A stretch of DNA of 64,000 nt from an uncultured Gammaproteobacteria bacterium (GCA_964490105.1 CAZAZU010000001.1:22706-86705), one strand, 5' to 3'. Counted from the stretch's first letter, positions 1 through 64,000 are shown. Numbers and translations are program-made. Notes: generated from the letters alone by a model not told the origin.

Positions 1-24
1 TTTACGAAAAGAAAAAGAAATAAT

Positions 25-768
25 TTATTTTCCGCCTTTTTGCCAATCGACAGATTTTAGAATTCCCGTAAAAACATCTTCACCTAAATCTATTTTCATT
101 TCGTCCAGTTCGTTCTTGCTTGGAGTTCTTCTTACAAAATTTATTTGACCGATGTCATTAACGATACCTAATGGTGTTTGTTCATAAGCCTCACCCATCT
201 CTAAAACAGAAGCCGCTGCGATACAATCCACCATGTTAAGTGTCTCTACATGTAGAGGGCGACCAAAAATATCAGGTTTTCCAATGTAGCTTCTGATCGG
301 TTCAAATCCGCACCATGAAAGTCCGACTGCTGTAACTCCGCGTCTCATTGGTGCTAGTTTGGAATCAGTTACGACAACTCCTAATTTTTTGATCCCATGC
401 TTTTTTCTTAAGTATTCCCAGATTTTGTTTGTGGTTTCTACCAAATTTTCTGGCCATAAAATATAGTAACCGTGGCCATTTGATTCATCAATTCCAGCAG
501 AGGCGATCAAGATATTATTTTTAATCGTGAGATAAACTCCAAAATTTACATATTCTTCAGGTAAATATAGATCTGCCTCTTTTTTAACTAGTTCTGATTT
601 ATCAATAGTACCATCATTTTTTAGAACTCTTCCCTGAGTAATGGAAATAATTTTTGAGGTAATTATGACTACATCTTTTTCGTGAAGTTTTGGAAGAAAC
701 TCATCAAGAATAGGGAATAATTCATCTCCAACTTCTACTTTCTTAGTTTTTATAGGCGTTACTTTCAT
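25..768 (-). CDS. CofE-like F420-0:gamma-glutamyl ligase family protein (PF01996-like)
   Basis: By-eye alignment to archaeal CofE: VVIITSKIISITQGR, SAGIDESN, VVVTDSKLAPMRRGVTAVGLSWCG, GKPDIFGRPLHVETLNMVDCIAAASVLEMGEA. Confidence 0.75.
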   Translation of the reverse strand: MKVTPIKTKKVEVGDELFPILDEFLPKLHEKDVVIITSKIISITQGRVLKNDGTIDKSELVKKEADLYLPEEYVNFGVYLTIKNNILIASAGIDESNGHGYYILWPENLVETTNKIWEYLRKKHGIKKLGVVVTDSKLAPMRRGVTAVGLSWCGFEPIRSYIGKPDIFGRPLHVETLNMVDCIAAASVLEMGEAYEQTPLGIVNDIGQINFVRRTPSKNELDEMKIDLGEDVFTGILKSVDWQKGGK

Positions 769-1139
769 GCTGCTTCTTCTCCTAACATAAACCCTAGCCC
801 AAGTTTTCGCAATGCTTCGGGATCATAATTAGCTGGATTATCAGGAAGTCTTCTTACAGCTACTAATCTCGTGTGCGTAGGATGTGTCGCAAGCGCTTCA
901 TCTAGCGGTTGAAGAGTTAAATGGCCAATATGATCCACATTATGAACTACAAACTGCTCTCCGAGGGGACTGACCCATGCGACCGCAAGATGAGTTCCAT
1001 ACAGATCAGTTCTCTCAGGTTTTTGTTGGCCTATTATGTCTCCTGTTTGAATATCATTAACTGGAGTTCCTAGTTCATGGTCTTCTAAAAATTGTGAAGC
1101 TCTCAATCCTGGGGGTGGAGGTTGCTTTCCAAGAAGCAT
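765..1139 (-). CDS. hypothetical protein, Lys-poor, no recognised domain
   Basis: 124-aa ORF with ATG start; codon third positions AT-rich like neighbours; 4-nt overlap with upstream gene. Confidence 0.45.
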   Translation of the reverse strand: MLLGKQPPPPGLRASQFLEDHELGTPVNDIQTGDIIGQQKPERTDLYGTHLAVAWVSPLGEQFVVHNVDHIGHLTLQPLDEALATHPTHTRLVAVRRLPDNPANYDPEALRKLGLGFMLGEEAA

Positions 1140-1335
1140 AGCGATTGCATATGCTGATGTCTCACAATTAGCGCCCTCATCTGGGTTTTGTAAAACATCT
1201 TGTGGGGTAATTGCACCATTATGTCTTTTGGCTACGTATGGAATGGGATATGGGTTCGGTCTTTCTAAAATGAACTTATTTACCTCTTTCGCTGTATAAT
1301 ATAATGGTTGGAGTTCAATTTGTAAATATGATTAG

Positions 1336-1350
1336 TTCTGCAGAGCAGAA
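1336..1350. promoter_or_regulatory. 15-bp palindrome TTCTGCAGAGCAGAA upstream of folA, flanked by direct repeat ATGATTAGT (1327-1335 and 1368-1376)
   Basis: Seen in sequence; lies 18 nt upstream of the folA ATG. Confidence 0.35.
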
Positions 1351-1367
1351 TTGTTTAGTTTTTAATT

Positions 1368-1880
1368 ATGATTAGTATAGTTGCTGCGATTGATTCTAAA
1401 AGGGGACTTGGTAAAAATAACGACTTGTTGTTCAAAATACCTGAAGATTTTAAAAGAATGCAGAAGCTCACGATGGGTCACCCGATAATTATGGGTCGCC
1501 GCACTTTTGAATCTATCGGTCGCATTCTTCCTGGCAGAACAAATATTATTATTACTCAAAATCCAAGTTTCAAGCTTTCAGATTTAGCCTCGCAAGGGGA
1601 CGCCTTGCAAGGCTACGTGGTAAATTCGTTAGAGAAGGGAATTGAGGTAGCGAAGAAGAGTCCGGGGAGCGAGGAAATAATTATTTTCGGCGGGGGACAG
1701 ATTTTTACAGAAGCCATAGAAAAAGAATTGGTGGATGTTTTACATTTAACAGTGGTTGAGGGAGATTACAGTGCAGATACCTTTTTCCCAGATTATTCAA
1801 GATACGATAAAGTTTTATATGAAGAAAAAGGGGAGTCCGGCCAATATAGATTTACTTTTTTAGATCTTACGAGGAGTTAG
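1368..1880 (+). CDS. folA: dihydrofolate reductase
   Basis: IVAAIDSKRGLGKNNDLLFKIPEDFKRMQKLTMGHPIIMGRRTFESIG, GRTNIIIT: classic DHFR N-terminal motifs. Confidence 0.93.
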   Translation: MISIVAAIDSKRGLGKNNDLLFKIPEDFKRMQKLTMGHPIIMGRRTFESIGRILPGRTNIIITQNPSFKLSDLASQGDALQGYVVNSLEKGIEVAKKSPGSEEIIIFGGGQIFTEAIEKELVDVLHLTVVEGDYSADTFFPDYSRYDKVLYEEKGESGQYRFTFLDLTRS

Positions 1881-2792
1881 CGCAAGCTCCGTAGCGATTT
1901 GAAGAAGCGGATAGGTCAGGTTGAATTTTTTGATATCGGGTCTAATTTTTTTCAAAACACCTTCGTTAAATCCATGTAGAGCAGTTTGAAGCATGTTCCT
2001 TACTGCATGTTCGAATCCTGGCGTATCTTTTTCAATACCATTAATGCTTAAAACTGCACCAAGACTTAGAAAAGTACCAGCTGATAATCCACCAGCAACA
2101 GCCGTTATATCGGGAATAGCGGGTTGAGACTTGCTTCCAATATTTTGAGCATATGCTTCCGCTGAATAAAATCTATAAAAAGCTTCAACGTATTGAACAA
2201 ATCCTCTGGGAGTTGCCAAATATCTAATCAAATCCCTGTCGAAAATAGCAGTTACTGAATCTGAAGCAGCATCAAATGATCCTCGTCCTCTTAACGCTGT
2301 TCCTGCCTCAACTTCATAATAAGCTTCTTTTCCCGCTTTTCTTACGCGTGCCATAAGTCCCAAATTGCTTCTAATTTCTTCAAGGTTGCGGGGTTTCCCT
2401 AAGCTAATTGTTTCAGGTTCTCGATCTGGTACAAGTCGCTGGCCAGTAGAAGAGGGACGAAGCACCAGTGGTCTAGTTCTAACATCAGCTGCTAATACAA
2501 AGCTTGAAGGCCCGCCTGTAAAAACTCCTATTTGATTATTGGGGTTTTGAGCATCTAAGACAAATTCAGCTTTATGACGTGCAATTTCGATCATGCTCTG
2601 ATGATTTAATTCTGGGTCAGGGCCTGTTACAAACATTACCTGGTAATTAGTATTAGCAGTAAAAGATTTTAGATAATGCTGTCTTCGTGGGCTTGTAGTT
2701 ACACCAATGATCACAGAATCTGGCTGTGGCTCAGGCTCTCTGCCAGTTCTTCTAGCCCTATCTGTAAGAGGTGGTCCTTCGGATCGGGGCAT
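1860..2792 (-). CDS. hypothetical protein (310 aa), Arg/Pro/Gly-rich N-terminus, no recognised motif
   Basis: Long ORF convergent with folA, ends overlap by 21 nt; native AT-rich codon third positions. Confidence 0.6.
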   Translation of the reverse strand: MPRSEGPPLTDRARRTGREPEPQPDSVIIGVTTSPRRQHYLKSFTANTNYQVMFVTGPDPELNHQSMIEIARHKAEFVLDAQNPNNQIGVFTGGPSSFVLAADVRTRPLVLRPSSTGQRLVPDREPETISLGKPRNLEEIRSNLGLMARVRKAGKEAYYEVEAGTALRGRGSFDAASDSVTAIFDRDLIRYLATPRGFVQYVEAFYRFYSAEAYAQNIGSKSQPAIPDITAVAGGLSAGTFLSLGAVLSINGIEKDTPGFEHAVRNMLQTALHGFNEGVLKKIRPDIKKFNLTYPLLQIATELALTPRKI

Positions 2793-2822
2793 TATGCGCG
2801 CATTTTATCACAACTCCCTGTA

Positions 2823-2851
2823 TTGACAAAATAAAGCTCCCATAGTATTAT
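2823..2851 (+). promoter_or_regulatory. sigma70-like promoter TTGACA-17-TATTAT, 5 nt before the guaB ATG (leaderless)
   Basis: Consensus hexamers with 17-nt spacer read directly. Confidence 0.6.
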
Positions 2852-2856
2852 TAATT

Positions 2857-3999
2857 ATGGACCACCAAAAATCTTCTTTCTCCACATCTCTCACCTTTGA
2901 CGACATTTTATTAGTTCCCAATTACGCTGGTTTTTCTCGTGATGAGATAGATCTTTCTACCAGACTCACAAAAAAAATTAAATTAACACTTCCTTTTGTT
3001 TCGTCTCCTATGGATACAGTTACAGAATTTGAACTTGCAACTGCGCTTGCGCAGCTTGGGGGAATTGGAATTATTCACAGAAATTTATCAATAAAAGATC
3101 AGGCAGATCAAGTAGGTAAGGTAATTAAAAAAGGTTTGATAGTCGGTGCTGCAGTGGGAGCTGGGAAAGGATTTGAGGAAAGAGTGGAGGCATTAGTAAA
3201 AGCAAATGTTACTATAATAGTGGTAGATAGTGCACATGGATATAGCAAGCAAATAATTGATGTAATTAAATTTATAAAGAAGAAATACCCAAAGCTTGAG
3301 ATTATTGCTGGAAATATAGCGACTGCTGATGGAGCTAAAGCTTTAATTCAGGCTGGGGCTGATGGACTTCGTGTTGGGATGGGTCCGGGAGCAATCTGTA
3401 CTACTAGGGTAATTTCAGGAATGGGAGTTCCTCAGGTAACTGCAATTATGGAAACCGTAAAAGTCGCAGATAAATTTGGAATTCCAGTTATTGCTGATGG
3501 AGGAATTAAATATTCTGGAGATATGGTAAAAGCGCTAGCTCTAGGAGCATCCGCTGTGATGATGGGAAGCTTTTTTGCTTCATGTGAGGAAGCACCTGGA
3601 GAAAAAATAAAATTATCTAAAGATCAGGTTCCGCACAGGTTTCAAAGTATTTTTGAGAAAAATAAAAAGACATATTTATTTAAATCTTATAGAGGTATGG
3701 GATCAGTTGCAGCTATGCAAAAAGGCGCAAAAATAAAATCTGAAGGAGAGTTTCATGGAAAAAGTTATAAAGAAAGAGTTTTAGTCGCTGAAGGAGTAGA
3801 AGGATTGGTCCCTGTTAAAGGTTCCGTTTCCGATTTACTTGATCAGGCAACTGGGGGAATAAAATCTGGAATGTATTATGTTGGAGCTAAGAATTTAAAG
3901 GAGCTTAAGAAAGCTAAATTTACTAAGATAACACAAGCGTCATTAACGGAATCACATCCTCATGACGTACTTATCACAAATGCAGGACAAAACTACTAA
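2857..3999 (+). CDS. guaB: IMP dehydrogenase, short form lacking CBS domains
   Basis: [14 protein letters not shown], catalytic loop [36 protein letters not shown]; followed by guaA. Confidence 0.88.
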
Positions 4000-5521
4000 T
4001 AAAAAAATATTTGTCGTAGACTTCGGCGGACAAACCGCTCACCTCATAACTCGACGTCTTAAAGATCTAGGAATTAATTCTCAGTTAATTGATCCTGAAA
4101 ATGCCGTAAAAATTTCATTGAAAAATAAGCCATCGGGTTTGATCTTTTCCGGTGGGCCAGCATCTGTTTACGAAACTTCTGCCCCAACAATTGATGTAAA
4201 AATATTTGAACTCGGTTTACCCATACTTGGAATTTGTTATGGCTGGCAGCTTATGGCTCATCTACTTGGTGGGGAAGTGGAGTCGGGAAATAAAGAATAT
4301 GGGCCAACTATATTAACAATTTCAGGATTTGATTCTTTGTTTTATGGTCTTCCGAATTTTACAAAAGTAATTGAATCACATGGAGATACTGTTAAAAAAA
4401 TGCCATCAGGATTTGTGGTGACAGCAAAAACTGAAACCGTAAAATTTGCTGCTGTAGAAAATCCTAAGAAAAAATTATACGGAGTGCAGTTTCACCCTGA
4501 AGCACATCATTCAGAAAAAGGATCTGAGATGCTCAAAAATTTCGCAACTCGTGTATGTAATTTAGGGCTGTCTCCTCAGAAATTAGACACAGATGAAATC
4601 ATTAATGAAATAAAAGAAAAAGTAGGAAATAAAAAAGTGATTGGTGCTTTTTCTGGCGGAACTGATTCTGCTGTGGCTGGAGCATTAGTCGCAAGAGCGA
4701 TCGGGAAAAATTTTATTCCATTTTTTGTAGATTCAGGTCTTATGCGGGAAGAAACAATCGGAAGAATTGAAAAAGATTTTCCAAAAGTCTTAGGTGTACC
4801 GGTCGAAATAATTTCAGCCCGTGAATTGTTTCTTGCGCGACTTAAAGGATTGACTGATCCGGAGGAAAAAAGAAAAGCAGTTGGAAAATTATATATAGAA
4901 CTTTTTGAAAAAGAAATGAAAAGACATAAGGATGCGATTTTTCTTCTTCAGGGTACAACTTATGCGGATTTTATTCATTCGCAGGGAACTAAATTATCAG
5001 CGAGAATTAAATCTCATCATAACGTAGGAGGTTTGCCTAAAGAAATGAAGCTAAAATTACTTGAGCCTCTTAGATTTTATTACACAGATCAGGTAAGAGA
5101 AATTGGAGTTAAAATTGGACTTCCTCGTGACATGGTTTATCAACAGCCTTTTCCTGGACCTGGGCATGCAGTAAGAATTGTAGGAGAAGTGACCCCCGCA
5201 CGGCTTAAACAGCAAGTTCAGGCAGATGGGATAGTAGTTGAGGAGCTTAGAAAATCAGGTTGGTATAAAAAAGTTTTTCAATGCTGGTCTGTTATGACTG
5301 GGACAAATTCTACAGCGGTAAAAGGAGACGGGAGGTTTTATGGAGAAGTGATAGCTATAAGAATTGTTAATAGTAAAGATAGAATGACTGCGGAAATTGC
5401 ACGAGTTCCTTTCCCAGTTCTTGAAAAAATTGCATCTCGAATAGTAAATGAAGTTCCAAATGTTTCGCGAGTAGTTTATGACATTACCTCTAAACCTCCA
5501 GCAACAATGGAATGGGAATAA
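3962..5521 (+). CDS. guaA: GMP synthase (glutamine amidotransferase + ATP pyrophosphatase)
   Basis: KKIFVVDFGGQ, GICYGWQLM, HPE, P-loop GAFSGGTDSAV; true start may be the ATG at 3980. Confidence 0.9.
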   Translation: MTYLSQMQDKTTNKKIFVVDFGGQTAHLITRRLKDLGINSQLIDPENAVKISLKNKPSGLIFSGGPASVYETSAPTIDVKIFELGLPILGICYGWQLMAHLLGGEVESGNKEYGPTILTISGFDSLFYGLPNFTKVIESHGDTVKKMPSGFVVTAKTETVKFAAVENPKKKLYGVQFHPEAHHSEKGSEMLKNFATRVCNLGLSPQKLDTDEIINEIKEKVGNKKVIGAFSGGTDSAVAGALVARAIGKNFIPFFVDSGLMREETIGRIEKDFPKVLGVPVEIISARELFLARLKGLTDPEEKRKAVGKLYIELFEKEMKRHKDAIFLLQGTTYADFIHSQGTKLSARIKSHHNVGGLPKEMKLKLLEPLRFYYTDQVREIGVKIGLPRDMVYQQPFPGPGHAVRIVGEVTPARLKQQVQADGIVVEELRKSGWYKKVFQCWSVMTGTNSTAVKGDGRFYGEVIAIRIVNSKDRMTAEIARVPFPVLEKIASRIVNEVPNVSRVVYDITSKPPATMEWE

Positions 5522-5641
5522 GACGAATTTTCAATTTCTAATTTTTAATTTTCAATGAATGTTTCAAATATTAAATTTTAAAACATTTGGATTTGAATAA
5601 GAATTCCAAATTTCGAATTTAAAATTAGTTTATTTTGCCTG

Positions 5642-5670
5642 TTGCAATAGTCTAAATTCGTTTGTATACT
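5642..5670 (+). promoter_or_regulatory. promoter TTGCAA-17-TATACT for glyA, followed by a 12-nt leader with GGAGAG
   Basis: Read from sequence. Confidence 0.5.
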
Positions 5671-5682
5671 CGGAGAGAATTG

Positions 5683-7002
5683 ATGAACAATTTAAAGAAA
5701 ACTGACCCTCAAATTTACAACCTCGTAAAAGACGAAGAAAAAAGACAATTAGAAGTCCTCGAAATGATCCCCTCAGAAAATTACACATCCTCCTCGATTC
5801 TTGAGGCGCTTGGAACAGTTCTTAACAATAAGTATTCTGAGGGATATCCTAAGAAAAGATACTACCAGGGAAACGCAGTTGCCGATGAAGTAGAGCAGTT
5901 AGCAATTGATCGCGCAAAAAAACTTTTTGGTGTGCCATTCGCTAACGTTCAGGCTTTATCTGGAGCACCTGCGAATTCGGCAGTACAGATGGCAGTTTTA
6001 AAACCAGGGGACACACTTATGGGATTGTCACTAGCTTTTGGGGGTCATCTCACACATGGTGCGCCAAAAACATTTTCGTCCACCTTTTTTAGAGCAGTCC
6101 AATACGAATTAGATAAAAACGGAAAATTTGATTTTGACGCAATTCTTAAGCTTGCTAAAAAAGAAAAACCAAAATTAATTATTTGCGGTTTTACTGCATA
6201 TCCTAGAACAATTGATTTTAAGAAATTTGCAGAAGTAGCCGATAAGGTTGGGGCATTTTTACTTGCAGATATTTCTCATATAGCAGGTTTGGTCGCTGCA
6301 GGAGTCCATCCTTCACCAGTTAATCATGCACATATTGTTACAACCACGACTCATAAGACTTTAAGGGGTCCTCGCGGAGCAATAATAATGGTAACTAACA
6401 AGGGGCTAAAAAAAGACTCAGAGTTGAGAAAAAAGATTGATAGTGCGATTATCCCGGGTTTGCAGGGTGGACCACATGATAACCAGACAGCAGCTATAGC
6501 AGTAGCACTCAAAGAAGCATCAACTGCAAGCTTTAAAAAGTACTCCGCACAGGTGGTAGCGAATTCAAAAGCACTTGCAAAAGCATTAAATGGATATGGT
6601 TTTGATTTGGTATCAGGAGGATCTGATAATCATTTAATTCTTATAGATTTAAGAAATAAAAATGTGGATGGTGCGACTGCTGCAATCGCACTAGAAGTTG
6701 CAGGAATAGTTCTAAATAAAAATGGTGTGCCGTTTGATCCAAGTCCTCCTTTTTATCCAGCAGGAATTAGGCTTGGAACTCCAGCAATTACTACTCGAGG
6801 TTTGAAAGAAAAAGATATGCTAAAAGTGGCCAAATGGATGAATGATGCTATAGAAGAGGTGGTAGGGAAAAACTTACCAACAGACAAGGAAGAAAGAAAA
6901 GAATACTGGATAAATTACAAAGCAAGTGTTTGGAAAAACAAAAAACTTTTAGGAATTGGCGCCGAAGTAAAATCCTTAATGAAGAAGTACCCTTTGCCCT
7001 AA
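5683..7002 (+). CDS. glyA: serine hydroxymethyltransferase
   Basis: PSENYTSSSILEALGTVLNNKYSEGYP, PLP-lysine region TTTTHKTLRGPRG; the ORF-track start at 5662 is a TTG, whereas the ATG at 5683 (MNNLKK) fits the SHMT N-terminus. Confidence 0.92.
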   Translation: MNNLKKTDPQIYNLVKDEEKRQLEVLEMIPSENYTSSSILEALGTVLNNKYSEGYPKKRYYQGNAVADEVEQLAIDRAKKLFGVPFANVQALSGAPANSAVQMAVLKPGDTLMGLSLAFGGHLTHGAPKTFSSTFFRAVQYELDKNGKFDFDAILKLAKKEKPKLIICGFTAYPRTIDFKKFAEVADKVGAFLLADISHIAGLVAAGVHPSPVNHAHIVTTTTHKTLRGPRGAIIMVTNKGLKKDSELRKKIDSAIIPGLQGGPHDNQTAAIAVALKEASTASFKKYSAQVVANSKALAKALNGYGFDLVSGGSDNHLILIDLRNKNVDGATAAIALEVAGIVLNKNGVPFDPSPPFYPAGIRLGTPAITTRGLKEKDMLKVAKWMNDAIEEVVGKNLPTDKEERKEYWINYKASVWKNKKLLGIGAEVKSLMKKYPLP

Positions 7003-7018
7003 ATAGAGTATTACGATT

Positions 7019-7375
7019 ATGGCAAGCGTAAATAAAGAGCATAGTTGGGATGGAGTTGGTAGAATTCACAGGCTTAGAGTGCCTAGATATAATAATCTTC
7101 CTGAACGAGCAAAATCATTAGTATCATTTAGACATTCAGTTCCTCATGTTCCAGAAGTACAAATGACTGAAGGCGTAGAGCTTCCACTTCGTTATGATAG
7201 GAGTCATCTTGAGGTATCTCACAGATTGGTGGCTTCCGTTGGAGAAGAAAGACCATTACCAATAAGAGAATTTGTTTTAGTAAGCTTACAGCAGCCTGCA
7301 TGGAGAGAATTCTTTGGCAGCATTCTTCATCAGGGAGGACACCATACAGAAGCCCCGTTGCAAAATTCAGCCTGA
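7019..7375 (+). CDS. hypothetical His/Arg-rich small protein (118 aa); coding status uncertain
   Basis: ORF fills the glyA-rpsB gap; AT-rich third codon positions; no homology recognised; overlaps the rpsB -35 box. Confidence 0.3.
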   Translation: MASVNKEHSWDGVGRIHRLRVPRYNNLPERAKSLVSFRHSVPHVPEVQMTEGVELPLRYDRSHLEVSHRLVASVGEERPLPIREFVLVSLQQPAWREFFGSILHQGGHHTEAPLQNSA

Positions 7376-7386
7376 AATTGTATAAT
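7358..7386 (+). promoter_or_regulatory. rpsB promoter TTGCAA-17-TATAAT
   Basis: Perfect -10 and near-consensus -35 read from sequence. Confidence 0.65.
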
Positions 7387-7400
7387 ACCTCAATCACTCA

Positions 7401-7440
7401 CATTCAGATATTTGCTCTGGAGATATCTTCGATCTGAATG
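7401..7440 (+). promoter_or_regulatory. rpsB 5' leader hairpin (CATTCAGAT...ATCTGAATG with a nested AGATAT/ATATCT stem)
   Basis: 9-bp inverted repeat in the ~75-nt leader between the -10 box and the rpsB ATG; S2 autoregulates its own leader in other bacteria. Confidence 0.45.
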
Positions 7441-7461
7441 GCGGTTTAAGAGCAAAGAAAT

Positions 7462-8355
7462 ATGAAAGAAATCACATTAGAACAACTTCTCGAAGCAGGG
7501 TGCCATTTTGGTCACCAAGTAACGCGCTCAAATCCTAAAGCCAGGGATTTTATTTTCGAAGCAAGAGACGGAATTCATATTATTGATCTTGCAAAAACAA
7601 AAGAAGGTCTTGAAGAAGCTGCAAAATATCTAAAAAATCTTGCAAAAAATCCAGGAACAACACTTCTTATAGTTGGAACAAAAAGACAAAGCCATGAAGT
7701 TCTTCTTAAAGAAGTTGAAAGAGCAAAGGGACAAATTAAAGGAGATTCAGGGCTTTATTATGTTACCAACAAATGGATTGGCGGACTTTTAACCAATTTC
7801 CAAGAAGTAAGTAAGAACTTTAAAAAACTTATTGATTTAACTCACAACTTAGCAACTCCATCTGCACAAGAAGGTTATACTAAAAAAGAAGTCGGTGGGT
7901 GGGGAAAAGAAAGAGAAAAGTTAAATGGTTTTTATGGCGGAGTTTTCCAAATGACAAAGAGACCAGACGCACTTTTCATTATTGATTCAAGACTTGAAGA
8001 TTTAGCAGTCAGGGAGGCACTTAGAATGAATGTTCCAAGCGTTGCAATTACTGATACAAATGCTGACCCAGCACTAGTTGATTATGCGATTCCTGCAAAC
8101 GATGATGCTGTTGGAAGTTTGGAGCTTATTATTGGGTATCTCATGGACGCATGGGCTGAAGGAAAAAATTCTATCAAAGAAGAAAAACCAAAAGAAGAAA
8201 AAAAACCAGCAGTTAAAAAAGCAGCAAGCGGAGCATCAGCACAGGAAGTTGTAGCACAAGCTCTAAAAGAAGAAGCTGCAAAGGAAGTTAAGAAAGCTCC
8301 AGCGAAAAAATCTCCTGCAAAGAAAGCAGCTAAGACAGAAAAGAAAAAGGCTTAA
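7462..8355 (+). CDS. rpsB: 30S ribosomal protein S2 with Lys/Ala-rich C-terminal extension
   Basis: LLEAGCHFGHQVTRSNPKARDFIF...IHIIDL...LIVGTKRQ; KKAAK-type tail. Confidence 0.95.
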   Translation: MKEITLEQLLEAGCHFGHQVTRSNPKARDFIFEARDGIHIIDLAKTKEGLEEAAKYLKNLAKNPGTTLLIVGTKRQSHEVLLKEVERAKGQIKGDSGLYYVTNKWIGGLLTNFQEVSKNFKKLIDLTHNLATPSAQEGYTKKEVGGWGKEREKLNGFYGGVFQMTKRPDALFIIDSRLEDLAVREALRMNVPSVAITDTNADPALVDYAIPANDDAVGSLELIIGYLMDAWAEGKNSIKEEKPKEEKKPAVKKAASGASAQEVVAQALKEEAAKEVKKAPAKKSPAKKAAKTEKKKA

Positions 8356-8357
8356 AA

Positions 8358-8810
8358 ATGGCAATCGATATTGAATTATTAAAACAAATTAGAGAAGAGA
8401 CCTCAGCGTCTATCGCGGATTGCAGAAAAGCATTAGAAGAATCAAACGGAGATTATAAAAAAGCAATCGAATGGCTTCAAAAAAGAGGAGCAGAAATTGC
8501 TGAGAAGAAAGCAGACCGCGAAACCTCACAAGGTATAGTAGAATCATATGTTCATGGTGGAGGAAAAATCGGAGTAATTGTAGCTATTCTTTGTGAGACA
8601 GATTTCGTAGCTAGAACTCAAGAGTTTAAAGATCTTGCGCATGAAATAGCTATGCAAATTTCCGCAATGAATCCAAAAAATGTAGAGGAACTTCTTTCTC
8701 AGGAATATATTAGAGATCCAAAGCTTAAGATAGAAGATTTAGTGAAAGCTACAATTGGAAAAACAGGAGAGAATATAAAAGTTAGAGAATTTTCTAGAAT
8801 TGAACTGTAG
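8358..8810 (+). CDS. tsf: elongation factor Ts, short form (150 aa)
   Basis: LKQIREETSASIADCRKALEESNGDYKKAIEWLQKRG...LCETDFVART. Confidence 0.9.
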   Translation: MAIDIELLKQIREETSASIADCRKALEESNGDYKKAIEWLQKRGAEIAEKKADRETSQGIVESYVHGGGKIGVIVAILCETDFVARTQEFKDLAHEIAMQISAMNPKNVEELLSQEYIRDPKLKIEDLVKATIGKTGENIKVREFSRIEL

Positions 8811-8853
8811 ACTCTTCATGTATCTATGCATGAAGACTTGGTATAATTAAATT

Positions 8854-9405
8854 ATGAACCCCAATCTTATTTCAGATACAAGAGAAAACATGAGAAAGGC
8901 CCTTGATGTTCTTAGGGCCGATGTCGCAACAATCAGAACCGGAAAAGCAGCGCCTTCACTTGTAGAAAATATAGTGGTTTCTGTATATAACGGCACCACA
9001 AAGCTTCGTGTTATGGAAGTGGCCACAGTTAATGCTCAGGATGCGCAGACTTTGGTCTTAACTCCATTTGATGCATCAATCATCGAAGATATAAGAAAAG
9101 GAATTATGGAGTCTGGCGCTGGATTGAACCCCTCCTCAGATGGTCAAATTCTTAGAATTAGTATTCCGCCTCTTTCAGAAGAAAGAAGACAGGAGCTAAT
9201 TCACCTTATGAATCAAAAACTTGAGAACGGAAGGGTTATGTTAAGGCAGCTCAGGCATGAAGCCTTAAATGATCTTAAAAAAGAGGATTTACCGGAAGAT
9301 GAAAACGAAAGACTTGAAAAAGAAATTCAAAAAGCGACTGACGAATTCGTTGCGGAGATTGATTCACTTGGCAAGAAAAAAGAAGAAGAACTCCTACAGA
9401 TTTAA
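8854..9405 (+). CDS. frr: ribosome recycling factor
   Basis: Full-length RRF pattern (MRKALDVLRADVATIRTGKAAPSLVENI...SIPPLSEERRQEL). Confidence 0.92.
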   Translation: MNPNLISDTRENMRKALDVLRADVATIRTGKAAPSLVENIVVSVYNGTTKLRVMEVATVNAQDAQTLVLTPFDASIIEDIRKGIMESGAGLNPSSDGQILRISIPPLSEERRQELIHLMNQKLENGRVMLRQLRHEALNDLKKEDLPEDENERLEKEIQKATDEFVAEIDSLGKKKEEELLQI

Positions 9406-9520
9406 GTCAAAAGTTAAAAATCAAAACTCAAAAGTACATGTAAAAATTCAAAATTTTTAAAACTTACTATTTTTGAATTGCAATTTTGCCTTTTGCCTTT
9501 TGACCTTTGAATTTGTTTCC
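9406..9520. repeat. AT-rich intergenic element copy A (arms AAAAGTTAAAAATCAAAACTCAAAAG ... CTTTTGACCTTTGAATTTG)
   Basis: Shares two conserved arms with copy B at 25196-25289. Confidence 0.55.
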
Positions 9521-9537
9521 AGTTATAATAATTTCCT

Positions 9538-10665
9538 ATGATATTAACTATTCTTGTCTTCTTACTAATGCTTTCAGTTTTGGTCCTAATTCATGAATTA
9601 GGTCATTATCTGGTTGCAAGAAAATTCGGAATAAAAGTTGAAGAATTCGGATTTGGATTTCCGCCTCGTGTTTGGGGTAAAAAAATAGGAGAGACTCTTT
9701 ATTCTGTAAACCTTCTTCCGATCGGAGGATTTGTAAAGTTGTACGGAGAGGATGAGGCTGGAGCGGGAAAAATAAGCAAAGGAAAGAAAGTTACAAAAGA
9801 TCTTGATCGTGCTTTTTTTGCAAAACCAATTTATCAAAGAATTTTAGTAGTGATCGCTGGGGTAACAATGAATTTTATTTTAGCTGTAATAATTGTTACT
9901 TATCTTTTTACGACTGATGGAATTCCGACACCTGGAACTACAGTGACTTTAACAGAAATTGCTAAGGGGTCTCCAGCTGAAACTGCAGGTCTTAAAAAAG
10001 GAGATATTGTCCAAAAGATCGGAAGTATAGAGATTAAAGATACTCAGACTTTAGTAACTCAAGCGAGAAAAAATTTAGGAGAAGAACTTACGATTACGGT
10101 TCTTCGCTCTAAGGGTCTAGGTAAGGAAAGAGTAGATACGATTGAGCAAATAAAAGTTACTCCTAGGAAAAATTTTCCAGCAGGGGAAGGGCCTATGGGA
10201 ATTGCAATTTCCCAAAGTGTAGATATTAGAAAATATCCGTTCCCACAAAGCATGGTAGAAGGTACAAAGCAGGCTGTAAAAGACTCATGGCAGGTGGTCA
10301 TAGGATTTAAGATGGTAGTAACAGAAATTATAACCCGGTTTACCGTTCCTCAGGGTGTAGCCGGACCGATCGGGATGGCACAGCTCACTGGAGAATTTGT
10401 AAGAGTGGGCCCAGCTGCTGTTCTAGCATTGGTCTATACATTGAGTTTGAGTCTTGCTGTACTAAACGTACTGCCAATTCCTGCACTTGATGGAGGGCGT
10501 TTGTTATTTATCCTGATAGAAGCAATAACTAGAAGAAAAGTGAATGCAAGATTCGAAGCCTATGCACATTTAGTAGGTTTGGTTTTGCTGCTCAGTTTCC
10601 TGGCATTAGTTTCATATAAGGACATCATAAGAATCGTCGCAGGTCAATCAATTTTACCTCAATAA
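9538..10665 (+). CDS. rseP: RIP zinc metalloprotease RseP (M50 site-2 protease with PDZ domain)
   Basis: HELGHY zinc motif, PDZ region AKGSPAETAGLKKGDIV, LDGG motif. Confidence 0.9.
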   Translation: MILTILVFLLMLSVLVLIHELGHYLVARKFGIKVEEFGFGFPPRVWGKKIGETLYSVNLLPIGGFVKLYGEDEAGAGKISKGKKVTKDLDRAFFAKPIYQRILVVIAGVTMNFILAVIIVTYLFTTDGIPTPGTTVTLTEIAKGSPAETAGLKKGDIVQKIGSIEIKDTQTLVTQARKNLGEELTITVLRSKGLGKERVDTIEQIKVTPRKNFPAGEGPMGIAISQSVDIRKYPFPQSMVEGTKQAVKDSWQVVIGFKMVVTEIITRFTVPQGVAGPIGMAQLTGEFVRVGPAAVLALVYTLSLSLAVLNVLPIPALDGGRLLFILIEAITRRKVNARFEAYAHLVGLVLLLSFLALVSYKDIIRIVAGQSILPQ

Positions 10666-10674
10666 TTTAATTTT

Positions 10675-11070
10675 ATGGCAAGAATCCAGAAAACAGAAGA
10701 AGAGTGGAAGAGATCTCTTACGCCCAAGCAATACGAAATTCTAAGAGAAAAGGGGACAGAGCCGGCTTTTACAGGGGAATTTGTGGATAACCATGAGGAT
10801 GGAGTGTATTCGTGTGTAGCATGCGGAAATACTTTATTTGATTCGGGAACTAAGTTTGACTCAGGAAGCGGATGGCCAAGTTTTTATGATGTTGCGACAA
10901 AAGGCAACGTAGTTTTAGAAGATGATAATAGTCACGGGATGACACGAACTGAAGTGAAATGTGCGAATTGCGGGGGACATTTGGGACATGTATTTACTGA
11001 TGGACCGAGGGATAAAACAGGGCTTCGTTATTGTATTAACTCCTGTGCGCTAGATTTTAAGAAAGCTTAA
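10675..11070 (+). CDS. msrB: peptide-methionine (R)-S-oxide reductase
   Basis: CVACGNTLF...GWPSF...[19 protein letters not shown]...RYCINS. Confidence 0.93.
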
Positions 11071-12083
11071 GAAGCAGTTGGCATCTTTGGATGTGGAATT
11101 TCATCAAGTCTTCCAATTCTAAAACCTCTGTTTCTTAGTCCTTTTGCCCAAATTGGTAAAGCTTCTGCCTCAGCTCCACTTTCTACAGGGTGTAAGATTA
11201 TAATAGATCCATTTTTAACTTTGCTATACACTTTATTAACAATTTGAGTTACGCTTCTTCCTTCATATGACTGTGTATCTAAATTCCATCCTAAAACAGC
11301 CTTTTTAAGTCTTTTTGCAGCCTGCCTTATAGGCTCATAATAAATACCGTGTCCAGGTTCTGCTCCAGCTCCTTGAGGCGGTCCCATGAAATAGTTTTGT
11401 TCTTCTCTTAAGAATAAATTCTCCCATGCATGGTTAGCAGGAAGAGTGTCTCTCATTATTTCATCAGTTGATTTATTTCCGCTTCCTCCATCAAAAAATA
11501 CATCATGACTCATCGTGTGATTTCCCCATAGAACAAGTTTTCTTCCATCTTTACCTTTAAGTCTATCAGCTCTTCTCATGAGGTCAGGATATGCTACGAT
11601 AGCATCTCCAACTGGTAAAAGGGTTGCTGGGACGCTTGTTGCTTCCATGGCATCTAGTAAATCATGTCCCTGTTGTTCCCACCAGAAGTCATCAACTCTA
11701 ACATACACAACTTTTCTATTTTCAGGACCGCGGTCAACTTTAGTTCCTGGTCCAAAAGATGTTACTCCACGCGCTGCGTCTGCTGCAGCTGGGCCTACTG
11801 TAATTGGATCTATATGACTTCTTCTTAGCTCTCTGAGTCTTTCTCTAGCATCTCTAAGTCTAGAATCCGAAGTAGAAAGTGAAGGTTCTTGGTCTCTTGA
11901 TAAATCTCGAACTGCGGCAATTGCTGCTCCGCTAGGTATAACTAATCCAAGTCCAACAGCTGTTGTAACTGCTGCGGCTTCTTTCATAAAAAGTCTTCTT
12001 GAAGGATTTGCAACATGATTAGCAGGTGTTACTGCTTCAGCTGGTGTTGCTCCTGGTATATGTGCATCAATTGGTCTTGTCAT
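11067..12083 (-). CDS. polysaccharide deacetylase (CE4/NodB domain) with twin-arginine signal peptide
   Basis: [21 protein letters not shown] is Tat-like; [26 protein letters not shown] typical of the CE4 fold. Confidence 0.75.
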
Positions 12084-12096
12084 AATTTGAGTGTGT

Positions 12097-12125
12097 ATAA
12101 TATAATATTATAGGTCTCTTGTCAA
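12097..12125 (-). promoter_or_regulatory. promoter TTGACA-17-TATTAT for the 11067..12083 deacetylase gene (13-nt leader)
   Basis: Read on minus strand. Confidence 0.5.
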
Positions 12126-12128
12126 GTG

Positions 12129-14267
12129 TTAGTTATCTTTAAATATTTCGTCCATTGTTACTGGTTTTAAGCCTGCAGCTAAAGCTTTTTCAATAAGTCC
12201 AGGTAGAGCAGCGATATCTGCTTTTTCATCATGAAGCACTATTATAGACCCATTTTGAATATCTCGACTTAATTTTCTTTCTACTTCGCGTCCTGTGTCA
12301 CCATTCCAAGCTTCAGAAACTGAAGTAAACATTCCAAAAGCAAGTCCCATGTCTTTAAGAACTTTCTGCATACCTTTATCTACTGAATACCATGGTGGTG
12401 CACCAACTCCTTCTGGCGGTCTAAAACTGTGCTGCACGTAGTTAGGATCTCTTAAAGCACGTCTTACTGAATTTAGCTGACTTGTTATTTGCTCTCTGAG
12501 ATCTTCTGCGGAGAACTTGTCTATTCCACTTGGATGATCTTTACTGTGATTTTGAATGGAATGACCCTTTTTATGAGCCCTGTAGTAGAATTCTGGATTT
12601 GCATCAACTGAATCTCCAGTAGGGAAGAGTGTAAGTTTTACGTTATACTTTTCTGCAATTTTCAAAATCTGTTCCATTTCTTCGATATCCCAGCCATCAT
12701 CTATGGTAAAGAATATTTCAGGCTTACTTCTATCTCCGTGTTCAATAACTTCCCCCGGTTTTAATTTAATTTCTGATTCGATAATACCTTGTGTAGCTTC
12801 GGGTGTTTGAGTAGGTTCAGTTGTAATAGACGGAGTTACAGTCGCCTCAGGTGTTGGTATTGGAGCTGTAGGCTCATCGCTTACGTAAAATCTTCCTCCG
12901 ATAAGTCCTGCTGCTGCTACATTAAAGAGATCATTTATAGGTTCCCATGTAGGTTTATCTAAGTTTCTAAATGTTTCAAGCATGTGTGCTCTGTAAGCCT
13001 CGTCACCTGAAACTAGGGAAGCCATAAATGCTGCAGTTGTAAATGCTGTATCGGAATATCTATCTTCGCTCTCGTCTAATGATCCATCCAATTTATAGCC
13101 ATCTTTAAGTTGACTCGAATCATACCCAGTTACATTTCCAGCGCCGTCTTTGATTGCAATTTTATCTTGGAAAAAAGCACTAACTAAATCTAAATGTGAA
13201 ATAGCGTCATCTCTAGACGTTGGATCTTCAGAATAAATAGCTGTATGGAGGTTATTTAATACGAAATAGGCGATATCATAGTTAATTACAGGCTTACTAG
13301 ATTCATTGTTTCTTGGTTTTCCGTCGATGTCAGTCCAGTTAGGTGCTGCTGCATATTCACCATTTCTAATTCTTTCATCTATTTTTCCTAAAAATTCTTT
13401 AGTGTCACTAGCCGTATTTATCCAATCTGGACTAACTCTAGCTGCGGTTTCCATGAGTACTACGCTTAAATATGCTGGATTTGTTAAGTCTTCAGAATCT
13501 GCCCAGTGGAAAGCTTGAGGGACATTTTTGCCGTTTCCGCTTTCGATCATCCCATTTGCAGCCATAATATCAAAAATTTCTTGTCCCTCCGCTTGTCTTG
13601 CAGTGTCAACATGAAGAGTTCTTGCAAGTGCCATATACATCATTACATTAGATACAACTGTAGGATCTGTCATATCGGCCCAGTTAACTTCGCCATCTTT
13701 TTTTCTCTTTTTACCTTCCCAGATTTTAGCTACATCTTTTTCATTTCCAACATCCGTTAAATGAACTTCCCAAGGAGTTAATCCATCAGGAAGATTACTT
13801 TCTCCAGTATTTGCGTACTTATATCTGTCATCAAACCTCATGAGTCTTTCAGCAGTTTCAAAGTCCCCAGAATAAATCGCTAAAAGTTCTCCAAAAGCTT
13901 GATATTCCAAGGCTGCTAGATCGCTATCTCTATCTTGGCCATATTGAACTCTTAGTGCGCCGTCACCAGCATCAATAAATCTTTCAGCTTTAATTATTTG
14001 ATATATGGCGTCAAATTCTTGGCTCATCGCACCTTGGATTTCAGGTGTGATATTTAATCTTGCAAGATTTTCCGTAATGTTTTCAGGAGTTAGTGAGTTA
14101 GAAGTATTAAGCTCTCCACTAGAAGGTCTAGGATTTCCAGTTTTTGAAATAGCTACTGGTGCATCAATTGTGTTTGCTCCAATAAAAGACACAGCAAGTA
14201 AAGCAGATCCCGCAACTTTTAGTGCGGTTCCTGGTTTTTGAATTCTGGGTTGAATGCGTTCGCTCAT
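12129..14267 (-). CDS. secreted two-domain protein: N-terminal ~500-aa alpha-helical (putative glycoside-hydrolase-like) domain, Pro/Thr linker, C-terminal CE4 polysaccharide deacetylase
   Basis: Sec-type signal peptide; linker PTAPIPTPEATVTPSITTEPTQTPEATQ; C-terminal FFTIDDGWD...HSKDHP...IIVLHDE NodB motifs; PelA-like hydrolase+deacetylase architecture is an inference. Confidence 0.7.
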   Translation of the reverse strand: MSERIQPRIQKPGTALKVAGSALLAVSFIGANTIDAPVAISKTGNPRPSSGELNTSNSLTPENITENLARLNITPEIQGAMSQEFDAIYQIIKAERFIDAGDGALRVQYGQDRDSDLAALEYQAFGELLAIYSGDFETAERLMRFDDRYKYANTGESNLPDGLTPWEVHLTDVGNEKDVAKIWEGKKRKKDGEVNWADMTDPTVVSNVMMYMALARTLHVDTARQAEGQEIFDIMAANGMIESGNGKNVPQAFHWADSEDLTNPAYLSVVLMETAARVSPDWINTASDTKEFLGKIDERIRNGEYAAAPNWTDIDGKPRNNESSKPVINYDIAYFVLNNLHTAIYSEDPTSRDDAISHLDLVSAFFQDKIAIKDGAGNVTGYDSSQLKDGYKLDGSLDESEDRYSDTAFTTAAFMASLVSGDEAYRAHMLETFRNLDKPTWEPINDLFNVAAAGLIGGRFYVSDEPTAPIPTPEATVTPSITTEPTQTPEATQGIIESEIKLKPGEVIEHGDRSKPEIFFTIDDGWDIEEMEQILKIAEKYNVKLTLFPTGDSVDANPEFYYRAHKKGHSIQNHSKDHPSGIDKFSAEDLREQITSQLNSVRRALRDPNYVQHSFRPPEGVGAPPWYSVDKGMQKVLKDMGLAFGMFTSVSEAWNGDTGREVERKLSRDIQNGSIIVLHDEKADIAALPGLIEKALAAGLKPVTMDEIFKDN

Positions 14268-14365
14268 GTAAGCGCGGACTATATCATATTATAGGGTATT
14301 TTGCAATCTTATAGTAAAATATTGATCATAAACAAAAATATAGAATTTCCTGATATACTTACGGC

Positions 14366-15115
14366 GTGGATAGATCGTCACTATTAGGCCTAAATCATTT
14401 TAAAAATAAAGATAATATTTTAGTAGTTGAAGCACCAACAGCACAGTCTGCAAACGAGACCATTTCGGAAATTTTGGAGAAGTATTGTGATTTAAAAACC
14501 GCGCTTTTTCTTTCAGGAGGAAATACCCCTAAAAAACTTTATGAGTTAATTGCTTTACAGAAAAAATTAAAAGTAGGAGCAGTGGGACAGGTTGATGAAA
14601 GGTTTGGAGAAAAGAATCACAAGAAAAGTAATGAGCTAATGATAAAAGAGACTGGAATTTTGGATTTTTTTGAGAGCTCAAATCTGAGATTTTACCCGAT
14701 TTTACAAAGTGATGAAAGCTTGGAGAATACAGCTTTAGAGTATGATGAAGCACTTAGATTTATCCTCAAATATTTTCCAAAGAGTGTAGGTATTATGGGA
14801 TTAGGACAGGATGGGCATACCGCAGGAATTCCGGCAATTACGGAGATTTCTAAAAAGATGATAGAGGATGGAAGCGCACTAGTTTCTTTTTATGAAGCCG
14901 AAAAATATGGGCCAAGAATTACTATGAATTTTCATGCAATTAGTGTATTAGATTTGATTATCGTTTTAGTTCTTGGTCAGGAAAAAAGAGAGATTTTAAA
15001 TCAAATGTTTAAATTTAATGGAGATCAGGAAGAGATAGAGAAGTTCCCAGCGAAATTTTATTTAAAACCCGAAATAGCCTCCAAAACCATCATCATTACA
15101 GATCAGATAGTTTAA
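14366..15115 (+). CDS. pgl: 6-phosphogluconolactonase (GTG start, leaderless after TATACT)
   Basis: LSGGNTPKKLYE, GLGQDGHTAG; clustered with zwf and gnd. Confidence 0.8.
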   Translation: MDRSSLLGLNHFKNKDNILVVEAPTAQSANETISEILEKYCDLKTALFLSGGNTPKKLYELIALQKKLKVGAVGQVDERFGEKNHKKSNELMIKETGILDFFESSNLRFYPILQSDESLENTALEYDEALRFILKYFPKSVGIMGLGQDGHTAGIPAITEISKKMIEDGSALVSFYEAEKYGPRITMNFHAISVLDLIIVLVLGQEKREILNQMFKFNGDQEEIEKFPAKFYLKPEIASKTIIITDQIV

Positions 15116-15118
15116 AAA

Positions 15119-15919
15119 TTATTCGTATATGTCTTCAGGAGAATTATTTATTCTGGCATGGATATCTGCTCTATCTGGGAAAATTGAATCCAAGGCTTCT
15201 CCGAGATCTCTAATTGGAGTTCGACCAAGATTTACTATTGTGCCCTTTCTTAGATCTTGAACTGTAATTTTTGCAGGACGAGCTGGAGTGCCGTCTTCTG
15301 ATTCCTCTACAGCAGGAGAGGCGATTATTAATCTTGCAGTTTCTTTATCGTCCAACTCCCAAATAGTTACATAATTTTCATCTGGTTTTACCTCAATTGC
15401 CCACCTGTCATTATGGGCTCCAGTCATTCCGCGAAGCTCAGCTCTTGCTATTTCCGCAGCTACTCTTACTACTTTCTCTGTTACTTCTTTCTGGAGTGAA
15501 TACTCATCGACTAACTGCGCAAGTTTACTTACGTCTTCATTCTCATCCCAGCCTCTTTCTCCAGTTCTTGGGTGTAGATGGATGCCCCCGACTCTGGTGC
15601 CAAACATCTGGAGAACGTCAGCGCGAATTGATTCAAAGGCAGGTAAACCATCATCTAAATCTGGATTAAGAACAGCAGTAATACTGGTATCTGAACCGAA
15701 ATTGAGAAGATTTTTTTCTACCTGTAAAGTCCAATATGTTCCAGGTGCAGTGGATAATCTTAAGGATGAGTCTGGTCTTCCTGTGAAGTGGGTTGACTCG
15801 GCTTGTACATAATTCATAACTCTATTAAGTGTTGCTATATTTGTTTCGCGATCAGTAATTTGCTCTGGAATGACGTCTTTTGGTGTAGTTCCTCCTCCGG
15901 GAGTAATATCGGGTGGCAT
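15119..15919 (-). CDS. hypothetical protein (266 aa), Lys-poor
   Basis: Long ORF with own TTGACA-17-TATATT promoter; no motif recognised. Confidence 0.55.
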   Translation of the reverse strand: MPPDITPGGGTTPKDVIPEQITDRETNIATLNRVMNYVQAESTHFTGRPDSSLRLSTAPGTYWTLQVEKNLLNFGSDTSITAVLNPDLDDGLPAFESIRADVLQMFGTRVGGIHLHPRTGERGWDENEDVSKLAQLVDEYSLQKEVTEKVVRVAAEIARAELRGMTGAHNDRWAIEVKPDENYVTIWELDDKETARLIIASPAVEESEDGTPARPAKITVQDLRKGTIVNLGRTPIRDLGEALDSIFPDRADIHARINNSPEDIYE

Positions 15920-15954
15920 AATAGGGGGTAATATACGCTTAAATGCTTATTCTG

Positions 15955-16353
15955 TCAAGGCAGGTTAGGGGGTGGGGGTGGCGTAAGTAGTTTTCTAGCT
16001 TCATCGAGCGCTGTTTGAGTTGATGTGCCAGGATTTTTAAAATCACCAGGATAAACTACCTCAAAAGACGGGTCACTAAACGTTTTTCCACTATAGAATG
16101 TTCTTATTATATAAGGTTTACCTTCCGCTGAAATACCAGGGTAAGTAACCCTAGTAAGATCAGGTCCTTGTCTACCATCAAATTCGAACCCATCTCTTCC
16201 TACGAATAATTTTTCCCTTTCTTCAGGAACAATTCCAGAGCGATTTGCAATTAAGCCATTGATTTCTGATACTGCGGCCCTTCTTGCAGCACCATCTAAT
16301 CGCGATTCTTTAGGAGCTGATCCTGTTCTTTCTGCTAATGTTGGTCCTGCCAT
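15955..16353 (-). CDS. hypothetical protein (132 aa), C-terminal PPPPP
   Basis: ORF with own TTGACA-17-TATATT promoter (same hexamers as the promoter of 15119..15919). Confidence 0.5.
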   Translation of the reverse strand: MAGPTLAERTGSAPKESRLDGAARRAAVSEINGLIANRSGIVPEEREKLFVGRDGFEFDGRQGPDLTRVTYPGISAEGKPYIIRTFYSGKTFSDPSFEVVYPGDFKNPGTSTQTALDEARKLLTPPPPPNLP

Positions 16354-16408
16354 AATTGCGCAAATATACTCTTTGAAGTTTAGGCTGTCAAGAGTATATA
16401 ATCTATGA

Positions 16409-17848
16409 ATGGATAGTCCTGAAATATTTCAAGAACTTAAAAGCCCGTTTGTTCTGGTAATTTTTGGAGCCACAGGAGATCTCACTCATCATAAATTAAT
16501 CCCCGGACTTCTATCACTTTTTAATAAAAAAATGCTTCCGTCCGAATTTTTTATTGTTGGTTTTTCGAGGCGTGCATATTCTGACGAAGAATTTCGTACT
16601 TCGTTTGACGATCTAACTAAACAAGAAGGTTGGGATGAATTTTCAAAACACCTGCATTATGAAAAAGGAACTTTTGAAAATAAATCAGGATATGAAAATT
16701 TGATTACTCATTTGAACAAGTTGGATGCTAAAGTTGGCGCATGTATCACGCGTTTCTTCTATTTAGCTACTCCGCCACAGCATTATTCAGATATTTTAGA
16801 TAAATTGGTGAGCACGAAGCTTTCTGAAGGATGCGGACAGGGTAGTAATAAATGGACTAGGGTAGTAATTGAAAAACCTTTTGGAAAAGATTTGGAGACT
16901 GCAAAAATGCTTGAAGAAAAGCTTTCAAAAATATTTGATGAAAAACAGATTTTTAGAGTAGATCATTATCTCGGAAAAGAAACTGTTCAGAACATGCTGG
17001 CATTTAGATTCGCTAACAGTATCTTTGAGCCTGTTTGGAATAATAAAAATATAGATCATGTTCAGATAACTTGGGCTCAAAAAGAAGGCATTGAGAATAG
17101 AGGGAATTTTTTTGATGGCGTAGGAATGCTTAGGGATATAGTACAAAATCATATCATGCAGCTTATTTCCTCCGTTGCTATGGAGCAGCCACGTAGTTTT
17201 ACAAAAGAAGATGTAAGGAATGAAAGAGCTAAAGTAACTAGCGCTGTAACTTTAGCAGACAAAAATGTGATTAGAGGCCAATATGAAGGATATTTAGACG
17301 AAGAAGAGGTGGAAAAAGGTTCTCAGACAGAGACATATGTAGCGATGAAATTAGCAGTAAATACTCCGAGATTTGCGGGAGTGCCGTTTTATATTCGGGC
17401 TGGAAAGAAAATGGAAAAAGAGGTAATCACTATATCGGTAGTTTTTATTCAAACCTGCCATTTATTGTTTAAAGAATATGGATGTCCAGAGATAGGAAAT
17501 GTTTTGACCTTTAGAATTCAGCCTGACGAAGGAATTACTCTTCGGCTGATCGCAAAAAAACCTGGTGCGAAGCTAAAATTAGGGAGCGTAAATATGAAGT
17601 TTAATTATAAAGATGATTTTGGTACTGCAGGGCTGGATGCATATGAGAAGATTCTTTTGGATATTTTCGCAGGTGACCAGATTTTGTTTACACGAAGTGA
17701 TGAGGTTCAGAATTCATGGAAACTACTTGATAATATATTAAAAAACTGGAAGAATGAAAGCAATATTTCTAAATATCCGGTTGATGGATGGGGACCTAAA
17801 GAAGCAACAGATTTAATAGAAAAGGATGGGAAAAAATGGATAGTATAA
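16409..17848 (+). CDS. zwf: glucose-6-phosphate 1-dehydrogenase
   Basis: VIFGATGDLTHHKLIPGL, IEKPFGKDLETA, RVDHYLGKE. Confidence 0.93.
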   Translation: MDSPEIFQELKSPFVLVIFGATGDLTHHKLIPGLLSLFNKKMLPSEFFIVGFSRRAYSDEEFRTSFDDLTKQEGWDEFSKHLHYEKGTFENKSGYENLITHLNKLDAKVGACITRFFYLATPPQHYSDILDKLVSTKLSEGCGQGSNKWTRVVIEKPFGKDLETAKMLEEKLSKIFDEKQIFRVDHYLGKETVQNMLAFRFANSIFEPVWNNKNIDHVQITWAQKEGIENRGNFFDGVGMLRDIVQNHIMQLISSVAMEQPRSFTKEDVRNERAKVTSAVTLADKNVIRGQYEGYLDEEEVEKGSQTETYVAMKLAVNTPRFAGVPFYIRAGKKMEKEVITISVVFIQTCHLLFKEYGCPEIGNVLTFRIQPDEGITLRLIAKKPGAKLKLGSVNMKFNYKDDFGTAGLDAYEKILLDIFAGDQILFTRSDEVQNSWKLLDNILKNWKNESNISKYPVDGWGPKEATDLIEKDGKKWIV

Positions 17849-18165
17849 CTTTTGAAGAATTTAAAAAAGTAGAAATAAGAATGGGGAAAATAATTTCCTG
17901 CGAAAAAGTAGCGGATGCAGATAAATTGTTAAAGCTCCAAGTAGATTTCGGAGAATTTCAACGCCAAATTGTTTCAGGAATTGCCTTGAGTTATACGCCA
18001 GAAGAGATGGTGGGAAAAACCTTGCCATTTATAGTCAACTTAGAATTTAGAAAATTTAAAGGTGAAGAATCTCAGGGTATGCTTATGGCGACAGGAACAG
18101 GGAGTGAGAATATTGTTTTACTTGAGCCAAATAAAGATATTGAACCCGGCGCTGAGGTAGTTTAA
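17836..18165 (+). CDS. tRNA-binding domain protein (CsaA / EMAP-II-like OB fold)
   Basis: IRMGKIISCEKVADADKLLKLQVDFGE...RQIVSGIA...GMLMA pattern. Confidence 0.75.
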   Translation: MDSITFEEFKKVEIRMGKIISCEKVADADKLLKLQVDFGEFQRQIVSGIALSYTPEEMVGKTLPFIVNLEFRKFKGEESQGMLMATGTGSENIVLLEPNKDIEPGAEVV

Positions 18166-18923
18166 ATCTCAAATTCTGACAGATCATTTGCTCCATAACT
18201 CTCACCAAATATTGCCTTAGCTTTTTCCACTGCCCCTTTTCGACTTTCCAAAGTCGTATAAATATGAGCGCCGAAATGGGTAAGTATAAGTTTTTTTACA
18301 TTTGCTTCTTTTGCCAAAGTTGCTGCTTGAGAGGCATCAAAATGTCCCCATTCTGTTTCTGTATTATCTTTAGCTGCGCATTCACAAATGAATATATCTG
18401 AATCCTTTGCAAGTTTTCTTGCCGCATCTGTAAGTCCGCAGTCACCAGTATAAGAAATAATTTTTCCTTCTAATTCAAATCTATAGCCGTGATCTCTATA
18501 TGCGTGGTGTTGTTCTATGGCATGAGCTTTAAAAGGTATGTTTTCTCCCTCTTCAGATAATTCATGAAGCCTAATTTCAGTTTTAAGGTTATAAATATTA
18601 TCTGGTCTAGGTTTGAAGCCTATCGTAAATGGAGGATTAACTAAAGTTTCAAAATCTTTGGATCTGTTAGTGCCTACATAAACATCAATTCCTTGTTTGA
18701 AGTCAAATTTATTTAGAATGTGAAGACCTGAGGTATGATCTAGGTGAAAATGAGTTATGAACATGGAGATTGGCTTGTCTTCTTTTATAAACTGATCTAA
18801 TTTATAAATTCCGTTTCCAGCGTCGAGAACTAAATAATGATCTTTGGTATCAATTAGGATTGAAGGTGTGTCGCCGGTTGGAGAGGAGTACCATCCGTTA
18901 GTCCCTAGGAATGTGATTTTCAT
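18162..18923 (-). CDS. MBL-fold metallo-hydrolase (RNase Z-like)
   Basis: ITHFHLDH motif, downstream His/Asp ligands. Confidence 0.75.
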   Translation of the reverse strand: MKITFLGTNGWYSSPTGDTPSILIDTKDHYLVLDAGNGIYKLDQFIKEDKPISMFITHFHLDHTSGLHILNKFDFKQGIDVYVGTNRSKDFETLVNPPFTIGFKPRPDNIYNLKTEIRLHELSEEGENIPFKAHAIEQHHAYRDHGYRFELEGKIISYTGDCGLTDAARKLAKDSDIFICECAAKDNTETEWGHFDASQAATLAKEANVKKLILTHFGAHIYTTLESRKGAVEKAKAIFGESYGANDLSEFEI

Positions 18924-18940
18924 AGTTTGATTTTAACAAA

Positions 18941-19804
18941 TTATAAAGCAATTAATATAGTGCCTATCACCATAACAAATGCTCCTAAAAATCTCTCTTG
19001 AATATGGTGTTCTTTAAATAAAACAGCTCCTAAAATAATTGAAAAAAGTGCTGAAAGCTTAAAAACTGCAGTGACATATGCAACATTGTTTAAGCTAAAA
19101 GCGGTAAGCGCTGCAAATTGTCCGATCGTTGCTAAGAATCCAAATATTAATAAAAATTTTAGATTTGTTCTGGTATATTTTTTAACATTTTTCATCTTAA
19201 AGAAGAAAGGCGAGAGGAATACAATTATAAATACAGCCTCTATAAGTGGTACTGAGAGTGGGGTGGTAGGCGTAGTCTCAAAAATTGCCTTTTTTTGAAG
19301 GATTGGGGTCATTCCCCAAATAAGATTTGAAATAAGAAATAATTTAACTCCTTTATCCGATAAAAGCTTGGAGATAGGTTTGAATACCCCAGCTCTTATT
19401 TGATCAACGTTAAGTAAGTATGCGCCAATTATAATTAATAGAATTCCAATTAGCTTAACTGGCGTGGGATTTTCGTGTAAAAAAATTGTGGCAAAGATTA
19501 AGACAAATGCTGGGTTAAATGAAGATATTGGTGCTAGGAGTGAGATTTCTGACATTGACAGAGCTTTGTAATATATGACCGCTGCAATCGTATCTAAGAT
19601 TGAAACGATGAAAATAAATTTCCAGAACTGTGGAGTAAACGCAGGGACACCGAGGTAAAGTAGAAGACCGATTGAAAATGGAAGTACGAAAGATAGAGAA
19701 ATTACAGTAAAAGCCATGGGAGAGATGTCCTTCATCATTTTTTTGATGAGGATCATGCTGATCGAGGTCCACAACGCAAAAAGGAGCGAATAAGAAATCC
19801 ACAT
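18941..19804 (-). CDS. EamA/DMT-family membrane transporter
   Basis: ~10 TM helices in two halves; hydrophobic 287-aa protein. Confidence 0.65.
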   Translation of the reverse strand: MWISYSLLFALWTSISMILIKKMMKDISPMAFTVISLSFVLPFSIGLLLYLGVPAFTPQFWKFIFIVSILDTIAAVIYYKALSMSEISLLAPISSFNPAFVLIFATIFLHENPTPVKLIGILLIIIGAYLLNVDQIRAGVFKPISKLLSDKGVKLFLISNLIWGMTPILQKKAIFETTPTTPLSVPLIEAVFIIVFLSPFFFKMKNVKKYTRTNLKFLLIFGFLATIGQFAALTAFSLNNVAYVTAVFKLSALFSIILGAVLFKEHHIQERFLGAFVMVIGTILIAL

Positions 19805-19862
19805 CCCACTAATATATCAGTTCTCGTTGACAAATTAGAAGAGCGAACATAGACTATTAGTA

Positions 19863-20768
19863 ATGAAAATCGGAATAATCGGGCTTGGTAAAATGGGCTC
19901 TCGAATTGCTCAAAAGCTTTCCGATGAGCATGAGGTATCAGTTTGGAATCGTTCGCCGGAAGATATAGAAGAGCTAAAAAAAGTATCAAAAGTCCAGGGG
20001 TTTGATTCTGTTGAAGCTTTAGTTAGCAATTTGCCTTCCCCTAAAATTATTTGGATTATGGTGCCGCATGTGGCAGTTGAAGAGGTATTAACAGAAGTTA
20101 AAAAGTTTGTTTCCACCGGAGACATCGTAGTAGACGGAGGAAATTCCAATTACAAAGATACAGACAGAAGATTTTTAGAATTCGAAAAAGCAGGGATTAA
20201 ATACTTAGGAATTGGAGTAAGCGGAGGAATAATTGCGTTTAAAAATGGATATCCGCTGATGGTTGGGGGGAATCGCGAAGCATATGAAGCGATTATTCCA
20301 ATTTTAGATACTTTAGCAAAACCCACTGGCGGACATGAATATTTCGGGACAGGAGGAGCTGGGCATTTTGTAAAAATGGTTCATAACGGAGTGGAATATG
20401 CCCAGATGCAAAGTATTGGCGAAGGATTTGAAATTCTGGAAAAATCAGCTTATAAATTTGATTTATCAAAAATTGCCAATCTTTGGAGTAAAGGAACAAT
20501 AGTATCAGGGTTTTTAATTGATAGAGCATCTGAGAGTTTGAATAGAGATTCGAAGCTTTCAGAATTTTCCGGGCCAATAGCTAGAAGCGGAGAAGGAGAC
20601 TGGACAATTCTTGCGGCGGAGGAAGAAGGAATTGACCCAGAAATAATCAACGGCGCAGTAGAATTCAGAAAAAAATCTGAAATAGATGAAGATATACAAA
20701 ATTCATTTACCGCAAAAATGATTAACTCACTTCGTAATGCATTTGGCGGCCACGAAATTAAAAAGTAA
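19863..20768 (+). CDS. gnd: 6-phosphogluconate dehydrogenase, short (GntZ-like) form
   Basis: MKIGIIGLGKMGSRIAQKL NAD-binding, GTGGAGHFVKMVHNGVEYAQMQ. Confidence 0.88.
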   Translation: MKIGIIGLGKMGSRIAQKLSDEHEVSVWNRSPEDIEELKKVSKVQGFDSVEALVSNLPSPKIIWIMVPHVAVEEVLTEVKKFVSTGDIVVDGGNSNYKDTDRRFLEFEKAGIKYLGIGVSGGIIAFKNGYPLMVGGNREAYEAIIPILDTLAKPTGGHEYFGTGGAGHFVKMVHNGVEYAQMQSIGEGFEILEKSAYKFDLSKIANLWSKGTIVSGFLIDRASESLNRDSKLSEFSGPIARSGEGDWTILAAEEEGIDPEIINGAVEFRKKSEIDEDIQNSFTAKMINSLRNAFGGHEIKK

Positions 20769-20833
20769 TATGCTATACTCGAATCTGTGATCCATTCGAC
20801 GATTGCTCAGGATCATGCTGAATTTATCGAAAT

Positions 20834-22102
20834 ATGAAATACTCTACTTTTTTTCCAAAAGCCAGGAAGTCAGAATTTAAAGATGATCTATCTATTAATG
20901 CGAAATATTTAATAAAAGCAGGCTACATCGATCAGCTAATGGCTGGTTCATATACATTACTCCCCTTAGGTTTTCGAGTTGTGCAAAATATAAATAATAT
21001 TATCCGGGATGAATTAAATAAGACTGGTGCGCAGGAGTTATTAATGCCGCTTCTTCATCCTCGGGAGATTTGGGATCAGACCGGTAGATGGAGCGATCCA
21101 GATGTAAAACAAATTATGTATCAGTTTAAGGATATCCATGATAAAGAATTTGGATTATCTTTTACTCATGAAGAAATAGTAATGAATTTACTAGGTAAAA
21201 TGGTGCAGAGCTATAAAGATTTACCGGTTAAGGTTTATCATTTTTCTACTAAATTCAGAAATGAACCGAGGGCAAAATCAGGAATTTTAAGAGGAAGAGA
21301 ATTTATGATGAAGGATTTGTATTCTGCGCATGTTTCTGAGGAGGATATGTATAAATATTATAATTTGGTAAAAGAAGTTTATCCAAAAATATTTAAGCGT
21401 TTGGGTTTGGAAGCTTTAACAGTAGAAGCAAGCGGAGGAGTATTCACCGATAAAAATAGCCACGAATTCCAGGTTTTAAGTGAAGTTGGAGAAGATACTA
21501 TCTTTTTCTGTGATTGTAGCGGAAAAAGCTGTGATTGTCGATTTGCTCAAAATAAAGAATTGTTTGCGGGTGCTGATGGAGATAAATGCCCGGAATGTGA
21601 TGATTGCACTATAAAATCTGCAAAATCGATAGAAGTTGGAAATATTTTTCCGCTTGGGACTAAATATTCTCAGAATATGAAAGTTTTATATACCGATGCC
21701 GAAGGTAAAGCACAAAATATCTGGTTTGCGAGTTATGGAATTGGACCAACGAGAGTTATGGGAACTCTCGTAGAAGTTTTTCATGATGATAAAGGAATTA
21801 TCTGGCCAAAAAGTGTTGCACCATTTCAAGTGTATTTGATTAGTATCATGAATCAAGAATCAAGTATTAAGGAAGAGACGGAAAAAGTTTATAAAAAATT
21901 GCAAGAGGCCGGAGTTGAGGTTTTGTGGGACGACAGAGAAGTAAGTCCTGGAGAAAAGTTTGCAAATGCTGATCTCCTAGGTTTTCCTTATCGTTTGGTA
22001 ATCTCTCAAAAAACAGGGGATAAAATTGAATTTAAAGAAAGAAAAAGTGAAGATGCTTCGCTTTTAAGCCTAGATGAAGTAATTTCTAGAATTGAGGAAT
22101 AA
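20834..22102 (+). CDS. proS: prolyl-tRNA synthetase, minimal form with a Cys-rich insert in place of the editing domain
   Basis: Class II motif 2 FRNEPRAKSGILRGREFMMKD; C-terminal anticodon-binding domain; insert CDCSGKSCDC...CPECDDC. Confidence 0.85.
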   Translation: MKYSTFFPKARKSEFKDDLSINAKYLIKAGYIDQLMAGSYTLLPLGFRVVQNINNIIRDELNKTGAQELLMPLLHPREIWDQTGRWSDPDVKQIMYQFKDIHDKEFGLSFTHEEIVMNLLGKMVQSYKDLPVKVYHFSTKFRNEPRAKSGILRGREFMMKDLYSAHVSEEDMYKYYNLVKEVYPKIFKRLGLEALTVEASGGVFTDKNSHEFQVLSEVGEDTIFFCDCSGKSCDCRFAQNKELFAGADGDKCPECDDCTIKSAKSIEVGNIFPLGTKYSQNMKVLYTDAEGKAQNIWFASYGIGPTRVMGTLVEVFHDDKGIIWPKSVAPFQVYLISIMNQESSIKEETEKVYKKLQEAGVEVLWDDREVSPGEKFANADLLGFPYRLVISQKTGDKIEFKERKSEDASLLSLDEVISRIEE

Positions 22103-22505
22103 AAGGAATCTGAAGTTTAAATACGTAAATCCACACGAATGTATAAGCTACAAGTAGAACAATAACTCCGAGACCTAAAACTAACGACATAACTTTTGAT
22201 CCGCCTCTTTTTACCGTAGCACCCTGATTTTTACCAGGATTATTCGCATTAAAAGCAATTGTTCCTCCGATTGGAGAAGGAGCGGCAGGAGCTGCGGGAG
22301 CCGCTTGCGGAGTCACTTCAGTTGGTACGACGGGAGCTTGCGGTTGAACTGGAATAGGAGTAGACGAAGTGCCCATTTGCGGAGAAAACGGTGCCGGAGC
22401 AGGCGGAGGGGGAACTGTTCCTGGTGGAGGTACAGCAGGGCCATTCATTACTCTATCATATGCTTCTTGAAGTTTTGGGTCAGTCGCGGACAGCTTTGGA
22501 TCCAT
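22086..22505 (-). CDS. Pro-rich protein with C-terminal transmembrane anchor
   Basis: PPPGTVPPPPAPAP repeats, C-terminal hydrophobic helix; preceded by the palindrome-promoter module. Confidence 0.55.
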   Translation of the reverse strand: MDPKLSATDPKLQEAYDRVMNGPAVPPPGTVPPPPAPAPFSPQMGTSSTPIPVQPQAPVVPTEVTPQAAPAAPAAPSPIGGTIAFNANNPGKNQGATVKRGGSKVMSLVLGLGVIVLLVAYTFVWIYVFKLQIPFIPQF

Positions 22506-22530
22506 ATAATCTAGTTTAGCGCATCGGTTG

Positions 22531-22559
22531 TTTTTGTCAACCCCGATTAAATCGGGGTT
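22531..22559 (-). promoter_or_regulatory. 17-bp palindrome CCCCGATTTAATCGGGG fused to TTGACA -35, 16-nt spacer, TAAACT, 7 nt to ATG (copy 1; minus orientation)
   Basis: 26-nt exact identity with copy 2 at 44439-44464. Confidence 0.6.
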
Positions 22560-22567
22560 AATATAGC

Positions 22568-23458
22568 TTATCGTGCTTTGGTAAGAAGAATCTCTACAAA
22601 CTGGTTAAAATTTATACCTGATGCCTTAGCTGCTTTTGGAATTAAACTTTCAGATGTAAGGCCAGGAATTGTATTTATTTCTAAAGCGTAAGGGATGTTT
22701 TGTGAATAAATGAAATCAGTCCTCGAATAAGTTCCAAAATCAAAATTATTGTGAATCTTAAGTGCTATCTCTTGAGCTTCTTTTTGTTTGTTTACTGGCA
22801 CAGATGGGGCATTTGGAATTTCTTTTGTGCCAGATGTGTATTTATTTTCATAACTGAACCATTCTCCTTCAGGAGGTTTTATTTCAATTACTGGAAGCGC
22901 TTTACCATCTAGAACTCCGACGGTAATTTCTACTCCATCTATATATTTTTCAACATATAATTTATAGTTTGAGTTAAGTAAAAATTTGGCATTTTTTATA
23001 TTTAAGTCTTTTTTAGATTTGAGAATTACTACTTCATGAGAAGAGCCGCCGTGAGATGCTTTTAGAACGCAAGGAAATCCAAATTTTATAATATCCTCTT
23101 TAGTTTTAATCTCAGTCCATGGGGAAGTGGGAAGACCCGATTTTGTCGCAAATTTTTTAAATGGAATTTTATACCATCCATTTTGCATGCCTTTATAATT
23201 TCTCGTTCCGACAATCGGTTTATCGATTTTATTTAAAAATTCGTGAAGCTGGCCACCTTCTCCTTCTTCTCCATGGAGAACAGGGAATAGGGTTTCGAAG
23301 TTTTTTGCTAGCCTTATTATCGGTTCATATCCCTTCCTAATATCGAATTGTTTTACTTCATGCCCATTTTCTTCGAGCGCTTTTTGCACATTCTTAGCTG
23401 AAGTTAGTGAAACGATTCTTTCAGAAGAGTCACCGCCTGTGATAAGTAAAACCTTCAT
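22568..23458 (-). CDS. ddl: D-alanine--D-alanine ligase
   Basis: ATP-grasp; LHGEEGEGGQLHEFL, EINTIPGLTSESLIPKAAKASGI. Confidence 0.9.
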   Translation of the reverse strand: MKVLLITGGDSSERIVSLTSAKNVQKALEENGHEVKQFDIRKGYEPIIRLAKNFETLFPVLHGEEGEGGQLHEFLNKIDKPIVGTRNYKGMQNGWYKIPFKKFATKSGLPTSPWTEIKTKEDIIKFGFPCVLKASHGGSSHEVVILKSKKDLNIKNAKFLLNSNYKLYVEKYIDGVEITVGVLDGKALPVIEIKPPEGEWFSYENKYTSGTKEIPNAPSVPVNKQKEAQEIALKIHNNFDFGTYSRTDFIYSQNIPYALEINTIPGLTSESLIPKAAKASGINFNQFVEILLTKAR

Positions 23459-23507
23459 TTAATGAGAAATCTATTCTAACACAATACCGCAATATGTTTA
23501 AAAACTC

Positions 23508-23529
23508 ATATATCGATATATCGATATAT
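23508..23529. repeat. palindromic tandem ATATATCGATATATCGATATAT in the ddl / 23611 divergent region
   Basis: Two overlapping copies of the perfect palindrome TATATCGATATA. Confidence 0.5.
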
Positions 23530-23610
23530 GATGCAGGGGTTAAATTGGCTTAGGAATTTTAGAAAAGAGTACTATTTGATTAGCCGTAGTTAATAAGGTA
23601 GAATGCAGGC

Positions 23611-24279
23611 ATGAATAGACCGCTAGACGCAGAACCAGGAGTAGGTCTACCACTTCCTCCAGCAGATGGCCCTAAAGATCGGGGTGACTTAAGGTCTCCT
23701 AGGGAGCGAATGACCACTCTCGTGGAAGAAATGTTGGCATATAGAGCAAATCCTGGTGTAAGTTATACTTTTTTTAGATTTCCAGATCTTGCACCTCAAG
23801 AACTTTTAACCAGACTTAAAGATGAGGTTTCATTAGGATTATTAGTTCCAGATGGGGAGAGATTGCCTCAGCCCGCGCGAGACGATGTAATAAGAATTGC
23901 AGACTCTAATAAACTAACGGGTGTTATTGTGACAGCTGATCGAGCTAGAGAGGGAAACTTTCGAAGAAGAAAAGTTGGAATTGAATTCTTAGCTGAATAT
24001 GAAGGGGGAGACCGGATCGTTAAGACTGCTCAAAAGTTAATTCTAGAGGATGATTCAAAAGAGCCAGTAAGAATTACGATGCGTAGGTCAGCTTTAGTTG
24101 ATCTGAATTCAGAAGAAGGAGGCTACGACTCAGGCAAGGCTATACCAGTCTCCGATGAACAAGCCACTGGTTTCCTCGGAATCTTAGAAGAACTTTTTGA
24201 AGCATGGAAGAAAAGTCCAGAAGGAATTGACAGAGCAAAGCGCAAGCATGTAGCTTCTCATCTCTCCAAAACTCCTTAA
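23611..24279 (+). CDS. hypothetical protein (222 aa), Lys-poor; leaderless after TTGATT-17-TAGAAT
   Basis: ORF plus promoter read from sequence; no motif recognised. Confidence 0.55.
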   Translation: MNRPLDAEPGVGLPLPPADGPKDRGDLRSPRERMTTLVEEMLAYRANPGVSYTFFRFPDLAPQELLTRLKDEVSLGLLVPDGERLPQPARDDVIRIADSNKLTGVIVTADRAREGNFRRRKVGIEFLAEYEGGDRIVKTAQKLILEDDSKEPVRITMRRSALVDLNSEEGGYDSGKAIPVSDEQATGFLGILEELFEAWKKSPEGIDRAKRKHVASHLSKTP

Positions 24280-24299
24280 AAATAGGGTATACTTGCCAT

Positions 24300-25202
24300 A
24301 TGAAAATTATTGTTACTCACGCAGCACCAGACCTTGATGCTGTGACTTCAGTTTGGCTTCTTAAAAGATTTTTACAAGGTTGGAACGAGGCTGAAGTAAA
24401 ATTTGTTCCTGCAGGACAACGTTTGAATCAAGAATCAAGAATCAAGAATCAAGGTGAGGATCCGATTGAAAAGATAGGGAATAATGAAGTGATACATGTG
24501 GATACCGGGTTGGGACCTCTTGATCATCACCAGACATTTTCAGATAAAGTTTGCGGGGCTACTCTTACTTGGGATTTTGTTCGCGAAAATGGGCAAATGT
24601 TTGAAAATGAAGCAACTTCTGACAAAGTTCAGATGCGAGAACAGGCACTTTCAAGAATTATGAATGTGGTTGTTGCGGATGATCACTTTAAGCAGGTTTT
24701 TTATCCCGAGCCAAATGCAGATCACTATGAATTTATGCTTTCGGATATGCTTGATGGATTAAAACTTCAAAAACCAGGTCAAGATCAGGCTTGTGTGGAT
24801 TTTGCCATGTCAGCGCTCGATGCAATTCTTCATAATTTCGAGAATAAAATTTGGGCTGAAAGAGAGATAGAGGAAAACGGGAAAAAATTTGAGTCTAGAT
24901 GGGGAAGAGGAATAGGATTTGAAACTATAAATGATGATGTTATAAAAATAAGTCAGAAAATGGGCTATTCAATAGTAGTCAGAAAAGATCCAAGAAAAGG
25001 ATATGTGCGAATTAAGGCAACCCCTGCAGAAAGCGTAGATTTAACTCCGGTTTATGAGCAGCTTAAAAAAATGGATCCAGATGCTACATGGTTTTTACAC
25101 GTGGGGAAAAGAATGCTTTTAAATGGTACTCCAAAAAATCCTAAAATGATTCCATCCCGCCTGAAGCTAGATGAGATAATTAATGTTTTAAAGAAAAGTT
25201 AA
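24300..25202 (+). CDS. DHH-family phosphoesterase (NrnA-like)
   Basis: VTHAAPDLDAVTS, VDTGLGPLDHHQ (DHH motif); contains 7-nt x4 tandem repeat at 24425-24452. Confidence 0.65.
   Translation: MKIIVTHAAPDLDAVTSVWLLKRFLQGWNEAEVKFVPAGQRLNQESRIKNQGEDPIEKIGNNEVIHVDTGLGPLDHHQTFSDKVCGATLTWDFVRENGQMFENEATSDKVQMREQALSRIMNVVVADDHFKQVFYPEPNADHYEFMLSDMLDGLKLQKPGQDQACVDFAMSALDAILHNFENKIWAEREIEENGKKFESRWGRGIGFETINDDVIKISQKMGYSIVVRKDPRKGYVRIKATPAESVDLTPVYEQLKKMDPDATWFLHVGKRMLLNGTPKNPKMIPSRLKLDEIINVLKKS
24425..24452 (+). repeat. heptanucleotide tandem repeat (GAATCAA)x4 inside the DHH phosphoesterase CDS
   Basis: Read directly: gaatcaagaatcaagaatcaagaatcaa. Confidence 0.85.
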
Positions 25203-25289
25203 AAGTTAAAATGCAAAACTCAAAATTGCAATTAAAAATTTTTAAATTTTTACATTAACTTTTGACCTTTGATTTTTGAATTTTGAATT
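25196..25289. repeat. AT-rich intergenic element copy B
   Basis: AAAAGTTAAAATGCAAAACTCAAAA ... CTTTTGACCTTTGATTTTTGAATT, matching copy A. Confidence 0.55.
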
Positions 25290-25694
25290 ATGGCTGAATG
25301 TATTTTTTGTAAAGTTATAGCCAAAGAGACTCTAGGATATTTTGTTTTGGAAGAAGAAAATTATGTAGCTTTTTTAGATATATTTGGTTCGACTGACGGT
25401 CACGTAATGGTGGTGCCACGTAAGCACGGACTTAGTATTTTAGATTATTCAAAAGAAGAATTAGGAGAATTTATGGCAGGGGTTCAAAGTGTCGCGAGAA
25501 AACTTGAAAAAAATCTGAATACAGATTCAATTACGATTGGGATTAACCATAAAGAGGAAAAAGGCGTTCCGCATCTTCACATTCATTTGATCCCAAGATT
25601 TAAAAATGATGGTGGAAAAGTGCTTCAAAGTCTAGTTTCAAAAGGAATAAAAGAAGATTTAACTAGAATAGTCGAGAAAATCCGCACGAATTAG
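25290..25694 (+). CDS. HIT-family (histidine triad) nucleotide hydrolase
   Basis: HLHIHLI triad. Confidence 0.88.
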   Translation: MAECIFCKVIAKETLGYFVLEEENYVAFLDIFGSTDGHVMVVPRKHGLSILDYSKEELGEFMAGVQSVARKLEKNLNTDSITIGINHKEEKGVPHLHIHLIPRFKNDGGKVLQSLVSKGIKEDLTRIVEKIRTN

Positions 25695-25727
25695 ACCACA
25701 CATTTTTACCCTTCACTTAAACCCGCC

Positions 25728-25743
25728 ATTCGTAGCGCGGCTC
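25728..25743 (+). promoter_or_regulatory. GC-rich conserved motif ATTCGTAGCGCGGCTC (copy 1), upstream of rpsU promoter TTGTCA-17-TACAAT (25770-25798)
   Basis: Exact 16-nt identity with 33068-33083. Confidence 0.5.
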
Positions 25744-25871
25744 AAGGAACAAATTCTGGTGGGCGAAGCTTGTCAATTAAGTACTTTTGGAGTACAATTT
25801 AACACACATTAGTTAAAATACAGCCACGTATTAACGACGGCGCGTATTAAAAGGGGGGTGTTTATTTAATT

Positions 25872-26051
25872 ATGGTAGTAGTAAAAAAGTCACCAGGAGA
25901 TTCTGATGATTCATTAATTAGAAAGTTTTCAAGAAAAGTTATGTCTGAGGGCATAGTTCAGGAGGCTAAAAGAAGAGAGTTTTATTTAAAACCTTCTCTA
26001 GCGCGTAAACAAAAACTTGAAGATGCCAGAAGGGTAAAAAAGGTCTGGTAA
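25872..26051 (+). CDS. rpsU: 30S ribosomal protein S21 (absent from ORF track)
   Basis: MVVVKKSPGDSDDSLIRKFSRKVMSEGIVQEAKRREFYLKPSLARKQKLEDARRVKKVW matches the bS21 consensus (RRFKR...GVL.EV.RREFYEKP..RKR). Confidence 0.85.
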   Translation: MVVVKKSPGDSDDSLIRKFSRKVMSEGIVQEAKRREFYLKPSLARKQKLEDARRVKKVW

Positions 26052-26053
26052 AG

Positions 26054-26440
26054 ATGAGCAACCTCAATGTTCTAATTTTTGTTGAAAGCAGATATAAGGT
26101 TAACAGAAAGAGAATTCGGACAGCGCTTGCAAATTTACTTAATGAGCAGGGTGTAAACTCTCCTGTAGAAGTTTCGGTTGCAATTGTTGGGGACCGAAAG
26201 ATGCGTGAGCTTTCCAAAAAATATAAAGGGGAAGATAAAACACGAAATATTTTATCATTTTCCTTAAGTGAGGGAGAAAAACACGCTCTTCCAAATGACA
26301 TAATTAGACTTGGAGATATTGTGATTTCATATCCAGTGGTAATTACAGAAGCCGCCCGAGATGAAGTATTGGTAGATGACAAGATTGATGAACTAGTTGT
26401 TCATGGAATGACTCATCTGTTAGGATTACACCACGAGTAA
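26054..26440 (+). CDS. ybeY: endoribonuclease YbeY (rRNA maturation factor)
   Basis: HGMTHLLGLHHE H3xH5xH motif; size 128 aa. Confidence 0.8.
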   Translation: MSNLNVLIFVESRYKVNRKRIRTALANLLNEQGVNSPVEVSVAIVGDRKMRELSKKYKGEDKTRNILSFSLSEGEKHALPNDIIRLGDIVISYPVVITEAARDEVLVDDKIDELVVHGMTHLLGLHHE

Positions 26441-26443
26441 TTA

Positions 26444-27802
26444 ATGGTTTTTTATTTAAAATATCGCCCCAAGAAAATATCAGAACTTGATAGTAGTGAA
26501 CTTGTTGAAAAATTAACAAGCCTATTTAAAGGAAAACTTCCAGATAAAATTCCGCACGCATTTCTTTTTACTGGTCCAAAAGGACTTGGTAAAACTTCTA
26601 CAGCTAGAATTCTTGCAAAAGCCATAAATTGTACAAATAGAAAACCTACGGAAATTGAACCATGTAATAAGTGTGAATCATGTAATTCCATTAATAACGG
26701 ATCCAATTTAGATGTGTTAGAAATTGACGGCGCAAGTAATAGAGGAATTGATGAGATACGGGATTTGCGAGAAAAAATAAGACTTTCTCCCGTAAGTTCT
26801 CTAAAGAAAATTTATATTATTGACGAGGTGCATATGTTAACAACTGAAGCTTTTAATGCCCTTCTAAAAACTTTAGAGGAGCCGCCAGATCATGCGTTTT
26901 TTATTCTATGTACCACTGAGGTTCAAAAAGTTCCGGAGACAATTCTTTCTAGATGTACAAATATTAAATTCTCTAAAGCAACTCTTGCTGACTTCACAAG
27001 TTCTTTTGGGCGCATCGCAAAAGGTGAAGAGCTAAAAATAGAAAAAGAAGCGCTTGCTCAAATAGCCAGACTTTCTGATGGCTCATTTAGAGACGGAGCA
27101 AAAATACTTGAAGAGTTAAGTGCATCGAGCAAAGAAATAACTCTAGACTTAATTGAAAAGAAATATAAAACTCAGTCCATTGATAAATCTGTTTTGGACT
27201 TGATAGAAAGTTTTGAAAAAAAAGATTCAAAAAAGGGAATTAAAATTGTTTCGGACTTAGCAAATGACTCGTCTGATTTTAAAATTATTGTCGAGACATT
27301 AATCGATAGACTCCATAAAAATTTAATTGCACAAATTGGGGGAGAAAAATCATCAGGTTTGAGCTTATCGGAAACTAAAAATCTTATTGAGATGCTGGTG
27401 AAAACTCATGTCAGCATTAAATATGCAGTTCTTCCTCAGCTTCCATTAGAGCTTACTATTATAGAATGGGCTAGTTTGTCCGTTGCCCCAATTGAAGCTC
27501 AGATAGAGGTTAAAGAAGCGATTAGAGTTGAGCCAGCGATAAAAAAGCCTCTTCCCAAAACCACGGAAAATGATAATATATTAGAATCTCTGATTGAAGA
27601 AATTAAGAAAGAGAATTTCTCAATTGCAGGAGTTTTAAGAGGTTGTAAGATAGAGAAATCAACTGAGAAGGAACTAACTCTTTCAACTAGTTTTAAGTTT
27701 CATAAAGAAAGATTAAGCGAAGAGAAAATTATAAAATTAATAGAAGAAAAGATTGAAAAAATTACGGGCAAAAAAATTAAATTTTCAGTTGAATTAAAGT
27801 AA
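26444..27802 (+). CDS. dnaX: DNA polymerase III subunit gamma/tau
   Basis: GPKGLGKTSTARILAKAINC, IIDEVHML, zinc module CNKCESC, LEEPP. Confidence 0.92.
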   Translation: MVFYLKYRPKKISELDSSELVEKLTSLFKGKLPDKIPHAFLFTGPKGLGKTSTARILAKAINCTNRKPTEIEPCNKCESCNSINNGSNLDVLEIDGASNRGIDEIRDLREKIRLSPVSSLKKIYIIDEVHMLTTEAFNALLKTLEEPPDHAFFILCTTEVQKVPETILSRCTNIKFSKATLADFTSSFGRIAKGEELKIEKEALAQIARLSDGSFRDGAKILEELSASSKEITLDLIEKKYKTQSIDKSVLDLIESFEKKDSKKGIKIVSDLANDSSDFKIIVETLIDRLHKNLIAQIGGEKSSGLSLSETKNLIEMLVKTHVSIKYAVLPQLPLELTIIEWASLSVAPIEAQIEVKEAIRVEPAIKKPLPKTTENDNILESLIEEIKKENFSIAGVLRGCKIEKSTEKELTLSTSFKFHKERLSEEKIIKLIEEKIEKITGKKIKFSVELK

Positions 27803-27818
27803 GTAGGGAGGTGATTTT

Positions 27819-28097
27819 ATGAACAATCCATTTGGACAAATAGGCGAACTTAAGAAAATGAGAGATCAGGCGATGCAAATTCAGCGTTTGCTCTCTGCTG
27901 AGGAAGTAGAAGTTAACAAAAACGGAGTTGATATAACAATCACTGGGGATCAAAAAATTAAAGAAATTAAGACAAACGGAAGATCAGACAACGATATTAA
28001 AGAAGCTATTAACGAAGCCGTTAAAAAATCTCAAGAAGTTGCAGCGAAAAAACTTGCAGGAATGCAGGGCGGTCTCGGAGGACTTTTAGGAAAATAA
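27819..28097 (+). CDS. ybaB: nucleoid-associated protein YbaB/EbfC
   Basis: Conserved dnaX-ybaB-recR context; GVDITITGDQKIKEI; strong SD GGGAGGTG. Confidence 0.85.
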   Translation: MNNPFGQIGELKKMRDQAMQIQRLLSAEEVEVNKNGVDITITGDQKIKEIKTNGRSDNDIKEAINEAVKKSQEVAAKKLAGMQGGLGGLLGK

Positions 28098-29002
28098 TGT
28101 TAATTTTTAGCGGGACTTCGAATCCCGCACTTGCTAAAAAAATTGCTGAAAAATTAGATACCAAGCTTTCTTCATTGGAGATTTTTAAATTTCCAGATAA
28201 GGAAGTTAGGGTTAGGGTTTTGGAAAACGTTTTAGATAAGCATGCGATTGTTGTGCAATCTACAGGAGTGCACCCAAACCACTACTACATGCAGTTGTTT
28301 TTCATCTTAGACGCTTTAAAGAGAAGCGGAGGATCAGAGGTAACATTAGTAATTCCATATTTAGGATATCAAAGACAAGACCATATTTTTAGAAGCGGAG
28401 AAGCGGTTTCGCTTGAGGTAATCGTAAATCTCATAAAAGCAATGAAAGTCGATCGCGTTATTTCATTTGATCTTCACGCGCCAAGAATTGCGGATTTTTT
28501 TATTAATAAAAAAATTAAGATGGATCATCTTTCGGCTCTTCCTGTTTTTGCAAAAGAAATAGAGAAAATGGATTTGAAAAATGTAGTTTTGGTAAGTCCT
28601 GATATGGGAGGAATAAGAAGAATTAAAATTTTAGCTGGCCTTTTGAATCAGGATGTGCCATGTATTTCAGTTGAAAAAAATAGAGATTTAAATACTGGTG
28701 AAATTGAATCAAATAAAATAAATGGAGAAGTTAAGGAAATTGCAGTTATAGTGGATGACATGATTTCTACAGGAAACACTCTTATAGCAGCAGCAAATTT
28801 ACTTAAAAAAAACGGAGCAGAGGAGGTTTATGTTTTTGCAACACATGGAATTTTTGCGGGGGAAGCGCCAATAAATCTTCAGAAATCTATTATAAAAAGA
28901 GTAACAGTAGCAGACACCATAGAGGTTAGGGCTAAGCGAAAATTTGAAAAACTCCATGTAGTTTCTGTTTCTCCTTTAATAGCCGAAGCACTTAAGAAAT
29001 GA
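28097..29002 (+). CDS. prs: ribose-phosphate pyrophosphokinase
   Basis: PRPP-binding loop VIVDDMISTGNTL; N-terminal domain pattern. Confidence 0.9.
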   Translation: MLIFSGTSNPALAKKIAEKLDTKLSSLEIFKFPDKEVRVRVLENVLDKHAIVVQSTGVHPNHYYMQLFFILDALKRSGGSEVTLVIPYLGYQRQDHIFRSGEAVSLEVIVNLIKAMKVDRVISFDLHAPRIADFFINKKIKMDHLSALPVFAKEIEKMDLKNVVLVSPDMGGIRRIKILAGLLNQDVPCISVEKNRDLNTGEIESNKINGEVKEIAVIVDDMISTGNTLIAAANLLKKNGAEEVYVFATHGIFAGEAPINLQKSIIKRVTVADTIEVRAKRKFEKLHVVSVSPLIAEALKK

Positions 29003-29601
29003 AAGTACCCAAATCTATCCAAAATTTAATCGAGTCGTTCGAGAAGCTACCTGGTGTTGGTCCAAAAACCGCACAGCGTCTGACTTTTTATCTTCTTCAT
29101 GTACCGCAATATGAGCTTGATAAGTTCGCCGAAAGTCTAACTTCACTAAAAACAGGTACTACAATTTGCTCTAATTGCTTTACTGTAGGAGAAAGTGATC
29201 CATGCGAAATTTGCGAAGATAAGTCACGTGATCAGGGATTAATATGTGTAGTTGAAGAGCCGCTTGATGTTTTAGCACTTGAGCGTGGAGGAAAATATAA
29301 AGGTGTTTATCATGTATTGCACGGAAGAATTGACCCATTAAATAATATCGGGCCGGATGAGATTTATATTGATAAGTTATTAGAAAGAATCAAAAAATCA
29401 CAAATTACTGAAATAATTTTAGCGACAAATCCCACCATGGAAGGTGAGGCTACTGCTATGTATATCACTAAACAAATTAAAATAGAAAACCCTGATATTA
29501 GGTTAACTAGAATTGGACGCGGTTTGCCAATAGGCGCGGATTTAGAGTATGCTGATGAAATAACCCTCCAGCGGGCGCTTGAGGGAAGAAGTGAGCTATG
29601 A
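28999..29601 (+). CDS. recR: recombination protein RecR
   Basis: HhH LPGVGPKTAQRL, C4 zinc finger CSNCF...CEICED, Toprim. Confidence 0.92.
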   Translation: MKVPKSIQNLIESFEKLPGVGPKTAQRLTFYLLHVPQYELDKFAESLTSLKTGTTICSNCFTVGESDPCEICEDKSRDQGLICVVEEPLDVLALERGGKYKGVYHVLHGRIDPLNNIGPDEIYIDKLLERIKKSQITEIILATNPTMEGEATAMYITKQIKIENPDIRLTRIGRGLPIGADLEYADEITLQRALEGRSEL

Positions 29602-30335
29602 ATCAACTCGGAAGCTTTGAAGATGTAATTGAAAAGGGACAAAGTGGTGTTAAGCAGGCTGTAAAATCAGCGCAAGCTGGGGTAGGGAGTTTTGCAAATA
29701 CAGCTGCAGGGCAAACTTCAAATTCAGCGCCAACTGACAATGGGGTTAACGAAACAAACGGCGCAAATCCAGCTCAGCAGCAAATGTCAGATGATGATGC
29801 TCAGAAATTTTTACAGGATTTGTATGGTGTAAAAAAACCGGCCCAGGATCCAAATCAGCAAAACCAACCCGTTCAAGCAAATCCTGCGCCAGCAAAAAAG
29901 CCAACTCAAAATCAGCAAACTGTAAAAGCTGCACTGGGTTTGGAACGCGCTAAAAAGCCTCAGGAAAAAGCACCCACACCTAAAGAAACAATTAAAGCAG
30001 CACTAGGACTTCCTGGAGAAAAACCTCACGATGGTGCTCCAACTACGAAAGAAACTATTAAGAATGCGATGGGAATTCCTGAAATTGCTACAGATCCCAG
30101 AACTCCGGAAGAATTAGCAAAAATAGAAGCATTAAGAGGGCAACTTCATGGAGAGTATTATCAAAAACTTACAAAACCGCAGCAGCAAGAAGAGGAAAGT
30201 GTTGTCGATAAACTGGAAAGAGAAGATCAGGAGAAAAAAATGGAAGACTTAGAAACTCAAAAAGAAAAACCGCCGCCATTACCATCGACAGTAAAACAGG
30301 GAACTGGAGAAAATGTCGTTGGAGTCTCAGGCTAA
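29598..30335 (+). CDS. low-complexity Gln/Pro-rich hypothetical protein with internal KETIKAALGLP repeats
   Basis: Three copies of KETIK-A-[LM]G[LI][PE]; translationally coupled to recR. Confidence 0.5.
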   Translation: MNQLGSFEDVIEKGQSGVKQAVKSAQAGVGSFANTAAGQTSNSAPTDNGVNETNGANPAQQQMSDDDAQKFLQDLYGVKKPAQDPNQQNQPVQANPAPAKKPTQNQQTVKAALGLERAKKPQEKAPTPKETIKAALGLPGEKPHDGAPTTKETIKNAMGIPEIATDPRTPEELAKIEALRGQLHGEYYQKLTKPQQQEEESVVDKLEREDQEKKMEDLETQKEKPPPLPSTVKQGTGENVVGVSG

Positions 30336-30354
30336 TTTAGGGTAAAATAAGTGG

Positions 30355-31662
30355 ATGAGAATTTATAATTCACTAACTCGCGCTGTTGAAGATTTTAAGC
30401 CCCAATCTGACACTGTAACAATTTATACTTGCGGACCCACTACTTATGACTTCATGCACGTAGGAAATCTTAGAACTTTTCTTATGGCTGATCTTTTTGA
30501 AAGAGCGCTCCGGTTTGATAATTTTAAATTGAAAACAGTTCAAAATATAACTGATATTGACGATAAAATTATCAAGCGTGCGGAGGAAAGAGGAATTGGA
30601 ATTGCAGATCTTTCTCATGAATTTGAGGAACACTTTTTTTCTGATATTAAGAGTTTGAATATCTTACCTAAAGATGTTGTTACAAAAGCGACCAGCTATG
30701 TACAAAAAATGGAGGATTATATCGCAACGCTTATCGAAAAGGGATTTGCGTATGTGGAGTCAGACGGATCTGTTTATTTCGATATTTCTAAATTTCCGCA
30801 GTATGGAAAGCTTTCAAGAATTGAAGCGAAAAATTTAAAAACAGGGACGAGAGTTTTATCTGACGAATATTCAAAGGATGATATTCAGGATTTTGCACTT
30901 TGGAAAGCTGAGCCAAAAGATAATGTGGGTTATGCATCACAGTGGGGATGGGGAAGACCCGGCTGGCATATAGAGTGTTCTGTAATGAGTCAGGAAAACC
31001 TGGGTGAAATTCTGGATGTTCATATGGGAGGAATCGATTTACTTTTTCCGCATCATGAAAACGAAATTGCCCAATCAGAAGCCAAAACTGGAAAGAAGTT
31101 TGTAAATTACTGGATTCACGGCGCATTTATTTTGGTGGACGGGAAAAAGATGAGTAAGTCGCTTGGGAATTTTTATAAATTAAAGGATGTTACAGATAAA
31201 AGAATTGACCCGCTAGCTTTAAGATATTTATATCTCCAGACTCATTACAGACAGGAAATGAATTTTACCTGGGAAGCACTTGAAGCTGCGCAAACAGCTT
31301 TAAATAAACTGCGAAGAAATTATGCAGATGCAAATTCTGGGGATGTTAAATTGCCGGAAGGTTTTTCAATAGCTATAAATGATGATTTAAATTTGCCGCG
31401 TGCACTTGGTGTCGTTTGGGAAAATATTTCATCGCTCTCTAAGGAAACTCTAGATAAGATCGACTTAGTTTTAGGTTTGAATTTATCTCAAAAAGAAGAA
31501 GAGGTTGATGTGCCTTCGGAAATTAAAGAAATGGCAAATAAAAGGGAAGAGCTTAGGAAATCTGGAAATTATGACGAAGCAGATCGCGTGAGGTCAGAAA
31601 TTGAAAATAAAGGATTTATAGTTGAAGATTCAAAAGGCGAAATAAAAATCAGGAAAGCTTAA
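30355..31662 (+). CDS. cysS: cysteinyl-tRNA synthetase
   Basis: CGPTTYDFMHVGNLRT (HIGH-class motif), KMSKSLGN. Confidence 0.92.
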   Translation: MRIYNSLTRAVEDFKPQSDTVTIYTCGPTTYDFMHVGNLRTFLMADLFERALRFDNFKLKTVQNITDIDDKIIKRAEERGIGIADLSHEFEEHFFSDIKSLNILPKDVVTKATSYVQKMEDYIATLIEKGFAYVESDGSVYFDISKFPQYGKLSRIEAKNLKTGTRVLSDEYSKDDIQDFALWKAEPKDNVGYASQWGWGRPGWHIECSVMSQENLGEILDVHMGGIDLLFPHHENEIAQSEAKTGKKFVNYWIHGAFILVDGKKMSKSLGNFYKLKDVTDKRIDPLALRYLYLQTHYRQEMNFTWEALEAAQTALNKLRRNYADANSGDVKLPEGFSIAINDDLNLPRALGVVWENISSLSKETLDKIDLVLGLNLSQKEEEVDVPSEIKEMANKREELRKSGNYDEADRVRSEIENKGFIVEDSKGEIKIRKA

Positions 31663-31988
31663 CCTTTTACTTCAGAAGGTGTTATATTTGTCGCTGTCGT
31701 TACGTTTTTAGTTGTTTCCACGGGTTTTGAAGTTAACGTAGGAGTTTCACTTACACCTGGTGTAGGGTACAGTGGGGGAACCGGTCTACCTCTTTTTACA
31801 TTACCTTCTTCCTCGTACCATGTAGCATTTCCCAAAAGTTTATCAGCAATTATATGTTCGTCTGTTGCCGGAACTGAAGGGACATTCACATTAGCTTCAA
31901 GGACTCTTTTATCTGCTTGTAAAGCTTGATCAGGAGTCATTATGTGTCTGTTTCTCCCAATGAAATCTTTAAGTGCTCTAATCGTCAT
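31659..31988 (-). CDS. hypothetical protein (109 aa) with Pro/Thr-rich C-terminus
   Basis: ORF convergent with and overlapping cysS by 4 nt; no motif. Confidence 0.45.
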   Translation of the reverse strand: MTIRALKDFIGRNRHIMTPDQALQADKRVLEANVNVPSVPATDEHIIADKLLGNATWYEEEGNVKRGRPVPPLYPTPGVSETPTLTSKPVETTKNVTTATNITPSEVKG

Positions 31989-32090
31989 ACCTTAAATTTA
32001 ATATAGCAAATCTAATCTCACTTGACAAAATTCTGACACAAAAAACTGTCAAGTATTTGATCAAGACATGGTTTATGCTAGTCTTTAGTA

Positions 32091-33029
32091 ATGCTCTTAG
32101 TTGATTTAATTATTTATATAGCTTCTTTCTTTTTTATTTGGTTAGGATCAGGATTTATTGTTTCTTCAACCAGTAAATTCTCAGAAAAATTAAAACTATC
32201 GTCGTTTGCAGTTTCCTTTTTACTTTTAGGAGTTTTAACATCTACACCTGAGTTTTCAGTTGGACTCCAGTCTGTAGCAGATCATAATCCCGGGATTTTT
32301 GTAGGAAATTTGCTTGGAGGTATTGTGGTTATTTTTCTTCTAATTATTCCGCTTTTGGCGATTTTTGGAAATGGAATAAATCTAAGGCATGAAATGGACA
32401 ATAAAACACTTTTGGCCACAATGGGAGTAATTCTTGCTCCTTCGGTTACGGTACTGGATAAAAAAGTGACCAATTTAGAGGGATTAGTATTAATTATTTT
32501 ATATCTAATTTTAGTGTTTGCTGTTCAAAGAAAAAATGGTCTTTTTAATCGCGATAATAATAGACTTTTAGAGAAGAAGTCTTATTCGTTTAAAGATATT
32601 CTTAAAATTTTAATTGGAGTTGCAATCGTATTTATCTCAAGCAGTTTAATTGTAGATAAGACTACACTTTTTGCCGAAGTATTAAATGTTCCCGTTTTTT
32701 ATATCGGTTTAATTGTTATTGCGCTTGGAACTGATTTACCCGAGATGACATTGGCTGTCAGATCTGTTATAAGCGGGAAGAAAGATATTGCGATGGGAGA
32801 TTATGTTGGAGCCGGAGCAGCTTCGACACTTTTATTTGGTATTTTTACTATTTTAAATAAAGGGGAAGTTATTACAGTAAGTAGTTTTATTTTTACATTT
32901 GGATTTATAGCATCAGCATTAGGGTTGTTCTATTATTTCTCAAGAGCTAAAAATTTTATATCTAGAAAAAATGGGATATTTATGGTTGGTATTTATGTGG
33001 CATTTATAATCTTTGAAGTTACACGCTAG
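32091..33029 (+). CDS. Ca2+/cation antiporter (CaCA family, YrbG-like)
   Basis: Alpha-repeats GVLTSTPEFSVGL and ALGTDLPEMTLAV; ~10 TM helices. Confidence 0.75.
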   Translation: MLLVDLIIYIASFFFIWLGSGFIVSSTSKFSEKLKLSSFAVSFLLLGVLTSTPEFSVGLQSVADHNPGIFVGNLLGGIVVIFLLIIPLLAIFGNGINLRHEMDNKTLLATMGVILAPSVTVLDKKVTNLEGLVLIILYLILVFAVQRKNGLFNRDNNRLLEKKSYSFKDILKILIGVAIVFISSSLIVDKTTLFAEVLNVPVFYIGLIVIALGTDLPEMTLAVRSVISGKKDIAMGDYVGAGAASTLLFGIFTILNKGEVITVSSFIFTFGFIASALGLFYYFSRAKNFISRKNGIFMVGIYVAFIIFEVTR

Positions 33030-33067
33030 CTTGATCCAGCCTTATCTTTCCGTTCGCCTTACCTACT

Positions 33068-33083
33068 ATTCGTAGCGCGGCTC
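33068..33083 (+). promoter_or_regulatory. GC-rich conserved motif ATTCGTAGCGCGGCTC (copy 2), upstream of a TTGACA -35 at 33133
   Basis: Exact 16-nt repeat of 25728-25743. Confidence 0.5.
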
Positions 33084-33168
33084 TCGGAGCGATTATTGGC
33101 GGATCTTCGTCGGTTTGAAATAACAGATCTCCTTGACAACTTTTTCTAAACTGGGTAGTCTAGAGTAG

Positions 33169-33873
33169 ATGGAGAAAATTTTTAAAAACCTCTTACTTAC
33201 ATTAGCAATCATTCTTCTTGCTGGTGTATTTTATACCACTAACTCTTTTGCGAATGAAGATGGGCAGTCTGATGTCACTCCTGAGATAACTCAGTCTGCG
33301 GATACCACTCCTACAATAAAAAGATTTAGGCCCGAAAATGCTAAGGAGAGGATTCAAAATGCAAAGGAAAAAAACCAGGAACTTAAAGAAAAAAGAGATG
33401 CCAGGATCACTGAAATGAAACTAAAGAGGGAAGAGAAATTATCAGAAGCTAGATTAAAGATTTGTGAAGCTCGAGAAAAGAATATTGAAAATCGTGTTGA
33501 GATGATGAAAAAAAGAGCGGAAGTAATTCACAAAGGACACGAAAAAATATACCAAAGGGTTGATCAATTTTATAACAATAAGTTAGTTCCAAATGGATAC
33601 ATACTCTCGAATTATGCAGAACTGAAAGCAGAAGTTGCGGCAAATAAAGAAAACGTAAAGACTGCTCTTGAAACTGCAAAAGCAAGTCGTGAAGAATTTG
33701 ATTGCAATTCAACTGATCCAAAAGCTCAGGTGGATGTATTTAAGGAAGATATGAAGGAATTGATAGAAGCGAATAAAGCATATAAAGAATCAATCCATAC
33801 TTTTGTAAAAGCAGTCCGCGATTTAGCAAAAACAGTAACGCCGGTACCAACAGCGGGGGAGGTAGCTCCATAA
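33169..33873 (+). CDS. secreted Lys/Glu-rich coiled-coil hypothetical protein
   Basis: Signal peptide LLLTLAIILLAGVFYTTNSFA; charged heptad-like repeats. Confidence 0.55.
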   Translation: MEKIFKNLLLTLAIILLAGVFYTTNSFANEDGQSDVTPEITQSADTTPTIKRFRPENAKERIQNAKEKNQELKEKRDARITEMKLKREEKLSEARLKICEAREKNIENRVEMMKKRAEVIHKGHEKIYQRVDQFYNNKLVPNGYILSNYAELKAEVAANKENVKTALETAKASREEFDCNSTDPKAQVDVFKEDMKELIEANKAYKESIHTFVKAVRDLAKTVTPVPTAGEVAP

Positions 33874-34241
33874 TGAATCCTACAGATAATTCAACTCAAC
33901 TTAATTCTGTGCCAATTACGCCTTCTAGTCCGGCCCCGGAAAAAGTAGGTAATCCAGTGCCAAAAACCGAAAAGAAATTTCTTTTATACGGAGCTTTGAT
34001 TGGTGTAGTTGTCGTAGCTCTTGTTGGGATCGTTGGATTTTATTTAATGTATGCACCAAAGCAAGCAAATAATGAAGTGGCTTCGGTACCTGTGGTTAAA
34101 GATCAGGAATCGGATCCTGAAAATGAAACAACTCCGTTAGAAGAAGCATCAGAACTAGATAATCTTATTGTCGGTCTTGCTCAGGCAGATGGAGAACTTG
34201 ATGATGAATTAGCAGCGTTAAATAAGGATTCAGACTTCTAG
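33873..34241 (+). CDS. single-pass membrane hypothetical protein, translationally coupled (ATAATG overlap)
   Basis: TM helix LLYGALIGVVVVALVGIVGFYLMY. Confidence 0.5.
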   Translation: MNPTDNSTQLNSVPITPSSPAPEKVGNPVPKTEKKFLLYGALIGVVVVALVGIVGFYLMYAPKQANNEVASVPVVKDQESDPENETTPLEEASELDNLIVGLAQADGELDDELAALNKDSDF

Positions 34242-34337
34242 TACCTCTTACTACAAAATTCATACATTTCTTTAGCACTTATCATAACTTTTAAGTTTAG
34301 TATTTAGCATATATGAATTGGGAGGAGGTGAAAATTT

Positions 34338-34481
34338 ATGCCACAATCAACACGTGGAAGAGGATGGTTTGGGGATTCTGAAGCTCATTCAAAAGCTGGC
34401 AGAAAAGGCGGACTTGCTAGAAGTAGAAAAGTCAGCTTAAGCAATGAAAACATCCAAAATAATAAGGCCAATCGTAATTAA
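34338..34481 (+). CDS. KGG-repeat stress-induced small protein (YciG-like, 47 aa; not in ORF track)
   Basis: RGWFGDSEAHSKAGRKGG matches the KGG stress motif; strong SD GGGAGGAGGTG 8 nt upstream. Confidence 0.6.
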   Translation: MPQSTRGRGWFGDSEAHSKAGRKGGLARSRKVSLSNENIQNNKANRN

Positions 34482-34501
34482 TGCCTTCGTTTGCAAATTA
34501 T

Positions 34502-34533
34502 AACAGCCCTGCAATAAGGGCTGTTATTTTTTT
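34502..34533 (+). terminator. rho-independent terminator AACAGCCCT-gcaata-AGGGCTGTT + TTTTTTTT
   Basis: 9-bp GC-containing stem, 6-nt loop, 8-T run. Confidence 0.8.
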
Positions 34534-34774
34534 GGTAAACCCTTGCAATTTTCTTACCAGATTAAAAATTATATTTAACAATAGAACACTATTATGTGTA
34601 TATGAAAACATTAACATACACTCAAACACCAGTTATTAATTTTGTAATGCCAAGAGTTTCTGTTAAAAATCATTTAAAAAATATTAATTCTGATTTAGGA
34701 AAATATGTTCCCAAAAAAGTGTCACACACATTTAAAAGCTTCATGATTATATTTACGTATCAGGTTTAAAAAGT

Positions 34775-35320
34775 ATGGGAAACATTATAGGAGTCTTTCC
34801 AGATAAGGAGGCAGCAGATGTTGCCTTTTTTAATTTAACGAAAGCCGGTTATAGAAGCCAGGATGTTTCTGTAATCCTAAAAGAAGAGCTGATTTTAAAT
34901 AAAGAACAGGGACAGAAGGGCGGAATTGCATCAACATATTTTTCGGTAACCAATACCGTTAATGGGGCGGTAAAGGGGATTAGCAGAATTGCATCAGGGT
35001 TAAGTGCGATTTTCATTCCAGGACTCGGTGCTGTAATAATTGCCGGTCCCTTAGCATCTGTGTTGGGAGTTACACGAGCAACAGCAGTCACGATCTCAGG
35101 AGTTATAACTGGTGTCCTGTCAGGTGGTTTAGCAGCCGGGCTAATTGAGTTAGGATTCAAAAAAGGCAATGCAAATTTTTACGAAAAGCTTGTTAATAAG
35201 GGCGGGGTCGTAGTTTGTGTTCCAGTTATTAAGGATTATAGCCCTGATCAAATAAGACAAATTTTTATGGAAAACGGGGGAAGCTATATTAAGGAATTAG
35301 GTACTAAAAGATATAAATAG
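34775..35320 (+). CDS. general stress protein 17M (YflT)-like N-terminal domain fused to glycine-zipper membrane segment
   Basis: GVFPDKEAADVAFFNLTKAGYRSQDVSVI; GLGAVIIAGPLASVLGVT...GVLSGGLAAGLI glycine-rich TM. Confidence 0.5.
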   Translation: MGNIIGVFPDKEAADVAFFNLTKAGYRSQDVSVILKEELILNKEQGQKGGIASTYFSVTNTVNGAVKGISRIASGLSAIFIPGLGAVIIAGPLASVLGVTRATAVTISGVITGVLSGGLAAGLIELGFKKGNANFYEKLVNKGGVVVCVPVIKDYSPDQIRQIFMENGGSYIKELGTKRYK

Positions 35321-35416
35321 AAATCTTCAGGCTAAGCTCCGTGTAAATTCTTACCGATCTCTTACTTGTTTTTAATTAAAAGTAATGTAAGAATTGTGAG
35401 AAAATAGATAAGTAAT

Positions 35417-36079
35417 ATGGTTCAAAATATTTTATTAGTTGAAGACGATAAAAATATCAGAGAATTTGTTCAGCAGGCACTTCTTGAAGCGGGATTTAAG
35501 GTAGTTTCGACACCTGATGGGGCCCAAGCATTAAAATTAATTAAAGACGGAAATGTTGATTTGGTAGTTTTGGATTTAGGAATTGAAAGTATAAGCGGGG
35601 AAACTGTTTGTATAGAAGCAAAGAAGATGTATCCCGATCTACCAATCATTATTCTAACCGCAAAAAATAAAGCAGAAGATGTAGTGACCGGATTAGGATT
35701 AGGAGCAGATGATTATATTTCAAAACCATTTGATCTTGAAGAACTATTAGCGAGAATAAGGACTCGTTTGAAAAAAAATACTTCACACCTGTTAGAAATA
35801 GATGATCTAAGATTAAATACTCAATCATTGGAAGTATTTAGAAATGATAAGAAGATTGATTTAACCGCAAAGGAAATTAGACTATTAGAATACTTAATGA
35901 CTAACAAGGGAGTTGTGTTAAGCCGTGAAAGAATCCTAAATCATATTTGGGCTTATTCACCAGATGTAGAAACTAGAGTAGTAGATGTTTACATCGGTTA
36001 TTTACGAAATAAAATCGATAAGGGGCATAGCAGGCCTCTTATTGAATCGGTTCGTGGATTCGGTTATGTAATAAAATAA
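35417..36079 (+). CDS. OmpR-family two-component response regulator
   Basis: Receiver ILLVEDD...LVVLDLGI; winged-helix LTAKEIRLLEYLMTNKGVVLSRERIL...GFGYVIK. Confidence 0.9.
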   Translation: MVQNILLVEDDKNIREFVQQALLEAGFKVVSTPDGAQALKLIKDGNVDLVVLDLGIESISGETVCIEAKKMYPDLPIIILTAKNKAEDVVTGLGLGADDYISKPFDLEELLARIRTRLKKNTSHLLEIDDLRLNTQSLEVFRNDKKIDLTAKEIRLLEYLMTNKGVVLSRERILNHIWAYSPDVETRVVDVYIGYLRNKIDKGHSRPLIESVRGFGYVIK

Positions 36080-37315
36080 CTACTCTGTATCTGGGATTTG
36101 GTAGCTTCTGGGGTCTGGTGTTTTTCTCTCAACAGTTATTTGTTCCGAAAGACTAATTCTTCGTGCAACTTCACGATTCGTAGAATCATCTTTAGAAACA
36201 ACAACTCTCACGTGTTCAGTAGATAAAGGTGGTTCGCTTGTTTTATCATAGCCTCCGCCAGAGGCTAATATTAGACCTAATTGACTTGTTATACCCGCTA
36301 ATCCAGCTTCTTTTCCTCTAACTACGAGCGTTGGTGTTCTGGGATCAGTTGGTAGAATATCAATTCCGTATCTATCGAGTTCTTGTGTTAAAATTCCTTT
36401 AGCATGAGCAATTTTTGGACGCACGTCTAAAAGATGCGGTAAGACAATTCCATTTTGCCATAGCGCATTTATTAGAAGTCCGCTTTGACCTCTAATGTAT
36501 CTGTCTCCCATAGCTCGTTCAAAATTCGGTCCTATGGAATTATGCATAATTGCTATTCCAAAACCCAACCCCGGAAGCCCCAGCGTCTTTGAGGCATCTC
36601 TATAAACCCTAAGTCTTCCGTTAGTCATAGTTTCTTTAGCTAAAGACTCTTCGTCATCTGCTACATCTAGTCCTACTTCATCAGCCTCAACGATAGTTCC
36701 TTTAGAAGTAAAATGGTTAACAAATTTTAATGAAGCATTTCGACTTGCTATATCGCCTTTAAAATCAGCGCGGGCAAAATAAATACTTGCAAGTTTTATA
36801 GGTCTTTTTTCATGTTGCTCAATTACATTTTCTAAAGCCTCATCTGCGGATAAATTAATGTTAGGGGAGTAAGGGAATGGTAACAAACCGCCAATTATTT
36901 GAAGTTGAGTCAGGTATCCAGGATAATGTGGTCCAACTTCAGCTGCTCTCGGTGGATTTTTAGGGTTTTTCGGAATTAGGATTAGTGAAGTTCTGAGGAG
37001 TCCGTCAACTCCTGTGCCAGAATTAAAAACCACATGTGATCTTTCATCTAATCCAAATCTTTCTCCTACCGCATCTCGCGCAGGGGCAAGATCTGGAGAC
37101 CAATACGTTTCCCGTGCTCTTCTTCCCTCGTCGCTTGAGAGTATTCCTATTTCTCGTTCTTCCCATCCTCTCGGAGAGCCAAACGGAGAGATGCCATCAA
37201 CTAGCTCAATTTTCGGTAAATTACCAGAAATAATTTCTCTTTCTCCATAAGAGCGAGCGACCTTTATAGTTCTGTTTCCTCGGGGTATTCCCCGTAAATC
37301 TTCTTGGTTTGCCAT
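36080..37315 (-). CDS. class I/II aminotransferase-fold protein (HisC/CobD-like), divergent; possibly non-catalytic
   Basis: RDASKTLGLPGLGFGIAIM aligns to the RTLSKAFALAGLRCGF PLP-lysine segment; VEADEVGLD ~ VVADEAY; FNSGTGVDGLL ~ SRGADEGIELL; but NPTG, Tyr and Arg positions appear substituted. Confidence 0.5.
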   Translation of the reverse strand: MANQEDLRGIPRGNRTIKVARSYGEREIISGNLPKIELVDGISPFGSPRGWEEREIGILSSDEGRRARETYWSPDLAPARDAVGERFGLDERSHVVFNSGTGVDGLLRTSLILIPKNPKNPPRAAEVGPHYPGYLTQLQIIGGLLPFPYSPNINLSADEALENVIEQHEKRPIKLASIYFARADFKGDIASRNASLKFVNHFTSKGTIVEADEVGLDVADDEESLAKETMTNGRLRVYRDASKTLGLPGLGFGIAIMHNSIGPNFERAMGDRYIRGQSGLLINALWQNGIVLPHLLDVRPKIAHAKGILTQELDRYGIDILPTDPRTPTLVVRGKEAGLAGITSQLGLILASGGGYDKTSEPPLSTEHVRVVVSKDDSTNREVARRISLSEQITVERKTPDPRSYQIPDTE

Positions 37316-37391
37316 AACAGGTGATTATTTTAGTTATGTAAGAACTTTATTACAAGTAATAAAACAAATATTTGATAGAATACGCATGTAA

Positions 37392-38639
37392 ATGCCATAT
37401 ATTGTAAGGGACAAAATATTATTTCTTTCTTCTGCCAGTAAGATTCTCTCATCTAGTCTTGATTACCATATGACCTTAACAAGCATAGGTGAGCTTATCG
37501 TGGAGTCGGTTGCGGATTTCTGTACAATAGATATTTTGGAAAACGGAAAACTTGAACGTGTGGTGGTTAGAATGTCAGATGAAAAGAAAGACAGCGAAGC
37601 TCAAAAATTTCATGATTTTCCGTCCGACCCAAAAAATAAAAACGCTACTTATGACGCTATCCGGCTTGGCAAACCCATAATAATTAATAAAGTTAATAAT
37701 AAATGGATTAATTCAGTTTCTAAAATTAAAGAAGAAAGAGAGCTTATGAAAAAATTTAATTTTTCCTCATTTATGTTTATTCCGCTTCAAAGCAGGGGAC
37801 AAGTTATTGGAGTTATGACGATTGGTTCCATCCAAAAAGACTTTACGTATTCGGAAGCGGATTCAATATTCATTAAGGAACTTGCAGACAGAGCAGGGAT
37901 AACTATAGATAAAGCCAAGCTTTATACAGAAGCGCAGGAGGCAATTAGAATTAGAGACGAATTTTTGTCTATCGCATCACATGAATTGAAAACTCCTTTA
38001 ACTTCGATATTGCTAAGTTTACAGTTAATCTTAAGAAGACTTGAAAAAAGTACTCATAAGACAGTTGAATCTGAGGAAATTTTTAAAGCGATTGAGATAA
38101 GCATAACGCAAAGCAAACGCATGTCCAGGCTTATTAATGATCTGTTAGACGTTTCCTTGATTACTTCGAATTATTTTCAGATTGATCCGGAGGAAGTTAA
38201 TCTTACTGGACTCTTAAAAGATGTAGAAATGAAGTTCGAAGTAATTCTAAAACACAAAAACATTAATTTAGTAATTAAAGAAAAAGAAGAAAACATTATA
38301 GGTAATTGGGATAGGGTTAGAATCGAGCAGGTAGTTTCTAATCTTATTTCAAATGCTATTAAATATGGAAATGGGAAACCCATATTATTAAAAACAGAAG
38401 TCCAAGGAGACTATGTGTTAATAAAAGTTAAAGATAAGGGAATAGGGATAAGAGATGAAGATAAAGAAAGAATTTTTAAAGTTTTTAACAGAGGGTTGGA
38501 TGCAAAAAATTATAAAGGAATTGGAGTTGGACTTTTTATTTCAAAAAAAATAACAGATGCACACAAGGGAGAATTAGGAGTCGCAAGTAAATTAGGTAAT
38601 GGATCTACTTTTACTGTTAAACTTCCTGTAAAAAAATAA
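37392..38639 (+). CDS. cytoplasmic sensor histidine kinase with N-terminal GAF domain
   Basis: H-box SHELKTPLTS; HATPase N/G boxes (NAIKYG, GIGIRDEDKERIF, GIGVGLFISKKI); no TM helices. Confidence 0.88.
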   Translation: MPYIVRDKILFLSSASKILSSSLDYHMTLTSIGELIVESVADFCTIDILENGKLERVVVRMSDEKKDSEAQKFHDFPSDPKNKNATYDAIRLGKPIIINKVNNKWINSVSKIKEERELMKKFNFSSFMFIPLQSRGQVIGVMTIGSIQKDFTYSEADSIFIKELADRAGITIDKAKLYTEAQEAIRIRDEFLSIASHELKTPLTSILLSLQLILRRLEKSTHKTVESEEIFKAIEISITQSKRMSRLINDLLDVSLITSNYFQIDPEEVNLTGLLKDVEMKFEVILKHKNINLVIKEKEENIIGNWDRVRIEQVVSNLISNAIKYGNGKPILLKTEVQGDYVLIKVKDKGIGIRDEDKERIFKVFNRGLDAKNYKGIGVGLFISKKITDAHKGELGVASKLGNGSTFTVKLPVKK

Positions 38640-38722
38640 TTTCTTTCACTCCTATTACTTTTTCTTAGCAAAATTCACACCGCTAAGCATTAAAGTTAAT
38701 GTTTAGAGAGGGGGTGAGATAA

Positions 38723-38893
38723 ATGAACGATCCAAAAACAAATCAGAACTCAGGACAGAATCAATCAGATCTAAATCAAAACGATTCTGAGCAGGTTGAT
38801 CAAGGGATAGCCGGAGGAATTGCCACAACTGAAGATACTCAGGTTGATACTAATATCAATCAGTCAGAAGATGACATGAGTAGGGAAGAGTAA
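38723..38893 (+). CDS. small acidic Asn/Gln/Asp-rich hypothetical protein (56 aa; not in ORF track)
   Basis: Strong SD AGAGGGGGTGAG 4 nt upstream; followed by terminator hairpin. Confidence 0.45.
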   Translation: MNDPKTNQNSGQNQSDLNQNDSEQVDQGIAGGIATTEDTQVDTNINQSEDDMSREE

Positions 38894-38914
38894 GTGGTAA
38901 CCTTCAAGGCTTAT

Positions 38915-38944
38915 AAACAAACCGCACGCTTATGCGGTTTGTTT
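38915..38944 (+). terminator. terminator hairpin AAACAAACCGCA-cgctta-TGCGGTTTGTTT, probably bidirectional
   Basis: 12-bp perfect stem, T-rich 3' side; lies between convergent genes. Confidence 0.65.
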
Positions 38945-38945
38945 A

Positions 38946-39437
38946 TTAATTAACTGAGCTTGAAGCGGAATTTTTCCCAATCAGTATTTTATTTAGCAAA
39001 TTAACGCTTTCATTTAGTGCGGATTTAAAAAACATTTTATCTTTTTTATCTATTTTTATTTTTATGTGATAGGTTCCTTTAGTATCCCTCTTCCAATCCC
39101 ATTCAGTGACACCGGTAAATGAAGCTTTACGATATCCGTTTTTTACTTTTATCTGACATAAGTATTCAAGAATTATGTGTTCAAATAAATGTCCAATTTC
39201 TGTATTTCTGACTTCTTCTCTGAATGGAAGATTTGAATCATTAAAGCATTCATTGTGTAGGACCTGAGGCAACGTCCTTTCTAAGATTGAATGTGTTAGC
39301 GGAAGATGTTTGGTATGAAAATGAGGAGTATCTAAGAGCATGGTAATGCTCGTTTCCTGGGAAGAAAAATTATTTACTGCCAATTTATACTGACCGTAAT
39401 TAGTAAATGTCTGGTTAATATCTTGGATAATGCTCAT
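38946..39437 (-). CDS. hypothetical protein (163 aa)
   Basis: ORF with native composition; no motif recognised. Confidence 0.5.
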   Translation of the reverse strand: MSIIQDINQTFTNYGQYKLAVNNFSSQETSITMLLDTPHFHTKHLPLTHSILERTLPQVLHNECFNDSNLPFREEVRNTEIGHLFEHIILEYLCQIKVKNGYRKASFTGVTEWDWKRDTKGTYHIKIKIDKKDKMFFKSALNESVNLLNKILIGKNSASSSVN

Positions 39438-39528
39438 ATTCTTTACAGAGTTCTTACCTAACTATGATAAATATAAATGTCGAATTGCTTTTATGTCAAG
39501 CATAAGAGCCCTGGGGAGTTTTGAAGCA

Positions 39529-40659
39529 CTAGAGCTGCTTAGGGTCTATCTTTAATATTCTGTCATCTCCTGTGCTTGGGGTACCCCGGCCGTCCCTATT
39601 ACTAGTTGTTATATATAAAAGGTTATCAGGTCCCAAGATGACGTCTCTAATTCTTCCGAATTCATCAAGAAAGTGCTTAGTAATCAGTGCGTTTCCGTTT
39701 TCAATCCTTAGTTCAAATAGTGCTTTCCCTCTGAGTCCAGTGTAAAAAAGCGAATCTCCTAAAAATACTGCTCCACCTGGTGCCCATGTTTCATCTCCAC
39801 TCTGAGCAAGAGGAGATTCCATCCCTGGTCTTGTTTCAGGACCTTGTATTTGGGGCCATCCGTAATTTCTTCCAGCTAGAATAACATTTATTTCATCATA
39901 TCCTGAGGGACTTGATCGTCCGTGTTCTGTTTCCCAAAGTCGTTCTGATGAATCCCATGTAATTCCCTGAGGGTTTCTGTGACCATAAGAATAAATGAGA
40001 TTATTAAATGGATTTCCGGGTGCAGATCTTCCGTCGTCAGTTACTCTTAAAATTTTTCCAGCTAAAGAGTTTGTGTTTTGCGCGAGAGACGGTTCCAGAG
40101 AATCACCGGTTGTCACATATAAATATCCGTCAGGTCCAAACTTTATTCTTCCTCCGTTGTGATAAATCGCTCCAGGAATATTATCTATGATAATGGTTCT
40201 TTCAATGAGGGAATTATTGTTAAATTTATATCTGATAACTCTATTTTTAGTATTATTTCCCTCACCTTGATATGTGTACATAACGTAAAGATATTTATTT
40301 TGAGAAAAATTTGGATGAATAGCTAAGCCCATTAATCCGCCCTCACCATATTCCAAGACGTCAGAAATTTTCTCAATGGTCGTAATGTTACTGCCTGAAA
40401 TCAGTTTTAAAGATCCATTTCTCTCAGTAAAAACAATGTCGTTATTTGGAAGAAATGCGAGTGACCATGGGGTTTCTAGATTTTCAGCAACCGTAGCTAC
40501 TTTTTCCGGCGTTCCGTTCATTTCATTCACATCAACAGTTGAGTTAACTACCGAAGGGTTTTTTTGAATAAATACGGAAACATTTTTATATTGGTTAATA
40601 AATACTAATGCTATTATAATTACAGCCACAAATAGAATTATCTTTCTCATCAAACTCAT
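39529..40659 (-). CDS. PQQ-dependent soluble sugar (glucose/sorbosone) dehydrogenase, YliI/GSDH family, N-terminal membrane anchor
   Basis: PWSLAFLPNNDIVFTERNG, GLMGLAIHP, HNGGRIKFGPDGYLY, six-bladed propeller pattern. Confidence 0.8.
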   Translation of the reverse strand: MSLMRKIILFVAVIIIALVFINQYKNVSVFIQKNPSVVNSTVDVNEMNGTPEKVATVAENLETPWSLAFLPNNDIVFTERNGSLKLISGSNITTIEKISDVLEYGEGGLMGLAIHPNFSQNKYLYVMYTYQGEGNNTKNRVIRYKFNNNSLIERTIIIDNIPGAIYHNGGRIKFGPDGYLYVTTGDSLEPSLAQNTNSLAGKILRVTDDGRSAPGNPFNNLIYSYGHRNPQGITWDSSERLWETEHGRSSPSGYDEINVILAGRNYGWPQIQGPETRPGMESPLAQSGDETWAPGGAVFLGDSLFYTGLRGKALFELRIENGNALITKHFLDEFGRIRDVILGPDNLLYITTSNRDGRGTPSTGDDRILKIDPKQL

Positions 40660-40749
40660 CTTATACCTTTTTAAATATTTTTTGAAGATTCAATTAGGCG
40701 CTTATCACGTGATTAAAATGATTGACTTTAGCCTCAAAAATCTATATAA

Positions 40750-41469
40750 TTGAGGCCACACAAAATGTTATTAAATCTTCAGAAAGACGTTAAGAAACTG
40801 GAAAATAAAAAAAAGGCTAAAGTTCTAGCCGGTTTTTTTAAGACTGGAGAAGGCGAGTACGGATATGGCGATGTTTTCTTGGGAATTCCAGTCCCCGAAA
40901 GCAGAAAAATAGCATTAAAATATCGCGATTTAGGCTTCGAAGATATACTCCAGCTTTTAAGAAGCGAAATTCATGAAGAAAGACTTATAGCTCTTCTTAT
41001 TTTGGTTCATCAATTTCAGCACGATGAAATGCTTCAGAGAAGAATCTATGAATTTTATCTAAAAAATATAAAATTTGTAAACAATTGGGATTTAGTTGAT
41101 ATGTCGGCAGATAAAATAGTTGGTGCATATTTATCAGACAAGCCAAAAACTGTGATTTATAAATTAGCAAAATCAACAAATCTTTGGGAAAGAAGAATTG
41201 CGATGATTTCTACATATTACTTTATTAAAAATAATGATTATGATGATGCAATTAATATCGCTGAAGCTTTAATAACTGATGAAAATGATTTAATTCAAAA
41301 AGCGGTGGGATGGATGCTTAGGGAAGTGGGGAATAGGGATAAAAAGACCGAAGAGCAATTTTTGAAAAAATACCATAAGGTAATGGGTAGAACAGCGCTT
41401 AGATACGCTGTAGAAAAATTCCCCGAAAACGAACGGACAAAATATCTCGACGGAAAAATTTATGCTTGA
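40750..41469 (+). CDS. DNA alkylation repair enzyme (AlkD/AlkC HEAT-repeat glycosylase family)
   Basis: KAKVLAGFFKTGEGEYGYGDVFLGIPVPESRKIA; TTGACT-17-TATAAT promoter upstream; likely start at M6 (40765). Confidence 0.75.
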   Translation: MRPHKMLLNLQKDVKKLENKKKAKVLAGFFKTGEGEYGYGDVFLGIPVPESRKIALKYRDLGFEDILQLLRSEIHEERLIALLILVHQFQHDEMLQRRIYEFYLKNIKFVNNWDLVDMSADKIVGAYLSDKPKTVIYKLAKSTNLWERRIAMISTYYFIKNNDYDDAINIAEALITDENDLIQKAVGWMLREVGNRDKKTEEQFLKKYHKVMGRTALRYAVEKFPENERTKYLDGKIYA

Positions 41470-42251
41470 AATTCAAGCTTAAGGGGGAGATGATCCGAAA
41501 TTTCTTCAGTCATCACTTCAAAATTTTTCAGAGTAACACCTTTTGTAAATATATAATCAGCAAATTTATCATTAGCGCGCCATTTAATGTCATAAAGAGA
41601 ACTTCTAGTAGTTAGTGATTTCGATTTTTTAATTAAGTTTAAATATTCAGCATCTTCAAGCATGAGGATGGATCTGGTATTTATGCCTAGATTAAAATCA
41701 CCAACGAGGATGACGGGCTTCTTATATTTATTTAGCGTGCTTAGGATAAGTTCTGATTGCCTAATTCTTTGGGGTGTATCATATTTGGGAAGCGGAGCCC
41801 AATACCCGTGGAGATTCGCTACTACAAATTTTTCAAATTCCACATATTGCATATTTCGGGGAGGAATAATTTGATTTTTTCCTGGGATTTTTTTATATAT
41901 GTTTTCCTCCCCATATATAAAAACTTCACCTTTATCTATTTGTTCTAAGGATTTTTTCCAAAAAATAGCTATTCCTTGGGAGATTGGATAGTCAAGCTCA
42001 AAATGAAAATCACTTCCATGGAATTGAGGAGAGAAATGGTAATTAAAATCAGGTAAAATGTCTGCAATTTTTTCAAGAATATTTGATTGATAATTGCTTG
42101 GTGTTTTTGCTTCTTTTGGAGATGAATAGGTTTCCTGAAAGCAAAAAATATCAGTCCCCGCACTATTTGTTTTGATAAAGTCCAAAACTTTATCTAGTAG
42201 TGTGCCGCCCCAAAGGTTTAAGCAAATTAATTTCATCCTTAGATTATACAT
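41460..42251 (-). CDS. endonuclease/exonuclease/phosphatase (EEP) family protein
   Basis: LNLWGG, VGDFN, SDHLPL motifs. Confidence 0.75.
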   Translation of the reverse strand: MYNLRMKLICLNLWGGTLLDKVLDFIKTNSAGTDIFCFQETYSSPKEAKTPSNYQSNILEKIADILPDFNYHFSPQFHGSDFHFELDYPISQGIAIFWKKSLEQIDKGEVFIYGEENIYKKIPGKNQIIPPRNMQYVEFEKFVVANLHGYWAPLPKYDTPQRIRQSELILSTLNKYKKPVILVGDFNLGINTRSILMLEDAEYLNLIKKSKSLTTRSSLYDIKWRANDKFADYIFTKGVTLKNFEVMTEEISDHLPLKLEFQA

Positions 42252-42269
42252 AAAAACTCATGTATAATT

Positions 42270-43943
42270 TTGGTAATGAAGAGAAAATATTTTTTGTTGC
42301 TTTTTGTATTATTTATTTTTCTGGTTTCTAAATCACAAGCTCATGCTGAAAAAATTGACTCTTTCGATGTAAATATTGTCGCCCACGAAGATGGGAAAAT
42401 GAGCATTACTGAAACTATAAATTATGACTTTGAATATAACCAGCGTCATGGAATTTTTAGATATATTCCACTCTACTCAAAAGTTGGAGAATTATATAGA
42501 GTAATTAAGGTTGGAAATATTGAGGTGGAAAGAAATGGGGAAGAGGAAAATTTCGAAACAACGAGGTCAAAAGAACAGGTATATTTTAAAATTGGAAATG
42601 CCAATAGGGAAATTACAGGGAAACACACTTACAAGATTTCATATATCGTTGAAAACGGAATAGGCAGTAATTACGAAACCCACGATGAGATTTATTGGAA
42701 AGTGACAGGAAATGACTGGCAAATTCCTATAGAAAAAGCCTCTGTAAATCTAACGACAGATTTTGGGGTAAATTCAAATAGGGTTGCATGCTTCACGAGA
42801 GATTCTACTTTTAATGCACAATTTTGTACTTTTCCAAAAGATATTTTTAATCCAGTAACAACGACTAGCGCTCTAAATCCCGGAGAAGGGTTAACGGTTG
42901 TTTATGGTTTCCCCGTCAACACGTTTCCTAAAAGCACATTATTAAAGGAGCTTCCAAAAAATACTTCTGAAAAAATTGCTGGATTTATTTTTAAAAATTT
43001 AGGAATTATTTATTTAATTATTAATTTTTTAATTCCATCTATGATTTTCTTTTGGTATAAAAAATATAAAAATAAAAAAAGATTTGGAAAACCATCTGTA
43101 AATTTTGAGATTCCTAAAAATGAAAAAGGAGAAAGGCTTGCTCCAGCTATAGCAGGAACCATTGATACTGCGAGGCTTGAAAGAGATGATGTTGTGGCAA
43201 CGCTTTTTGATTTAGCAATTAGAAAATATATAAAACTCGAGGAAACAAAAAATAAAAAAACGCTTGCTCCCGATAAAATTACTCAGAAAATTATTAAGCT
43301 GAAAGAAAAAGATAATAAACTCTCTAAATTTGAAGAAGAACTATATGATCGTTTGTTCGAGAATGGGAATGAAGTGGATGTAGAGGATTTAAAGAAGGAT
43401 TTCTATAAAACGTATTCTAGTATGGAAGAAAGTGTTTTTAAATCTCTGGTCGAAAAAAAATATTACGTAAAAAATCCAAAAGTACAAAGAGGATTTTTAT
43501 TGGTTTTTGGATTTTTTGCAATTTTTACAGGCAATTTAATTTTAGGAGGAACTTTAATTTATCTTTCAAGAAAGCTTATCGGAAGAACTGCTTTGGGAGA
43601 TGAAATAGATTTTAAAATAGACGGACTTAAATTATTTTTGAAATCTATGGATAGGAATTATAAATGGCAAGCAGAAAAATTTTATACAGTAGAAGCAATG
43701 ATTCCTTATGCGATGAGCCTTGGTTACATAGACAAATTTATGGAACAATTAAAAATAATAAAACCGGACTATAATCCAACTTGGTACCATGGATATGGAG
43801 GAGGTTTTTACGCTTCTTATGGATCGTTTTCCTCTGGAGTTAGTTCAAATATAACCACTTCAGCTCCTAGTTCTTCGTCAGGTTTTTCGGGCGGCTCTTC
43901 TGGCGGTGGAGGAGGAGGCGGAGGGGGCGGGGGAAGCTGGTAA
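42270..43943 (+). CDS. DUF2207-family membrane protein with Gly/Ser-rich C-terminal tail
   Basis: Signal peptide, IYWKVTGNDW, TM cluster, terminal SSSGFSGGSSGGGGGGGGGGG. Confidence 0.75.
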   Translation: MVMKRKYFLLLFVLFIFLVSKSQAHAEKIDSFDVNIVAHEDGKMSITETINYDFEYNQRHGIFRYIPLYSKVGELYRVIKVGNIEVERNGEEENFETTRSKEQVYFKIGNANREITGKHTYKISYIVENGIGSNYETHDEIYWKVTGNDWQIPIEKASVNLTTDFGVNSNRVACFTRDSTFNAQFCTFPKDIFNPVTTTSALNPGEGLTVVYGFPVNTFPKSTLLKELPKNTSEKIAGFIFKNLGIIYLIINFLIPSMIFFWYKKYKNKKRFGKPSVNFEIPKNEKGERLAPAIAGTIDTARLERDDVVATLFDLAIRKYIKLEETKNKKTLAPDKITQKIIKLKEKDNKLSKFEEELYDRLFENGNEVDVEDLKKDFYKTYSSMEESVFKSLVEKKYYVKNPKVQRGFLLVFGFFAIFTGNLILGGTLIYLSRKLIGRTALGDEIDFKIDGLKLFLKSMDRNYKWQAEKFYTVEAMIPYAMSLGYIDKFMEQLKIIKPDYNPTWYHGYGGGFYASYGSFSSGVSSNITTSAPSSSSGFSGGSSGGGGGGGGGGGSW

Positions 43944-44006
43944 GGTTTGCTTATTGCATGGAAATCTAATAATTGATTGAATCAAACTAGAGAGGAGGTG
44001 AATCTA

Positions 44007-44432
44007 ATGAATATAGAAGTAAATTATTTAGCACTAATTTTAGCAGTGGTTGTTTCCATGGTAATCGGTTTTGCTTATTACATGAATCCAATTATTGCAA
44101 AACCATGGATGAAATTAATGGGCTATTCTAAAGACGACGTGAAGCCTACTGGAAATGAGATGGCAAAAATGTATGGAACAAGCGCAGTGCTTGCTCTAAT
44201 AACAGCTTTTGTTTTATCCCACGTAATGACTATGTCAATTTCGTATTTTAATTATTCTCCAGTTATGACTGGGGTGATTAGTGCATTTTGGATGTGGTTA
44301 GGTTTTATAATGCCAGTACAAGCAACAGATGTTTTATTTAGTAAAAAACCCATGAAGCTTTTTGCGATTAATACTTTTCATCAATTGCTTTCGTTACTAG
44401 GAATGGGAATTGTGATTGGATTGGTTAGATAG
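44007..44432 (+). CDS. DUF1761-family membrane protein
   Basis: MNIEVNYLALILAVVVSMVIGFAYY...KPW; SD AGAGGAGGTG upstream of the ATG at 44007 (ORF-track start 43977 is less likely). Confidence 0.65.
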   Translation: MNIEVNYLALILAVVVSMVIGFAYYMNPIIAKPWMKLMGYSKDDVKPTGNEMAKMYGTSAVLALITAFVLSHVMTMSISYFNYSPVMTGVISAFWMWLGFIMPVQATDVLFSKKPMKLFAINTFHQLLSLLGMGIVIGLVR

Positions 44433-44438
44433 TGTCGT

Positions 44439-44483
44439 CCCCGATTTAATCGGGGTTGACAAAAGCTATAAAAACAATAAAAT
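44439..44483 (+). promoter_or_regulatory. 17-bp palindrome CCCCGATTTAATCGGGG fused to TTGACA -35, 16-nt spacer, TAAAAT, 6 nt to purK ATG (copy 2; plus orientation)
   Basis: 26-nt exact identity with copy 1; same spacing and leaderless geometry. Confidence 0.6.
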
Positions 44484-44489
44484 CAAAAC

Positions 44490-45623
44490 ATGATTTACCC
44501 CGCAACGATTGGCATAGTAGGCGGTGGACAGCTCGCTAAAATGCTCACAATTGCTGCAAAGAAAATGGGGTTTAGTGTTATTGTTACAGATCCGACTCCC
44601 GGAAGTCCTGCTGGTCAAGTTGCTGATCGCGAGTTAGTCGGTGGTTATAAAGACGAAAAAGTAACCCGTGAATTAGCTAAGCTTTCTGACATAATTACTG
44701 TTGATGCAGAATTTGTTAATGATAAAGTTTTATCAGAAATTGAAAAATCAGGAAAGCCTGTTCATCCATCTCCCAAGACAATCTCGATTATTAAAGATAA
44801 ACTTCGGCAAAAAGAATTTCTAAGAAAAAATAGTATTGCTACAGCAGAATTTGTTCCTGTTAAAAATACAAACGACATAAAAAAAGCCATTAAGAAGTTT
44901 GGGTTACCAATTTTATTAAAAGCTCGGGAAGATGCTTACGACGGAAAGGGCAACTTCGTTATAAAAAAGGAATCAGATGTTGAAGAGGGTTTAAAGAAGC
45001 TTGAAGGTAGATCTCTTTATGTTGAGAAATTTGTGCCATTTGTTAAAGAGCTTGCAATAATGGTCGCAAGAACACCAGGTGGGGAGATCGCCGCATATCC
45101 GGTGGTTGAGACAATTCATGTAAATAATGTATGTGATACTGTAATTGCGCCGGCAAAAGTTTCGAAGAAAGCTGTAAAAAATGCCACAAATTTAGCAAAA
45201 AAAACTATGAAGCAGCTTAAGGGGGCTGGAGTTTTTGGAATTGAAATGTTTTTAATTAAAGGGGATAAGGTTCTCATTAACGAAATAGCTCCACGTGTTC
45301 ATAACTCAGGTCATTACACAATTGAGGCGAGTATTACATCTCAATTTGAACAGCATATACGGGCAATTACAGGATTGCCGCTTGGTTCAACTGATTTAAT
45401 GGTAAAATCTGCAGTAATGAAAAATATTTTGGGAGAGAGAGAAGGATCAGGGTATCCTATGGGAGTTGAAAAAGCATTGAAGATTTCTGGAGTTTCATAT
45501 CATTTATATAATAAAAAAGATTCGAGGGTTGGAAGAAAAATGGGACATATTACAGTATTTGGAGATAGTGAGAAGATTAATTTGCAAAAAGCGAATAAAG
45601 CAAGAAAAGCATTAATAATATGA
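44490..45623 (+). CDS. purK: N5-carboxyaminoimidazole ribonucleotide synthase
   Basis: ATP-grasp; TIGIVGGGQLAKML; purE follows. Confidence 0.88.
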   Translation: MIYPATIGIVGGGQLAKMLTIAAKKMGFSVIVTDPTPGSPAGQVADRELVGGYKDEKVTRELAKLSDIITVDAEFVNDKVLSEIEKSGKPVHPSPKTISIIKDKLRQKEFLRKNSIATAEFVPVKNTNDIKKAIKKFGLPILLKAREDAYDGKGNFVIKKESDVEEGLKKLEGRSLYVEKFVPFVKELAIMVARTPGGEIAAYPVVETIHVNNVCDTVIAPAKVSKKAVKNATNLAKKTMKQLKGAGVFGIEMFLIKGDKVLINEIAPRVHNSGHYTIEASITSQFEQHIRAITGLPLGSTDLMVKSAVMKNILGEREGSGYPMGVEKALKISGVSYHLYNKKDSRVGRKMGHITVFGDSEKINLQKANKARKALII

Positions 45624-46135
45624 AAAAAGAAGTAGCAATTGTAATGGGATCTGATTCGGATCTTTCTGTTATGAAAGATGCTGCTGAAATATTAGAAAGT
45701 TTTGGAATAGGTTATTATCTTTCAATTGTCTCGGCGCATAGAACACCCCAGAGACTATTTGATTTCTCAAAATCTGCAGAAAAAAAAGGATTTAAAGTTA
45801 TTATTGCAGGAGCAGGTGGATCAGCACATCTGCCTGGGATGATTGCTTCTCTTACTCCGCTTCCTGTAATCGGAGTGCCAATTAGAGGAAAATCTTTTGA
45901 AGGATTTGATTCATTAATGTCTATTGTTCAAATGCCTCCAGGAATTCCCGTTGCAACTGTTGCAGTAAATGGTGCAAAAAACGCAGGAATTTTAGCAGCA
46001 AGTATTATCGGCATAAGTAATAAGAAGGTTCTAGGAAAAGTAGCCGAATTTAAAAATAATTTAGAGAAAGAAGTTTTAAAAAAAGTTCAGAAAATTGAAA
46101 AAGTAGGATTTCAGAAATATCTTGATGAAAAATAA
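45620..46135 (+). CDS. purE: N5-CAIR mutase
   Basis: VAIVMGSDSDLSVM, AGGSAHLPGMIAS. Confidence 0.92.
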   Translation: MKKEVAIVMGSDSDLSVMKDAAEILESFGIGYYLSIVSAHRTPQRLFDFSKSAEKKGFKVIIAGAGGSAHLPGMIASLTPLPVIGVPIRGKSFEGFDSLMSIVQMPPGIPVATVAVNGAKNAGILAASIIGISNKKVLGKVAEFKNNLEKEVLKKVQKIEKVGFQKYLDEK

Positions 46136-47582
46136 TTCTCAAAACGAAAAAGTTAACGTTGTAGACAAAAATTTAAAAACTCTTTATAAAACCACGAAAA
46201 AAGAAGCTCACGAAAAAGGATTACTTCATAAGACTGTTATAGCTGAGGTGGTTGATTCCAAAGGGAGATATTTGCTCGTTAAACAAGCTCCAGACAGACA
46301 AGACGCGGGAAAATTTGTTTCTCCAGTTGGAGGGCATGTAAGATCGAATGAAACAGATGAAGAAGCTTTAGAAAGAGAGGCGTTTGAAGAATTAGGAATT
46401 AAAAACTTCAGCCATGAATATTTGGGGAATATTATTTTTAACAGAAAAATACTTGGGAGAGCGGAAAATCATTACTTTATTATTTATAAAATAAAATGGG
46501 ACAAGAAAATAAAATTAAATCATGAGTCAGTTGAAAGCAAGTGGTTTACTGTTAAGGAGTTAAAATTTGCTTTAAAAAATAATAGAGAAATTTTTGGAGC
46601 AGCATATTTAACTTGTCCGCTTGAAATGTATTTAGGAACCGTTAAAAAAAGTATGGAGAAAAATAAAAATGCATTAATTAAAACAGTTGATTTAAAAGGA
46701 TTTGGGAAAAAATATCAAGGAAAAGTTAGGGATTGCTACATAAAGGGAGATAAAAGAATTCTCGTTACAACTGATCGAATTTCTGCGTTTGATGTTATTC
46801 TTGGATTTATTCCTGGGAAAGGTGCGGTGCTAAATCAGTTAGCTGCTTTTTGGTTTGAAAAAACTTCGGACATAATCCCGAATCATCTTATTTCAGTTCC
46901 TCATCCGAATGTGAGTATTGTAAAAAACGTAAAATTAATTCCTATTGAAATGGTTGTAAGAGGTTATATCTCTGGTGTTACTAATACGTCAATATGGGGT
47001 AGTTATCAAAAGGGGGAGAGGGTTATTTATGGAATAAAATTTCCTGATGGACTATCTAAAAATCAAAAATTAAAAACCCCAGTTATTACTCCTACGACTA
47101 AAGCAGAGTCAGGGCACGATGAAAGATTAACTGAGAAAGAAATTATTGATCGAAAAATAGTGACTCCTGGAATTTGGAAGCAAATGAAAAAAGCAGCATT
47201 AGAATTATTCGAAAGAGGAACTAAAATTTGTGAAAAAGGCGGAATAATTTTAGTTGATACAAAATATGAATTTGGACTAGACTCAAGCGGGAAGTTAATT
47301 TTAATTGATGAAATACACACTCCTGATTCTTCAAGATTTTGGATTAAAAAAACTTATAAAGCGCGAATAAAGAAAGGGTTGGAACCGGAAAATTTCGATA
47401 AAGAATTTTTAAGACTTTGGTATGCAAAAAGAGGTTATACCGGATCAGGAAAACCTCCGAAAATGCCGTCAGTACTTGCAAATCAAGTAAGCAAACGTTA
47501 TATTCAAATATATAAAAAGATCACCGGAAAAATACCTGAAAAAGAAGTGGTTCCATTAAGAGAATTACAGATTCAAATTTAG
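46122..47582 (+). CDS. purC: Nudix hydrolase domain fused to ADE1-type SAICAR synthetase
   Basis: Nudix box GGHVRSNETDEEALEREAFEELGI; then GKVRDCYI...LVTTDRISAFDV, MVVRGYISG, ILVDTKYEFG, HTPDSSRFW. Confidence 0.85.
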   Translation: MMKNNSQNEKVNVVDKNLKTLYKTTKKEAHEKGLLHKTVIAEVVDSKGRYLLVKQAPDRQDAGKFVSPVGGHVRSNETDEEALEREAFEELGIKNFSHEYLGNIIFNRKILGRAENHYFIIYKIKWDKKIKLNHESVESKWFTVKELKFALKNNREIFGAAYLTCPLEMYLGTVKKSMEKNKNALIKTVDLKGFGKKYQGKVRDCYIKGDKRILVTTDRISAFDVILGFIPGKGAVLNQLAAFWFEKTSDIIPNHLISVPHPNVSIVKNVKLIPIEMVVRGYISGVTNTSIWGSYQKGERVIYGIKFPDGLSKNQKLKTPVITPTTKAESGHDERLTEKEIIDRKIVTPGIWKQMKKAALELFERGTKICEKGGIILVDTKYEFGLDSSGKLILIDEIHTPDSSRFWIKKTYKARIKKGLEPENFDKEFLRLWYAKRGYTGSGKPPKMPSVLANQVSKRYIQIYKKITGKIPEKEVVPLRELQIQI

Positions 47583-47585
47583 CTG

Positions 47586-49004
47586 ATGACTTTACAAGAA
47601 CCAGACAAGATGAAGGAAAAATGCGCTGTTTTTGGCGTGTATGGTAGAAAAGGACTTCAAGCTGCAAGACTAACATACTTCGGTCTTTACACACTTCAGC
47701 ATAGGGGACAAGAAAGTTCAGGAATCTCTGCAACCAATGGAAAACAACTGCGCACTCATAAAGCAAATGGACTTGTTACCCAAGTATATAATGAGGAAAA
47801 TTTTAAAGAACTAAAAGGACATATGGCGATAGGGCATAACAGATACTCTACGTCTGGAGGAGTTCATGATTCTCATGCTCAGCCAGTAACATCCCGAAGG
47901 GCAATGCATGACATTTTAGTACTAGCGCATAATGGGAATTTGCCAACTGTAGATAATCTCTCATCTTTTTTAAGAGAGAAAGGTTTTTACACAGATGGTT
48001 TAAATGATTCTGAGTTAATGCATCAAGTAATTAGATATTTTCTTGTTAAAACGGGATCTTTAGAAGAAGCAATAAAAATGTCATTCCCAATGTTTAAGGG
48101 TGCATTTTCTCTTTTAGTAATGACAAAAGATAAAATTGCTGCAGTTAGAGATTCATACGGAATCAGGCCTTTGACTTTGGGGAAATTAGGAGGAGGTTAT
48201 GTATTTTCTTCTGAAACCTGCGCAATTGATACAGTGGATGGAAAATATATTAGAGACGTAAAACCAGGGGAAATGGTGGTGGTGGATTCATCAGGTTTGA
48301 AATCTTACCAGCTCGCTAAGCCAACGCCTAAATTAGATATATTTGAATTTGTGTATTTCGCTAGACCTGACAGTGCACTTCTGGGGAAAAGTGTATATGC
48401 TGTCAGAAGAAATATGGGAGTGCAGCTTGCGAAGGAGAATCCCATAAAAGCAGATGTAGTCATTCCAATTCCTGATTCATCAATTCCTGCAGCGATTGGA
48501 TATGCCGGAGCTCTAAAAATACCGCTTGAATTTGGCCTTACAAAGAACAGATATATTGGACGTACGTTTATTATGCCAGATCAGCATCTAAGAGAAAGAG
48601 GGGTAGAGATGAAGCATAATCCAATCAAGGAAATTATAAAAGATAAAAATGTTGTGGTAATTGATGACTCGATAGTTAGGGGAACTACAGCAAAAAAGCT
48701 TGTGTTAATGTTAAAGAAAAATGGAGCAAAAAAAGTTCATATCATAAGCTCTTCTCCGCCAGTTAAATTTCCAGACTTTTATGGAATCGATACTCCATCA
48801 CAGAAAAATTTAATTGGAGCAAACATGAGTATCCCTAAAATAAAAAAATATATAGGAGCTGATTCGCTATATTTTCTTTCATATAAAGGTCTTTTAAAAG
48901 CAATTGGAGTTCCTGAGAAGGAATTATGTACGGCATGTTTTACCGGCGAATACCCGATTGATATTGGTAAAAAGCGAAAACTTATTAGGTACGAAAACAC
49001 ATGA
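47586..49004 (+). CDS. purF: amidophosphoribosyltransferase
   Basis: N-terminal CAVFGVYG nucleophile region, PRTase loop VVVIDDSIVRGTTAKK. Confidence 0.9.
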   Translation: MTLQEPDKMKEKCAVFGVYGRKGLQAARLTYFGLYTLQHRGQESSGISATNGKQLRTHKANGLVTQVYNEENFKELKGHMAIGHNRYSTSGGVHDSHAQPVTSRRAMHDILVLAHNGNLPTVDNLSSFLREKGFYTDGLNDSELMHQVIRYFLVKTGSLEEAIKMSFPMFKGAFSLLVMTKDKIAAVRDSYGIRPLTLGKLGGGYVFSSETCAIDTVDGKYIRDVKPGEMVVVDSSGLKSYQLAKPTPKLDIFEFVYFARPDSALLGKSVYAVRRNMGVQLAKENPIKADVVIPIPDSSIPAAIGYAGALKIPLEFGLTKNRYIGRTFIMPDQHLRERGVEMKHNPIKEIIKDKNVVVIDDSIVRGTTAKKLVLMLKKNGAKKVHIISSSPPVKFPDFYGIDTPSQKNLIGANMSIPKIKKYIGADSLYFLSYKGLLKAIGVPEKELCTACFTGEYPIDIGKKRKLIRYENT

Positions 49005-49597
49005 AGTCTCTCGCTGTTTTAGTTTCCAATGTGGGTACAGGATCAAATCTTCAAGCGATAATTGACGCTATAAATAATAAAAAAATATCAGCAAAGATTA
49101 GTGTTGTAATAAGTTCAGATACTGACGCATTTGGTTTAGTTCGAGCAGAGAAAAATAAAATAGCTACTGAAATCTCAAATAAAAAAGATCTTCTTAAAAC
49201 TCTAAATAAATATGAAATCGACTATGTGTGTTTAGCGGGTTGGAGATTAATTATTGACAATGAAGTATTAAGAACTTACGAAAATAAAATATTAAACCTT
49301 CATCCGGGTTTGATTCCGGATAGAATTAATGGAAATGTTAAAAACCCAGATGGAACAATTGGTCTTTGGAATAGAGGTAAATTAACAGATGTTGCAATTG
49401 AAAATTTTTTGAATAATAATGCAACTTATGCTGGATCATCAATCCATTTTCTTTCTAATGAATTTGATTTTGGAAAAGTCCTAGATCGAACTTTTGAAAA
49501 AATAAAAAAGTCCGATACCGTTGAAACTTTGTATAAAAGATTAAAAGTTAAAGAAAATAAATTATACGTTAATGTATTAAAAAAACTTTGCAAATGA
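49001..49597 (+). CDS. purN: phosphoribosylglycinamide formyltransferase
   Basis: CLAGWRLI, NLHPGLIPD. Confidence 0.75.
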   Translation: MKSLAVLVSNVGTGSNLQAIIDAINNKKISAKISVVISSDTDAFGLVRAEKNKIATEISNKKDLLKTLNKYEIDYVCLAGWRLIIDNEVLRTYENKILNLHPGLIPDRINGNVKNPDGTIGLWNRGKLTDVAIENFLNNNATYAGSSIHFLSNEFDFGKVLDRTFEKIKKSDTVETLYKRLKVKENKLYVNVLKKLCK

Positions 49598-49676
49598 ATC
49601 CCGTTAAAAATAATTATTTAAAAAGTATCTGTTTTAATTTGATCTTTAATCCTTCAAGAAAGGAATTTTTAACGGG

Positions 49677-50975
49677 ATGAATATTTTAATATTAGGATCA
49701 GGCGGCAGGGAGCATGTGTTATCAGATGCATACGCGAAAAATAAAAAAGTAAAGAAAATATTTGTAGCGCCCGGAAATCCATTCATAGATTTTTCAAATA
49801 AAAAAGTTAAATCTCTTTTAGACATTCCTTCAACTGACTTTGAAAAAATAAAAGATACAATCGAGAAATATAAGATTGATCTAGTTGATGTTGCACAGGA
49901 TGATCCTATTGCGTTAGGATTCGTGGATAAGTTAACAGACTTAGGAATAAAAGCATTTGGCCCCACAAAAAATGCCTCAGAAATAGAATGGAGTAAGGAG
50001 TGGTCCAGAAATTTTATGCTTAAGTATCATCTTCCCACACCGCATTTTAAAAGTTTCAATTCACAAAGTCGAGGAATTTTTTATGTTAAATCCTTAAGAG
50101 AGCAGCCACTCTATATTAAAGCATCAGGGCTCGCCCTTGGTAAAGGAGCTATTAGAGCTAGTAATAAAAAGGAGGCTATTCAGGCAATTAAGCAAATGAA
50201 AATTTTCGGTAAAGCTGGAGAAACATTTGTAGTAGAGGAAGCAATGAGTGGAGAAGAGTTTTCTTTATTTGCTATTTGTGATGGGGAAAATTATAAAATT
50301 ATCGGAAGCGCACAGGATCATAAAACAGCATCTAATGGTGACATTGGACCAAATACTGGTGGAATGGGATGCGTAACGAATCCTAAAATTGTAACGCCCA
50401 AAATTATAAACGAGATCGAGAAAAAAATTTTAATTCCATTTATGAAAGGAATGAAAAAGGAAAAAAGAGATTACTCTGGTATTTTATATGTTGGCGGTAT
50501 GGTTACGGAAAAAGGAGTAAAGATTGTAGAATTTAATTCCAGGTGGGGCGATCCCGAAGCTGAAGTATTAATTCCGGGAATATTGTCTGATTATTTAAGT
50601 ATTGTGGAATCCGTTTTAGATAAAAAACTTAATAAATTAAAAATAAAAACTGATAAATTGGTAAGAGTGAGTGTTGCTGGATGCAGTAATGGTTATCCAA
50701 TAGACTATTCAAAGGTAAAAGGAAAAAGAATAATTGGGCTTGAAAAAGCTATTAAATTGCCAAACATAAAAGTTTATGGCGCAGGAATTTCAAAGAATGA
50801 AAATAAATTCGTCGCAGGGGGTGGAAGAGTCTTTCATTTGACAGGAGCAGGATTTACATTATCTCAAGCAAGAATGAGGGCTTACGGAGCGTTGTCTTTA
50901 ATAACAATTGAAAACAATAACTTACATTACAGAACCGACATCGGATGGAGAGATTTAGAAAGAGAAAATCTATGA
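49677..50975 (+). CDS. purD: phosphoribosylamine--glycine ligase
   Basis: MNILILGSGGREHVLSDAY, ATP-grasp core. Confidence 0.9.
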   Translation: MNILILGSGGREHVLSDAYAKNKKVKKIFVAPGNPFIDFSNKKVKSLLDIPSTDFEKIKDTIEKYKIDLVDVAQDDPIALGFVDKLTDLGIKAFGPTKNASEIEWSKEWSRNFMLKYHLPTPHFKSFNSQSRGIFYVKSLREQPLYIKASGLALGKGAIRASNKKEAIQAIKQMKIFGKAGETFVVEEAMSGEEFSLFAICDGENYKIIGSAQDHKTASNGDIGPNTGGMGCVTNPKIVTPKIINEIEKKILIPFMKGMKKEKRDYSGILYVGGMVTEKGVKIVEFNSRWGDPEAEVLIPGILSDYLSIVESVLDKKLNKLKIKTDKLVRVSVAGCSNGYPIDYSKVKGKRIIGLEKAIKLPNIKVYGAGISKNENKFVAGGGRVFHLTGAGFTLSQARMRAYGALSLITIENNNLHYRTDIGWRDLERENL

Positions 50976-53776
50976 TTCTTACTGTTAGAGTTGCTTCAAA
51001 AAACGAAAGTGAGGATTTAAAGGGGATAGATGTATCTCGTAGAATAAAAGATCCAAGTGTTACAAAAGTGAGATCCGTTAGGGTTTATAGGCTTGAGGGA
51101 ATTAGTAAAAAAACTGCAAAATTTTTAGCAGAAAAATTATTATCAGAATCTATTAACCAAAAATATACAATTGATGAACAAATATTTAATGCCCGTTCTA
51201 AAATAGAAGTTGCATATAAGCCGGGTGTTATGAACCCGGAAGTATCATCAATTTTAAAATCCGCAAAAGATTTAAAAGTAAAACTATTGGCAGCTGATTC
51301 GTCATGGGAGTATCATTTTTTTGGCGCTCTTAGCTTGGAGAATATTAACGAGCTAGGACTATATAATCCTTTAATTGAATATTTAGTGGATAAGCCTCCA
51401 AGGACATTACAAATTTCAGGAAGAGTTGGACCTACGAATACTGTTTTGATTCGGGATTGTTCGGATGATGATCTAATGGAACTTTCTAAGGATAAATTAT
51501 TTTTAAATTTATCAGAGATGAAAGTAATTCAGGAGTATTTCAGGAAAATCAAAAGAGATCCAAATGATATTGAGCTTGAAACTCTTGCACAAACCTGGAG
51601 TGAGCATTGTGCGCATAAAACTTTTAAAGCAAATTTAATAATCGATGGGGAAAAGAAAAAACCGTTAATTGAAAGAATTAAAACTGAAGCTTTAAAACAC
51701 CCTAAAAATATTGTTTCAGCATTTGGAGATAATTCTGGCGTAATGAAATTTTATGATGGGTATTCGATTTGCGGTAAAGTTGAGACTCATAATAGTCCTT
51801 CAGCAATTGAGCCATACGGAGGAGCGATGACTGGAAGTGGGGGAGTTTTTAGAGATGTGCTTGGTACTGGACAAGGAGCTAAGACAATTGCTAGTACTGA
51901 TATATTTTGTTTTGCAGATCCTTCATTACCTAAAAAAGATTTGCCGACAGGGTGTCTTAACCCAAATTACTTACTTAAAAGAGTAGTTGAGGGAGTTAGA
52001 GACTATGGAAATAGAATGGGAATCCCCACAAATAATGGTTCAGTTCATTTTCATAATGATTTTCGCGCGAAACCTACTGTAATTGTTGGAGCATATGGAA
52101 TAATTCCCACAAAAAAAGCAAAAAAGGGAGTGCCGATTAAAGGAGATTTGATAGTCGCTGTTGGGGGAAGGACTGGGCGCGACGGAATTCATGGTGCGAC
52201 TTTTTCATCAGCTGAAATGACTGACAGGACAATTTCTGTAAATTCTTCAGCAGTTCAAATTGGTAATGCTATCGAGGAAAAAAGAATGTTCGATGCGATA
52301 ATTGAGGCCCGTGATTTTGGTTTAATTAGAGCCATAACCGATTGCGGAGCGGGTGGTTTTTCTTCGGCAGTTGGTGAAATAGGATCTAAGACTGGAGTAA
52401 GAGTAGATCTAGCAAATGCTCCGCTTAAATATCACGGGCTGTCTCCTTGGGAGATTTGGGTTTCTGAGTCACAAGAAAGAATGGTAATTGCGATTGCTAA
52501 AAAAGATATAAAAAAATTCTTAGAAATTTGTAAAAAATATAACGTAGAAGCAGCGATCTTAGGAAACTTTACTGATACTAAAAAGCTTGAAGTTTTTTAT
52601 GGAAAAAAACAAATTGCTAACTTATCAATGAAGTTTTTACATGATGGTTTACCTCAAAGGTTGATGATAGGCAAAAAAACTAAAATTGAACACTCAAAGA
52701 AAGAACCTAAGATTCCAAAAAAAGAATCAGAATGGATTGAAATATTTAAAAAGATTTTGTCTCATGGAAATATAAATTCTAAAGAGCCGATTGTTAGAAT
52801 GTATGATCACTCAGTCCAGGGTACAAATGATTTGCAGCCTTATAGTGGAGTAAAGCTAGATTCTCCCAATGACAGTGTAGTGATTCGTCCAATTCTTAAT
52901 AAAAAATATGCAATGGTTTTATCTCATGGTTTGAACCCAATTTTGAATAGAATTAATCCTTATGACGGGAGTATTTGGGCAGGGGTTGAGGCATTATCAA
53001 ATTATGTAAGCGTAGGAGGAAATATTGAGGAAGCCTCTCTTATAAATAATTATATCTGGCCTTTTCCAGATGAAGAATCTTTATATAGTCTTGATCGATC
53101 AGTAGACGCAGTAGTGGACATTATGAGGACTTTAAAAACTCCAGTTATTTCAGGAAAGGATAGTTTGTCGTCAACTTACAGAAAGGGAGATACAGTTATA
53201 AAGATTCCACCGGTTCTTTGCATTTCTGTTTTTGGCAGAATACCGGACGCGACAAAAACTGTATCTTCTGATTTTAAGAAAACAAATTCTACTGTTGTTC
53301 TTGTTGGGAATTTAGATACGAATTCCATGGGGGGATCTGTTTATTTTGATGTAAATAATTTACTTGGAGAAAAAGTTCCCAGAATAGACCTAAAAGATTT
53401 TTCTAAAATTGCAAAATCAATAAACAAGGGAATTGTTAATGGGGATATATTATCATGTCATGATGTTTCAGAAGGAGGCTTGCTTGCAGCTCTTTTTGAA
53501 ATGTGTATCGGAGGAGACATGGGGGTGAATTTTCGACTTCCTAAAAATAAAAGAGAGGATTACTTTCTTTTTAACGAAACAGCGGGAACTTTCTTAGTAG
53601 AAGTTGAAAGCAGAGAAGTGGCTAAAAAACTTTTTAAAAATGTTAATTATTTAATAGTTGGAGAAACTAAAAAAGAAAAAAATATTGAAGTTTTAAATAG
53701 TAAAAAAATATTTAGCGCTAGTTTACCGGATCTAAAAAATGTTTGGCAAAAACCAATGAGGAAAATTTTTCCATGA
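50945..53776 (+). CDS. purL: phosphoribosylformylglycinamidine synthase: PurS-like N-terminal domain fused to PurL (FGAM synthase II)
   Basis: N-terminal ILTVRVASK...VRSVRVYRLEG (PurS-like); then TWSEHCAHKTFKA and AIR-synthase-related repeats; real start probably MILTV at 50972. Confidence 0.85.
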   Translation: MERFRKRKSMILTVRVASKNESEDLKGIDVSRRIKDPSVTKVRSVRVYRLEGISKKTAKFLAEKLLSESINQKYTIDEQIFNARSKIEVAYKPGVMNPEVSSILKSAKDLKVKLLAADSSWEYHFFGALSLENINELGLYNPLIEYLVDKPPRTLQISGRVGPTNTVLIRDCSDDDLMELSKDKLFLNLSEMKVIQEYFRKIKRDPNDIELETLAQTWSEHCAHKTFKANLIIDGEKKKPLIERIKTEALKHPKNIVSAFGDNSGVMKFYDGYSICGKVETHNSPSAIEPYGGAMTGSGGVFRDVLGTGQGAKTIASTDIFCFADPSLPKKDLPTGCLNPNYLLKRVVEGVRDYGNRMGIPTNNGSVHFHNDFRAKPTVIVGAYGIIPTKKAKKGVPIKGDLIVAVGGRTGRDGIHGATFSSAEMTDRTISVNSSAVQIGNAIEEKRMFDAIIEARDFGLIRAITDCGAGGFSSAVGEIGSKTGVRVDLANAPLKYHGLSPWEIWVSESQERMVIAIAKKDIKKFLEICKKYNVEAAILGNFTDTKKLEVFYGKKQIANLSMKFLHDGLPQRLMIGKKTKIEHSKKEPKIPKKESEWIEIFKKILSHGNINSKEPIVRMYDHSVQGTNDLQPYSGVKLDSPNDSVVIRPILNKKYAMVLSHGLNPILNRINPYDGSIWAGVEALSNYVSVGGNIEEASLINNYIWPFPDEESLYSLDRSVDAVVDIMRTLKTPVISGKDSLSSTYRKGDTVIKIPPVLCISVFGRIPDATKTVSSDFKKTNSTVVLVGNLDTNSMGGSVYFDVNNLLGEKVPRIDLKDFSKIAKSINKGIVNGDILSCHDVSEGGLLAALFEMCIGGDMGVNFRLPKNKREDYFLFNETAGTFLVEVESREVAKKLFKNVNYLIVGETKKEKNIEVLNSKKIFSASLPDLKNVWQKPMRKIFP

Positions 53777-54555
53777 AAAAACCAAGAGCAATTATTATAA
53801 AAGCAGATGGGATTAACAGAGATGAGGATATGGTTTTCGCATTTAATCTTGCTGGAGCTGATGCAAAATTGGTTCACATTAATGATTTAAGAAGCAAAAA
53901 AGAAAAACTTTCTGATTATCAAATTTTAGGTATTCCCGGAGGTTTTGCTTATGGAGATGACATAGTATCGGGGAAAATTTTAGCAACAGAAATGGTGGCT
54001 TATCTTGGTGATGAGATTCGAAAATTTGTAAAAAGAAAAAACACAGCGGTAATCGGAGTCTGTAATGGGTTTCAGGTTTTAGTGCGCACCGGTCTTGTTC
54101 CGTTTGGAAATATTGGAGAAATGGATGTGACACTTGCTAATAACGATTCAGGACACTTCGAATGCAGATGGATAAAAGTAAAAGTAGAATCAAATTCAAA
54201 AAGTAGATTTTTAGAGGGAATGGAAAATGAGATTTTGTGGTATCCGGTTGCACACGGAGAAGGAAAGTTTTATGCAGATGACAAGATAATTAAAAAAATA
54301 GAAGATGAAAATTTAGTTGCCTTTCGTTATGTAGACGAAAAAGGAAATCCTACGCAAAAATATCCAGATAATCCAAATGGGTCAATTAATGCAATTGTCG
54401 GAGTAACTGATGAGTCTGGAAGAATCTTGGGCCTTATGCCGCATCCTGAGTGTTTTGTCCGTATTGAACAACATCCCAACTGGCGTCGTGGTTTAATCGA
54501 ATCTCCTCAAGGTCTACCTCTTTTTAAAAATATTGTAAATTTTGTAAAACAATGA
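53743..54555 (+). CDS. purQ: FGAM synthase glutaminase subunit
   Basis: GVCNGFQVL catalytic Cys, HPE; likely start MKKPRAI at 53773. Confidence 0.88.
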   Translation: MAKTNEENFSMKKPRAIIIKADGINRDEDMVFAFNLAGADAKLVHINDLRSKKEKLSDYQILGIPGGFAYGDDIVSGKILATEMVAYLGDEIRKFVKRKNTAVIGVCNGFQVLVRTGLVPFGNIGEMDVTLANNDSGHFECRWIKVKVESNSKSRFLEGMENEILWYPVAHGEGKFYADDKIIKKIEDENLVAFRYVDEKGNPTQKYPDNPNGSINAIVGVTDESGRILGLMPHPECFVRIEQHPNWRRGLIESPQGLPLFKNIVNFVKQ

Positions 54556-55649
54556 GAAAAATCACATATAAATCTTCGGGTGTTGATTATTCAAAATTAG
54601 ATCCAATTAAAAAACTTGCTCAAGATTCAGCTAGAAAAACCTCAAAAAATTTTCCGAAGAGTTTTAATGAAATAGCTGATAGCAGAGGTGAGTCTGCATT
54701 TGTTTGGAAACAGGGAAATCAATTGATGGCATTTGTCATGGAGGGACTCGGAACGAAAAGTCTAGTAGCTGACGGAGTTTACGAGCAATCAAAGAAATCA
54801 TTTTATGGGAATATTGCTCAGGACACTGTTGCAACTATTATTAATGATCTTGTAAGCATTGGCGCAAAGCCATTAATTTTAAATGCTTATTGGGCTGACG
54901 CTGGAGATGGATTTTTACAAGATCCTAAGAGAATGAAAGATTTTATAGTTGGATGGGAAAAAGCTTGTAATCTGTCAGGTGTTGTTTGGGGGGGAGGAGA
55001 GACACCAACATTAAAAGGAATTATTGAAACAAAGTCTGTAGATTTGGGAGGATCAGCTGTAGGATTAATTGATAGTAGTAGGAATTTAATTTCTGATAAA
55101 AAAATAAAAGCTGGGGATCGAATAATTTTAATAAAAAGTAATGGAGTGAATGCAAATGGAATTAGTTTGACACGAGCGATTGCCAAAAAACTTCCTAAAG
55201 GGTACCTGACAAAATTACCAAGTGGAAAATTGTATGGAGAAAGTTTGTTAACTCCTTCAAATATTTATGCAAAAGTAATTTTGGATTTGCAGAAAAATAA
55301 TATAGATATTCATTACGTTTCAAATATTACAGGGCACGGTGTAAGAAAGATTATGAGAGGACGTCCAAAATTTACTTATATAATTGAAAAGATTTACAAA
55401 CCCCAACCCGTTTTTGACTTCATTCAAGCACATGCAGGTTTATCGGATTATGAAATGTATGAAACATATAACATGGGACAGGATTACTGTTTAATTATTC
55501 CAGAAAATGACGTTAATAAATGTTTAAAAATAATTAGTAAAAATAAATTTATAGCTATTAGTGCTGGGTATGTAGAAAAAGGGGAGAAGCAAGTAATAAT
55601 AAAATCTAAAAACTTAATTTACAAAGGTGAAACTTTAGACTTAAGATAA
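54552..55649 (+). CDS. purM: phosphoribosylformylglycinamidine cyclo-ligase (AIR synthase)
   Basis: SGVDYSKLDPIKK; AIRS N/C domains. Confidence 0.88.
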   Translation: MRKITYKSSGVDYSKLDPIKKLAQDSARKTSKNFPKSFNEIADSRGESAFVWKQGNQLMAFVMEGLGTKSLVADGVYEQSKKSFYGNIAQDTVATIINDLVSIGAKPLILNAYWADAGDGFLQDPKRMKDFIVGWEKACNLSGVVWGGGETPTLKGIIETKSVDLGGSAVGLIDSSRNLISDKKIKAGDRIILIKSNGVNANGISLTRAIAKKLPKGYLTKLPSGKLYGESLLTPSNIYAKVILDLQKNNIDIHYVSNITGHGVRKIMRGRPKFTYIIEKIYKPQPVFDFIQAHAGLSDYEMYETYNMGQDYCLIIPENDVNKCLKIISKNKFIAISAGYVEKGEKQVIIKSKNLIYKGETLDLR

Positions 55650-55650
55650 A

Positions 55651-57894
55651 TTATTTCTTCCGATAAATGAAAACTAAAGTTGCCTTATCAGCTGTTACTT
55701 CATGAATCAATTTATATTCCTTTTTAATTTCACTATCATCAAATCCTTCTCTTAAAACATTAAAATAATTTACAACTACATAATCATATTTTTTATTTTC
55801 ATTATATTTTTCAGCCTGATATTCGCTGTAGTATGGAAAAGAATGGAGAGGAGAAATTGCAAGACCAACTTTAGAATCTTTAGGTGCATTATCTCTTAGA
55901 TAAATTCCGGCTTCTCTGTTTCCCTGACCCCACGATCCAATTTGGAAAAGACGGGAATCATAAACTCCATTTACTCCGCCTGGGAGAATATTAAAATAAT
56001 CCAAATAATATGGAGTTATGCTTTTTAGAATTATTAAAAAATAAATTATTAGAGCAAGGATAGCAAAAAATTTAATTTTAAATTTGTTTTTAAACATTTC
56101 TAGACTAAATTCAAGACCAATTGCTGCGATTAATGCTAGCGGAGCATAAACTTGAATAATGTAGCGAAGACCATGCTGTTTGAATGGATAAAGAGATTGA
56201 AAGAAGGGAAGCATGAACCAAACAAGTACTGCATATAGAACAAATTTTTTTCTAATATCTATCGCCTTCATTCCGATAAAAAATAAAGATATAATTAAAA
56301 ATGGCGTTGTTATTAAAAAGTAAACTGGGTAATAGACGATTGGCACCAGCATTAGTCTTCCAAAAAATATTTCAGGGGGAGGGAGTTTAACTTCATTTGA
56401 AAACCACATAGCTTTTTCAATGGCAATTGCATCGTTTAAATTTAAGAATGCCATAGGCCAAAGAAGAATAAATGTAATACAGGAAATTATAAAAATTGAA
56501 AACAGTGGTATGATTAATTGTTTTAAAAAAATTGTTTTATTTTTTTTATCTTTTAGAAAATACCAAATAAGATAAATTACTAAAAATAATGGATAAATAA
56601 AAATATTTGTTTGTTTTACTCCTAATGCGAGTCCAGTAAATATACCAGTCAAAAATAAAGTTTTATAAGAAAATTTATGGAGCAAGTTTACAAAAAGAAA
56701 AACCGATGCTGTAAAGAAAAACATCACGAGACTTTCAAGAGTCGCTAATTGAGAATACCCTAAGAATGTAGGTAGCATGCTTAAGATAATTCCAGCGGTG
56801 AACCCAACAAATGGAGAAATATATTTCCAACCAAAAAGTGCAATTAATATAACTGAAAGCGTAGAAAATAAAACAGCTACAAGTCTTGCATGGGTATAAT
56901 CATAGCTATAAATAGGTGTTCCATTTTTATCAAAATTTTGAATATCGAAAGAAGATGCAAGTCCATATAGATATCTACCAATCGGTGGATGATCAAAGGT
57001 AAATTTAAAGAATGGATTATTAAAATCTCCATCAATAATCAGATTATTCATCGTATATCCATTTTCAGAATATGCGCCTTCGTCCCAAGTCCTGCCCATC
57101 TCATTAAGATTCCAGAATCTTAGAGCTAGAGTTAGAGCGATTAGCAGGGAGATAGATATTATTTTTATGTTCCTGGGAGTTTTAAATCTAATTGCTAATA
57201 TATTTATTAAAGATGTTAAGAGTTCTCTATTTCCATATGATGATCTTCCAAATTGTCTTTCGACAAAAGTTGTTGGAACTTCAGAAATTTTAAAATTATT
57301 TTTTTTAAGTTTATATGCTGTTTCTGAAAGAACAATAAATCCGCTGGATTCAAGTTTTATTTGTACTAAAAATTCCAACGCATTTCTACTGTAGAGTCTA
57401 TAGCCATTTGTATAGTCAGAAAGCTTTAAGTTTAATAGTACACTTAAAAATTTGTTAATAATTTTACTCATCACAACCCGCCACATTGCCCATTTTATTA
57501 TTTTACTTTCTGATAAATATCTAGAGCCAACCACTAAGTCAGTATTATCTTTTTTTATTTTTTCGATAAAGCTTTTTGCTTCTTTTGGATCATGAGAAAG
57601 GTCTGCGTCCATCTCAAAAGCATGTGTTATTTTTTTATCTTTTAATGCAATTTTAAATCCTTCTATGACTGCGCTTCCTCTTCCCATCTTTTTTTTGCGA
57701 GGAAAATATATGACATTTTTTTTACCAGATTTTGAGAGAAGTTTTTTAATTTTATTTTTTTCTAGAGAATTTGAATCGTCAACGATTATTATTTTAGACT
57801 TTGGGTGATGCTTTCGAATTTTATTGATGAGAAGAATAATATTTTCTGACTCATTATAAGAGGGGATAATAAATGCAACATTAATTAATTTCAT
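55651..57894 (-). CDS. fusion glycosyltransferase: N-terminal GT2 (Dpm1/ArnC-like polyprenyl-phosphate sugar synthase) + C-terminal multi-TM GT-C (PMT/ArnT-like, GT39/83)
   Basis: IIPSYNESENI, IVDDSNS, EMDADLSHDP (GT2); then ~12 TM helices with first-loop DEGAYSENGY motif. Confidence 0.75.
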   Translation of the reverse strand: MKLINVAFIIPSYNESENIILLINKIRKHHPKSKIIIVDDSNSLEKNKIKKLLSKSGKKNVIYFPRKKKMGRGSAVIEGFKIALKDKKITHAFEMDADLSHDPKEAKSFIEKIKKDNTDLVVGSRYLSESKIIKWAMWRVVMSKIINKFLSVLLNLKLSDYTNGYRLYSRNALEFLVQIKLESSGFIVLSETAYKLKKNNFKISEVPTTFVERQFGRSSYGNRELLTSLINILAIRFKTPRNIKIISISLLIALTLALRFWNLNEMGRTWDEGAYSENGYTMNNLIIDGDFNNPFFKFTFDHPPIGRYLYGLASSFDIQNFDKNGTPIYSYDYTHARLVAVLFSTLSVILIALFGWKYISPFVGFTAGIILSMLPTFLGYSQLATLESLVMFFFTASVFLFVNLLHKFSYKTLFLTGIFTGLALGVKQTNIFIYPLFLVIYLIWYFLKDKKNKTIFLKQLIIPLFSIFIISCITFILLWPMAFLNLNDAIAIEKAMWFSNEVKLPPPEIFFGRLMLVPIVYYPVYFLITTPFLIISLFFIGMKAIDIRKKFVLYAVLVWFMLPFFQSLYPFKQHGLRYIIQVYAPLALIAAIGLEFSLEMFKNKFKIKFFAILALIIYFLIILKSITPYYLDYFNILPGGVNGVYDSRLFQIGSWGQGNREAGIYLRDNAPKDSKVGLAISPLHSFPYYSEYQAEKYNENKKYDYVVVNYFNVLREGFDDSEIKKEYKLIHEVTADKATLVFIYRKK

Positions 57895-57979
57895 ACAAAA
57901 TCAGAGAAAGTATAGCATATAAATAAGTGTGGAATGACTTGAAATAGAAATGTTTAAAAGTTATACTTTTTAGACCTTA

Positions 57980-59020
57980 ATGAAAAAGAAGATAATTATT
58001 GTTTTAGGGATTGTTTTGGTTTTGGTAAGTGGAATTTTAATACTTAACAAAAAATCAGATAATTCTGTATCCAGTCTTTTAAATAAAACTGCAGATGTAG
58101 ATGATTTAACTGGAGAAATGGATTCAGAGCCGCACGCTCTTTCTATAGAATCACTTCGTCAAGGGGACTATCCGGGTAGTGATTTGGTTTTAGAGCAGAC
58201 TTTAACTCCAGGTTCAAATTATTCAAGATATATAGTTAGTTATAAATCAGAAGGACTTAAAAATTATGCGCTTTTAACTGTTCCAAATGGAGAAGCGCCA
58301 GCAGGAGGGTGGCCAGCAATAGTTTTTAATCATGGCTTTATTCCACCATTAGAATATAGAACGACTGAGCGATATATCGCTTACACGGATGCATTTTCAA
58401 GAAACGGTTATGTTTTACTTCGACCTGATTACAGGGGGCATGGAAATAGCGAAGGGGAAGCGACTGGTGGATATGGATCAAATGCATATACCATAGATGT
58501 ATTAAATGCGCTGGCAAGTTTGAAGCGCTACCCCGGAGTTAACACAGAGAAAATTGGAATGTGGGGTCACTCAATGGGGGGTCATATAACTCTGAGGTCT
58601 ATGGTAGTCAATAAAGATATTAAAGCTGGTGTAATTTGGGCTGGAGTTGTGGCATCATACCCAGATCTTATAAATAATTGGAGAAGGGGAACTCCAAGAC
58701 CAACGATGCCTGGAGCTAGAAGAAGTTGGAGAGTAACTTTGACAGAGCAATTTGGTGCCCCTGAAAGTAATCCTGATTTCTGGAATTCAATTTCCTCAGA
58801 TTACTTCCTGGCTGATATTTCAGGACCAATTCAGCTCCATCATGGAACTTCGGACTCGTCAGTTCCTGTGGAATTCTCCAGAAAGCTTGAAGAAAAGATG
58901 AAATCAGCAGGGAAAACGGTTGAGTACTATGAATATCCAGGAGACGATCATGATATTACTGAAAATTTCTCAGTTGCCTCACAGCGTTCCGTTGAATTCT
59001 TCGATAAATACCTAAAATAG
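57980..59020 (+). CDS. membrane-anchored alpha/beta hydrolase (S9/dienelactone-hydrolase-like esterase)
   Basis: N-terminal TM; nucleophile elbow GMWGHSMGG; C-terminal Asp/His. Confidence 0.7.
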   Translation: MKKKIIIVLGIVLVLVSGILILNKKSDNSVSSLLNKTADVDDLTGEMDSEPHALSIESLRQGDYPGSDLVLEQTLTPGSNYSRYIVSYKSEGLKNYALLTVPNGEAPAGGWPAIVFNHGFIPPLEYRTTERYIAYTDAFSRNGYVLLRPDYRGHGNSEGEATGGYGSNAYTIDVLNALASLKRYPGVNTEKIGMWGHSMGGHITLRSMVVNKDIKAGVIWAGVVASYPDLINNWRRGTPRPTMPGARRSWRVTLTEQFGAPESNPDFWNSISSDYFLADISGPIQLHHGTSDSSVPVEFSRKLEEKMKSAGKTVEYYEYPGDDHDITENFSVASQRSVEFFDKYLK

Positions 59021-59060
59021 TGTTTATTTAGCCACCAAAAAGTGCTACGATTAGATTAGT

Positions 59061-60308
59061 TTGAGAAGTATTCTGTCCAAAATTAAGTCTATCGTAAAAC
59101 GTTTAATTACGCGTTTTAAGCAGTTAACTCGTAAGAAAAAAATTGTCGTAATAATTCTTGCTATAGTTTTGTCAGGGTTCCTCTGGAAGACAATTTCGAA
59201 CGCTACTAAAGAACCTCCCTATAAGCTTGAGAAAGCAAAAATTTCAAATATTGAGGAGATAGTATCAGAAACCGGAAATGTGGTTACAAATGGAAGAAGC
59301 GATGTTTACTCTCCGACAAATGGAATTGTTACTGAGATTCTCGTAAGAAATGGCGATATTGTCAAAGAGGGAGATGTAATTTTTAAAGTTGAGAGTTCGG
59401 CAAGTGAGCAGGAGCAAAAAGCTGCACAAGCAAATTATCTAGCTGCAGTTTCAGCATTAAATACAGCAAAAGCTTCTGCTAACTTACTCAGGTCTGAAAT
59501 GCTTGCAAATTGGCAAGAGTATAAAGACACAGCGACAAATGATATCTACGAAAATAGTGATGGGACCCCAAGAAATGATCAGAGAAGTTCTTCTGAATTT
59601 AACATCGCAAAAGATAATTGGTTAGCAGCGGAAGCCAAATATAAGAATCAGGAAACCGCTATAGCTGCAGCTGCAGCAAGTGTAAACTCTACAAACATTT
59701 TATATCAAGCTACGAAGGATGCTGTTGTAAAAGCACCTTCCTCAGGTACTGTTGCAAATCTTTCAGTGTCGGTTGGGAATGGAGTAAATATAAAATCAGC
59801 GGGCTCTGCAAATCCACCAGTTTTAACAATTGCTAGTATTTCGCTTCCTGAAGCTTCAATTTTACTTGGAGAAAATGACATAGTAAAGCTTTCTGAAGGT
59901 CAAAGTGTAAAATTAGATATTAGCGCAGTTGATGATAAAGAATATGGAGGAACAGTAGCAAGAGTTGATTCGATTGGTACAGAAAAATCAGGAGTTATGA
60001 AGTATTCAGTTTATATTCAAATTTTAGACTCTGATGGGAGGATTCGTCCTGGAATGAGTGTTGATGCAGACATTACAACTAAAAAAATTGAAAATGTACT
60101 AACAGTTCCAAATTCTTCAATTAAACCGTTTGAAGGAGGAAAAGCAGTTAGAGTTATTGATGAAAAAACAAAAGAAATAAAATTCATCCCAGTAAAAATT
60201 GGCGTTAGGGGACAATCGAGAACTCAAATAATTTCCGGAATTTCTGAAGGTCAGGAAGTGGTAGTCTCTCTTTCAAACGAAAATTTAAAGCGACCTAGTC
60301 TGTTTTAA
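59061..60308 (+). CDS. HlyD/MacA-type periplasmic adaptor (membrane fusion protein), TTG start
   Basis: N-terminal TM, lipoyl-like hairpin GIVTEILVRNGDIVKEGDVIFKV, beta-barrel; followed by macB-like genes. Confidence 0.8.
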   Translation: MRSILSKIKSIVKRLITRFKQLTRKKKIVVIILAIVLSGFLWKTISNATKEPPYKLEKAKISNIEEIVSETGNVVTNGRSDVYSPTNGIVTEILVRNGDIVKEGDVIFKVESSASEQEQKAAQANYLAAVSALNTAKASANLLRSEMLANWQEYKDTATNDIYENSDGTPRNDQRSSSEFNIAKDNWLAAEAKYKNQETAIAAAAASVNSTNILYQATKDAVVKAPSSGTVANLSVSVGNGVNIKSAGSANPPVLTIASISLPEASILLGENDIVKLSEGQSVKLDISAVDDKEYGGTVARVDSIGTEKSGVMKYSVYIQILDSDGRIRPGMSVDADITTKKIENVLTVPNSSIKPFEGGKAVRVIDEKTKEIKFIPVKIGVRGQSRTQIISGISEGQEVVVSLSNENLKRPSLF

Positions 60309-60310
60309 TA

Positions 60311-61006
60311 ATGGCAACAAAAACTCCTCTAATTAGTCTCGAGAATGTAGCTAAGAAATATCCCTTGGAAGATGGTGAATTTTACCAAGCTTTAAACGGA
60401 ATAAGTCTTAATATTAACGAAGGAGAATTCGTAGCGATAATAGGTCCCTCTGGATCAGGGAAATCTACCATGATGCATATTCTCGGAGCTCTAGATACTC
60501 CAAGCAGCGGAACGTACTTATTTAAGAACAAAAATATCTCAACATTTTCTGAAGATCAATTATCGGAAATTAGAAACAAGGAAATTGGATTTGTTTTTCA
60601 AGCCTTTAATCTTTTACCTCGTACTACTGTTTTTAAAAATGTGGAGCGTCCTATGATGTATGGCAAAATTCCGCAAAGTGAAAGAAATAAAAAAGTTATG
60701 GATGCCTTAACTTTAGTGGGGATTTCAGACAAAGCAAATAATCTTTCAAATCATATTTCAGGCGGACAGATTCAGAGAGTAGCAATTGCAAGAGCGCTAA
60801 TTATGGAACCCTCAATAATTCTTGCTGATGAGCCAACCGGTAATCTAGACACAAAAACATCTCATGAGATTATGCATTTTTTTGAAAAATTAAATAAAGA
60901 CGGTAAAACCATTATTTTAATTACTCACGAAACCGAAATAGCAGAATATGCTAAAAGAATTATAAAAATTGTTGATGGAAAAATAGTAAGCGACAGGAAA
61001 AAATAA
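60311..61006 (+). CDS. ABC transporter ATP-binding protein (MacB/LolD/FtsE family)
   Basis: GPSGSGKST, LSGGQIQRVAIARAL, ILADEPTGNLD. Confidence 0.92.
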   Translation: MATKTPLISLENVAKKYPLEDGEFYQALNGISLNINEGEFVAIIGPSGSGKSTMMHILGALDTPSSGTYLFKNKNISTFSEDQLSEIRNKEIGFVFQAFNLLPRTTVFKNVERPMMYGKIPQSERNKKVMDALTLVGISDKANNLSNHISGGQIQRVAIARALIMEPSIILADEPTGNLDTKTSHEIMHFFEKLNKDGKTIILITHETEIAEYAKRIIKIVDGKIVSDRKK

Positions 61007-61007
61007 A

Positions 61008-62219
61008 ATGGAATATAAAGAGTTGATAAATTCAGCGATCCAAGCATTAAAAAGTAACATTCTTAGAACATCTCTAACAATGCTTGGAATTATAATTGGA
61101 ATTACATCTGTAATTTTAATTGTCTCAATAGGCCAGGGAGCTGTCGCTTTTGTAACTAATGAACTCGCAACTTTTGGTACTAATGTTTTCTCTATTAACC
61201 CAGGGTCAGATAACTTTAGTAGCTTTGCAGGAGCAGATACATTAACACTAGATGATGTAGAGGCAATTGATGAGGACGAGTCTTTAACAAATGTAAAAAG
61301 TGTTGCTGCGATTTCAATGGCATCAGTTACAGTTGCAGCGAATGGAGAAGAAGACACCTTAAATGTTCAAGGAGTGACTCCTGAGATTTTAGAAATTTTA
61401 AAACCAGACATAATAGAAGGAGAATTTCTAACATCAGATAATGATCAAAGCGCTGATAGAGTAGTTGTGATGGGTTCAGACGCTGCTGAAACTTTTTTCG
61501 GTGAAGGAGCAAGCGTGGTTAATGAAACAATAAAAGTAGATAATAAAACTTTTAGAATAATTGGGGTAGCTAGATCTTCCAGCGCAATAGCAGGCGGAGT
61601 TTTAAATAATTCCTTGTATATTCCGCTAAGCGTTGTCAGGAATGAATTTCCAAATGGAGACAGGATTCAGGAAATTGATGTTAGCGTTGAAGATCCTGAT
61701 CAAATAAATCAAACCATGGACGATGTGGAGCTCTTGTTAAGAGATAGGCACGGCATTGATGAGAATGAAGAAAATGATTTCGTTATGCAGAGCTTTCAAG
61801 ATATTCTTTCAACGGTTCAAACAATTACGAATTTACTTACAGCGATGGTAGCTGGAATTTCAGCGATATCGTTGGTAGTAGGTGGAGTAGGGGTTATGAA
61901 TATCATGCTTGTATCAGTTACAGAACGCACAAAAGAAATTGGACTTCTGAAAGCAATTGGCGCAAAAGAGAAAGATATATTAACTCAGTTTCTTATCGAG
62001 GCAGTTGTAATGACACTTTTAGGTGGGTTAATTGGAATTATCCTCGGAGTTGGAGGAGCGTTATTAATTTCCTTAGCAGTGGGAATTCCATTTGCACTTA
62101 ACCCTCTTGCTATTGTCGCTGCAGTGGGAGTTTCAACTCTGGTAGGTGTAATCTTTGGGCTTTATCCAGCGCGCCGAGCCGCACGACTTTCTCCTATTGA
62201 TGCCCTTCGATACGAATAA
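61008..62219 (+). CDS. ABC transporter permease (MacB periplasmic domain + FtsX 4-TM)
   Basis: N-terminal TM, large extracytoplasmic domain, C-terminal FtsX-like helices. Confidence 0.85.
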   Translation: MEYKELINSAIQALKSNILRTSLTMLGIIIGITSVILIVSIGQGAVAFVTNELATFGTNVFSINPGSDNFSSFAGADTLTLDDVEAIDEDESLTNVKSVAAISMASVTVAANGEEDTLNVQGVTPEILEILKPDIIEGEFLTSDNDQSADRVVVMGSDAAETFFGEGASVVNETIKVDNKTFRIIGVARSSSAIAGGVLNNSLYIPLSVVRNEFPNGDRIQEIDVSVEDPDQINQTMDDVELLLRDRHGIDENEENDFVMQSFQDILSTVQTITNLLTAMVAGISAISLVVGGVGVMNIMLVSVTERTKEIGLLKAIGAKEKDILTQFLIEAVVMTLLGGLIGIILGVGGALLISLAVGIPFALNPLAIVAAVGVSTLVGVIFGLYPARRAARLSPIDALRYE

Positions 62220-62444
62220 TTAAATTCCTGAGATTTCAAATATTTTATTTCTAGATTTTTCTCCGCTGGTTAAAATTATATTATTTCGCTCAATTTTAAA
62301 ATGTTTTGAAAGAGCATTTATTATGGCAGCATTTGCCCGTCCATCAATTGGAGGTTCATTAACCCAAACATGAAGATCTCCAAGTAAATCTCCTTCAATT
62401 TTTGTTTTCTTAGCATTCGGATGTGCCACAACTTGAATAATCAT
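62220..62444 (-). CDS. DUF167 (YggU/UPF0235) family protein
   Basis: HPNAKKTKIEG...WVNEPPIDGRANAAIINALSKHFKI...ILTSGEKSRNK. Confidence 0.75.
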   Translation of the reverse strand: MIIQVVAHPNAKKTKIEGDLLGDLHVWVNEPPIDGRANAAIINALSKHFKIERNNIILTSGEKSRNKIFEISGI

Positions 62445-62484
62445 AAAAACATTTTACATTATTTACATTTGTTATACTTCATCT

Positions 62485-63642
62485 ATGCATCAAAACATAA
62501 AACTTCTTTCGTGGTTTAGTTTTTTTATAGATTTTAGATTTTATGCACCAGTTGCGATTCTTTACTTTGCAGAAATTTCTGGTTCCTTCGCTCTTGGGAT
62601 GAGTGTATTTTCAATTGTTACAATTTCTTCAGCATTCTTAGAAGTTCCAACTGGAATTTTTTCTGACAGAATTGGAAGACATAGAACTCTAATTTTAGGT
62701 TCTTTCGCTGGACTTTTATCTATGGTTTTTTACGCAATAGGGGAGTCATTTTTGATCTTAGTGATTGGATCACTTTTTCAGGGACTTGCAACAGCATTTT
62801 ATAGCGGAAATAATGACGCATTAATTCACGACAGTCTATCAGAGAATAATGAAGAGGCGAGATTTGGGGAGTTTTACGGAAAAATGGGGAAAATGTCTCA
62901 GATCGCTTTGGGAATATCAGCAGCTCTTGGTGTAGTTTTACTACTTATTGGTTCTTATTCTCTTTTAGTTTGGCTGTCTATAATTCCGCAAGTAATATGC
63001 TTTTTAATTGCATTTTTTGTCAAAGAGCCAAACGTGCATTCAAATAGATCTGGAAATATTTATAATCATCTAAAAGAAGCATTTCTCGGATTTAAACATA
63101 ATCCCAAATTAAGACTTATTAGTCTCTCCTCAATTATGGGGTATGGATTTGGTGAAGCAAATTATCAATTCCAAGCAGCCGTTTATAGTATGGTATGGCC
63201 GGCATGGGCGATTCCGATCGCAAAAATATTTTCTAATTTTGGAGCAGCTCTGAGTTTTCATTTTAGTCACAGAAGTATAAAAAAATTTGGAGAGTTAAAG
63301 ATGTTGGTAATAGGCAATGTTTACGCCAGGATTGCAACATCACTGGGTGCAGTTTATCCAACTATTTTTACTCCTATCATAATGTCTACGACTTCACTTT
63401 TTCTGGGCTCTACTGTGGTTGCAAAAAATTCGATAATGCAAAAAGAATTTAAACAAGAACAGCGTGCGACGATGGGTTCACTTGAGTCTTTTGCTGGCAG
63501 TTTGTTTTTTGGACTAGTAGCATTCAGCCTCGGTTTATTAGCAGATAAATTATCACCCGCAATGGCAATATTAATTTTACAAGGATTTCAGTTAAGTAAC
63601 CTCATTGTGTTTTACAAGTTTTCTAAGCTTCATAAAAATTAA
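62485..63642 (+). CDS. MFS transporter
   Basis: 12 TM; GIFSDRIGRHRTLILG motif A. Confidence 0.8.
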   Translation: MHQNIKLLSWFSFFIDFRFYAPVAILYFAEISGSFALGMSVFSIVTISSAFLEVPTGIFSDRIGRHRTLILGSFAGLLSMVFYAIGESFLILVIGSLFQGLATAFYSGNNDALIHDSLSENNEEARFGEFYGKMGKMSQIALGISAALGVVLLLIGSYSLLVWLSIIPQVICFLIAFFVKEPNVHSNRSGNIYNHLKEAFLGFKHNPKLRLISLSSIMGYGFGEANYQFQAAVYSMVWPAWAIPIAKIFSNFGAALSFHFSHRSIKKFGELKMLVIGNVYARIATSLGAVYPTIFTPIIMSTTSLFLGSTVVAKNSIMQKEFKQEQRATMGSLESFAGSLFFGLVAFSLGLLADKLSPAMAILILQGFQLSNLIVFYKFSKLHKN

Positions 63643-63704
63643 TCTTACGAATTGCTTACATAATTTAGCATTTTATTTTAACATCATTTCCCTAGAATAG
63701 CCTT

Positions 63705-63986
63705 ATGACAGATACAAAGAAACAAGATATAGTAAATCCAATAGCAGCAGCAGTAACTGGAGCCGCGCTCGGTGCAGGAGTAGCAATCGCTGGAGCTATC
63801 GCCTTAAAAGATGAAAAAAATAGAAAAAAAGTTAAAGAAGTCTTAAATAATCTAAAAGATAGGGGAGAAGAGATGCAGAAGGATTTAAAGAAAGACGCGA
63901 AAGATGCAAAGGGTGACGTTAACGGAAAAATAGATGAGGTTAAGGAAGATGCAGAAGATAAAAAACCAAAAGAACTGACATCATAA
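63705..63986 (+). CDS. YtxH-like small protein (Gly-zipper N-terminus, Lys/Asp/Glu-rich tail)
   Basis: IAAAVTGAALGAGVAIAGAIAL then charged coiled region. Confidence 0.5.
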   Translation: MTDTKKQDIVNPIAAAVTGAALGAGVAIAGAIALKDEKNRKKVKEVLNNLKDRGEEMQKDLKKDAKDAKGDVNGKIDEVKEDAEDKKPKELTS

Positions 63987-64000
63987 CCACTTAATTATAT

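Follow-up and report, generated by a model that had tools for sequence, protein, structure and literature searches.

Why would a Nudix hydrolase be joined to an enzyme of purine biosynthesis? The question is raised by a 64,000-nucleotide stretch of DNA (the window), in which a preliminary description had recognized a purine cluster with two domain fusions, Nudix-PurC and PurS-PurL. We consider it probable that the region represents a Levybacteria operon for steps 1-7 of the pathway, carrying a PurL of the mdPurL form and a Nudix domain that was captured once and acts independently of the enzyme to which it is attached. The sole new item of the region is Nudix-PurC, an undescribed domain architecture.

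A purine operon that is routine for its lineage

The segment 44490-55649 is one tightly packed operon of nine genes on the + strand, in the order purK, purE, Nudix-purC, purF, purN, purD, PurS-PurS-PurL, purQ and purM (Table 1); ORF, Pfam and NCBIfam analyses bear out the contiguity and the positions first described. Its enzymes are assigned by Pfam and NCBIfam to IMP synthesis steps 1-7, from PRPP to SAICAR. Operon genes overlap by 4-14 nt, the purE 3' end by 11 nt with the fusion gene (start ATG 46125). Start codons follow the gene callers in three public assemblies: ATG 46125 for the fusion (485 aa), ATG 50972 for PurL (934 aa) and 53773 for purQ (260 aa). Because the 3' end of a promoter-like site lies 6 nt upstream of the purK ATG, a purK mRNA would be leaderless, and transcription of the operon probably starts at purK in this leaderless fashion, to judge from the DNA sequence.

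Table 1. Features of the window, in window coordinates; bit scores are given with model cutoffs where available.
Feature	Position	Strand	Evidence or remark
folA	1368..1880	+	folate gene
guaB	2857..3999	+	380 aa; GMP branch
guaA	3962..5521	+	GMP branch
glyA	5662..7002	+	folate/GMP-branch block 1368..7002
pgl	14366..15115	+	oxidative pentose-phosphate, ribose 5-phosphate supply
zwf	16409..17848	+	oxidative pentose-phosphate, ribose 5-phosphate supply
gnd-like	19863..20768	+	oxidative pentose-phosphate, ribose 5-phosphate supply
prs, PRPP synthetase	28097..29002	+	supplies PurF substrate
promoter-like site, TTGACA-16 nt-TAAAAT	44456..44483	+	11/12 consensus matches, best site in 43800-56000; consensus match only
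purK, N5-CAIR synthetase	44490..45623	+	ATP-grasp, PurK_C; NF004679 437 bits, cutoff 326
purE, class I N5-CAIR mutase	45620..46135	+	AIRC 2.9e-64; TIGR01162 214 bits, cutoff 149.6
Nudix hydrolase domain, fusion residues 1-165	46125..46619	+	PF00293; Foldseek 2FKB, 2O5F, 1HX3; pLDDT 85-97
Lys/Asn-rich linker, residues about 166-185	46620..46679	+	pLDDT <50 at residues 175-182; dN/dS 0.12
SAICAR synthetase domain (PurC), yeast (Ade1) type	46680..47582	+	PF01259 239 bits; NF009251 398.5 bits, cutoff 371; 2CNU
purF, amidophosphoribosyltransferase	47586..49004	+	TIGR01134 477 bits, cutoff 350
purN-like GAR formyltransferase, divergent	49001..49597	+	Formyl_trans_N; TIGR00639 120.6 bits, below cutoff 150.1; operon position conserved
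purD, GAR synthetase	49677..50975	+	TIGR00877 379 bits, cutoff 288
PurS-like repeat 1 of mdPurL, residues 1-72	50972..51187	+	beta-alpha-beta-beta-alpha-beta; hhalign vs repeat 2: 96.3%, E=1.9e-9
PurS-like repeat 2 of mdPurL, residues 74-150	51191..51421	+	PDB profile: 2YX5 (3e-6), 1GTD, 8J3N, 1T4A; PF02700
FGAR-AT linker domain and small-PurL core (AIRS and AIRS_C, twice)	51422..53776	+	Pfam; TIGR01736
purQ, separate glutaminase subunit	53773..54555	+	GATase_5 8.7e-82; TIGR01737 198.5 bits, cutoff 177.8
purM, AIR synthetase, divergent	54552..55649	+	AIRS, AIRS_C; TIGR00878 187.6 bits, below cutoff 236

The organism, earlier suspected to be CPR-like, is placed by its closest relatives in Candidatus Levybacteria (Microgenomates, CPR): two relatives at 89% identity (P0004 and L004) are named Candidatus Levybacteria/Levyibacteriota. 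The source contig is 784,859 bp, the genome is small, and the short EF-Ts (150 aa) and the rpsB-tsf-frr arrangement without pyrH are present as described. Purine synthesis is not exceptional in such CPR, contrary to what had been supposed, with pur clusters in more than 25 loci of Levybacteria, Daviesbacteria and other Microgenomates; in one survey the IMP pathway was complete in 32% of 399 CPR MAGs (PMC11608272). As purine synthesis is a routine part of Levybacteria-type CPR genomes, the cluster is no anomaly. Such clusters are thus routine in this lineage, one part of the outcome under which the preliminary description would have lost its point, but the lineage is not the well-characterised free-living one it had in mind.

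The absence of purB, purH and purA from the window was confirmed, E. coli PurA, PurB and PurH giving no tblastn match there, and none of the corresponding Pfam families occurs in the 10 kb beyond either window end. In many of the more than 25 related loci, purE-purC is immediately preceded by purA, purB or purH. The source contig was not among the best 120 matches listed in a PurH search, which is uninformative either way, and we assume that the IMP pathway in this genome is complete. The window does contain folA, guaB, guaA, glyA and prs, as had been stated; by sequence assignment, folA, glyA and prs together with zwf, pgl and gnd would provide a supply of PRPP and one-carbon units. Unrelated genes are interspersed in the pentose-phosphate block (14366..20768).

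The long PurL is mdPurL

The second fusion, described as an unusual joining of PurS to PurL, stands as a fusion on profile, AF2, Foldseek and hhalign evidence, but it contains two PurS units rather than one and its architecture is both known and common here. PF02700 on the long PurL alone is weak (E=1e-4, 22.6 bits) and TIGR01736 (557 bits, cutoff 526) covers residues 188-941 of the 943-aa PurL ORF; the AF2 model of the N-domain (pLDDT 94.7) has two beta-alpha-beta-beta-alpha-beta units, and Foldseek matches the 186-aa N-terminal model best to the N-domain of large PurL from human and Salmonella (TMq 0.55-0.66). No other PurS-like ORF occurs within the 64-kb window. In 17 related loci (L001-L007, L009, L012, L016, L018, L020, L021, L023, L029, L054 and, for the genome of the window itself, L058) the extension adjoins PurL without a break, and it is found in most Levybacteria-like loci examined, full-length members having 930-980 aa.

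This architecture, mdPurL, was described in methanogens (Brown et al. 2011, Biol Direct 6:63; PMC3261824), where, as here, about 200 extra N-terminal residues of low PurS similarity precede small PurL and PurQ is separate; in the methanogens a separate purS is missing. Because mdPurL has been described since 2011 and is common in Levybacteria-like genomes, it is not unusual in this setting; the likeness is one of architecture, the methanogen proteins coming from Methanomicrobia and Methanococci and ours from CPR bacteria, in which the N-domain is seen as an internal PurS-PurS duplication. In large PurL (Salmonella 1T3T/6JTA, human PFAS 9NB3) the N-domain is likewise a PurS-fold pseudo-dimer followed by a linker domain (13-15% identity over 150-197 columns), but the glutaminase lies in the same chain, whereas here it is the separate PurQ; with scores below cutoff (NF003672 391.7 vs 783, TIGR01735 337 vs 1123), assignment as a single-chain large PurL was rejected. 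PurS-PurL-PurQ of Bacillus and Thermotoga (3D54, 1T4A, 1VQ3) comprises the same three functional parts, and repeat 2 matches PurS by profile, but their PurS is a free 80-aa subunit, whereas the two copies in the window are covalently fused to PurL. The PurS-PurL-PurQ complex contains two PurS per PurL. The two PurS units of mdPurL would form in cis the dimer that normally binds PurL as separate 80-aa subunits.

A Nudix domain on a yeast-type SAICAR synthetase

The fusion ORF (46122/46125-47582) matches NUDIX at residues 36-150 (E=3e-16) and SAICAR_synt at residues 197-437 (E=6e-71) in Pfam, so that PF00293 and PF01259 both fall on one polypeptide, with the Nudix domain N-terminal as originally proposed. 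The identity of this N-terminal part had been named as one test that could refute the proposal; it scores 60-63 bits against PF00293 (gathering threshold 21.1 bits), and the fold agrees. Its Nudix box, GHVRSNETDEEALEREAFEELGI, is an exact fit to GX5EX7REUXEEXGU and is invariant across the 14 fusion proteins, with R84, E85, E88, E89 and G91 also invariant in 37 stand-alone relatives.

AF2 models Nudix residues 10-160 with pLDDT 85-97, and Foldseek assigns the domain to 2FKB, 2O5F and 3GRN with probability 1.00. The best fold matches of residues 1-165 (TMt 0.71-0.80) are YfcD (E. coli 2FKB), DR_0079 (Deinococcus 2O5F) and type-1 isopentenyl-diphosphate isomerase (IDI), which have in common with the fusion's Nudix an N-terminal beta-hairpin extension, at an identity of only about 20%. 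The domain is thus predicted to be a complete hydrolase domain of the YfcD/DR0079/IDI structural type. MutT 8-oxo-dGTPase models score below cutoff on it (TIGR00586 20 vs 97.9 bits, NF008044 27.4 vs 148 bits).

PurC proved to be of the long yeast (Ade1) type, as described, on its NF009251 score and its Foldseek match to 2CNU (32% identity). The best fold matches of this half, yeast Ade1 2CNU and Mycobacterium abscessus PurC 3R9R (E=3e-15, 29-33% identity), are without an N-terminal Nudix domain, unlike the fusion protein. Purine enzymes are likewise joined into one polypeptide in eukaryotic PurC-PurE (PAICS) and in PurN-PurH1 of Halobacteria (PMC3261824), but those proteins unite consecutive pathway enzymes, whereas the Nudix partner of PurC is no pathway enzyme.

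Spread, selection and origin of the fusion

The fusion recurs in relatives, a point that the preliminary description had proposed to check: 14 protein clusters, all from one small clade, carry it at 69-100% identity and in independent assemblies, and one of these clusters was deposited as early as 2012 (EKD85757.1). Synteny around it is kept down to 72% identity. In 8 loci, drawn from different samples and different assemblers, the reading frame runs without a break for exactly 1458 nt, and the identical protein appears in NCBI, ENA and Logan assemblies, which together with the 14 clusters leaves practically no chance of an artefact such as a missed stop codon, a frameshift or a chimeric assembly. 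The Nudix half has a dN/dS of 0.07 and the PurC half one of 0.05 (dS about 1.3); at the level of sequence, both halves keep their catalytic signatures under strong purifying selection.

Stand-alone homologues of the fused Nudix, about 170 aa long and 51-64% identical to it, are spread across CPR/Patescibacteria and DPANN, in housekeeping contexts beside def/fmt, nusA and ruvABC; no link to purine genes was seen in the neighbourhoods examined. Members of this family are often mis-annotated as IDI or MutT, and JGI labels many of the homologues IDI. Fused and stand-alone Nudix share 56.5% identity, whereas stand-alone members share 59.6% with one another; the fused domains form a single clade whose sister is a Roizmanbacteria protein (all trees are neighbour-joining). 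We suggest that a complete stand-alone gene of about 170 aa was inserted once at the purE-purC junction, before the members of one small clade diverged, and that it there became joined to the N-terminus of the yeast-type PurC by some 20 disordered linker residues.

The module may also be removable. One locus, L073, is without the Nudix domain although its synteny is identical, is sister to the fused L007 in 300/300 bootstraps, and has a PurC N-terminus that resembles the fused gene minus the Nudix module; L008 and L074 are likewise without the domain. The sister lineage thus appears to have deleted the module cleanly and in frame, keeping a normal PurC.

What does the fused Nudix domain do?

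Most likely the Nudix domain is a housekeeping hydrolase that was captured into the operon and acts independently of PurC. PurC would make SAICAR, Nudix would hydrolyse a substrate of the nucleoside di- or triphosphate type, the activity expected of its stand-alone relatives, and its only coupling to the purine enzymes would lie in co-transcription and 1:1 co-translation. We speculate that, if ITP, XTP or another purine by-product were the substrate, house-cleaning would be timed to purine synthesis. The linker of about 20 residues, predicted disordered, varies in sequence and length among fusion proteins, and the AF2 model of the whole protein has a pTM of 0.51; counting against independent domains, the PurC half of that model is only moderately confident (pLDDT <50 at residues 275-333 and 396-427), so that an interface between the domains may exist.

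Alternatively, Nudix might have a purine-pathway job, with the fusion placing or dosing its activity at the pathway, for instance by destroying ITP, XTP or ZTP when IMP, XMP or AICAR pools rise, or by recycling ADP-ribose/PRPP. Persistence in 14 clusters under purifying selection past dS 1 is classically taken to hint at a functional link, the fusion sits within a tight purine operon, and the nearest PDB matches by sequence are nucleoside triphosphatases (NudI, 5e-6, and CTP pyrophosphohydrolase). Among the nearest folds, YfcD is without an assigned substrate, and DR_0079 is an NDP/NTP hydrolase that prefers CDP and CTP (PMC5389931), a specificity not transferable to the fused domain at about 20% identity. 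Yet the stand-alone members lie in housekeeping rather than purine neighbourhoods and are widespread in CPR and DPANN, where many genomes are reported to be without purine synthesis; the fused copy retains 41/42 positions invariant in the stand-alone family, with neither clade-specific changes at these sites nor rate acceleration; the domain was lost in L073 from an otherwise unchanged operon; and the linker is predicted to be disordered. We regard such coupling as rather unlikely. Decidedly less likely still is the 'Rosetta stone' extension of this idea, that the whole Patescibacteria/DPANN family of about 170 aa has a conserved purine-tied substrate, with ITP/XTP, ZTP/AICAR-TP or PRPP as candidates.

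Could the domain instead sense a ligand and regulate PurC allosterically without catalysis? Non-enzymatic members of the Nudix clan exist (PMC5389931), and the domain does occupy the N-terminal end of an enzyme of the pathway, but its catalytic Nudix-box residues are all invariant, its conserved positions are indistinguishable from those of stand-alone, presumably catalytic, members, and no confident interdomain contact is predicted by the model, which makes a sensor very improbable. Hardly credible, and largely refuted, is an IDI fused to PurC by chance. The best NCBIfam match is an IDI model (NF002995, E=1.6e-10), many homologues bear that name at JGI, Foldseek finds 1HX3/1I9A at TMt 0.75, and an IDI-like His/His/His/Glu cluster conserves equivalents of the metal ligands H25, H32, H69 and E114; however, at 40.9 bits NF002995 falls far short of its cutoff of 127, catalytic Cys67 and Glu116 (E. 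coli numbering for IDI) are replaced by Gly69 and His116, and the fusion has a canonical REUXEE Nudix box, which E. coli IDI lacks in the alignment.

Implications

The evidence favours an opportunistic, reversible fusion rather than a new mechanism; limited to one small clade and lost in a sister lineage, it is of modest interest as a curiosity and does not amount to a new system. The practical value of these results lies mostly in corrected framing. As PurL here takes the mdPurL form, annotation pipelines that seek purS will wrongly score FGAM synthetase as incomplete, and since the CPR/DPANN Nudix family is labelled IDI in some databases but is without the IDI catalytic residues, metabolic reconstructions that rely on this label could gain isoprenoid steps that are false. 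Nudix-PurC also offers, as one recombinant protein, a cheap experimental handle on a widespread uncharacterised Nudix family. Were that family indeed tied to purines, Levybacteria Nudix-PurC would be the first genomic clue to its role, and perhaps a bifunctional enzyme whose two activities are physically coupled.

A nine-gene purine operon in a Levybacteria genome

ORF listing together with Pfam and NCBIfam scans confirms the contiguous purine cluster of the preliminary description: an uninterrupted forward-strand gene series runs from purK to purM (44490-55649), and adjacent genes overlap by 4-14 nt, the sole exception being purN and purD, which lie 80 nt apart. Starts of the fusion gene, PurL and purQ are those of the gene callers in three public assemblies. 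The top promoter-like site of the region, a sigma-70-like TTGACA-16-TAAAAT, ends 6 nt upstream of the purK ATG, which fits an operon mRNA that would be leaderless at purK; the earlier remark on leaderless genes gains support at purK only. Rfam, at gathering thresholds, returned no RNA family over all 64 kb (1-64000), i.e. no tRNA, riboswitch or leader. PurN and PurM score 120.6 bits versus an NCBIfam equivalog cutoff of 150.1 and 187.6 bits versus 236.4, respectively, and the operon position of each is conserved.

Purine operon and neighbouring features, in window coordinates
Feature	Position	Strand	Basis
F420-0:gamma-glutamyl-ligase-family protein	25-768	-	
ORF	765-1139	-	no Pfam match
ORF	1860-2792	-	no Pfam match
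guaB	2857-3999		Pfam
ORF	7019-7375	+	no Pfam match
Two polysaccharide-deacetylase-domain proteins, side by side	11067-14267	-	
ORF	15119-15919	-	no Pfam match
ORF	23611-24279	+	no Pfam match
ORF	36080-37315	-	no Pfam match
Promoter-like site	44456-44483		consensus match only
purK	position 1 of series	+	Pfam/NCBIfam
purE	position 2 of series	+	Pfam/NCBIfam
NUDIX+SAICAR_synt protein, 485/486 aa	position 3; ATG 46125	+	Pfam/NCBIfam
purF	position 4 of series	+	Pfam/NCBIfam
purN-like formyltransferase	position 5; 49001-49597	+	Pfam/NCBIfam
purD	position 6 of series	+	Pfam/NCBIfam
PurL, 934/943 aa	position 7; ATG 50972	+	Pfam/NCBIfam
purQ	position 8; start 53773	+	Pfam/NCBIfam
purM	position 9; 54552-55649	+	Pfam/NCBIfam

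The same fusion protein, identical in sequence, is encoded on a contig of 784,859 bp in the NCBI, ENA and Logan assemblies. The nearest relatives that bear a name, 89% identical, belong to Candidatus Levybacteria/Levyibacteriota (Microgenomates group, Patescibacteria), and the guess of a CPR-like reduced genome was therefore right. Is a purine cluster exceptional in such a lineage, as had been suggested? Nucleotide synthesis is often missing in CPR bacteria (PMC8407418, PMC5113843), and de novo IMP synthesis is complete in 32% of 399 groundwater CPR MAGs (PMC11608272). We searched 58 fetched loci by tblastn, using as queries the Pur proteins of the window plus PurA, PurB and PurH of E. coli. 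Purine clusters turned up in over 25 loci from Levybacteria, Daviesbacteria and other Microgenomates, so the cluster is not exceptional; in many of them purA-purB lies directly upstream of purE-purC, in Daviesbacteria with purH as well. At 0.16-0.26, GC3 in the cluster is in line with that of the remaining window, so nothing indicates recent acquisition, and we reject recent horizontal transfer. The reported absence of purB, purH and purA from the window was upheld: the E. coli queries had no tblastn match within the 64 kb, and the 10 kb past either window end held no gene of their Pfam families. Among the best 120 matches listed for a Daviesbacteria PurH query none came from the window's contig, which weighs neither for nor against a purH elsewhere on it.

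Many GenBank TPA MAG records among the compared loci (L001-L003, L005-L007 and others) are Levybacteria/Microgenomates under the misleading title 'uncultured Gammaproteobacteria bacterium'. Operon content differs among close relatives: in L074 (ENA ERZ978523, 7691-20939) DUF2207 is followed by purE without an intervening purK, an alpha/beta-hydrolase gene separates purQ from purM, and the next gene after purM is purA. The purQ of L003 (17542-18497) and the purC of L054 (10091-10856) each fall into two separate tblastn pieces, which may reflect a frameshift, pseudogene or masked sequence in those MAGs.

Also present in the window, as first described, are folA, guaB, guaA, glyA, prs and a 150-aa EF-Ts, and a pgl-zwf-gnd set could supply ribose 5-phosphate to Prs. 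The left end of the window lies inside a nucleotide and folate neighbourhood, with the F420-0 ligase-family gene close to folA and, left of the window (L066 10746-15273), thyA, two dcd/dut-like and two thymidylate-kinase-like (tmk) genes; the CofE-family ligase of this CPR genome could be a glutamyl ligase for folate or for another substrate. GuaB, at just 380 aa with one unbroken Pfam IMPDH match (residues 11-369), apparently has no CBS (Bateman) subdomain. The six ORFs without a Pfam match have high overall GC (0.41-0.44) but a GC3 (0.24-0.27) that is low, as is normal here. Public assemblies call them as genes, and by eye several show an excess of Pro, Arg, Ala and Gly. The set looks native yet compositionally odd. 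The first of the two deacetylase-domain proteins has an N-terminus that, by eye, resembles a twin-arginine signal.

A Nudix domain fused to yeast-type SAICAR synthetase

The N-terminal fusion of Nudix to SAICAR synthetase is real. Both Pfam domains occur together in 14 protein clusters (69-100% identity), the ORF is unbroken and exactly 1458 nt long in eight loci from different samples, and operon order is kept down to 72% identity. The Nudix box, GHVRSNETDEEALEREAFEELGI, matches GX5EX7REUXEEXGU perfectly, as had been read by the first analysis, and is invariant across fusion proteins. The same analysis had called the PurC half ADE1-type, and a Foldseek match to Ade1 (2CNU) and a score above the NF009251 cutoff bear out a long yeast-type enzyme, a type found in all Microgenomates relatives. 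Both halves look functional, with median dN/dS (at dS of about 1.3) of 0.07 in the Nudix domain, 0.05 in PurC and 0.12 in the linker that joins them. A GenBank member deposited in 2012 (EKD85757.1) is annotated as PurC only, our literature search returned no paper joining Nudix, SAICAR synthetase and fusion, and a 2017 review of the Nudix clan does not mention SAICAR.

What kind of Nudix protein is this? Foldseek groups its fold with YfcD of E. coli (TMt 0.80), DR_0079 of Deinococcus and type-1 isopentenyl-diphosphate isomerase (IDI). At the sequence level the closest PDB entries, with weak E-values, are nucleoside triphosphatases, NudI among them; no YfcD substrate was apparent in the titles and abstracts searched. 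Equivalents of the IDI metal ligands H25, H32, H69 and E114 are conserved. An IDI identity was rejected on the NCBIfam IDI model (40.9 bits versus a cutoff of 127), on the replacement of Cys67 by Gly and Glu116 by His, and on the presence of a canonical Nudix box; NCBIfam also led us to reject a MutT assignment. Searching with the domain alone retrieved hundreds of stand-alone proteins of ~170 aa, 51-64% identical, from Roizmanbacteria, Jacksonbacteria, Parcubacteria, Aenigmarchaeota and others, variously labelled MutT or IDI, with housekeeping neighbourhoods (def-nudix-fmt; nusA, tig, ruvABC) rather than purine ones. This ~170-aa family (proteins P0123-P0240) is widespread in Patescibacteria and DPANN and carries the JGI label 'isopentenyl-diphosphate delta-isomerase'; it lacks the IDI Cys67 and Glu116, combines the canonical box with an IDI-like His/His/His/Glu cluster, and includes some double-Nudix proteins of ~310 aa.

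Probable gain and loss of the Nudix module

In the Nudix family tree the fused domains are monophyletic, with a Roizmanbacteria protein as sister. This monophyly, the ordinary divergence (56.5% identity between fused and stand-alone domains, 59.6% among stand-alone ones) and the retention of 41 of the 42 family-invariant positions argue for a single capture of an ordinary family member, its function unchanged.

Recurrence of the fusion in relatives, raised at the outset, is borne out by the 14 clusters, and the relatives L008, L073 and L074 are unfused. In the closest unfused relatives purE directly abuts purC; the L008 junction reads TAAATG, and its PurC starts at the residue just after the fusion's linker. 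Gene order in L073 is exactly that of the window (DUF2207-DUF1761-purK-purE-purC-purF-purN), yet its PurC is unfused and 307 aa long. A bootstrapped PurE+PurC+PurF tree (943 columns, 300 bootstraps) places L073 as the sister of the fused L007 in 300/300 replicates, nested within the fused clade. The L073 PurC begins MKKTNLVKAVDLKGFG, and L007 reads MKKNNQ, the Nudix domain and then SSKNNKLIKTVDLKGFG; the L073 start is as expected after in-frame removal of the module. L074 groups with the fused L070 (254/300). This three-protein tree supersedes a PurC-only neighbour-joining tree, which carries no support values and interleaves fused and unfused proteins. The 9-mer GAAAAATAA flanks the module at 46127-46135 and 46658-46666, in the same codon phase and 531 nt apart, and loss of the stretch between the copies would leave PurC with a normal start, like that of L073. 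We attach little weight to this repeat because it occurs 10 times in the window and may flank the module by chance.

PurL carries a duplicated PurS-like domain

Pfam gives only a marginal PurS match (E=1e-4) within the N-terminal 187 residues of PurL. The second half of a profile built from 34 homologous N-termini matches PurS crystal structures (2YX5 at 3e-6, then 1GTD, 8J3N and 1T4A), and the AF2 model of the N-domain (pLDDT 94.7) consists of two consecutive beta-alpha-beta-beta-alpha-beta units. Foldseek places the whole domain closest to the N-terminal domain of human and Salmonella large PurL (TMq 0.55-0.66) and matches single units to PurS, and hhalign aligns one half with the other at 96% probability. 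The protein is therefore PurS-PurS-smPurL, a small PurL (smPurL) preceded by two PurS units, with PurQ separate; no further PurS-like ORF occurs in the 64-kb window. Its PurS-like N-domain on smPurL is the arrangement of mdPurL, described in six methanogens, five of them without purS (Brown et al. 2011, PMC3261824). The extension is joined to PurL in 17 related loci, and the N-domain belongs to a small family of 147 clusters at 50% identity, whose full-length members measure 930-980 aa. The PurS-PurL fusion first described is thus real but not unusual: it is shared across the lineage and adds a new bacterial case to an architecture already known.

Discussion

Why join a Nudix domain to SAICAR synthetase? 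The preliminary description proposed that nucleotide sanitation is coupled to SAICAR synthesis, a reading for which the fusion itself is the one argument and which we consider rather unlikely. In the AF2 model of the fusion (pTM 0.51) the Nudix domain is confident and PurC of moderate quality only, and the linker is disordered, with pLDDT <50 over residues 175-182; a fixed Nudix-PurC interface is not supported by this prediction. The best-supported reading is that the domains are independent: a housekeeping Nudix gene would have been inserted into the translationally coupled purE/purC junction, giving two independent catalytic domains in one chain, and selection would preserve each activity rather than the link between them. 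Overall, the analysis confirms the original observation and bears out part of its interpretation.

For this lineage neither the cluster nor the PurS-PurL fusion is out of the ordinary, and both are of known kinds. Nudix-PurC is a real variant, not described before, that is evolutionarily labile and of modest interest. Automatic annotation may under-call the PurN and PurM steps in CPR genomes, and metabolic reconstructions that score the ~170-aa CPR/DPANN Nudix family as IDI are probably wrong.
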